A DNA stretch of 42,184 nucleotides, from the IMG/VR virus record IMGVR_UViG_2565956633_000005, positions 1-42,184 of that record. One strand, 5' to 3'. The stretch comes from a virus. Taxonomy: Duplodnaviria; Heunggongvirae; Uroviricota; Caudoviricetes. The notes below the pieces were generated by a model. The model was not told the DNA's origin. It saw nothing but the letters and a program-made list of their open reading frames with translations, and ran no database searches. Below are positions 1 to 42,184 of the stretch, piece by piece. A program made the position numbers and the translations under genes. Every line of letters begins with the position of its first letter. Positions within the stretch are counted from its first letter, which is position 1.

Positions 1-8606: not shown

Positions 8607-10109
8607 TTAAGCTCCTGTTGATTCAGCCCGAGTGCGGAACTGATTGAGCAGCGCGAAAATGCGCAACTGGTTCATGAGGGTTCCCGGCCACAGCACATCG
8701 ACGCGGTTCGGATTTTTGGCGTTCTGCTCGACGATGATATTTTTTGCGAATGCCTCCGCATCCTGCGCATAACCGTTCCATACCAGAGTCTGGTACTCGG
8801 CAATCTGATCGGCCTTGATAATGTTTGGCGTGACGATCGCCGCGCCAGGTGCAAATCGGGTTCCATCCGCAGCAAGCTTCATACGGCCAAACTTGCTGGT
8901 CACCGCTGTGCGCAGGTAGCGGGTCACAAACATCAGGCTGAACAGCGTCTCCACTTCCAGATAACTGTCATCTGCATCGCCATAGCTGTTTTTCTGGTAG
9001 GTGGTGATCAGGTTTTCAATGCGCACCGTGCCATCGTCATCGACCGTAAATGTCGAAATGCCGCTGTACAGCAGATTGTTACGCTCGGTCAGCTCAAAGC
9101 GATCCTGCAGTTCTGGCGCAAGCACCCCCTGAACAGCGAGCGACTGTAGCGGGCGGCCGGGGTCATTACGCAGACTCACCGCAGCTGCGCCGGTGTAAGC
9201 TGCAGACCATGCCCAGGAAGGGGACGGCGATTTATTTACGCCCAGCAGGGTCTCATGCTGGTTATTGCGCAGCTCACCTTTGGTACCGAGCTGGGCGTAA
9301 GTCCCGGTGGTGGTACCAAAGGAATGGCCATAAAGCTGCTTGTCCCATGCCCAGCGACCGCCAGTGTCTGACAGGAACTCCTTCATCACATTCAACGAGG
9401 TTGTATCGTCGTAAGGGTTGATGATGAAATCGAATGTCCGATCCTGCAGGTTTGCCAGCGCGCCGGTAATATCCGGAGCCCCGACTCCGTTAGACATAGC
9501 AGTAATCGTCAGTTCCAGGCCTGCAGGTGTGGACTCGCCTCCAGGTAAGCCGAGGAAGTTCAGGCGAATGTCGATCCCATTACCCGTAGCACCAAGATTC
9601 TTCGCGGTCAGGGTTACGGTATCCGTAGTCGCACTGGCGGTTACAGGTAGCGTGGTTTTTGCGTTAATCGCCGCGGCCAGAGAGGTGGCGATCGCTGCCA
9701 CCGTATCTGTTGCTACAACGGTCAACTGAATGCGCTCACCAGCAATATAAAGGGAGATCACTCCGGTTGCCGTCGGTGCGCTGCTCACTTTAATGGTGCC
9801 GGTTGCAGCCACCATGGAATCGGAGTCTTCCTCCAGCGGCAGGATCCAGACTTCGGCTGCGGTATCATTTTTCTGATACGCCGCCATCATGGCCTGCAGA
9901 ATTCCCCCTTTTCCTGTCAGCTCACCGACGGTATCCGAAGAGGAAACTCGCTGCGGAATACCAGGGGGGGTTGAGCCGGTACTGAGCATCCCACCGATAA
10001 GCAGGGTGCGCTGCGTGGCAGTGGCGTTATTCGCCATTGAGTTATCAAACTCAACGAAGAAAAGCCCTACCCGCAGGTTATCGGGAACACGAGCGAAAGG
10101 TACGGTCAT
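8607..10109 (-). CDS. contractile tail sheath protein
   Basis: 500-aa ORF; sheath-tube-chaperone-tape measure order. Confidence 0.8.
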   Translation of the reverse strand: MTVPFARVPDNLRVGLFFVEFDNSMANNATATQRTLLIGGMLSTGSTPPGIPQRVSSSDTVGELTGKGGILQAMMAAYQKNDTAAEVWILPLEEDSDSMVAATGTIKVSSAPTATGVISLYIAGERIQLTVVATDTVAAIATSLAAAINAKTTLPVTASATTDTVTLTAKNLGATGNGIDIRLNFLGLPGGESTPAGLELTITAMSNGVGAPDITGALANLQDRTFDFIINPYDDTTSLNVMKEFLSDTGGRWAWDKQLYGHSFGTTTGTYAQLGTKGELRNNQHETLLGVNKSPSPSWAWSAAYTGAAAVSLRNDPGRPLQSLAVQGVLAPELQDRFELTERNNLLYSGISTFTVDDDGTVRIENLITTYQKNSYGDADDSYLEVETLFSLMFVTRYLRTAVTSKFGRMKLAADGTRFAPGAAIVTPNIIKADQIAEYQTLVWNGYAQDAEAFAKNIIVEQNAKNPNRVDVLWPGTLMNQLRIFALLNQFRTRAESTGA

Positions 10110-10303
10110 TCATTTTCTCCCGCTTTTTTAGGTAATGATTGTTTCTCTGGCGCGCCCTCATCCTTTTTAGAGAGGATCACGTCCCCATCGCTCAGACGGC
10201 GACGCCAGAAAATATTGTCAGGTACTTCAGCACCCTCTTTAGGCAATGGGATGCCCTTGACGGGGCAGCGAACGCTGAGCCCGTTGTTCGGCTTAACAAA
10301 CAT
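10106..10303 (-). CDS. DUF2635-like small protein (Mu gp38-like)
   Basis: 65 aa, MFVKPNNGLSVRCPV...WRRRLSDGDVIL pattern typical of small gene upstream of Mu-like sheath. Confidence 0.6.
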   Translation of the reverse strand: MFVKPNNGLSVRCPVKGIPLPKEGAEVPDNIFWRRRLSDGDVILSKKDEGAPEKQSLPKKAGENE

Positions 10304-10306
10304 GGA

Positions 10307-10852
10307 TTACTCCTGAAGATTGAGGCTGATACCCGGTTTAACTGTGCCGTCTGGCATGTCGACCGCAATATCCATGCCCTCAAGGGGAACCGACTGGACA
10401 GGATAAAAATCTTCCGGCCCCTGGTAATGCTCTATGTCGATCTCGAAAAGAAGCTGCCCCATATGGGCCTCTCCTTCTGAATCAACATTGATGGTTGAAC
10501 GAACTTCCGCGTATTTCTGAATATTCCGCGTCAGTTCGTAGCTGTTGATCACCGCGCGCTCCACCTGCTCGCGAAGGCTTTCAAGCGCCAGCTCTGCCCG
10601 CATGGCTCCATCATCCACTGTATCGCCGTCATACTCCTGAACGCGCCCAGTGATCCTGACAGTGGTGAGGGTGGTAAAAGCAGGGGTATTACGCCCCTGT
10701 GATTTTTTCTGTTCAAAAGGCGTCTGAACCAACAACACAGGATACATATCTGGTGAAGTTGACCAGTCGCGTGGAGAGAATACGCGGTCGCCCGCGCTGG
10801 TTGTCCCGGTTAGTGCAGTGACAACCATTTGCCGAATCGCTGCTGAATTCAT
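10307..10852 (-). CDS. virion/tail completion protein (hypothetical, Mu gp37 position)
   Basis: 181-aa ORF, ATGA overlap with upstream gene. Confidence 0.45.
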   Translation of the reverse strand: MNSAAIRQMVVTALTGTTSAGDRVFSPRDWSTSPDMYPVLLVQTPFEQKKSQGRNTPAFTTLTTVRITGRVQEYDGDTVDDGAMRAELALESLREQVERAVINSYELTRNIQKYAEVRSTINVDSEGEAHMGQLLFEIDIEHYQGPEDFYPVQSVPLEGMDIAVDMPDGTVKPGISLNLQE

Positions 10853-11208
10853 CGCGGTTTTACCACATTGAGGACAAGACGAGATCCGCCATGACTGTCG
10901 GGTTCGACGTTTGACACAACAAATAACTGATTGATGATGTGACCACCGACCGTCTTTATAAATACCCGGTCAGATACAGCAGGTTGCGATTTACCCAGCT
11001 TGCGAAATTCAGCATCGCGCACACCCAACATCGGGCTGGAGGTGTTAATTTCTGAATCGCCATCAAGGTTTTCAGCAACCTGCGCATAACCACGGTCAAA
11101 AATCCCGTTAATTGTAAAAGGAGTACCGTTACGTGGACGGTACTCGTGCTCATCGCCAAAGACATCATGCAGCGGACTCAGAAGATGAGAATCCCAGTCC
11201 ACGCCCAT
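10849..11208 (-). CDS. head-tail joining protein (hypothetical)
   Basis: Track ORF trimmed to ATG at 11206-11208 (MGVDWDSHLL...) to avoid overlap with upstream gene. Confidence 0.45.
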   Translation of the reverse strand: MGVDWDSHLLSPLHDVFGDEHEYRPRNGTPFTINGIFDRGYAQVAENLDGDSEINTSSPMLGVRDAEFRKLGKSQPAVSDRVFIKTVGGHIINQLFVVSNVEPDSHGGSRLVLNVVKPR

Positions 11209-11212
11209 GTCA

Positions 11213-11593
11213 TTACCCTGTCGTAACTGAAACTGATGGCTGAGAAGCAAGAACTCGCTTACGAAGCACATCAACATCAGCAATAACGCCGGACTGCAGA
11301 AGACGCTCAGCATCTTTGCCGGTTACAGGGATGCGCATATTTTCGCGGTACATCTCCCCGTCATGACGAATGCAATTCCCTTTCAACACCACATACTCCT
11401 GCGATTCAGTGTCTCCGGATTTTTCGTCACCACCATCGTCATCAACAGACAATTCGGCATCATCTGTTTTGCTCAAAGGCTGTTTTTCCTGGGTGTTATC
11501 GCCAGCATTCAGGTCGTCAACGCTCAGGCCGTCTTTGGCAGATCCTTCTGCATTCAGATCATCAGCCAGCCCGGTATTAGGTTGTTTTGCCAT
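11213..11593 (-). CDS. hypothetical head-associated protein with acidic N-terminus
   Basis: ATG at 11591-11593 (MAKQPNTG...) 1 nt after capsid stop. Confidence 0.4.
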   Translation of the reverse strand: MAKQPNTGLADDLNAEGSAKDGLSVDDLNAGDNTQEKQPLSKTDDAELSVDDDGGDEKSGDTESQEYVVLKGNCIRHDGEMYRENMRIPVTGKDAERLLQSGVIADVDVLRKRVLASQPSVSVTTG

Positions 11594-11594
11594 A

Positions 11595-12644
11595 TCAGAC
11601 CACCGTTGCGCAGAGGGATGCATTTACCCGGCTCGGAATAACCAGCGGGGAGGATTGCATCAGGATAAGACGCTGGGCTGGATCTTCTTTCACCCAGGAT
11701 TTTGGCGCATAAGCCAGCGGACCGTAGTTGAAAGCCGGGTCCAGGATAACGCCAAAGGCGCGGGTACCCATCAGATCGGCACCACTCATAATGACAGCGC
11801 CATCGGGGATCATAGGCTTCTCGACGTTGTCCAGCGGGTCAATAAACCAGTCGTTATATAACCAGAGGTCAAAGTTACCCCAACGCCCTTTATAAATTGC
11901 GCCCTTCATCGCCTGTGGGCCGGCGTTAATTTGGTTACCAAACGGGCTCAGCGCCGGGAATGTAATGGCGTTATCCTTGATGGTGGTATCCAGTCGGAAT
12001 GCACGCCATGACTTATTCGTAAAGACCAGATCCGTGGCGACAGAGCCGGACTCTTTCAGGAAAGTAGTCTGCCAGATTTCAATGTCATCTGATGGCTGGG
12101 TATTGGTAGCGCCAGCTGCAACGGTCAGAGGCCATTTATCCGAGCCGCTAAGAGTGATGGTCAGATCCGAAGCACGACCGAAATCCACCACCTTAGTTTC
12201 ATAGCCCTCCCCGGCGACGGTTACGGTCCCGGACACCAGCGCACTGGCCGCCATCCATTCCAGACGACGGTTGATCATGTCAATCTGGTCAGCCATTTCA
12301 AACTGAAGGTTCAGCATTTCGCGCTCGGCAGCGGTATATTCCCCGCCAATACGCTCACCAATCTGGCGACGGATAGGTTTGCGCAGGTCCGGCGCGCGCT
12401 TATCTTTGATGTATGCCGGTTTAAAGGTATTGGTCTGGTATTTACGGGATTCGACCAGCTTACCTTCCACCAGCGGGGAGACGAACGGCGCCATACGACG
12501 CAGGCCGACATCAACATCAATCGCCACTTCTTCAGTCTCGTAAGTTACGACATTCGGGAAGAAGCGATCGAGCAGCCAGTTCTGACTGGTTTTCAGGTTA
12601 GGAACAACCTGCACCAGCACGCTGGTATCAAAAATATTTTCCAT
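11595..12644 (-). CDS. major capsid protein, lambda gpE-like
   Basis: Resembles lambda E from memory; track start is a TTG, chosen start is ATG at 12642-12644 (MENIFDTSV...). Confidence 0.8.
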   Translation of the reverse strand: MENIFDTSVLVQVVPNLKTSQNWLLDRFFPNVVTYETEEVAIDVDVGLRRMAPFVSPLVEGKLVESRKYQTNTFKPAYIKDKRAPDLRKPIRRQIGERIGGEYTAAEREMLNLQFEMADQIDMINRRLEWMAASALVSGTVTVAGEGYETKVVDFGRASDLTITLSGSDKWPLTVAAGATNTQPSDDIEIWQTTFLKESGSVATDLVFTNKSWRAFRLDTTIKDNAITFPALSPFGNQINAGPQAMKGAIYKGRWGNFDLWLYNDWFIDPLDNVEKPMIPDGAVIMSGADLMGTRAFGVILDPAFNYGPLAYAPKSWVKEDPAQRLILMQSSPLVIPSRVNASLCATVV

Positions 12645-12741
12645 ATTCAGTCTCTTGATAGTGCCAGCCGCAGCTGGCAAAAAATTTAAACGAGCCAGCC
12701 CCTGCCGGTTAAAGCATTCGTCAGGAGAGCCGTGGGGGAAA

Positions 12742-13146
12742 TCAGGAGGTGGTTACAGGTGCCTGGTCACTGTCTTTCAGGAAGATAGCCAGCGGTCGGA
12801 GCGCTTTTTTCAGGTCAGCGGTCGTCCAGGAGTTATCAAAAATAATTCGGTGCTGGTTGAATTCCCCCATCAGATACAGGCCGCCGTTCTGATCGAAAGA
12901 CGATGCATCAACATCATCAACCAGAATAGCAACGGGTAACTGACTGCCATCTTCAGCCGTTTTCACACATTGCGTGTATTTCCCGCTGGCAGCCACCAGG
13001 CCCAGGACAGTACCACGCTTAAAGGCACCGCCCGTAATGATCCCGGTGTCAGTCACCAGCTGGAGCGTGCCAGCGACAAGCTGATCCGGAACAAACAGCG
13101 CGCTCTTCATGCCAGGCGCAAACGCATTCTGACCAAACTGATCCAT
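12742..13146 (-). CDS. head decoration protein (lambda gpD-like)
   Basis: 134-aa ORF between scaffold and capsid genes; GGAG RBS. Confidence 0.65.
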   Translation of the reverse strand: MDQFGQNAFAPGMKSALFVPDQLVAGTLQLVTDTGIITGGAFKRGTVLGLVAASGKYTQCVKTAEDGSQLPVAILVDDVDASSFDQNGGLYLMGEFNQHRIIFDNSWTTADLKKALRPLAIFLKDSDQAPVTTS

Positions 13147-13736
13147 TATTTCTCTCCTCTTGTGGAGTTGTAGAGGCCGGTCATTTTACTTACCAGCGCA
13201 GACTTTCCGGTCTCTTTCTGTCCGCTATCCGGATTAAGCCGGACCTGGTGGCTTTCCTGCATACGCTGATCGAGAGAGCGTTTACGGGATGGCTGAGATG
13301 CGGCTGCGGCCGGAGCCGAAGAGGCTAGGACATTAATTGCTGCCGCAGAACTCATCCCGGTATTGAAAGCCAGTGACGCGGCCAGTGAAGGATTCGCAGC
13401 TGCATGCTTACTGCCGAAAATACGGGCGCAGCGTTTACGCTCAGCAGCGCGTGCATTTTTTACCGCCTTACTCTCTTTGCGATCGTCGTCGCCGTCGTCT
13501 TCAGAATCATCATCTTCTGACGCATCCGGATCATCGCAGTCATCTTCAGCATCATCGTCGCGTTCGTCTTCTTCCGCGTCGTCGTCGCGCTCATCATCAT
13601 CGGCATCATCTTCGCGCTCATCCTCTTCCGCGCGACGGGCTTTCGCTTTTTTGGCTTTTTTATCCTCTTCTTCCTCAGAAGCGGAAGGGCCAAGACCAAT
13701 GAGGTGAGCAAAACTAAACGTCTTTTTCTTTGCCAT
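13146..13736 (-). CDS. scaffolding protein with acidic low-complexity repeats
   Basis: ATG at 13734-13736 (MAKKKTFSF...) with AGGAG RBS, right after protease stop; Asp/Glu-rich tract. Confidence 0.55.
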   Translation of the reverse strand: MAKKKTFSFAHLIGLGPSASEEEEDKKAKKAKARRAEEDEREDDADDDERDDDAEEDERDDDAEDDCDDPDASEDDDSEDDGDDDRKESKAVKNARAAERKRCARIFGSKHAAANPSLAASLAFNTGMSSAAAINVLASSAPAAAASQPSRKRSLDQRMQESHQVRLNPDSGQKETGKSALVSKMTGLYNSTRGEK

Positions 13737-13737
13737 T

Positions 13738-14604
13738 TCAGGCTCCTGTTTTTTCAAGTAAGTTTTTGAACGCAGCGTCAGGAGGACACACCTCATCAGC
13801 CAGTCCAATTTCAACGCCATCAGCAGCCATAAAACAGGCGGCCTGGGTACTTTTTATAACCTTTGCGCTAATCCCCCGGTTTCTGGCAACAGTGTTCACA
13901 AACAATTCGCCCATGGTGTTAATGTCCTGCTGGATGGCGGCCAGCGCTTCATCTGACAACTCTCTCAGCGGCGAACCTTCAGCCTTGCGGGATCCATAGG
14001 TGATGATCGTAACTTTAAGACCGTCATCTTTAATCCGCTGCGTCCAGTCAAGGTGCATGGTGATCACACCCACAGAACCCACTCCGCCGGTGCGCGGAAC
14101 AGAAATCCGGTCCGCTGCACTGGCAATGGCATACGCAGCGGAATAAGCGCTTTCCGTCAGAATGGCATGGATAGGCTTTTTCCCCCGGGAGCCGTAAATG
14201 ACATCAACCAGATCGAAGCATCCAGCGACCTCGCCGCCGGGTGAGTCGATATCCAGGCAAATGCCCGAAATGTCGGGATCTTCCATCGCAGTAAGAAACG
14301 CCTGACGAATGCCGTCATACCCTGTCATTCCACTGTACGGACGCAGACTGCCCAGTTTTTGCACCAGCGTTCCGCATATCGGGATGACGGCGACACCCAG
14401 CACATTGTCATAACCCGGATCACTACGGGATTCACGTCCCCGGTTATCGTCATATCCGTACCAGTCATCCTCCATGGCAAGAGAAGATTCGATTTTACTG
14501 ATACCAAATCGGTCCATTACGGATGCCATGATGACTTCGGCTTTACTCGGGTGCAGCGCCAGCGGGGTGTTAAATAATCGCTGGGCCAGATGGGGTAGAT
14601 TCAC
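13738..14604 (-). CDS. head maturation protease, S49/SppA family (lambda gpC-like)
   Basis: N-terminus NLPHLAQRLFNTPLALHP resembles lambda C; probable GTG start overlapping portal stop. Confidence 0.75.
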   Translation of the reverse strand: MNLPHLAQRLFNTPLALHPSKAEVIMASVMDRFGISKIESSLAMEDDWYGYDDNRGRESRSDPGYDNVLGVAVIPICGTLVQKLGSLRPYSGMTGYDGIRQAFLTAMEDPDISGICLDIDSPGGEVAGCFDLVDVIYGSRGKKPIHAILTESAYSAAYAIASAADRISVPRTGGVGSVGVITMHLDWTQRIKDDGLKVTIITYGSRKAEGSPLRELSDEALAAIQQDINTMGELFVNTVARNRGISAKVIKSTQAACFMAADGVEIGLADEVCPPDAAFKNLLEKTGA

Positions 14605-16238
14605 TTTTCCTCCGGATCGGTAATGGTCTGGCTCGCAAACTGGTCAGCCTGTGCCCAGCTCGGAAGCGGTAATCCGCGTTTAAGACATGACTCAATTTCT
14701 CTCTGGCGCTGATCAAGCACTTCTTCCCAGTCTTCACCGACGTTTTCACCCACCTCAATCTCGAGGGTGGAAAGTCCGGCATCCAGACCAAGAATGGCGC
14801 CTTTTTTCTCTGCAACCGGATCCACCCAGCCGCGCCCTGGCCCCATCCAGCGCGCGCGAGAATACGCGGCTCTGGCGTCAACAAAATCAGGTGCGCCTGC
14901 GGGCAGGGGTAAATCCTCATTGTCGTGAACTTCTTCAACAAAGGCGGTGAGAATGGGCTGAGCGAAGCCGGTAGAAAAATCGTCCCGGCGGCGAGTCAGT
15001 GTTTTCCATGCCTCCAGCAACGAGGAGCGTGCAGAACTGTAGTTAACGTCAGACCAGTCCTGGGTGACCTGCTGTGGGGACAACCCTGTTCCTGAAGAAA
15101 AATTACGGAGAACAGCAGATTCGAAGACTTCAAAATTGCTGTAGGGCCGCGCCGCGTTAACCGTCGTGATTTTCTCACCAGGATAAAGAATGGGCATTCG
15201 GGCACCATTCTGAAGTGTCAGACGCCGATCGTTATGGAACTCAACACGCCCGTCCTGATAAGTGCCTAACTCCGACTCGTCATAGGTCTCGCCCAGGGCA
15301 GACTGAACCATCGCAGGGTCATAGGGTGACTCAATGTAAGCGGCGAATATGGCATTAAGAATTGCTGCCTCAAGCTCACTCTGGTCATACTTCACCAGCA
15401 TTTTCAGACGCTGAATAACCGGAGTCAGGATGCCGTTACCGCGGTGCTGCGCGCCACGCTCATGATCAAAATCGTGAACTACATGCGGGCGGCCCCAGTC
15501 AGTTTCACGCGGGATACGCTGCCACGTCATGGTTTTAGCCCCGCTCCACCAGTCACCGATATGGGCCTCCCTGATGTGGTAAGCAACCGGTGCACCGTCC
15601 GCATCAATTTCAACGCCACCACGGACATTTGGCATATCGAAATTCTGCTGAGGATTACTGAGGCGGTCAGGATCGACAATCTGTACCGTGGTGGCGTAAC
15701 GCCCTCTTCCGGGACCAAGCCTGTCAGTTCTGTACTGGAGAATGGCCAGAGCATCCCCGTCAATAAGCTTGTGACGAAATCCCAGGCGTAACATCTGCGA
15801 CACGGTGAGTTTTCGTTCAACATCACAATACCGGCCAGGATCGTTACTCCAGGTCCGCCAGTGCCCGTCCAGTGCTTTTCCGTACTCTTCCGCCCAGGAC
15901 GCATCAAACGCCTTGTTTCCGGTGATCATTCTGAGAACACGGTAATCGGGTTTCATGATGGGGCGGAAGTTGGCACCAACCGCATTATCCAGCAGACGTG
16001 TGACCGCACCGTTTGCCCAGCCGTCATTACGGACCAGATCGCGTGCGCGGGACACGATGCGATCCCGGTAAATGTTAATTTCATTGTCCGGGGACCACAG
16101 CGCGGGTTGCCAGTTCGCCAGTTGATCGCTGAAAGAGTCAGCTGCGTCATAAGGTACGCGGCTCCCCCCCACCAGCATAGAAGGACGCTGCTGTCGCAAC
16201 GGCTGCCCATCAGAGCCCAGTATCTGTACTTTATTCAT
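14601..16238 (-). CDS. portal protein (lambda gpB-like)
   Basis: 545-aa ORF between gpW and protease. Confidence 0.8.
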   Translation of the reverse strand: MNKVQILGSDGQPLRQQRPSMLVGGSRVPYDAADSFSDQLANWQPALWSPDNEINIYRDRIVSRARDLVRNDGWANGAVTRLLDNAVGANFRPIMKPDYRVLRMITGNKAFDASWAEEYGKALDGHWRTWSNDPGRYCDVERKLTVSQMLRLGFRHKLIDGDALAILQYRTDRLGPGRGRYATTVQIVDPDRLSNPQQNFDMPNVRGGVEIDADGAPVAYHIREAHIGDWWSGAKTMTWQRIPRETDWGRPHVVHDFDHERGAQHRGNGILTPVIQRLKMLVKYDQSELEAAILNAIFAAYIESPYDPAMVQSALGETYDESELGTYQDGRVEFHNDRRLTLQNGARMPILYPGEKITTVNAARPYSNFEVFESAVLRNFSSGTGLSPQQVTQDWSDVNYSSARSSLLEAWKTLTRRRDDFSTGFAQPILTAFVEEVHDNEDLPLPAGAPDFVDARAAYSRARWMGPGRGWVDPVAEKKGAILGLDAGLSTLEIEVGENVGEDWEEVLDQRQREIESCLKRGLPLPSWAQADQFASQTITDPEEK

Positions 16239-16501
16239 CAGAATCTAAACCTCGCTGGTTTCCGGGGGCGAGAGATAATCCCCAGTTGCGCCTGCAGAAG
16301 TTGAATCAGGGCCAGCAGATCAGCCAGGGTGCTTTGCTGATAGGACACTGATCGCGTCCCGTCTCCCTGCGTATAGGAAAACGAAACACCGTGGCTCCCG
16401 GTTGCTAAATCAATGTACGCCTGCTGAGCTTTCGCAAGCGCATCCCTGAGCTGATCGTCAGTCATTGCGCCGGCAAGCAGGCTGGTGTTCCGGTTGAACA
16501 T
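16238..16501 (-). CDS. head-tail joining protein gpW-like
   Basis: 87 aa; C-terminal ...RPRKPARFRF resembles lambda W ...RRRGPAGFYV; sits between terminase and portal. Confidence 0.65.
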   Translation of the reverse strand: MFNRNTSLLAGAMTDDQLRDALAKAQQAYIDLATGSHGVSFSYTQGDGTRSVSYQQSTLADLLALIQLLQAQLGIISRPRKPARFRF

Positions 16502-16509
16502 GATTTTCC

Positions 16510-18633
16510 TTATTTCGGCAGGAGTTGCGATATTCGCTTACGTTTGACCGGCGCTGGTTCTTCAATAACCGCACCCGGCAGCTCGTAATTGATTTTTTCT
16601 TCCTGTCCAACTGGCGCTGGCAGGAACTTATCCGGATCGGCTTCGAGGTTGGCGGCCCGGACGTTGAGTTTTAACCCCATATGTTTGAGACCGCACAGCG
16701 CGGCATAGCTGTAAACGAGGCAGTCAAGCGCTTCGTTAGCTCGTCCTGGTATTGCTTCCCAGATACTGTACCGCTGCCCGGAAATGACTTTGTAAACCAG
16801 TCGCTCCGCCAGCAGCTGATTGAAGTACCCGAGATCGCGATCGTCAGGAAAATGCATATAACCCGCAGCGGCGGCGCCAGGTTTGGGTGGCTCAAGATGC
16901 AGGCGACCGCGTATCACGTCTTTCGCTGAGTTAACCCCCAGAATGACAGGGCGGAAACTGGCTTTGCTTTTCGATGATGGTCGTTTGGTCGGCCAGACAG
17001 GATTGCGTTTGCCTCCCTGTGCAGACTCCCCCTTAATTGCCCAGACACGACGGCCAAGACGCTCTTTGGCGAATTCGTATACCTTCTGCGTATGGTGGCC
17101 GCCGGAGTCCATGCACGTTGCCATGATATTCAGGCCGCGCCCGTCACCACGTCGCCAGATCTGTTTCAGGTATGCATCCAGTCGCTTCCAGGGTTCTTCC
17201 GTCTCAAGGTCACCATAAATAACGTCATGCGCGACCGACCACGATTCTTCATCTCTCCCCCAGCCGGTGATCGTAATTTCGAAGCGATCGTCCTGGGTAT
17301 CAACTCCAGCTGTTAACAATGCCACCCCGTCCGGAACGACGGCCGGAAATATTTCCCGGCGCGCCAGCAGAACATCAACAGGGAGCTGTTTCCCATGATT
17401 AGGTCGGTGCGGAAGCCCCATCTGGGTATTCCACCACGCCTGTTCCTTATCCGGATCGCCCTTCGCATCGATATATTTTTTCGCAATATCCGACGGCTTA
17501 TCTTTTTGCCAGGGGCTGAAAAGCTTGGATGCCTGGTACCCCGCGTGGTGGTTATCGACTGCCTCCTTTCCACAGGAGGGGCAGATTGCGCGATAGACCG
17601 CATGCCGTTCCGACTCTGACCATTGCCAGACCTTTTCAACGCTGCCCTCGTCTGCCGCCCGCCAGGCAAGGTCATAATCCATCAGCGGTGAGTGCCGCTC
17701 CCCGCAGCACTCAAATGGGCGCGTCTGATGCCATCGAATAGTGTGCAGAGCTCTGAGGCGCTGTCCTTCGGACCAGCCACTACCACAGCATTCGCAATAG
17801 AGCATCGCCGATTTAGTCAGGTGTTTATCTCCCTCTTTCGGCCACTGAACGTGTTTGAAAAAGTCGGGGAACTGGCGGTGGCCACAGTGCGGGCAAACCA
17901 CAGATGCCCGGCGCTGATCGGAGTCGGCGTAGCTGTCAGCAATGCGGCTCTCATCCTCCACCGTCGGCGAACAGGCGCGTACAGACAGCCAGGTCAGGCC
18001 AAATGTCGCTGTACGCTCTTCGGCCAGCGCAATTGGATCGCCTTCGCGGGTTATCGGGTACTTGTCCACTTCATCCGCCAGCAGGACACGAATCGGACGA
18101 CGCGCAAGGTTATCAGGGCTACCAGCACCCGCCAGCGCCAGAAATCCGCCAGTGAATGCCTTGTAAAGAATGGTTTCTTTCGAGCTTTTCTGTTTCGAAT
18201 CACCGATGATTTTACGCAGTACCGGCGTCACCCTTACCAGCGGGCTAATACGCTCTTTCGAAAACTGTTCAGCGGCTTCTTCTTTCGGCTGCAGCAGCAG
18301 TATCGGACAAGGATCGAGGTGGGCAAAATAGCCAAAAAGGTTTTCCAGCAGTGCTGTCTTCATCAACTGGGTACAGCACATTACAGTGATGATATGAACC
18401 CCGGACTCCGTCGCGGCAAGCATCGGTCCGCGGGCAATTTCTACCGTCGATGTTTCCCAGTTTCCCGAAGTGCTCCCAGCCTCTTTTGCCAGCTTACGAT
18501 AGTCATCTGCCCACTGCGGCACACTGATACGCGGCGGGGGTGTCCAGCCTTTGCGGACGCTTAATTCAAGACGCTCAATCTTCTGCCGGGTTAAACTCTG
18601 GCTCTCCGAGGACTGAGATGTGTTTGTGGACAT
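16510..18633 (-). CDS. terL: terminase large subunit (lambda gpA-like)
   Basis: About 707 aa; track start is TTG, ATG at 18631-18633 chosen. Confidence 0.85.
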   Translation of the reverse strand: MSTNTSQSSESQSLTRQKIERLELSVRKGWTPPPRISVPQWADDYRKLAKEAGSTSGNWETSTVEIARGPMLAATESGVHIITVMCCTQLMKTALLENLFGYFAHLDPCPILLLQPKEEAAEQFSKERISPLVRVTPVLRKIIGDSKQKSSKETILYKAFTGGFLALAGAGSPDNLARRPIRVLLADEVDKYPITREGDPIALAEERTATFGLTWLSVRACSPTVEDESRIADSYADSDQRRASVVCPHCGHRQFPDFFKHVQWPKEGDKHLTKSAMLYCECCGSGWSEGQRLRALHTIRWHQTRPFECCGERHSPLMDYDLAWRAADEGSVEKVWQWSESERHAVYRAICPSCGKEAVDNHHAGYQASKLFSPWQKDKPSDIAKKYIDAKGDPDKEQAWWNTQMGLPHRPNHGKQLPVDVLLARREIFPAVVPDGVALLTAGVDTQDDRFEITITGWGRDEESWSVAHDVIYGDLETEEPWKRLDAYLKQIWRRGDGRGLNIMATCMDSGGHHTQKVYEFAKERLGRRVWAIKGESAQGGKRNPVWPTKRPSSKSKASFRPVILGVNSAKDVIRGRLHLEPPKPGAAAAGYMHFPDDRDLGYFNQLLAERLVYKVISGQRYSIWEAIPGRANEALDCLVYSYAALCGLKHMGLKLNVRAANLEADPDKFLPAPVGQEEKINYELPGAVIEEPAPVKRKRISQLLPK

Positions 18634-19144
18634 GTTCAATCAGCACCTCTGTCATCCTGTCCGCCGGTACATCCAGATCAGCAGCCATTAGCGGCGCCAC
18701 CCTGGACGGCCAGTTAAGCCAGGCATCACGCTGTTGGCGAAAGGCGTTGAATAAAACCTCCTCGGCTGCTGTCAGCTCAATAAGCTGGCCGCTGTCTTTT
18801 TCATACTGCAGCTTTGCCTGCAGGGCCATGTAATTCTCGCGGATACGTCCCGCTTCCTCTCTCGAAAGATCTGCCCCTTCAGTGAGCATTATCTGGCGGA
18901 CAGTTTTATTGATTTCATCACCGTCATCATCGTTATCGCTAACGACGGGAGTTTTCTTTTTCTTCGCGTTCGAGGCGCGCGGGTCTTTGCCATCGCGGTT
19001 TTTCTTCAATGCCGCATCGCTGGCCTCTACGTCAATCAGGTCTCCGTCCATCACAATGAAGCGCCCGGCTTTAATCCACCGGCCAATTGTTTTGCGATCC
19101 ACACCTGAATGTTGTGCGTACTGACTCTGGTTCATCGTGGTCAT
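18575..19144 (-). CDS. terS: terminase small subunit (lambda Nu1-like)
   Basis: 189 aa, N-terminal HTH; overlaps terL start as in lambda. Confidence 0.75.
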   Translation of the reverse strand: MTTMNQSQYAQHSGVDRKTIGRWIKAGRFIVMDGDLIDVEASDAALKKNRDGKDPRASNAKKKKTPVVSDNDDDGDEINKTVRQIMLTEGADLSREEAGRIRENYMALQAKLQYEKDSGQLIELTAAEEVLFNAFRQQRDAWLNWPSRVAPLMAADLDVPADRMTEVLIEHVHKHISVLGEPEFNPAED

Positions 19145-19292
19145 GGGACATCACCTGGGACATTTTCTGGGGTGGGACATTCGCCTGGGACATTTTTGCC
19201 ATGTCCCACCAGAATGTCCCACTGGAATAAACTGGAATAGCCAGAGCTGGCGAGGTGTCCGTAATGATCGCCAGAGGTGGGACATGGGACAC
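19145..19292. repeat. cluster of GGGACAT heptamer repeats, candidate cosB terminase-binding sites
   Basis: GGGACAT at 19145, 19157, 19174, 19187, 19279; inverted ATGTCCC at 19201, 19214; GGGACAC at 19286; all just upstream of terS. Confidence 0.5.
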
Positions 19293-19434
19293 AAATCTGA
19301 AAGTTGTAGCTAGGAAAACACCGCGGCGCGCAATGCCCGTACCTTACAAAAGTCTCAGGAAGGACCCATTTTTTTAATGGCTTCGACCATTCGCTCCGAC
19401 TATGATTATTCCTATTCAATACAAGGAGAATGTA

Positions 19435-19938
19435 ATGGGTAACAATATAATCAAAATAACTTTCGTAGCCGCAGTGCTGGCATCACCAATTGCTCATGCC
19501 CAGTGGGTAACTAATACTGAAGATGACCTTTTCTCTGGTGGTAAGAAAGCAATGATGCTTGGCGAGGTTTCATCCGACAATGGCGCCATTGTGTTTGACT
19601 GCACTAAAGAAAAGCTATCGGCGGCATACGTTGAAATGGATAAAAGCACCGAATCACTATCAGAGGTACCAATGGACCTGATAATGAAGGTCGACGGGAA
19701 TACCGCAGTGAAGCTCGATGCTACCCTTTCAAGACGTAATGTTCAGAGCCTCCAGATTCAATCGGATGACGCGGACCAACTAAAAACAGTGCTTAAGCAG
19801 CTTCAGGGGGCGAAATCCAAAGTGTTAGTTGGTGTGCAAACAAAGGATGGCGGAAACCAGCATTCCATGTCAGCCAATGTTTCTGGATCGACAACTGCAG
19901 TAAACAGCTTCATAAAAGCTTGCGAAATTAACTTATAA
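19435..19938 (+). CDS. secreted protein of unknown function (moron, opposite strand)
   Basis: ATG at 19435 with AAGGAG RBS; signal peptide MGNNIIKITFVAAVLASPIAHA; lies between lysis genes and cos. Confidence 0.55.
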   Translation: MGNNIIKITFVAAVLASPIAHAQWVTNTEDDLFSGGKKAMMLGEVSSDNGAIVFDCTKEKLSAAYVEMDKSTESLSEVPMDLIMKVDGNTAVKLDATLSRRNVQSLQIQSDDADQLKTVLKQLQGAKSKVLVGVQTKDGGNQHSMSANVSGSTTAVNSFIKACEINL

Positions 19939-19948
19939 GTTACTGCTT

Positions 19949-20587
19949 TTATTTTGCCGTCCTGATGGCTTCTGCTATCGCCTGATTTAAAGCAGACGGT
20001 AGCAGTGCGTTCGCCATGGTACGGGCCCTATCCATATACCCCAGCACTGGAGTCACAGGTAGCGCATCACCAAACCGGATCAAAAGCTTTGGAGAACGCT
20101 GTTTACGTTTCGGTCTTCGCGTCCCATTAGCGGAGCGCTTGGCCCGTCGCTTCTTAGCTTTCATCGGTTTCTTACGCTGCCAGACAGCGTTAACGCCATC
20201 CACCTCACCTACGAATACATTTTCCTTTGCTTTGAGCTGAGAGAGCTTATTACGCGGCAGGTTGCCGTATTTATTAAGCTTTATGTCTTTCGGGTTAAGC
20301 AAAGCACTACCATTAAGCTTGTGCTCTCCGCCGAACTCGAAGGGTTCAAGGTAACCAGCAGCAGTATCACGAACAAACACCTTCGCACGAAGGCTGTTTT
20401 TCCTGGCACCAACTGACCCAACCGATTTAACTGTAAAAGGTGTTGGATTATCCAGATTCCGCTCAAATGCTGTTTTTTGGGCCGCTTCTATCTGGCGAAC
20501 CACTTTAGTCATAGCCTGGGCAGTCGCAAACGGTATTTGCTTCTGCAGCTGCTTTAGCTGCCGGGATAAATCCTTAAGCGTTGACAT
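19949..20587 (-). CDS. hypothetical protein with basic Lys/Arg-rich tract
   Basis: ATG at 20585-20587 with GGAGG RBS (MSTLKDLSRQ...). Confidence 0.45.
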   Translation of the reverse strand: MSTLKDLSRQLKQLQKQIPFATAQAMTKVVRQIEAAQKTAFERNLDNPTPFTVKSVGSVGARKNSLRAKVFVRDTAAGYLEPFEFGGEHKLNGSALLNPKDIKLNKYGNLPRNKLSQLKAKENVFVGEVDGVNAVWQRKKPMKAKKRRAKRSANGTRRPKRKQRSPKLLIRFGDALPVTPVLGYMDRARTMANALLPSALNQAIAEAIRTAK

Positions 20588-20637
20588 GGTTTCCTCCAAC
20601 ATTATCGAGCCACCTCTGGAAGTGGCTCTGTAATGCC

Positions 20638-21105
20638 TTACTTCAGGCACTGCGTGGTGATGTATTCCTGCAGCGCCCTCAGGGCTGTTTGGTCGCTGAG
20701 GATTCCGGATCGGATACCGAGAACGTTTCGTCCAGCAACTGCAGAGAGTTCGACGGTGGCATCATCGCCCATGCTGGAGGCGCCGGTGGTTTGGGTTGAG
20801 GCTGACACTGGACATTTGCCTTTGACGAGCACCCGACCACCATTATCAAGCTTGCGCTGCAGAGCATCATTTTCAGCTTTTGCATCGGCTAATTCCTTCG
20901 TGTATTTGGCATCGAGCGCTGCGACGTCTCTCTGACGGGTCTGCATGTCAGCGATGGTGTCTTTCGCCAGGCTGAGCTGCTCAGTCACTTTATCGCGCTG
21001 CCTTTTGAACTCGGTGGCGTTGTCATGGTAGTGGCTAGCCAACCATCCGAGACTGACTATCAGGCAGATCACAATGGCGCTGATAATGGTGGTTAATCGG
21101 CTCAT
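20638..21105 (-). CDS. Rz: i-spanin (Rz-like)
   Basis: ATG at 21103-21105 overlapping endolysin stop; N-terminal TM helix then coiled-coil-like region. Confidence 0.65.
20679..20885 (-). CDS. Rz1: o-spanin lipoprotein (Rz1-like), embedded in Rz in +1 frame
   Basis: 68 aa; lipobox-like ...LIMVVGC; Pro-rich ([12 protein letters not shown]). Confidence 0.6.
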
Positions 21106-21605
21106 TTCTGCCCCCACAAACAAACTTCACGCTCAATCTCGCGGCGAGTTACCAGGCCTTTCCACTGCTTGCCCTTGGCGTAAGTCCAGCGGCGCAGCTG
21201 GTCGCACGCACCTTTCTGGTCGCCCTGGTTGATTTTGCGCAGCAGCGTGGAGGTCTGGAAGTTTCCAGCGCCGACGTTATACGCGAATGAGTACAGCGCC
21301 CCTCTCATCGTTTCGGGGATCGGAGCATTGATATATGGGTTAATCTGTCGGGCGACAATATTCAGGTCTTTATCCAGCAGCGCCTGGCACTCTGCTTTGG
21401 TGTAGGTCTTGCCGAGGATAATATCTTTACCAGTATGGCCCCAGCATACAGTCCACACTCCAACAACATCCCGATAAGGCTGATAGCGTACACCTTCAAG
21501 GCCATCATTACCCGTTGGGCCAGTAATCAACGCCGCAGCGATAGCAATAGCGCCAGCGGGTATCGCTGCAATAACGCTATTCTTCAGCTTTGGTGGCATA
21601 GCCAT
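21102..21605 (-). CDS. SAR endolysin, glycoside hydrolase family 24
   Basis: N-terminal Gly/Ala-rich signal-anchor-release segment [20 protein letters not shown]; E-x8-D-x5-T catalytic spacing ([16 protein letters not shown]). Confidence 0.8.
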
Positions 21606-21855
21606 TGCGCCGATCCTCCCGTTCTTTCCAGCGGAAATACCAGTTCACTGCACAGGTAATAACAGTGCATGCGATACCGACAATAATTGCCCAGTCGCTC
21701 AGGCTTAACCCTGCAATTCTGTCGGCCAACATCCAGGACACCTCTTTTGCTGTTTTAGCTGTTTCGGCATATGCCTTCGCTGATACACCGCAGCCGGTCA
21801 GCGTGGTTCCTGTTCCATATGAAAGTCTGCTGTAAATGGTGCTCATTCTGGTCAT
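21577..21855 (-). CDS. pinholin (phage 21 S-like) with dual-start motif
   Basis: MTRM... dual start; TMD2 [29 protein letters not shown] resembles S21 pinholin; overlaps endolysin start. Confidence 0.7.
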
Positions 21856-22262
21856 AGCCTCACCTCCGATTTTTCGGATGGCGCTGTGTGTGTTTGAAAA
21901 GGGTCAGGCTTCACGGGCTGGATTTATCAACAAAGCACGTAGCGGATGATTCCCGTGAGCCTGAAATTGATGAATATGTCTGAAATAACTAGACCATTAG
22001 TAAAACAACTCGATAAATGTGGTTAAATGAGACTACGTTCTCACAACTTAATTAGTACCAATGATTATCAAGCCCTGCCCCTACTGCGGAAAGTTAATTA
22101 ACCCAGAATCACTTGTGTGTAGCCACTGCCGGATAGTGAATCCTTTTGTGAAGGCCAGCAGAAGAGAAAAAGCGAAGAATGTATTAGTAATCGCTCTCGT
22201 TGCTGCTTTTTTAATTTGGATGATTCTCTGAGTTGCCAGTTTTCAATGAAGATAATGCGGGC

Positions 22263-22289
22263 AAAAAAAGCCTGCTCGGACGAACAGGC
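22263..22289 (-). terminator. intrinsic terminator candidate
   Basis: Minus-strand hairpin GCCTG-N10-CAGGC followed by U7 (plus A-run 22263-22269). Confidence 0.45.
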
Positions 22290-22706
22290 ATGAAAAATAA
22301 CAATACCGTCAAGGAGGTGGCGCCGGGTGCCTCCCGGTGGAACAGCCCCAGCCGACTAGTTCCGCGCAAACAAACCTGGACAAAAAAGTTTGACTGGACG
22401 CCCCGCCGCATAGGGGGATTCACCACGAACCAAAAGATAAAATCATCCGGTGACCGGGGCAATATCTAACCGGAACTTTTCAGAATCACTTATTGTTTCC
22501 TGGAGAGTACATGAGCGTTGGTGAATTCACGTGATGCTTTTGGATGAGCGCTGAACCCAAAGGTCAGTATTTTCACACAGCAATTTTGCAAAAAGCAGCG
22601 CCCATTCAAAACCAGGTCGCTTTCCAGTCACTCCGGGGAACCCATCATCGCAGACTGGAAAGCTTTTACTGGAGCGGGCAAAGGAATCGAACCTCTGACG
22701 CGCAGC

Positions 22707-23132
22707 TTATTTCCAGGTTTCGCCATTTAAGGCTGAAAGCACTGTTTGATGTGTTACACCAAACATTCTCCCTAGCCCTCTGGCTCCATAAACCTTATGT
22801 CGTGGAATGTAGTTTTCTCTGATGAACTGGACGCTGTCCATTGTTAGCTTGCTCATACCATTCAGCTCACCAGCTACTAAGTAGCTAAGGTCAAATTTGG
22901 TTTTCTGAATGTGGCATGCAGAACATAGTAGTTGGCACTTTTCAACCTCAGCATAAAACACCGAATCTGAGTGATAGTGCATCTCGCTTACATTTGCTGA
23001 TTTGGTGGAAGGGTCTATGCGGTCAAACTGAAGCGAATATTCGGATCCGCAACTCGCGCAACGACCACCCAACTTTTCCACGGCCTTAGCAAGCCTAGCC
23101 CTTCGATTAAGATAGTAATCTTTGCTCGGCAT
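22707..23132 (-). CDS. HNH endonuclease
   Basis: 141 aa; Cys pairs CASCGS...H...CSACH; GAGGTG RBS. Confidence 0.65.
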   Translation of the reverse strand: MPSKDYYLNRRARLAKAVEKLGGRCASCGSEYSLQFDRIDPSTKSANVSEMHYHSDSVFYAEVEKCQLLCSACHIQKTKFDLSYLVAGELNGMSKLTMDSVQFIRENYIPRHKVYGARGLGRMFGVTHQTVLSALNGETWK

Positions 23133-23167
23133 TTACCACCTCTGCCACTGAACTAGACCGGCGAATT

Positions 23168-23242
23168 TGGCGGGACAGGAAGGATTCGAACCTTCGACCA
23201 TTCGGTTAACAGCCGAACGCACAACCGCTGTGCTTCTGACCC
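23168..23242 (-). tRNA. tRNA-Asn (anticodon GTT)
   Basis: Hand-folded cloverleaf: T arm GAAGG-TTCGAAT-CCTTC, anticodon loop CTGTTAA, G73 discriminator, encoded CCA; deviations A8 and a U-U mismatch in the acceptor stem. Confidence 0.6.
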
Positions 23243-23249
23243 TGAAATG

Positions 23250-23275
23250 AAAAAGCCCCGCACGATGGCGAGGCT
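23250..23275 (-). terminator. hairpin plus U5 between late promoter candidate and tRNA
   Basis: 8-bp stem with one mismatch, then UUUUU on minus-strand transcript. Confidence 0.3.
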
Positions 23276-23328
23276 CTTAATTCTTTGTCGACCTACGAAG
23301 CTATGGCGACGATATCATATTTACATGA

Positions 23329-23357
23329 AATATATGCTATTTAATTGACTTTTGCAA
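23329..23357 (-). promoter_or_regulatory. candidate late promoter (pR'-like)
   Basis: Minus strand TTGCAA-17 nt-TATATT overlapping the 3' end of the Q-like gene. Confidence 0.3.
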
Positions 23358-24030
23358 TACCATGCCGCGAAAAAGTCGTTTTTTGTTGTGAACGTGATCG
23401 AGAAACCGTCAGCAAAGCTTGTCTGTCCAATCCTTGGAAAATTTCCCCCATAGCCCGCCAGTAGCCAGAATAGTTATGGCTCCAGTTATCGGGTTTAATT
23501 CCGATCATAGAAGCTGGCGCATAACGTAAGCAGCCTTCCCTGCCTGAAATATCTGCTTTTTCATTCTGAGCCGCCAGCCAGATGAGCTGACGCAGGCGAT
23601 CTACCGTTTTCTTTGCAATGCGCACACCTGCAAATTGTTGGTTGAATTGCTCCCACGCCCAGCGGACAATCGTCTCCTGGAGCTCCCAGCAGATATTGTC
23701 GCTGTAGGTCCAGAGCAACCATGCTCTCTGATGGTCTTCCAGAGACAGGACAGCGCGGCGCCATGATGCGGTGCCGAACTCTACCGGACTCACCAGCGCG
23801 ATTGACGAGCCCTTGGCGCGTGACTGACTGCCGCTCATCGGCGGGCCGTCGGGGTTAACCATGCGCTTTTTCTGCGCGTCATAGACTTTCTTCCGCCCCC
23901 GACTCCGCGCCGTCGCGGTGAATTGCGCGTTCTCGGCGAAAGCTACCAGCTGCCCTTTCGTCGCCCCGCTGAGGTCTGCGGTCGCCACAATGAGCTGCTG
24001 ACGTACGTATTCCAGTTGCTGACTGTTCAT
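23341..24030 (-). CDS. putative late antiterminator Q-like protein
   Basis: 229-aa ORF in the Q position between nin genes and late leader; family assignment tentative. Confidence 0.5.
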   Translation of the reverse strand: MNSQQLEYVRQQLIVATADLSGATKGQLVAFAENAQFTATARSRGRKKVYDAQKKRMVNPDGPPMSGSQSRAKGSSIALVSPVEFGTASWRRAVLSLEDHQRAWLLWTYSDNICWELQETIVRWAWEQFNQQFAGVRIAKKTVDRLRQLIWLAAQNEKADISGREGCLRYAPASMIGIKPDNWSHNYSGYWRAMGEIFQGLDRQALLTVSRSRSQQKTTFSRHGIAKVN

Positions 24031-24139
24031 GCGGCTTCCTTCTGTGGCTGGTTGGTTTTGGTCTGGCTGTGCTTTGCTATTGGCGGCAGGTTGGCGCGCT
24101 TAACGCTTTCTGCCTGGTAGCGGATAATCTGGTCACGTG

Positions 24140-24523
24140 TCATTCGTCCACCCTCTCGTTCTGCCAGAGAGGAAGTGGTGACTTATCCCCAGCGCGGCGT
24201 ATGCGGGATTTGGCGTTCTTCTCAATCTGAATGAGTTTCTCGATATTCTGACGGCGCTGCTTTTCTTCCCGGCGGAGATATTTCACGTTCTCCATATAGC
24301 GAGACTCCTGGTCGCAGAGCGTCATCAGGAAGTCAAAAGGCTCGATCAACGTTTCGCACTTCCTGCAGCGTAAGGTCCGGTCCTTTTCGTTAACCCAAAC
24401 GGTGGAGTGCAGGCACATTACCTTCTGTCCTTCGCGCTGAATAACGAGCCCATCCTGTAGGTCGTTATTCTTTGACGGGAAAGCGACAACCTTGCCCAGT
24501 TCAATTTCTGTTTCTGTGCTCAT
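24140..24523 (-). CDS. hypothetical protein (nin region)
   Basis: 127-aa ORF, ATGA overlap with ninG stop. Confidence 0.45.
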   Translation of the reverse strand: MSTETEIELGKVVAFPSKNNDLQDGLVIQREGQKVMCLHSTVWVNEKDRTLRCRKCETLIEPFDFLMTLCDQESRYMENVKYLRREEKQRRQNIEKLIQIEKNAKSRIRRAGDKSPLPLWQNERVDE

Positions 24524-25161
24524 GCGGCCTCCCGTTGTTTCAATGCTTTGAGTTTGGCGCGGTACTCATCGCGGATCCGGATGAAATCTTCCCGGCGGTA
24601 GTTGGTCATTTCGTGGGGGCCATTGAGCCAGTCGACGTATTCCTGTCCGTAACGAGCAACCAGACCGGCTTCGTATTGCTGCGCTACGGTCGCCTCCTTG
24701 GCGGTGTACTTTCCGGCACCGGCATTACACGATTTGCACTGCTTATGGGCGTTGCGCTCTTCAAAGCGAAGTTCTGGGTTGGCGCCGACCGTTTTGAAGT
24801 GGCCGCAGTCCCACTGGCCGCCATGTAAATCAGGTGGATTGGTCTCTCCGCAGCTGATGCATGGCAAATCAGCGTCACGCGCTCGGATGTAGGCGTTGAA
24901 CGCCTGCTGAGCCTGCGCCTTGTAGTAACCGGCAGGCCGAAGCTCTGCCAGCCGTTCCTTGCGGCGTTTGCGACCGGCCTTCTCGGCGTCCTTCTGCTCC
25001 TTGATGCGCTTAGCAGCGGCTTTCACCTTCTCCTTTTCGCGTTCTTCCATTGCGAGGATTGTGCCGTGCTCAGGGCTGCACCAGCGGATCCGGATGTCGT
25101 GGAATTTAGGCACGAAGTATTCACCGCATACTTTGCACTTACGGCGGGATGGTTTACGCAT
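24520..25161 (-). CDS. ninG: NinG/Rap-like recombination protein
   Basis: N-terminus MRKPSRRKCKVCGEYF...WCSPEHG and ...DLPCISCGE...HKQCKSCN match NinG pattern from memory. Confidence 0.7.
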   Translation of the reverse strand: MRKPSRRKCKVCGEYFVPKFHDIRIRWCSPEHGTILAMEEREKEKVKAAAKRIKEQKDAEKAGRKRRKERLAELRPAGYYKAQAQQAFNAYIRARDADLPCISCGETNPPDLHGGQWDCGHFKTVGANPELRFEERNAHKQCKSCNAGAGKYTAKEATVAQQYEAGLVARYGQEYVDWLNGPHEMTNYRREDFIRIRDEYRAKLKALKQREAA

Positions 25162-25324
25162 GACCTCTCCTCGCCGCGAGACGCAGCCATTTCTGATCCA
25201 CCAGGCGGGCGGTGTAGCCTTTCAAGGTCGGGATGTCGGACGGCTTAACCGCGGGCTTACGCTTGCGGCGCGCAGGAACGCGGAAGATTTCGTTTGTGAT
25301 GACGCGGGAAAGTGGAGTAGACAT
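25154..25324 (-). CDS. small basic hypothetical protein (56 aa)
   Basis: Hand-translated, below track cutoff; ATGA overlap with ninB stop and overlaps ninG start. Confidence 0.35.
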   Translation of the reverse strand: MSTPLSRVITNEIFRVPARRKRKPAVKPSDIPTLKGYTARLVDQKWLRLAARRGHA

Positions 25325-25779
25325 CAGGCCTCCTGCTTATCGCGTAGTTGCTGGTACTCGCAGCTCTGCGGGATGGTCAGGTGGCAGCCGATATTCATCG
25401 CCCAGGCTTCGACTTTGCACAGGAAAATGTACATCTCGCCCGTTTCCAGCTCTGACGTATGACGTAGGGATTGGACGGTGGTGACCTCGCCAGACACGAC
25501 GTCTACACGGTCCTTGCTTTCGTAGCCGAGATAGGTGTGCTTCATCGCGTCTTTGACCCACTCAGGCGTAGCGAAGGTCTTGCCGCGCGCGATCAGGTAC
25601 TCGCTAATTTCCGTGTACCACATGTGGCTGAGCGCGTTCTGCGACAGGCTGCGCTTCTCGCGCCATGGCTTAACCTGAAGGCGGAAGCATTGCCCGTCAT
25701 TCAGAAGTGGGTGAAGGTGCTGGGTGATAGCATTAATATTGCCACGATGAAGCTTGATGCCGTCTTTTGGGAGAATCAT
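25324..25779 (-). CDS. ninB: NinB/Orf-like recombination protein
   Basis: ATG at 25777-25779 with GGAGGT RBS; RSLSQN...W motif resembles NinB. Confidence 0.6.
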   Translation of the reverse strand: MILPKDGIKLHRGNINAITQHLHPLLNDGQCFRLQVKPWREKRSLSQNALSHMWYTEISEYLIARGKTFATPEWVKDAMKHTYLGYESKDRVDVVSGEVTTVQSLRHTSELETGEMYIFLCKVEAWAMNIGCHLTIPQSCEYQQLRDKQEA

Positions 25780-26029
25780 ACGCCACCTCCGAGAGGTAAC
25801 GCAGAATACAGAAAATCGCAGGTGCATTTCTGCATCTGTGACAATGTGAGGAGTTCAGATTGTGGTCGCATTTAAGTCCCCTTAAATGCGCAGAAGTCAC
25901 TGACGGGTGTTCAGGCCGTCAGCAAAGAAAGTATGGACGGTTGATTCAACAAAATCAACTAAAGAGAAAGGCCTCCGAAGAGGCCCTGGGCGGGTCGATA
26001 TGTGAATCCCCATATCGCTTGTATGGTAG

Positions 26030-26272
26030 CTATGTCAACTCAGGCAGTTTGAAGCCAGCCATGTCTTCTGCCCGGATGGGAGGTGACAGGCAGTCAGCAA
26101 AGACCAGTGAACCATCGAGCAAGATAACGAAACTCCACCCTCTGAACAGGCTGGCGCTACACCAGTCGGCCTTAAGCGGCACATCTGGCATCCTGTCCGG
26201 GAAGGTTGGGTAATGCTCTGCAAGCCACTCCATGGCGTCGCAGCGGTTGATGGTGTAATTGTCGTACATCAT
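26030..26272 (-). CDS. hypothetical protein
   Basis: ATG at 26270-26272 with GGAGG RBS; overlaps upstream stop. Confidence 0.4.
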   Translation of the reverse strand: MMYDNYTINRCDAMEWLAEHYPTFPDRMPDVPLKADWCSASLFRGWSFVILLDGSLVFADCLSPPIRAEDMAGFKLPELT

Positions 26273-27180
26273 GCCTCCTGCTGTGGTGCTGCTGGTGCAG
26301 CGGCGAGCATTTTCGAGTAGCAATGCACTGTATTCAGCCAGAACCCAACCACCGATTGCCCCGCACGCAACATATCTTTTGTTGGGTCAATCGGAACGAG
26401 TTTCCATCCATTAGGAATGGAGGAGGTATTAACGCTTTCCCCCTGAAGCGCGGCAGCGGCTCGCTCCAAAAGCTCAGGTGATTTGATCTCTCCTTTTTCT
26501 CGAAGATATTTAGCTCTACCAGTAAGCATGCAAATAAAATCATCTGGCAATTTGTAAGCCGTCGTTACAGGTTCAACCATATTGTTGGAGTCACCGGAAT
26601 GGTCAACCATAGCGAGCTTATCCTCGGTATGGTTGGTTATCGCTTCCTGAAAGCGTTCAAGCTCCACGTACTCCTGGCATGACCAACCGCCATCAATGAA
26701 ATCACGAGCTTCAACAGCGTCGAAAGTGAATGATGTTTCGCTGCCAGTTGGTGAGGTTAAGCCGTACAGGTCTGCTACCGGCTTAAACTGTGTGGCTGGA
26801 ATATTTTCAGGAATATTTTGTTGTCGATTTTGTTGCTCGGCACCCTGAAGCATGGCGGCGAACTCCTTCATGCCTGTATCATGTTCTGCTCGCTGCTCTG
26901 GTGTCATAGCCTCAAGCTCAGCATAATACTCTGCGCGCCGCCGTAATGCTCCAAGCATTGTTCTAGTAGGCACTCCTTTGCCGAATTTCAAACCAGGCTC
27001 CAGCATCACTGGGCATGGCAAGGTTTCAGGGTAATCAGGCACAGATGCCGGCGCTGGCGGGGAGGCGAGCATGGACATCAACGCGCATATGGTGTCCTCG
27101 CCGATTTCAAACATACCACTGGCGTTCTGCTCCGAAGCTTTCAGGTCTTCGATTAACTGCTCTCTGGTAATAGTGCTCAT
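26269..27180 (-). CDS. hypothetical protein (303 aa)
   Basis: Long ORF with ATGA overlap to Ead-like gene. Confidence 0.5.
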   Translation of the reverse strand: MSTITREQLIEDLKASEQNASGMFEIGEDTICALMSMLASPPAPASVPDYPETLPCPVMLEPGLKFGKGVPTRTMLGALRRRAEYYAELEAMTPEQRAEHDTGMKEFAAMLQGAEQQNRQQNIPENIPATQFKPVADLYGLTSPTGSETSFTFDAVEARDFIDGGWSCQEYVELERFQEAITNHTEDKLAMVDHSGDSNNMVEPVTTAYKLPDDFICMLTGRAKYLREKGEIKSPELLERAAAALQGESVNTSSIPNGWKLVPIDPTKDMLRAGQSVVGFWLNTVHCYSKMLAAAPAAPQQEA

Positions 27181-27587
27181 GATGCCTCTCCTTTACCGGC
27201 TGCGGCGACCTTCACGCCAACTTCTTCAAGCGCCCTGAAAAACTCAAGGCGGACACCAACCAGAATATCTTCACGCTCACGGTGAGTTACTTCGGCAAGG
27301 TAATCACGAAGCATTTTTAACTCAGGCAATTTCACCTCCCGCGCCTCCAGCTCAGCGATCCGCTTCTCTGCGGATTCCAGCTCATCCAGCAGCGCCAGCA
27401 CGGTGGCGGGGTTGGCTGCGGCGATAAATGCAGCATCACGCGCTTCGTTTTCACTGAATACCATGGCTATTTGCTCATGGTTCACGCCGTCAGTGGAGTA
27501 AATCTCATCGTCGAACTCAACAGCCCACCGGCCTTTCGTCGCCTTCTCCTCCGCTTCACGCAGAGCCTGGTAATTAATCTCGCTCAC
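27177..27587 (-). CDS. Ead/Ea22-like protein
   Basis: 136 aa; family guess from memory. Confidence 0.5.
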   Translation of the reverse strand: MSEINYQALREAEEKATKGRWAVEFDDEIYSTDGVNHEQIAMVFSENEARDAAFIAAANPATVLALLDELESAEKRIAELEAREVKLPELKMLRDYLAEVTHREREDILVGVRLEFFRALEEVGVKVAAAGKGEAS

Positions 27588-28105
27588 TGGTTGCCTCCTT
27601 TGCGAAGCTGGGCGGCGATATCTTCGAGAACGCCATCAGAGAATGAGCGGTCAAAATCGCCTTCCGGCGCATTAGCCATAAACTCAGTAGAGGTAAGAAT
27701 CATCCTGGCAATATCCGCGGCGTTCTTTGCAGTATCATCAATAAAACCAGCTTCCCAGGCAGCCAGCATTCTGTTCGCCACAAAGTAAGCTCCCTCCTTG
27801 CGTGCTTCAGTCTTCACTTCAGCCAGGAAAGCGTCGGTCGCCGGTGTTGGTTCTTGTGGTGATACAGCAACGCGAATGGTTTCAAGTGCCGGGTCTGTTT
27901 CCACTGTCGGAACCTGGATATAACCAAGCTGCACCCCATTCATGATGAACGTGCGACGGTCTTCACACACCGCCTTCAGCCCCGCATTCTCCGCTGCCAT
28001 CTGCGCCAGCTTCATCTCCATATTATCGATTGTGATATCAGTCTGGCGGCCGTAGCGCTCTGACTCGATGAGCTTCTGCTCTAACTCTTCATAACTCGGT
28101 TTCAT
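27584..28105 (-). CDS. hypothetical protein
   Basis: ATG at 28103-28105 (MKPSYEELEQK...) overlapping ren stop. Confidence 0.45.
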   Translation of the reverse strand: MKPSYEELEQKLIESERYGRQTDITIDNMEMKLAQMAAENAGLKAVCEDRRTFIMNGVQLGYIQVPTVETDPALETIRVAVSPQEPTPATDAFLAEVKTEARKEGAYFVANRMLAAWEAGFIDDTAKNAADIARMILTSTEFMANAPEGDFDRSFSDGVLEDIAAQLRKGGNQ

Positions 28106-28443
28106 GCTCTCACCCCGTATACGCTTAAAATTCTTTTCATCGCCGCGCTGTTGCGGCACTCCTGGCAGATCACGTTTGTGTCCGTCCGCTGAATTAACTT
28201 CGACTTACCCTGCTTCATGCCAGGTATCGTGTCAGGGGCGAAGCGCATTCCGTAGCTGGTCAGGCTGTAAAGGCGCTGGCCGTATTTTCCTTCGCAGCGG
28301 ATCAGGCCGTCTGCCAGCAGCGTGCTCACCGTTCCGGATATCTTTTTGGTGTCCATGCCGATAAGCCCTGCCAGTTTGGCGTTGTTCAACCCTGGGTTGT
28401 TGCGCAGGGCTGCCAGCACCTGCTCACGGATTGTTATGTTCAT
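28102..28443 (-). CDS. ren: Ren-like protein
   Basis: ATG at 28441-28443; C-terminal ...ICQECRNSAAMKRILSVYGVRA resembles lambda Ren; directly downstream of P. Confidence 0.65.
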   Translation of the reverse strand: MNITIREQVLAALRNNPGLNNAKLAGLIGMDTKKISGTVSTLLADGLIRCEGKYGQRLYSLTSYGMRFAPDTIPGMKQGKSKLIQRTDTNVICQECRNSAAMKRILSVYGVRA

Positions 28444-28444
28444 G

Positions 28445-29134
28445 TCACACCATCCCGTTCGACTTGTTGCGGTTGTACTTGGCCAGCAGCAGCTGGATCG
28501 GCGTCGGCCCTTGCTCGGCAGCTGGTGCGGCAATAGCCCGGCGTACCGGCGGCACTGGCTTACCCTCGGTGACGCGCCTTTCCCACATGTCCAGCAGATC
28601 GCCTGCCTCGCGTGCCAGTTCACCATGCGTTAACTGGCGCTCGGTGCTGCGGTGGCGCAATTCTACGCAAATGTGGTACATGACCGGCTGCGACCATGGA
28701 AATTGCTCGCTGGAGATGAATTCGAACGAGCGGTTACGCCAGTCCCAGTATTCGGCGATCACCTGGTCAACGTTGACGCCCAGCGCGCCGCCGCTCTGCT
28801 TGCACCAGGCGACGAACTGGCCCGGCGACGGCAGGAATGGGCGCTCCTGGCGGCGGGCAATGCGCATGCCGGCATCGACCTGAGCCATGGTGTGGATCCC
28901 GTTCTCCTGAAACGCCAGCAGCCACTGACGGCGGAATTCGTTCAGGTCTTCCTGGGTGCGGAAGTTCGCCATGCTGGCCGGGAACGCGGCGCGCAGCTCG
29001 TTGAACAGCTTGTTGAATACCTGCGCCACCTGCTCGACCGGCGCGCACTCCTGGTACTGCTCTGGCAGGTTATGGGCCATGCGGCTCATCTGCTCGCGGT
29101 CGTGGTTACGCATCTGCTCTGCAAGAGATTTCAT
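28445..29134 (-). CDS. P: replication protein P (helicase loader)
   Basis: N-terminus MKSLAEQMRNHDREQMSRMAHNLPEQY resembles lambda P. Confidence 0.8.
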   Translation of the reverse strand: MKSLAEQMRNHDREQMSRMAHNLPEQYQECAPVEQVAQVFNKLFNELRAAFPASMANFRTQEDLNEFRRQWLLAFQENGIHTMAQVDAGMRIARRQERPFLPSPGQFVAWCKQSGGALGVNVDQVIAEYWDWRNRSFEFISSEQFPWSQPVMYHICVELRHRSTERQLTHGELAREAGDLLDMWERRVTEGKPVPPVRRAIAAPAAEQGPTPIQLLLAKYNRNKSNGMV

Positions 29135-30039
29135 CGGATCACCCCATAGGCCCAGTCAGTGTTGTTGAAGTCCAGATCTGGCTTGACAGCGCGCTGCTCA
29201 CCTCCGGCGTTACGCTGCATTGTCAGCTTGTCCCACTGCTTACGCAGGCTTTCGGGACTCAGGATGTTGGTCTGCCAGAAGTGGTGTTTGCTAGCCCAGT
29301 CATACAGCGCGCAGATGTCCTGGTGCGACCGGTTGTCTATCTGGCGCATCAGGCGAACAGTGTTAGACCAGGAGGTCATGTCCGGGGCTTTGCAGGTTGG
29401 GTTAATCAGCTTCACCCTGGAGGAAATCCACTTAGCTGTCTCGAGGTCTTCAGCAGAGCCCCACTTCGCACCGGATGGTGTGTAGACCGCAGCTTCAGGA
29501 TGAGTTGATAAAAATTTCTTCAGACGTGCGTCAGAGGATTCGTCAGAATTCTCGGACGAAGATCTTTTAATACTGTTCTTGTTCTTGTATTGGGTGTCTA
29601 CCGTTTTCGGGAAGGTTATTCCTGATTTCGGGAAGGATTTTCCCGTTTTCGGGAATTTTCTTCCCGTTTCCGGTTTGTCTAAAATCCATGCTGAAAGGTC
29701 AGTGTTTACACCGACGATTTTCATCATGCCCTGCTTCTGTGAAAAGATGATTTTGCGTTCTGCGAGAGACTTAAGCGCGTCCGATACATGCGTATCGCTC
29801 AGGCCCGTAAGCTCGGCAATAACCGTATTTGTCACGCGGTCCTGTTTCTTGTTCCAGCCGTAGGTAAGCCAGATCACCGCCTCAAAACATTGCCATTCCC
29901 GGCCTGACAGTCTCAGGCGAGGCTTAAGCTGTTGGATCTCGTTAGCGACCTTGGTATACCCGTTCGACAGGTCGGCCATACGACCTCCCGGTTGTTCGGT
30001 TTTATTTGGGAAATTGATTATTTCAGCGGTGTTTGACAT
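29131..30039 (-). CDS. O: replication initiator protein O
   Basis: Track start is GTG; ATG at 30037-30039 (MSNTAEIINF...) resembles lambda O; iterons inside. Confidence 0.8.
   Translation of the reverse strand: MSNTAEIINFPNKTEQPGGRMADLSNGYTKVANEIQQLKPRLRLSGREWQCFEAVIWLTYGWNKKQDRVTNTVIAELTGLSDTHVSDALKSLAERKIIFSQKQGMMKIVGVNTDLSAWILDKPETGRKFPKTGKSFPKSGITFPKTVDTQYKNKNSIKRSSSENSDESSDARLKKFLSTHPEAAVYTPSGAKWGSAEDLETAKWISSRVKLINPTCKAPDMTSWSNTVRLMRQIDNRSHQDICALYDWASKHHFWQTNILSPESLRKQWDKLTMQRNAGGEQRAVKPDLDFNNTDWAYGVIR
29599..29673. repeat. ori iterons inside the O gene
   Basis: About four ~21-bp spaced copies of TCCCG-TTTT-CGGGAA-like element (perfect palindrome at 29641-29655). Confidence 0.55.
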
Positions 30040-30124
30040 ACTTACTCCCGTTACTTGGCGTAACACAGTGTGATAAGGGCCTTTGAAGTTACCGCTTCAA
30101 GGGCTTTTTCTTTTCTTGTGCCTC

Positions 30125-30670
30125 TCATATAACCCCCAGCATCGATGTAACCATCGTCATCAGCGGTCCTACCTGCTCCGGCATGAGGCGGAACAGCGAC
30201 GCTATACCCTCGCTTACCTCTTTGAGCTTCTGATGCTCTGGAGCGTCCAGCAGCACGGCCTGTTTAGCCTCGGCACACTCTTTCATCGCAGAGGCGATCA
30301 GCGACATCGTGTCGTTCTGCGGCGCCAGACGGTTTCGGTACTCCAGCGGCAGGACCGACATGATTGCCGGGGCCAGCTGGCGAATGTTGTTGGCGGCGTA
30401 TTCGGTATCGCCATCAATCCATCGAAACACTTTCTGCATCTGGCGGTGCGAGTCAGTCTGGATATCCAGACCGGTTCCGCCGGACGCCCGCCACTCTTCC
30501 ACGATCAGCGCGGCGACAAATTCACGACTGCGGCAATCAGCTGCCCAGGCGCGTACTGCTGCGCGGATCCCATCGATATTTAACGCCGAGGATTCTCGCT
30601 CCCGGCGATTCTGGTAAATCATCGCCGCTGGCGAAAATTTGTTACCTTGTTGATACGCAAGTGAATGCAT
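30125..30670 (-). CDS. hypothetical regulator in the cII position (possibly YdaT-like)
   Basis: 181-aa ORF between cro-like gene and O; assignment uncertain. Confidence 0.4.
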   Translation of the reverse strand: MHSLAYQQGNKFSPAAMIYQNRRERESSALNIDGIRAAVRAWAADCRSREFVAALIVEEWRASGGTGLDIQTDSHRQMQKVFRWIDGDTEYAANNIRQLAPAIMSVLPLEYRNRLAPQNDTMSLIASAMKECAEAKQAVLLDAPEHQKLKEVSEGIASLFRLMPEQVGPLMTMVTSMLGVI

Positions 30671-30715
30671 TGCTTTCCCTTTCGTGGTTAGGGCCGCCGG
30701 TCAGGCGGCTGTCGA

Positions 30716-30946
30716 TTAATTTTTAATTCGGTCAGGGTTTGCAGCCTGTAGTAGCCACTCTGCCGTAAACTGCCCTTTTGATGCGTCAGCCAAAAGCTGT
30801 GAATAGTTGGTTTTCTCTGTGTACTCAGTGCGAGGCAACGCCGCGTTCTTTACCCACTTGTGAATAGCAACATTCGACAGACCACATAGGCGTGCCGCTG
30901 CGGTTTGTCCGCCTACAGCTTCGATTGCAAATTGCATTGGGTTCAT
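30716..30946 (-). CDS. cro: Cro-like HTH repressor
   Basis: 76 aa; HTH TAAARLCGLSNVAIHKWV; divergent from cI. Confidence 0.7.
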   Translation of the reverse strand: MNPMQFAIEAVGGQTAAARLCGLSNVAIHKWVKNAALPRTEYTEKTNYSQLLADASKGQFTAEWLLQAANPDRIKN

Positions 30947-31030
30947 AGTGTTTTCCGTTAACTATATTAACTACGAGTTAAGGTTATATCTTAACTGACA
31001 GTTATGTCAACTCTAATTGATAATTAACAC
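30947..31030. promoter_or_regulatory. OR-like operator region with divergent pR/pRM candidates
   Basis: 21-bp palindrome AGTTAAG-N7-CTTAACT (30976-30996); minus-strand pR TTGACA-16-TATAAC; plus-strand pRM CTGACA-16-GATAAT ending 8 nt before cI ATG. Confidence 0.5.
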
Positions 31031-31798
31031 ATGGTTAAAAAAGACGATTTAAAAGAAGAATTCTCGAAGAGACTTCGCGCTGCATTGCTTGATGCTGGCG
31101 TGGGTGGGCGTGGGCAGGCTGGCAGGATCAGGGAAGCTATGAAGTCCCAAGGGATTGCTGTATCTGAGCCCGGGATCTGGAAGTGGCTTAACGCATCAGC
31201 AATACCAGACCAAACCAATATCCTTGCACTTAGCCGCTGGCTTGGGGTTCGCCCTGAGTGGCTGGAATACGGAAGGAATGATCCTGAACCTGAACTGCAC
31301 AGGGTATCATCCATCCCGCCTGAATCTGAGTGGGGAACTGTCGACGCTTGGGACAAAAATACCCCCCTACCTGACGATGAGGTGGAAGTACCGTTTCTGA
31401 AGGATATCGAGTTTGCGTGTGGTGATGGGCGTGTTCATAGCGAAGATCATAACGGCTTTAAACTGAGGTTCTCCAAGGCAACGCTCAGAAGGGTGGGTGC
31501 AAATAGTGATGGTTCTGGAGTGCTTTGCTTTCCCGCTTCTGGTGACAGCATGGAGCCCGTTATTCCTGACGGCGCAACGGTAGCAGTCGATACAGGCAAC
31601 AAGCGGATTATTGACGGCGAACTCTATGCTATTAACCAGGGCGATTTAAAGCGCATAAAGCAGCTTTATCGAAAGCCTGGTGGGAAGCTATTAATACGAA
31701 GCATCAATCGCGATTATGACGATGAAGAGGCTGATGAGGCAGATGTCGAGATAATCGGTTTTGTGTTCTGGTACTCGGTATTGCGATATCGCCGATAA
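31031..31798 (+). CDS. cI: CI-like repressor (HTH plus S24 LexA-like autopeptidase domain)
   Basis: 255 aa; C-terminal GDSMEPVIPDGATVAV...K motif. Confidence 0.8.
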   Translation: MVKKDDLKEEFSKRLRAALLDAGVGGRGQAGRIREAMKSQGIAVSEPGIWKWLNASAIPDQTNILALSRWLGVRPEWLEYGRNDPEPELHRVSSIPPESEWGTVDAWDKNTPLPDDEVEVPFLKDIEFACGDGRVHSEDHNGFKLRFSKATLRRVGANSDGSGVLCFPASGDSMEPVIPDGATVAVDTGNKRIIDGELYAINQGDLKRIKQLYRKPGGKLLIRSINRDYDDEEADEADVEIIGFVFWYSVLRYRR

Positions 31799-31803
31799 TT
31801 TTA

Positions 31804-31916
31804 GTGGCCTGAAGAGACGTTTGGGTGATAAGAGAATATCTGATAGTAGGCGTGGTTACTTTGCTCTCGGTTGTTGCGATCGTGCTTATGGTGGCCTGAT
31901 GAGACGTTTGGGTGAT
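31804..31916. repeat. 27-bp direct repeat pair
   Basis: GTGGCCTGA(A/T)GAGACGTTTGGGTGAT at 31804-31830 and 31890-31916, one mismatch. Confidence 0.6.
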
Positions 31917-32064
31917 GGGCAAGGTGTTCTGGTCGGCGCATAGCTGGTGAAAAAATTATTTAATGCGGTGTATTGGCTGATTGTAACCCCATGTAACATC
32001 TTGCCGTCACCATTTCGGTGGTTAGATTTTTAATAAAAAAAACAAATGTATAGCAAGGTTTTTT

Positions 32065-32544
32065 ATGGATAAAATTAATTACCCACCCCTGTTTGAGCCA
32101 GGGCTCCATGACATGGATGAAGCTGGATTAAAATCGTATTGTGTCGATTGCTTTCCTTCATCATCCAGGCGAGGCATGCTATACTGTAATTTTATACAGC
32201 TACTCGAATCTATTCGAGAATTATCTGCTCAATATGGCTGTTTTACAGAAATATGGGTTGATGGTTCATACACCACGTCTAAACCAGAGCCTGATGATAT
32301 TGATATTTTGTTGGTATGTGACTATAGCAATATAAACTCAATACCTGTCATGCTTCGGGGCCGCGTCGATAATTTGCTTGACCGAAACTACATCAAACAA
32401 AACTACAAAATTGATGTCCTACTACTCATGAAGAATTTAGATGACCCTAACTATGATTATGAGTACTGGCGTAGCTACTGGCGCGGTTGGTTTGGTTTTG
32501 ATCGCAGTGAAAACCCGAAAGGGTTAGTGAGGATTTTTTTATGA
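32065..32544 (+). CDS. minimal nucleotidyltransferase-like protein (Pol-beta superfamily signature)
   Basis: 159 aa; AAGG RBS; EIWVDGSYTTSKPEPDDIDILLV fits hG[GS]x9-13Dx[DE]; later KIDVLLL acidic strand; AT-rich. Confidence 0.55.
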   Translation: MDKINYPPLFEPGLHDMDEAGLKSYCVDCFPSSSRRGMLYCNFIQLLESIRELSAQYGCFTEIWVDGSYTTSKPEPDDIDILLVCDYSNINSIPVMLRGRVDNLLDRNYIKQNYKIDVLLLMKNLDDPNYDYEYWRSYWRGWFGFDRSENPKGLVRIFL

Positions 32545-33473
32545 ATGATAAATCAATGTTTAAAAATTGCGATAAACGCATTGATTTCATTCAAAAAGAA
32601 GTCGATGCAATGAAGCAAAACAAAACCAGGTCCTTTGCTGACATGCTTCTTTATCGCTCCATGGATTCTCATCTGAGCGATTTGAAGGCCGAAAAATTAA
32701 AGCAAGATAGTCGGCACCCACTTATCGATTTTTTTGAGCTGCGGCTGAAAGGCTCTGAGGTTGACTTTGGCTCTATTCCTTTAGAGCTGCTTGGGGCTAT
32801 TTCAACAAATCTTGCAGCGCTAATACAAAGAGCAACACACAAAATTGCCTCAGGCAAGGACTCAAAAAAAGTTCCCTACGACGTGAAAAGCTCCTTAAAC
32901 CTCAGGCTGGCTGATTTATCCCCTGGGTCTACAAAATTGGGCGTCACCTTCTCTACAGGAATAGCAGAATTAGTAGAAACAGTACCCAGCAAGGCTGTAA
33001 AAGGCATATTCGATTTGTTGTTAAGCGATGACGACAACAACTTCATGAATCACGTCGCTGAAATTGGATACAATTCCACTGTAAGCCTTAAGAGAATCGT
33101 AGAGGAATGCGATAAACACAACTTAACATTTGATGCAAGTTGGACCGGTCCATTTAGTAATGGCACCAAGGTGGCAACTATTGACTCCAATAAAATTAAG
33201 TACTTGGTGAGTAGACTTACATCAACCATTTCATCCCCTCCCATTACTGAAACGGTTACAGGCGAACTGGTCGTTCTATCCAAATATGGGAAGCTGGAGC
33301 TTGATGTTGGTGGTGAACATTTAAAGGCTTCCTATCCGATTGAAATGCTAGATTTAATACAAAAAAAACACAAGGTCGGACAGATTGTTTCTCTTTTAGT
33401 GGAGACTACTGAGATTCACAATGATCGCATAGGTCTGTACCGTAAAAACCATCTTGTTAAATCGGTTCTTTAA
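32541..33473 (+). CDS. hypothetical protein, partner of NTase-like gene
   Basis: 310 aa; ATGA overlap with upstream gene; GTGAGGA RBS; no recognisable motif. Confidence 0.55.
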   Translation: MNDKSMFKNCDKRIDFIQKEVDAMKQNKTRSFADMLLYRSMDSHLSDLKAEKLKQDSRHPLIDFFELRLKGSEVDFGSIPLELLGAISTNLAALIQRATHKIASGKDSKKVPYDVKSSLNLRLADLSPGSTKLGVTFSTGIAELVETVPSKAVKGIFDLLLSDDDNNFMNHVAEIGYNSTVSLKRIVEECDKHNLTFDASWTGPFSNGTKVATIDSNKIKYLVSRLTSTISSPPITETVTGELVVLSKYGKLELDVGGEHLKASYPIEMLDLIQKKHKVGQIVSLLVETTEIHNDRIGLYRKNHLVKSVL

Positions 33474-33480
33474 TATCTCA

Positions 33481-33504
33481 CCCGGCCACCGCGCCGGGTT
33501 TTTT
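33481..33504 (+). terminator. intrinsic terminator
   Basis: CCCGGC-CACCGC-GCCGGG hairpin followed by TTTTTT. Confidence 0.65.
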
Positions 33505-33588
33505 ATTGCCCACCCATAAAGCCATCCTCCATTCTGCCGATAACTATCCAGCCTGAAGCTGATAACAATAACTATCGCAACACTACCT

Positions 33589-33610
33589 GCCCGCCCGTGC
33601 GGGCTTTTTT
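33589..33610 (+). terminator. intrinsic terminator
   Basis: GCCCGC-CCGT-GCGGGC hairpin followed by TTTTTT. Confidence 0.6.
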
Positions 33611-33806
33611 ATTGTCCTTTCCGCACTATCTCAGCTGCATCCCTGTTCACACCCTTACCTATCACGTTTCCCGTTTCCTTCCGGTACCGTTCCAGCTTGT
33701 CGATGATGTTTTGCTGGGTCATAGGTAAATCTGCCAGTGACAACTCCATGACCGCCCGCCCCATGGCGTGAACCATCATGTTCACTCTTTCTTCATTCAA
33801 GCCCAT
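33609..33806 (-). CDS. small hypothetical protein (65 aa)
   Basis: ATG at 33804-33806 with AGGAG RBS; isolated on minus strand. Confidence 0.45.
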   Translation of the reverse strand: MGLNEERVNMMVHAMGRAVMELSLADLPMTQQNIIDKLERYRKETGNVIGKGVNRDAAEIVRKGQ

Positions 33807-33928
33807 TACCCACTCCTTTTTGATGTTTTTTTCAGCATATCACATGCCAAGCAAATCTATAACCAAACTAAATTAACCAATAAATCATAACCTTAATAAC
33901 CAACACAGAAATAATTAACCATTGGTTA

Positions 33929-33957
33929 TTGACTGAAAATAACCATTAGTTAATAAT
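33929..33957 (+). promoter_or_regulatory. candidate pL-like promoter with operator-like repeats
   Basis: TTGACT-16 nt-TAATAA(T); embedded in TAACCA/TGGTTA repeats including palindrome TAACCATTGGTTA (33916-33928) and TAATTAAC shared with OR. Confidence 0.35.
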
Positions 33958-34373
33958 CAACCCATCGAAACGAAACATCGACAGCTGAGCGAAGTTAGCC
34001 AGCGGCGGACAGCAAGTCGCCTGCTTTTTAACAACATGCAGATTTACAGCGTCAATGACCTGTTAAGACCCCTACACGTAAACGTGCTGTATCACCGGGT
34101 GCGATCCGGTCGGTGAGAGAGTATCCCCGCGCGAGAGCGAGAACGGCGTGAGAACGGGCAACACTGGCAGGGAGTTGGCGCTGACCAATACAGGGAATGT
34201 TATGGGATGTGGTGAAGGGTTCATGGACGGGAATATGTCGCACGTAAAGCGGCGAGGCCCGAGGAGCTATTGCCGAAGATAAGTAGGCCGAATCGGGTCG
34301 AAATGGGTCTCCCACCTACCACAGCACCAAAGCATTTCTCCCGCATCAGCGGGTAACTAAGTGGAGAGTAAGT

Positions 34374-34562
34374 ATGCACAAGTGTCAATTCTGTGGGTAC
34401 TTTCTGGCATCTGAAGAGATGCAGAGAATATCTGTAAACATGGTTGGCAGGCCTTACAACATCTGCATTCCATGCTCAGAAAAGTACAAAAAGAAAGGCC
34501 TGTGGGATTCGGCAAAAAACGATATCGACTGGAAAGCACTTCCATGCGTCGATGAGACATAA
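34374..34562 (+). CDS. small Cys-rich hypothetical protein
   Basis: 62 aa, GGAGAG RBS, CxxC...CxxC pattern. Confidence 0.4.
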   Translation: MHKCQFCGYFLASEEMQRISVNMVGRPYNICIPCSEKYKKKGLWDSAKNDIDWKALPCVDET

Positions 34563-34595
34563 CCGCATCAGCGGGTAACGACAGAGGGTAAGGGG

Positions 34596-34892
34596 ATGAT
34601 CGACGACATCAAGCGCATCGACTCAATGATAAATGCGCTTCGCAATATGAAACAGGACATCAAGCGTCAGCAGAAACTAAGTGAAATAAACAGTTTAGAC
34701 CTGTCGCCGAAGCAAGCTCAAAAGCGCAATGCCGATGCTGACTGGATTGCGATGGAACAGATTAAGCGTCGGCATGAGCTGCACGCTCTGTCTGTTGAGC
34801 TTGGGTTCGCTGAGCGCCGGGAAAGTTATGCTCCATTTGAATTAACTGACGGGTGGCACCGATTCGACCACAAGCCGCGCGAACCTCAATAG
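34596..34892 (+). CDS. hypothetical protein
   Basis: 98 aa with RBS; followed by hairpin plus T-run at about 34893-34916. Confidence 0.4.
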   Translation: MIDDIKRIDSMINALRNMKQDIKRQQKLSEINSLDLSPKQAQKRNADADWIAMEQIKRRHELHALSVELGFAERRESYAPFELTDGWHRFDHKPREPQ

Positions 34893-35048
34893 CCGCCTAA
34901 CCAGCGGCTTTTTCATACCTGGAGTCATTTACGAGTGGCTCAAGTTATGACAACCGGCGGCCATCCACCGCCCATTGAAACACTGAATAAATGCGTTGAA
35001 GTCTTGTATTAACCGTTCCGTTCGCCGCGATAAGGCCAAGAGGAAATC

Positions 35049-35255
35049 ATGGTAAACCAGCACTACGGTACACAGACAGTAAACCGCGGCGCAGTTCAGC
35101 CGGGGATGCTCGTCAAACACAAGGATTCAACCTGGACGGCATCAGCTAATGCTCGTGGTCGTTTGTATCTGCATCGCGGCGTTGAGATGACTTACACCAG
35201 GGATTTGCTGGTTGAAGTTTATCTGAACGGTCTGGGGAATGGCCTCAGCCATTAA
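35049..35255 (+). CDS. hypothetical protein
   Basis: 68 aa with AGAGGA RBS. Confidence 0.35.
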   Translation: MVNQHYGTQTVNRGAVQPGMLVKHKDSTWTASANARGRLYLHRGVEMTYTRDLLVEVYLNGLGNGLSH

Positions 35256-35532
35256 CGGAGAGTTGCCAAAACACTTTAAGGACAGGTGATGAAAAAAGAA
35301 TGTGGTTATTGCCACAAGCCTGTTGAAGAAGGCGCAGAAGTAAAGAGCACCTTGCTCTATCTCAACGGTTCGCAACTGGCACAGAAAGAAAAAGAATATT
35401 GCTCTAAGCAATGCGCTGAATACGACCAGATGGCGCACGAAAGTTAAATAGCAGTCCTGAAATATGAAATGAAAAATTCGCCATTAATTTGGCGCGGCTT
35501 CTTACACCCTTAATTTAACAACTGGAGATTTT

Positions 35533-35820
35533 ATGGAAATCGTAAAAATCGAAATGAACCTGAAAGCAGTGAATAAAGAAGTGGCTGCATTCAACTGCGA
35601 GAAGAAAGTATCAGGCGTTATTCACTCAACTACAAACGGTGAAACAACAGTCATTCTCGACGGTGGCTATGTGCTTGGCAAGTTTGATTGCCCGCACTGC
35701 GCCATTGAGGAGATCAGCTTGCTGGTACTCAAAATCAGCGATAGCGATTACGCCGGCTGGGGAACCTACCGTACATACAAGCAAGATTTTATGAATGAGG
35801 CGATCGTAGCCGTCAGTTAA
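35533..35820 (+). CDS. hypothetical protein
   Basis: 95 aa with RBS. Confidence 0.4.
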   Translation: MEIVKIEMNLKAVNKEVAAFNCEKKVSGVIHSTTNGETTVILDGGYVLGKFDCPHCAIEEISLLVLKISDSDYAGWGTYRTYKQDFMNEAIVAVS

Positions 35821-35960
35821 GCGAAAGCCCACCGAAGTGGGCCCGCCATGTCCGGCCTCACCGACCAAAGTTACACCGGAAACAACATTAAAACCAAAGT
35901 TAACCCAATGGGCGCTATCAATGGTCCGGGGATTCTAACACCCAAAAATGAGGATCTCAC

Positions 35961-38900
35961 ATGGAATTCTTTAATGTGGTTAAAGCCACTCAGAAATCCG
36001 GAAAGCAAGATGCAGTGGTCTGGTTCACTGCTAAAACCGAGGCTCGCGCCAATCTGATGCTGGATGTTGCGCTGGAAGATGCAGGTATCGAAACAGGTCG
36101 GGGTAAGGACTACGCCAAACCGATTCGCACTGATTTCCCAGTTGTCGACGGCCTGCCGAAAGAAGGTGAAGTTGATTTTACCTGGTGTGATCGCTACGAG
36201 CTTCAGGACGATGGGCGCACCTGGCTGCCAAAAGCCGCTGGTGTGTCTACTGGTTCCGTTGACGCCCCCTACACACCTACTCCGACCGTAATCGTTGAAG
36301 ATGCGACTGCGTCCGAAATTGTCCCGGTTGAAAACCGTACTCCAGCGGTCCGCTTTGCCGTCCATCTGATGAACGATAAATACCAAACCCACGTCACTAA
36401 AGAGCAGCAGTTGGCTGCCAGCGAAATGTCACTGGATGAAGGCAATACATATCTCCATAGCCTGCTTGTGGCAAGGAACGATGTGCCCGCGACCGCCAAA
36501 CTCAGCCTGAATGCTGAGTGGAAAATGATTCGGGCGGTTAAGGACATTTTCACACCCGACGAAGAGCACGAACCAAGATTGATCGCTGCATTCATGTCTG
36601 ACTGGGTGAACACCGATGCCGGTGACCGCAATCAACTGGTAGAAGACTGGCGCAGTGGTAAGTTGCAGTTGCTCAAAACTGAAACCAGCAACGCTGCTGA
36701 CGTTACAACGGGTCAAGATCTCACTGTTGAGGACGGTATCCAGACCGACGAGAACGGCCGGGCAGAAGGTGGCGTCGTTGATGGTGAAGTCGATACCGAA
36801 GAGCAATCCCAGCAGACACAGCAACCGAACCTGATCGTTGTTGCCACCCTGCCATTCCGCCAGCGCGTACTGGCTCAGTTCATCGGTGATGGTGAATATC
36901 TCTATCACATCGACGCAGGGCAGAAAAATGAGATTGTCCGCCTTGAGATGGACACCGATGACGCGTACGTCCAGAACCTGCTGCTGGCAGCTGAGAATGT
37001 GGAAGCATTCAAAAAAGCCATTGAGCACGATATTCATAAAGTCGTGAATGCCGTTAAGAAAGTCTTCCCTGTCGATGGAAAAATCCCTGAACTCGCAACC
37101 TTAATCCAGTTTTTGAAATTGTGGTTCGCTACAGATCACATCGACCGCGGTATCCTCGTTCGCGAATGGGCCGCCGGTAATCGCATCAGTAGTGTGCAGC
37201 GTACTGATTCCGGAACCAATGCCAACGGCGGTTACGTCACTGACCGTGGACCTGATACATACCATACCCTTGACACTCTCGATTTAGAGATTGCATGTGC
37301 CCTTCTGCCTATGGACTTCAACCACTTCGAGATCCCGGGCAGCATTCTTCGTCGCGCTAAAGAAATCGTGACCAAAAAAGAAGAACCATGGAAATCATGG
37401 AGCAACATCCTGCGCAATCAGCCAGGCGTTCTGGGTGTTAACCGCACGGCTATTTTTAACCTGGTACGTATCGCACCGGAAAATATTCATTTAACTCCTG
37501 TCGCTCACCTGGAATTTGTTAACCAGACCATGACAGCCGCGTTCAATTCCGCGGTCGAGTTATTGCCGTTGCATGAGGCTGAACCCGCAGCACAGGAAAT
37601 TCCCCAACCTGAAGGTAAGGAGTCTCCGCGCAAATCCTTCTGCACTCACGAAGAGAACCTGCAACGCGTGCGTGAAGAAGGAGCACGCCGCCGCGCAGAG
37701 GAAGCGGCAGCACAACCGCAGAAAGTCGAACAAGAACTGGTTAAAAATGTCGGCAACGGAATATTCGACGTTACGGCTTTGCTGCAGAACTCAGCAACTC
37801 ATGGCACGAAAAAGGCTACGGAGACCACCAGCAATGTGCAGGTTCAAGAAACTGTCAGTGATGAAAAACAAGCTGGTGATGAAGTACAGCCAGGCGAAAG
37901 CAGTCTGGAGTCTGGTGAAGAGTCAGATACCAGCCAGAAGGACGATGTAAACCAGAATACGGATTCTGTCGCCAAAAATAGCGATTCTGTAAGCCAAACC
38001 GAACCAGTTGCAGCACAAACCGAGCCAGAAGCGCAATCTGACGAACCGGCTGTTGTTTATCCCGCTTATTTCGAGCCAGGCCGCTATGAAGGGCTGCCAA
38101 ACGAGGTTTACCACGCCGCCAACGGCATCAGCTCAACCCAGGTGAAAGATGCGCGCGTTTCGCTGATGTACTTCAATGCGCGCCACGTAGAGAAAACCAT
38201 CGTCAAAGAGCGCTCAGCGGTGCTGGACATGGGCAACTTGGTGCATGCGCTGGCGTTGCAGCCTGAACTACTGGACGCAGAATTCAGCGTTGAACCGGTG
38301 ATCCCTGAAGGCGCATTCACAACGGCCGCGACCCTGCGCGCCTTTATCGATGAGCACAATGCCAGCCTGCCGGCGCTGCTGTCTGCCGACGACATCAAGG
38401 TGTTACTGGAAGAGTACAACGCCACCCTGCCGCCGCAGGTTCCGCTTGGCGCTAACCTGGAAGAAACGGCACAGAACTATATGGCGCTGCCAGCTGACTT
38501 CCAGCGTATTGATGGTGACCAGAAGCAGACGGCGACGGCAATGAAGGCATGCATTAAAGAGTACAACGCCACCCTGCCGCCGCCGGTTAAAACCAGCGGC
38601 AGCCGTGACGCGCTGCTGGAGCAGTTGGCAATCATCAACCCTGACCTTGTGGCTCAGGAAGCACAGAAACCGGCACCACTGAAAGTGTCCGGTACCAAAG
38701 CAGACATGATCCAGGCCGTGAAGGCAGTCAAACCAGATGCCGTATTTGCCGACGAACTGCTGGATGCCTGGCGCGATAACCCGGAAGGAAAAGTGCTGGT
38801 CACCCGCCAGCAGCTGAGCACCGCGCTGAATATTCAAAAAGCGCTTCTGGCACACCCGACCGCCGGCATGCTGCTGACCCACCCTAGCCGAGCCGTTGAG

Positions 38901-39350
38901 GTGAGCTACTTTGGTTTTGACGAGGAGACGGGCTTGGAAGTTCGTGTGCGCCCTGACCTTGAGATCGACCTGGATGGCGTGCGTATAGGTGCAGACCTGA
39001 AAACCATCAGCATGTGGAATGTTAAGCAGGAAAGCCTGCGCGCCAGGCTACACCGGGAAATTATTGAACGTGATTATCACCTGAGCGCGGCTATGTACTG
39101 CGAAACCGCAGCGCTGGATCAGTTCTTCTGGATTTTCGTCAACAAAGACGAGAACTACCACTGGATCGCCATCATCGAGGCATCCGCTGAACTACTGGAG
39201 CTGGGTATGCTCGAGTACCGCAAAGCGATGCGCAATATCGCAACCGGATTCGACACAGGTGAATGGCCAGCGCCAATCACTGCTGACTACACCGACGAAC
39301 TGAACGACTTCGACCTGCGCCGCCTTGAAGCGCTGCGTACTCAGGCATAA
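35961..39350 (+). CDS. recE: large RecE-like exonuclease (putative exodeoxyribonuclease VIII-type)
   Basis: 1129-aa ORF with TGAGGA RBS directly upstream of RecT-like gene; nuclease assignment by synteny, tentative. Confidence 0.5.
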   Translation: MEFFNVVKATQKSGKQDAVVWFTAKTEARANLMLDVALEDAGIETGRGKDYAKPIRTDFPVVDGLPKEGEVDFTWCDRYELQDDGRTWLPKAAGVSTGSVDAPYTPTPTVIVEDATASEIVPVENRTPAVRFAVHLMNDKYQTHVTKEQQLAASEMSLDEGNTYLHSLLVARNDVPATAKLSLNAEWKMIRAVKDIFTPDEEHEPRLIAAFMSDWVNTDAGDRNQLVEDWRSGKLQLLKTETSNAADVTTGQDLTVEDGIQTDENGRAEGGVVDGEVDTEEQSQQTQQPNLIVVATLPFRQRVLAQFIGDGEYLYHIDAGQKNEIVRLEMDTDDAYVQNLLLAAENVEAFKKAIEHDIHKVVNAVKKVFPVDGKIPELATLIQFLKLWFATDHIDRGILVREWAAGNRISSVQRTDSGTNANGGYVTDRGPDTYHTLDTLDLEIACALLPMDFNHFEIPGSILRRAKEIVTKKEEPWKSWSNILRNQPGVLGVNRTAIFNLVRIAPENIHLTPVAHLEFVNQTMTAAFNSAVELLPLHEAEPAAQEIPQPEGKESPRKSFCTHEENLQRVREEGARRRAEEAAAQPQKVEQELVKNVGNGIFDVTALLQNSATHGTKKATETTSNVQVQETVSDEKQAGDEVQPGESSLESGEESDTSQKDDVNQNTDSVAKNSDSVSQTEPVAAQTEPEAQSDEPAVVYPAYFEPGRYEGLPNEVYHAANGISSTQVKDARVSLMYFNARHVEKTIVKERSAVLDMGNLVHALALQPELLDAEFSVEPVIPEGAFTTAATLRAFIDEHNASLPALLSADDIKVLLEEYNATLPPQVPLGANLEETAQNYMALPADFQRIDGDQKQTATAMKACIKEYNATLPPPVKTSGSRDALLEQLAIINPDLVAQEAQKPAPLKVSGTKADMIQAVKAVKPDAVFADELLDAWRDNPEGKVLVTRQQLSTALNIQKALLAHPTAGMLLTHPSRAVEVSYFGFDEETGLEVRVRPDLEIDLDGVRIGADLKTISMWNVKQESLRARLHREIIERDYHLSAAMYCETAALDQFFWIFVNKDENYHWIAIIEASAELLELGMLEYRKAMRNIATGFDTGEWPAPITADYTDELNDFDLRRLEALRTQA

Positions 39351-39355
39351 GGGGA

Positions 39356-40474
39356 ATGATGATGGAAAACACGAATATCGTAACCGCTGAACAGCAGACT
39401 CCAAACACGATCTCAGCCAGCAATGCCATTTTCAACGTGCAGGCTTTAACCCAGCTTCAGTCTGTCGCCGGGTTGATGGCACAGGCAGCCGTAACGGTGC
39501 CTGAGCACCTCCGCGGCAATCCGGCAGACTGCATGGCCATCATCATGCAGGCGATGCAGTGGGGTATGAACCCTTACGCCGTGGCGCAAAAGACGCACCT
39601 GGTTAACGGTGTCCTGGGATACGAAGCGCAACTGGTTAATGCGGTGATCTCCAGCTCAAACGCCATCGTTGGCCGCTTTCACTATGAGTACGAGGGCGAC
39701 TGGTCGAAATGTGCCAGCAGCCGCGAGATAACCGTTAAAAAGCCTGCGAAAGGTGGCGGGACGTACGACAAGAAAGAAATGGTACGCGGTTGGGAAAGTG
39801 CTGATGAACAAGGACTGTCGGTACGGGTAGGTGCCGTTATTCGCGGTGAAAGTGATATCACCTGGGGAGAGCCTGTTTTCCTCTCCAGCGTAATCACACG
39901 TAATTCTCCACTTTGGGTATCAAACCCGAAACAGCAGATCGCTTATCTGGCACTCAAATACTGGGCGCGCCTGTATTGCCCTGCAGTTGTTCTTGGTGTG
40001 TACACCCCTGATGAGATTGAACAGCGCACAGAAAAAGAGATCAACCCAACGCCGCAACGCGTTAGCCTGGCTGATATCTCAGGTGACACCGTCACAACCA
40101 CGCAAAGCGCACAGGAATCGTCGGTAAATGTCGACTCTCTTGCCGATGATTTCCGCGAACGCATCGAATCTGCTCAGGACGTGGATAGCGCCAAATCGCT
40201 GCGTGCCGACATTGAAACGGCGAAAGCTACGCTGGGATCCGCACTATTCACCGAGCTAAAAAACAAAGCCGTAAAGCGTTATTACCTAGTGGATGCACGC
40301 AACAAGGTTGAGGAGGCTATTAAATCCCTGCCCCAGCCCGACGAGCCGCATGCAGCCGAACGGTTCGCTGAAGCCGAGCGCATGCTTGCATCTTCAAAGC
40401 GTCACTTAGGCGATGAACTGCACGATCAATTCAGCATCACCCTGGCGGATATGAAACCGGAATACGTGGCCTGA
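39356..40474 (+). CDS. recT: RecT/Red-beta family single-strand annealing protein
   Basis: ...IIMQAMQWGMNPYAVAQKTHLVNGVLGYEAQL... resembles Bet/RecT core; AAGGGG RBS. Confidence 0.55.
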   Translation: MMMENTNIVTAEQQTPNTISASNAIFNVQALTQLQSVAGLMAQAAVTVPEHLRGNPADCMAIIMQAMQWGMNPYAVAQKTHLVNGVLGYEAQLVNAVISSSNAIVGRFHYEYEGDWSKCASSREITVKKPAKGGGTYDKKEMVRGWESADEQGLSVRVGAVIRGESDITWGEPVFLSSVITRNSPLWVSNPKQQIAYLALKYWARLYCPAVVLGVYTPDEIEQRTEKEINPTPQRVSLADISGDTVTTTQSAQESSVNVDSLADDFRERIESAQDVDSAKSLRADIETAKATLGSALFTELKNKAVKRYYLVDARNKVEEAIKSLPQPDEPHAAERFAEAERMLASSKRHLGDELHDQFSITLADMKPEYVA

Positions 40475-40512
40475 CGAAACCGGGAGGGGTAACCCTCCCT
40501 CAAGGAGATTAT

Positions 40513-40755
40513 ATGCGACTGATCAATCGAGGAAGTAAGCAATCACCTTTAGCTCGCCAAGCATGCGACATCGCGCTGGCAGCTCACTTGCAAACATATG
40601 GCGACTATGGGCGAAGCAAGATGAAAGAGACTTATACGGTGAAGGTTGAAGGCGTGAAAGTCTGGGTGGAGGTGGTGAACCGAAAGGCGAGCTACGTGGC
40701 CACAGCGATGACCGGCATGCGCCGTCTCCGCTCCCTGCCCGGGCAGGTTGGTTGA
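40513..40755 (+). CDS. hypothetical protein
   Basis: 80 aa with AAGGAG RBS. Confidence 0.4.
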   Translation: MRLINRGSKQSPLARQACDIALAAHLQTYGDYGRSKMKETYTVKVEGVKVWVEVVNRKASYVATAMTGMRRLRSLPGQVG

Positions 40756-40796
40756 AAAAGATTTTGAATGGCCCGAACGGGCAACTGGAGAGAGCT

Positions 40797-40994
40797 ATGG
40801 ATGATATTTTGGTAACGTCAGACCTGACCAGTCGCTACAAAATTTCACGCAAAACCCTTTGGTCATGGCAAAGTGCAGACACAATGCCTCGGGGCTTCGT
40901 ATGCCCGTTCCCACCCCCTGACTGGCCCGGCAACCCTAACCGCTGGCGCTCTGAGTCAATCAAAGAGTGGGAGGATAAAAAGAAGATAAATTAA
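40797..40994 (+). CDS. xis: excisionase / AlpA-family DNA-binding protein
   Basis: ATG at 40797 with GGAGAG RBS; ...[10 protein letters not shown]...FP.P pattern; convergent with int, overlapping stops. Confidence 0.55.
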
Positions 40995-42184
40995 CTGAAG
41001 GGCTCTCCGATGATCTCTTCAAGATGGCTCTGCCAAACGCGGAGCCAGTGTTTCTGATCATCGATATAGTCATGAAGGTTGTAATGCGCCATAACCCCCA
41101 CCATCTGATGCCCGAGCAGCTTTTCAATTACGTGCGGCGGGCAACCTAACTCAGAGAGATTTGTGGCTATCGTCCGCCTCATATCATGAAGCGACCACTC
41201 TGCCATACCTGTTCCATTCCAAATAGAACGGGCGTAATTGGATGCCACAGGTGAATGAACGGGCGAATCTTTGATCCCGCCATCAATTTTACGTTGTGAA
41301 GTCACCAGGTGATTGGTGTTTATTTTCTTGAGGTGATTTCTGACCAGGTTAACGGCGGCGTCTGAGAGTCCCCTTCTAATATGTACCCGAGTTTTATAAC
41401 TGCCCGCAGGCACGACCCACTCATTATCATCCAATCGAAACCATGATCTCTCACTAAGTCGAATCTCAGCCGTACGGCATCCGGTAAGCATAATAAATTT
41501 CACCAGGAAAACGGACTCTATCGACATATGGCTTTTCAACCACTGATAGATTTTGCGCAGATCGTCATCGTCCATCCTGCGAGTTCTCTTTTTAGGCTTT
41601 TGCCCGACATCAGATGGCAGTAATCCCTCGAGTGGGTTTGAGGCGATCACACTTCTGTTAACGCAGAACCTAAACGCCCGTTTGCACAGCGAAAGCATGT
41701 AATGAGCCATCACCCTGCTTTCTATAGAATCGAAGACGTTGATCCAGTGCATTTTCGCTGTGTTATCGACTTTGACATTCTTCATCGGTTCGGCGATATG
41801 TTTCTCAAACACCTGGCGATAGTAATCGACTTTAACTAGCCCGTTAGCGATACAGTGCCTTTCAATCCAGTAATTGAACGCTTCGGCAACGGACATCGCT
41901 TCCTGTCGGGTCTGCTTATCCAGCTTCACCTGCTCTCGCGGATCCAGTCCCTCAGTTAACCAGTTTCTGAATTGTTGGCGACGCTCTCTTGCCTGGGTGA
42001 TACTCATTGCAGGATAATCACCAACATTGAGTTTTACCGCTTTACCGGCCCAGCGATACCGATAGAAAAATGATATTTTTCCGGCCTGGCTGATTCTGGC
42101 GTTGAGCCCGTGCGAATCAGAAATAATCTCGATATCATCTCTTTTCTTGCCGAGCGCCTTCCTGAGCTTTGTGTCGGTGATCAT
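40991..42184 (-). CDS. int: tyrosine integrase (P4-like)
   Basis: 397 aa; HxxR (LHDMRRT) and catalytic Tyr region (MAHYNLHDY); ATG at window edge. Confidence 0.85.

Follow-up and report, generated by a model that had tools for sequence, protein, structure and literature searches.

What does a 1129-amino acid open reading frame placed directly upstream of a 372-amino acid one encode, and why is the first so long? The question is raised by a locus near one end of the window, as we call the whole stretch of 42,184 nucleotides of viral DNA analyzed here. The arrangement given in the initial annotation was confirmed, with both frames on the plus strand (positions 35961–39350 and 39356–40474) and a gap of 5 nt between the stop codon of the first and the start codon of the second (TAAGGGGAATGATGATGG), where a Shine-Dalgarno-like AAGGGGA is present; the ATG of the first is preceded by GAGGA. 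RefSeq labels the products as "RecE family exodeoxyribonuclease" and "RecT family recombinase", the latter starting at the third ATG (39362) and thus having 370 amino acids, and the locus is 99.7% identical at the nucleotide level to loci annotated as RecE/RecT in many E. coli chromosomes. The pair is an ordinary, previously annotated and already known RecE exonuclease plus RecT annealing protein, so we use the names recE and recT. The order of the surrounding genes, kil-ydaE-(STM2631-like)-recE-recT-DUF4060-xis-int, mirrors that of Rac and HK225.

For the large protein, a putative 5'→3' dsDNA exonuclease by homology, Pfam searches (E ≤ 0.01) detected only two families and no YqaJ family. These were PF06630, the RecE N-terminal Exonuc_VIII family (113.6 bits against a cut-off of 25, E = 1.5e-32, in two stretches), and the PD-(D/E)XK-like PF12684 (DUF3799; aa 952–1104, 39.3 bits against a cut-off of 26, E = 7.9e-10); in PHROGs, phrog_607 was matched with 1273 bits. 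With NF007259, the NCBIfam equivalog model of Rac exonuclease VIII, 516.3 bits were obtained, below the cut-off of 1269, in such a way that the protein is a family member and not an equivalog of the characterized Rac enzyme, hence its RefSeq name "RecE family". The C-terminal PD-(D/E)XK nuclease domain (aa 701–1129; 38061–39350, plus strand) was delimited from an AF2 model, Foldseek, a 58-sequence alignment and HMMER. With Foldseek, the model of aa 690–1129 (pLDDT 95.4, pTM 0.79) matched RecE of E. coli (3H4R) best among PDB structures (E = 2.5e-9, probability 1.0, TM 0.60 on the target), ahead of further PD-(D/E)XK exonucleases, and its top BFVD matches were viral exodeoxyribonuclease-8 PDDEXK proteins. 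Residues H762, E980, D999, D1012-L-K1014 and Y1039 are invariant across the 58 diverse homologues of the alignment, which are 25–88% identical. When aligned to 3H4R with HMMER, D999 (RVRPD) corresponds to the RCRPD of Rac, D1012-L-K1014 (ADLKT) to MDVKT, and H762 to H652, an active-site residue of Rac RecE (PMC11611040); the second motif was misaligned by BLASTP and MAFFT, and the canonical D-x-K was read from the HMMER register. The alignments and the model support that the large frame would encode a RecE-type PD-(D/E)XK exonuclease with its catalytic residues conserved. The PD-(D/E)xK/YqaJ nuclease anticipated in the initial annotation was thus found in its first part, through both PF12684 and 3H4R, and the refuting outcome named there, a lack of such a domain in the large protein, did not occur; the nuclease is, however, of RecE type and not of the YqaJ/lambda Exo type.

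The small protein, a putative single-strand annealing protein by family, matched only PF03837 in Pfam at E ≤ 0.01 (aa 39–228, 125.5 bits against a cut-off of 24, E = 2.5e-36, profile positions 2–195 of 198) and no Bet family, in such a way that, from the "Bet/RecT-like core" described earlier, only the RecT half is retained; it also matched phrog_561 (E = 2.6e-165). Comparison of 35 homologues showed that the core at aa 39–228 is followed by a variable linker (229–262) and a conserved helical C-terminal domain (263–372). No similarity to Rac RecT was detected by BLASTP, and no sequence relatives were found in the PDB with either the single sequence or the 35-sequence profile. As far as sequence comparison can tell, this RecT forms a subfamily separate from Rac RecT. 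The subfamily has historically been mislabeled as "enterohemolysin". Binding and annealing of ssDNA, together with specific binding to the partner exonuclease, would be expected from family membership and from published work (PMC11611040).

A nuclease and a RecT-family partner in one operon, at the recET position of Rac and HK225, make up the exonuclease-annealase pair that had been proposed. A pair of the lambda Red type (YqaJ nuclease plus Bet) was ruled out, as neither family was matched in Pfam (E ≤ 0.01). Lambda Red (Exo/Red-alpha and Bet/Red-beta) is likewise a two-component recombinase encoded in the early-left operon of lambdoid phages, and Exo shares with RecE the PD-(D/E)XK core and the ring; however, Exo is a 226-amino acid protein of YqaJ type, forming a trimer in which the subunits are oriented the opposite way, Bet belongs to a family other than RecT, and lambda also has Gam. 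Regarding mechanism, the C-terminal domain of RecE would bind a dsDNA end, within a ring-shaped tetramer presumably formed as in its Rac homologue, and would digest the 5' strand processively to leave a 3' single-stranded tail. RecT, likely translated from the recE message, would coat this tail and anneal it to complementary ssDNA, and would probably be docked to RecE, to the host SSB or to both by its long C-terminal domain. The recET orthologues of both Gifsy prophages suppress recombination (recB) defects when derepressed (PMC3121763).

We compared the locus with known systems. In the viable phage HK225 (NC_019717), the RecE protein gp34 likewise has 1129 amino acids and is 97% identical, the gp34/gp33 pair shows 96.3% nucleotide identity over its whole length, and it occupies the same place, between kil/ydaE-like genes and DUF4060-xis-int. 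Divergence between both is mosaic, with one synonymous site in aa 1–292 and strong synonymous divergence (dS 0.5–1.1) in aa 701–944. The late genes are different, as the window encodes a tail sheath whereas the HK225 tail genes that were compared resemble those of N15 and HK022. Gifsy-1 and Gifsy-2 (STM2632/STM2633) have the same nuclease type and a RecT of about 370 amino acids, although Gifsy-1 RecE has 961 amino acids and an N-terminal domain only 43% identical. Rac RecE (exonuclease VIII, 866 aa; 3H4R) shows the same domain order of Exonuc_VIII N-terminus, helical middle, linker and PD-(D/E)XK C-terminus, and matches in catalytic residues, operon position and neighbors (kilR-ydaE-racC-recE-recT...intR), but its identity is only 27–33%, it lacks the last helix of about 20 amino acids, and Rac RecT, with 269 amino acids, lacks the C-terminal domain of about 110 residues. 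Very probably, the pair is the recombination module of an E. coli lambdoid prophage and belongs to the type seen in Gifsy-1/2 and HK225.

As in Gifsy, the DNA upstream of recE, in its leader, encodes an isrB-like small RNA in antisense orientation (35822–35919, minus strand; Rfam RF01386, 38.2 bits against a cut-off of 35), and a promoter-like site (35960–35932, minus strand) overlaps the recE start. The Gifsy RNAs isrB-1 and isrB-2 have the same position beside the recE gene, there named "sbcA" (PMC2330248). The RNA is possibly a regulator, with a putative action on recE.

Could the pair instead be what is left of a cryptic prophage in decay, no longer functional, with its length due to inserted junk or to reading frames that became fused? 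In favor of this, the reference recET element Rac is itself defective as a prophage, relatives with a different length are common, and the gene directly upstream of recE is frameshifted in one sister genome. We regard this as highly improbable, given that both frames are intact and have ribosome-binding sites, that the 1129-amino acid architecture is found in the viable HK225 and also in a 90%-identity cluster with 326 member sequences, that RecE shows an overall dN/dS of 0.10 against HK225 with its catalytic residues intact, and that the window is complete for head, tail, terminase, replication and integrase genes.

The large protein had also been described as unusually large, which holds against Rac RecE only, as close relatives have 961–1142 amino acids and family representatives reach 1341. 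The difference between 1129 and 866 amino acids consists of added non-catalytic parts, namely a duplicated N-terminal module, acidic linkers and a 167-amino acid repeat insertion. The N-terminal domain (aa 1–96; 35961–36248, plus strand) is common to Rac RecE, with PF06630 matching aa 4–102 and BLASTP pairing it with Rac aa 6–100, and has a dN/dS of 0.10–0.17. Self-alignment revealed a second copy of the helical N-terminal module (aa ~97–235) followed by an acidic linker (aa 236–292; both at 36249–36836, plus strand), in such a way that aa 139–233 align to aa 311–406 with a score of 109 (z 15.7). Among the relatives compared, only HK225 and PHB10 share this extra module; it is missing from mEp237, Gifsy-1, Rac and a Klebsiella phage, while the 966-amino acid relative P0116 lacks aa 92–262; its dN/dS is 0.30 and that of its linker 0.65. 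Module and linker account for the greater part of the excess in length over the relatives of 961–1012 amino acids. The conserved central helical region (aa 293–531; 36837–37553, plus strand) is homologous to Rac RecE aa ~180–351 (33% identity to aa 182–351, E = 1e-27 by BLASTP), contains the second PF06630 stretch and matches phrog_6528, 26058, 2489 and 2082. It is followed by a linker recognized by its composition as low-complexity, acidic and E/Q/S/T-rich (aa 532–700; 37554–38060, plus strand), predicted to be disordered except for a charged helix at aa 563–581 in a low-confidence model, and with a dN/dS of 0.35–0.43. The long acidic stretches noted previously are real but only moderate (11 D/E versus 2 K/R at aa 251–300, and 21 versus 5 at aa 601–700), and they are sites of insertions and deletions among close relatives.

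These N-terminal additions bear on whether the large RecE is a multifunctional fusion, whose approximately 700 N-terminal residues would have a second activity, for instance inhibiting RecBCD in place of Gam, tethering DNA ends or recruiting host factors, an activity strengthened by the module duplication. Conservation of the region extends to Rac RecE (E values of 1e-27 and 2e-22), purifying selection acts on it (dN/dS 0.10–0.30), full-length Rac RecE enhances linear-linear recombination (PMC11611040), and RecET cassettes usually lack a Gam gene. We nevertheless consider a fusion unlikely, as Pfam, PHROGs, NCBIfam and PADLOC detected only Exonuc_VIII and, as a faint match between its two stretches, YdfE_C (PF27432), no relative of the N-terminal part was found among solved structures, and the duplicated module is missing in the close and presumably functional mEp237, Gifsy-1 and P0116. 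The suggestion of the initial annotation that the protein is possibly multifunctional was thus left without support from these domain searches.

The third added part lies within the nuclease domain. A helical repeat insertion (aa ~779–944; 38295–38792, plus strand) replaces, according to the alignments, the rim loop of Rac RecE (aa 665–698), a loop placed at the DNA-entry rim and thought to capture the dsDNA end, in such a way that the loop has 167 amino acids here versus 27 in Rac; Gifsy carries the same 167-amino acid insertion (80% amino acid identity). The insertion contains three A units (IKxxLEEYN; aa 792, 812 and 861) and two SAP-like B units (GSRDALLEQLAIINP at aa 880 and GTKADMIQAVKAVKP at aa 911), and the AF2 model shows eight confident helices; the helix-linker-helix pattern of a SAP/HeH motif is also predicted with confidence. 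Its dN/dS of 0.06–0.15, similar to that of the nuclease core, indicates purifying selection. The Pfam SAP profile (PF02037) gave in the insertion itself a sub-threshold match covering only the second helix (14.3 bits, E = 0.03), the homologous B unit of the relative P0309 scored 25.8 bits against a cut-off of 23.9, and the relative P0243 scored 19.5 bits together with a Thymopoietin match (E = 0.0018).

Most likely, the insertion acts as an enlarged collar that would bind the DNA end. It could alternatively be a platform for protein-protein contacts, for instance with the long RecT C-terminal domain or with SSB, as a RecT of about 370 amino acids with the conserved C-terminal domain of about 110 co-occurs with an insertion-bearing RecE in the window, HK225, mEp237, Gifsy-1, PHB10 and a Klebsiella phage, and Rac has neither of the two. 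We find such a platform quite unlikely, because the Rac loop whose place the insertion takes lies at the rim where DNA enters, homologues have anywhere between 1+1 and 4+3 units, a variability that would be unusual in a surface for specific docking, and the SAP and Thymopoietin/LEM-like matches point to DNA binding.

Returning to the collar reading, the repeats are also visible in the DNA. The motif EYNATLPP, reported to occur twice, was found at aa 818–825 and 867–874 inside a pair of 32-nt direct repeats that are identical at 31 of 32 positions (38410–38588, plus strand; copies at 38410 and 38557, 147 nt or 49 amino acids apart), so it is a genuine internal repeat and not a chance one; a third copy at 38350 is 75% identical. 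To judge from its sequence, this pair is a substrate for the in-frame loss or gain of 49 codons, and a natural variant of 1080 amino acids (P0016) lacks exactly aa 827–875, with the same junction in P0280. In the family, loop lengths fall into discrete classes of roughly 27, 69, 118, 167 and 218 amino acids. The units of this lineage are the 20-amino acid IKxxLEEYN and the 31-amino acid SAP-like ones, and other lineages have unrelated units of 24 amino acids (KPxDKxIxxxExW).

This rim-loop repeat array is the sole mildly new detail of the locus. Tentatively, the rim loop of the RecE family may serve as an evolvable repeat cassette, made of short helical units whose number changes by recombination between near-identical DNA repeats and, if the repeats bind dsDNA, could tune the grip on the DNA end. 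Such a grip could have consequences for processivity, or for how far linear-linear recombination is preferred. If this is true, HK225-type RecE, with its duplicated module, would be a natural "enhanced" variant of interest for direct cloning.

The initial annotation had proposed an exonuclease-annealase pair in this region, made of a 1129-aa ORF placed directly upstream of a 372-aa ORF, and both the arrangement and the reading were borne out. The two genes, recE (35961-39350) and recT (39356-40474), are found on the plus strand, with a GAGGA ribosome-binding site 6 nt upstream of the recE ATG and 5 nt between the recE stop codon and the first ATG of recT, inside TAAGGGGAATGATGATGG; the third ATG is the recT start used in RefSeq, giving a protein of 370 aa. 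In Pfam, the large protein had two separate matches to Exonuc_VIII (PF06630, E 1.5e-32) as well as one to DUF3799 (PF12684), a PD-(D/E)XK-like domain, at aa 952-1104, where its 39.3 bits exceeded the cut-off of 26. The RecT-like core noticed previously in the small protein corresponded to RecT (PF03837, aa 39-228, 125.5 bits). In PHROGs, the large protein matched phrog_607 at 1273 bits, whose label "exonuclease VII" is a mislabel for VIII, and the small one matched phrog_561 (RecT-like annealing protein, E 2.6e-165).

Sixteen E. coli chromosomes contain the 4.5-kb segment at 99.4-99.7% identity, with the annotations "RecE family exodeoxyribonuclease" and "RecT family recombinase". The genes for gp34/gp33 of phage HK225 show 96.3% identity to the pair, and the HK225 RecE likewise has 1129 aa. 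Related pairs were found in phage mEp237 (RecE of 969 aa), the Salmonella prophage Gifsy-1 (961 aa), PHB10 (1057 aa) and a Klebsiella phage (1012 aa), whose RecT proteins measure 361-370 aa. Mutations that activate the Gifsy recET orthologues, which the lysogen keeps repressed, suppress recombination defects (PMC3121763). The pair is an ordinary RecE-RecT of the Gifsy/HK225 type, annotated already in RefSeq and in phage HK225. Neither protein had a defence-system match in PADLOC, so a role in defence is unsupported.

RecE showed 27-33% identity with the 866-aa RecE of the Rac prophage of E. coli K-12, in four collinear blocks. For aa 690-1129, an alignment of 58 diverse homologues yielded a model with a pLDDT of 95.4 and a pTM of 0.79, whose best match among solved structures was the E. 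coli RecE (3H4R, E 2.5e-9, probability 1.0), followed by MGME1, Cas4, RecB-nuclease and other PD-(D/E)XK exonucleases; in a viral structure library it matched many proteins named "Exodeoxyribonuclease 8, PDDEXK-like". Thus, the nuclease domain on which the initial annotation depended was found both by PF12684 and by the model. All 58 aligned homologues share H762, E980, D999, D1012, K1014 and Y1039, and these residues correspond, in the HMMER alignment, to Rac H652, a residue treated in PMC11611040, and to the RCRPD and MDVKT motifs. A different register, in which BLASTP and MAFFT paired the Rac "MDVK" with the "WNVK" of the protein, was rejected in favour of the HMMER register ("ADLKT"), because D1012 and K1014 do not vary among the 58 homologues.

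The nuclease domain carries an insertion (aa ~779-944) at the site of the rim loop of the Rac protein, a loop proposed to capture dsDNA. The conserved anchors F775 and G943 enclose 167 aa, compared to 27 aa between F665 and G693 in Rac, and the insertion site matches the Rac segment 665-698 exactly. The insertion, modelled with eight confident helices, is made of repeats. The "A" unit, IKxxLEEYN, occurs three times (aa 792, 812 and 861), with a period of 20 aa where copies are in tandem; the "B" unit, G[ST][RK]xxLhxxhxxhNP, occurs twice (aa 880 and 911), with a period of 31 aa. The EYNATLPP sequence, correctly reported before as occurring twice, lies at aa 818-825 and 867-874 and is encoded by 32-nt direct repeats, identical at 31 of 32 positions and spaced by 147 nt; a third copy, located 60 nt upstream, is weaker. 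A natural E. coli variant of 1080 aa lacks exactly aa 827-875, which are the 49 codons between the 32-nt repeats.

Among family representatives clustered at 50% identity, the rim loop falls into length classes of 25-28, 44-59, 68-69, 98, 118, 136, 145-147, 167, 170-176, 192 and 218-220 aa, which correspond to 1A+1B through 4A+3B units, and another lineage has unrelated 24-aa KPxDKxIxxxExW repeats at the same site. The insertion (dN/dS 0.06-0.15) is under constraint as strong as that of the catalytic core, so it is functional protein. The B unit resembles the second half of the SAP motif, at a sub-threshold level in this protein (14.3 bits, E 0.03); in the relative P0309 the score against Pfam SAP was 25.8 bits, exceeding the cut-off of 23.9, and P0243 gave 19.5 bits for SAP and a Thymopoietin/LEM-like match on an A unit. 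The insertion is probably an enlarged DNA-end-binding collar. No account of the rim-loop repeats turned up in a literature library of incomplete coverage, for RecE together with SAP, HeH or DUF3799, and they may have been described elsewhere. What is mildly new is confined to the rim insertion, a cassette of repeats whose copy number varies and which weakly resembles SAP.

The extra length is also due to an N-terminal duplication and to acidic linkers. The sequence at aa 139-233 is a diverged duplicate of aa 311-406 (Smith-Waterman with shuffling, score 109, z 15.7), and no internal repeats were detected by self-BLASTP of RecE. Among the relatives compared, only HK225 and PHB10 have the extra module with its acidic linker (aa ~97-292), which is missing from mEp237, Gifsy-1, the Klebsiella phage, Rac and natural variants of 966 aa; in the variant P0116, aa 92-262 are absent. 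The acidic low-complexity stretches noticed initially were located at aa ~236-292 and at aa ~600-700, the latter inside a linker spanning aa 532-700; among close relatives these acidic linkers show indels of 13-37 aa and evolve fast (dN/dS 0.35-0.9). The protein had been presented as unusually large, and this holds relative to the Rac RecE only, since among 2015 family representatives (E <= 0.001) many have 800-1100 aa and some 1127-1341 aa.

A hint that the exonuclease could be multifunctional found no backing, as no further domain was detected in RecE with Pfam, PHROGs, NCBIfam or PADLOC. A faint match to PF27432 ("YdfE_C") was rejected as a separate functional domain because it lies between the two Exonuc_VIII matches and so belongs to the same N-terminal architecture. 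A full-length AlphaFold2 model, obtained from a shallow alignment of 28 sequences, had a mean pLDDT of 42.6 and was considered unusable for the N-terminal 700 aa, and the full-length profile against PDB matched 3H4R alone, with no match for the N-terminus. The N-terminus of the Rac RecE boosts linear-linear recombination (PMC11611040), and an accessory, non-catalytic role for its counterpart here is possible but unsupported by these data.

The small protein belongs to the RecT family, in a separate subfamily without BLASTP similarity to the Rac RecT. Single-sequence and profile searches with RecT against PDB sequences gave noise alone, with no relative of solved structure. Its homologues, of 340-375 aa and 70-99% identity, are found in Escherichia, Citrobacter, Salmonella, Enterobacter and others, frequently under the legacy name "enterohemolysin". 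In their alignment, conservation extends to aa ~228 (the core), is lost in a variable linker at aa 229-262 and returns in a helical C-terminal domain (aa 263-372) that ends in DMKPEY. Phage annealases are believed to contact their partner exonuclease and the host SSB through their C-terminal domains, and the RecT-RecE interaction is specific (PMC11611040); this domain may have a docking role.

The pair is part of a complete-looking prophage with terminase, portal, major head protein, tail sheath, tape measure and baseplate genes, a Q-like antiterminator, an O-like replication protein, an S24/LexA-type repressor and an integrase. The late region (373-19144, minus strand) codes for a contractile tail, with a tail sheath (phrog_165) and baseplate hub and wedge. 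Since the early region next to it is lambdoid (Q, O-like, repressor, kil, recET, int), the element is a mosaic lambdoid prophage of myovirus type. In the early-left operon the order is kil - ydaE - STM2631-like - recE - recT - DUF4060 - (xis) - int, syntenic both with Rac (kilR-ydaE-racC-recE-recT...xisR-intR) and with HK225. The listed tail genes of HK225 resemble those of N15 and HK022. The divergence of recE from HK225 (L003 6001-9390) is sharply mosaic, with a difference at just one synonymous site in aa 1-292 and a dS of 0.5-1.1 in aa 701-944, a pattern that indicates recent intragenic recombination among related phages.

An isrB-like small RNA (35822-35919, minus strand; Rfam RF01386, 38.2 bits against a cut-off of 35) was predicted antisense within the 140-nt gap upstream of recE, and a promoter-like site (35960..35932, minus strand) overlaps the ribosome-binding site and ATG of recE. 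In Salmonella, isrB-1 and isrB-2 have the same position beside the Gifsy recE ("sbcA") (PMC2330248), and the predicted RNA may regulate recE through antisense pairing. Further Rfam matches above the gathering score, all on the minus strand, were the small RNA STnc100 (22259-22451), a tRNA (23171-23242) and the small RNA isrJ (23252-23325), which form a cluster adjoining the Q-like antiterminator gene (23341-24030).

Downstream of the repressor gene (31031-31798) and upstream of kil (35049-35255), a two-gene insert of low GC (40-42%) spans 32065-33473, with a DUF6932 gene (32065-32544, plus strand; PADLOC PDC-M63A, E 4e-41) and a 310-aa gene (32541-33473, plus strand; PDC-M63B, E 7.5e-45), making it a candidate prophage-borne anti-phage defence system; in the sister prophage of strain W619, the equivalent region contains an Nmad5-family gene instead. 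Several overlapping ORFs (50-87 aa), whose odd translations are rich in proline and serine, occupy 34052-34560 (minus strand), facing a 62-aa cysteine-rich ORF (34374-34562, plus strand), and this stretch gave nothing in Rfam at the gathering score. An 80-aa ORF with a TTG start (40752-40994, plus strand; ~65 aa from an internal ATG) shares 4 nt with the end of the integrase gene, in the position of the excisionase of HK225 and mEp237, and is unannotated in the RefSeq sister genome.

The gene call adds nothing new, given the annotation in RefSeq and HK225 and the genetic support for the Gifsy orthologues; it has modest practical and structural value. Recombineering and direct cloning rely heavily on RecET systems. 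This lineage offers natural variants for direct comparison: RecE with and without the duplicated N-terminal module, rim loops of 1-7 repeat units, and a RecT whose C-terminal domain is unusually large.
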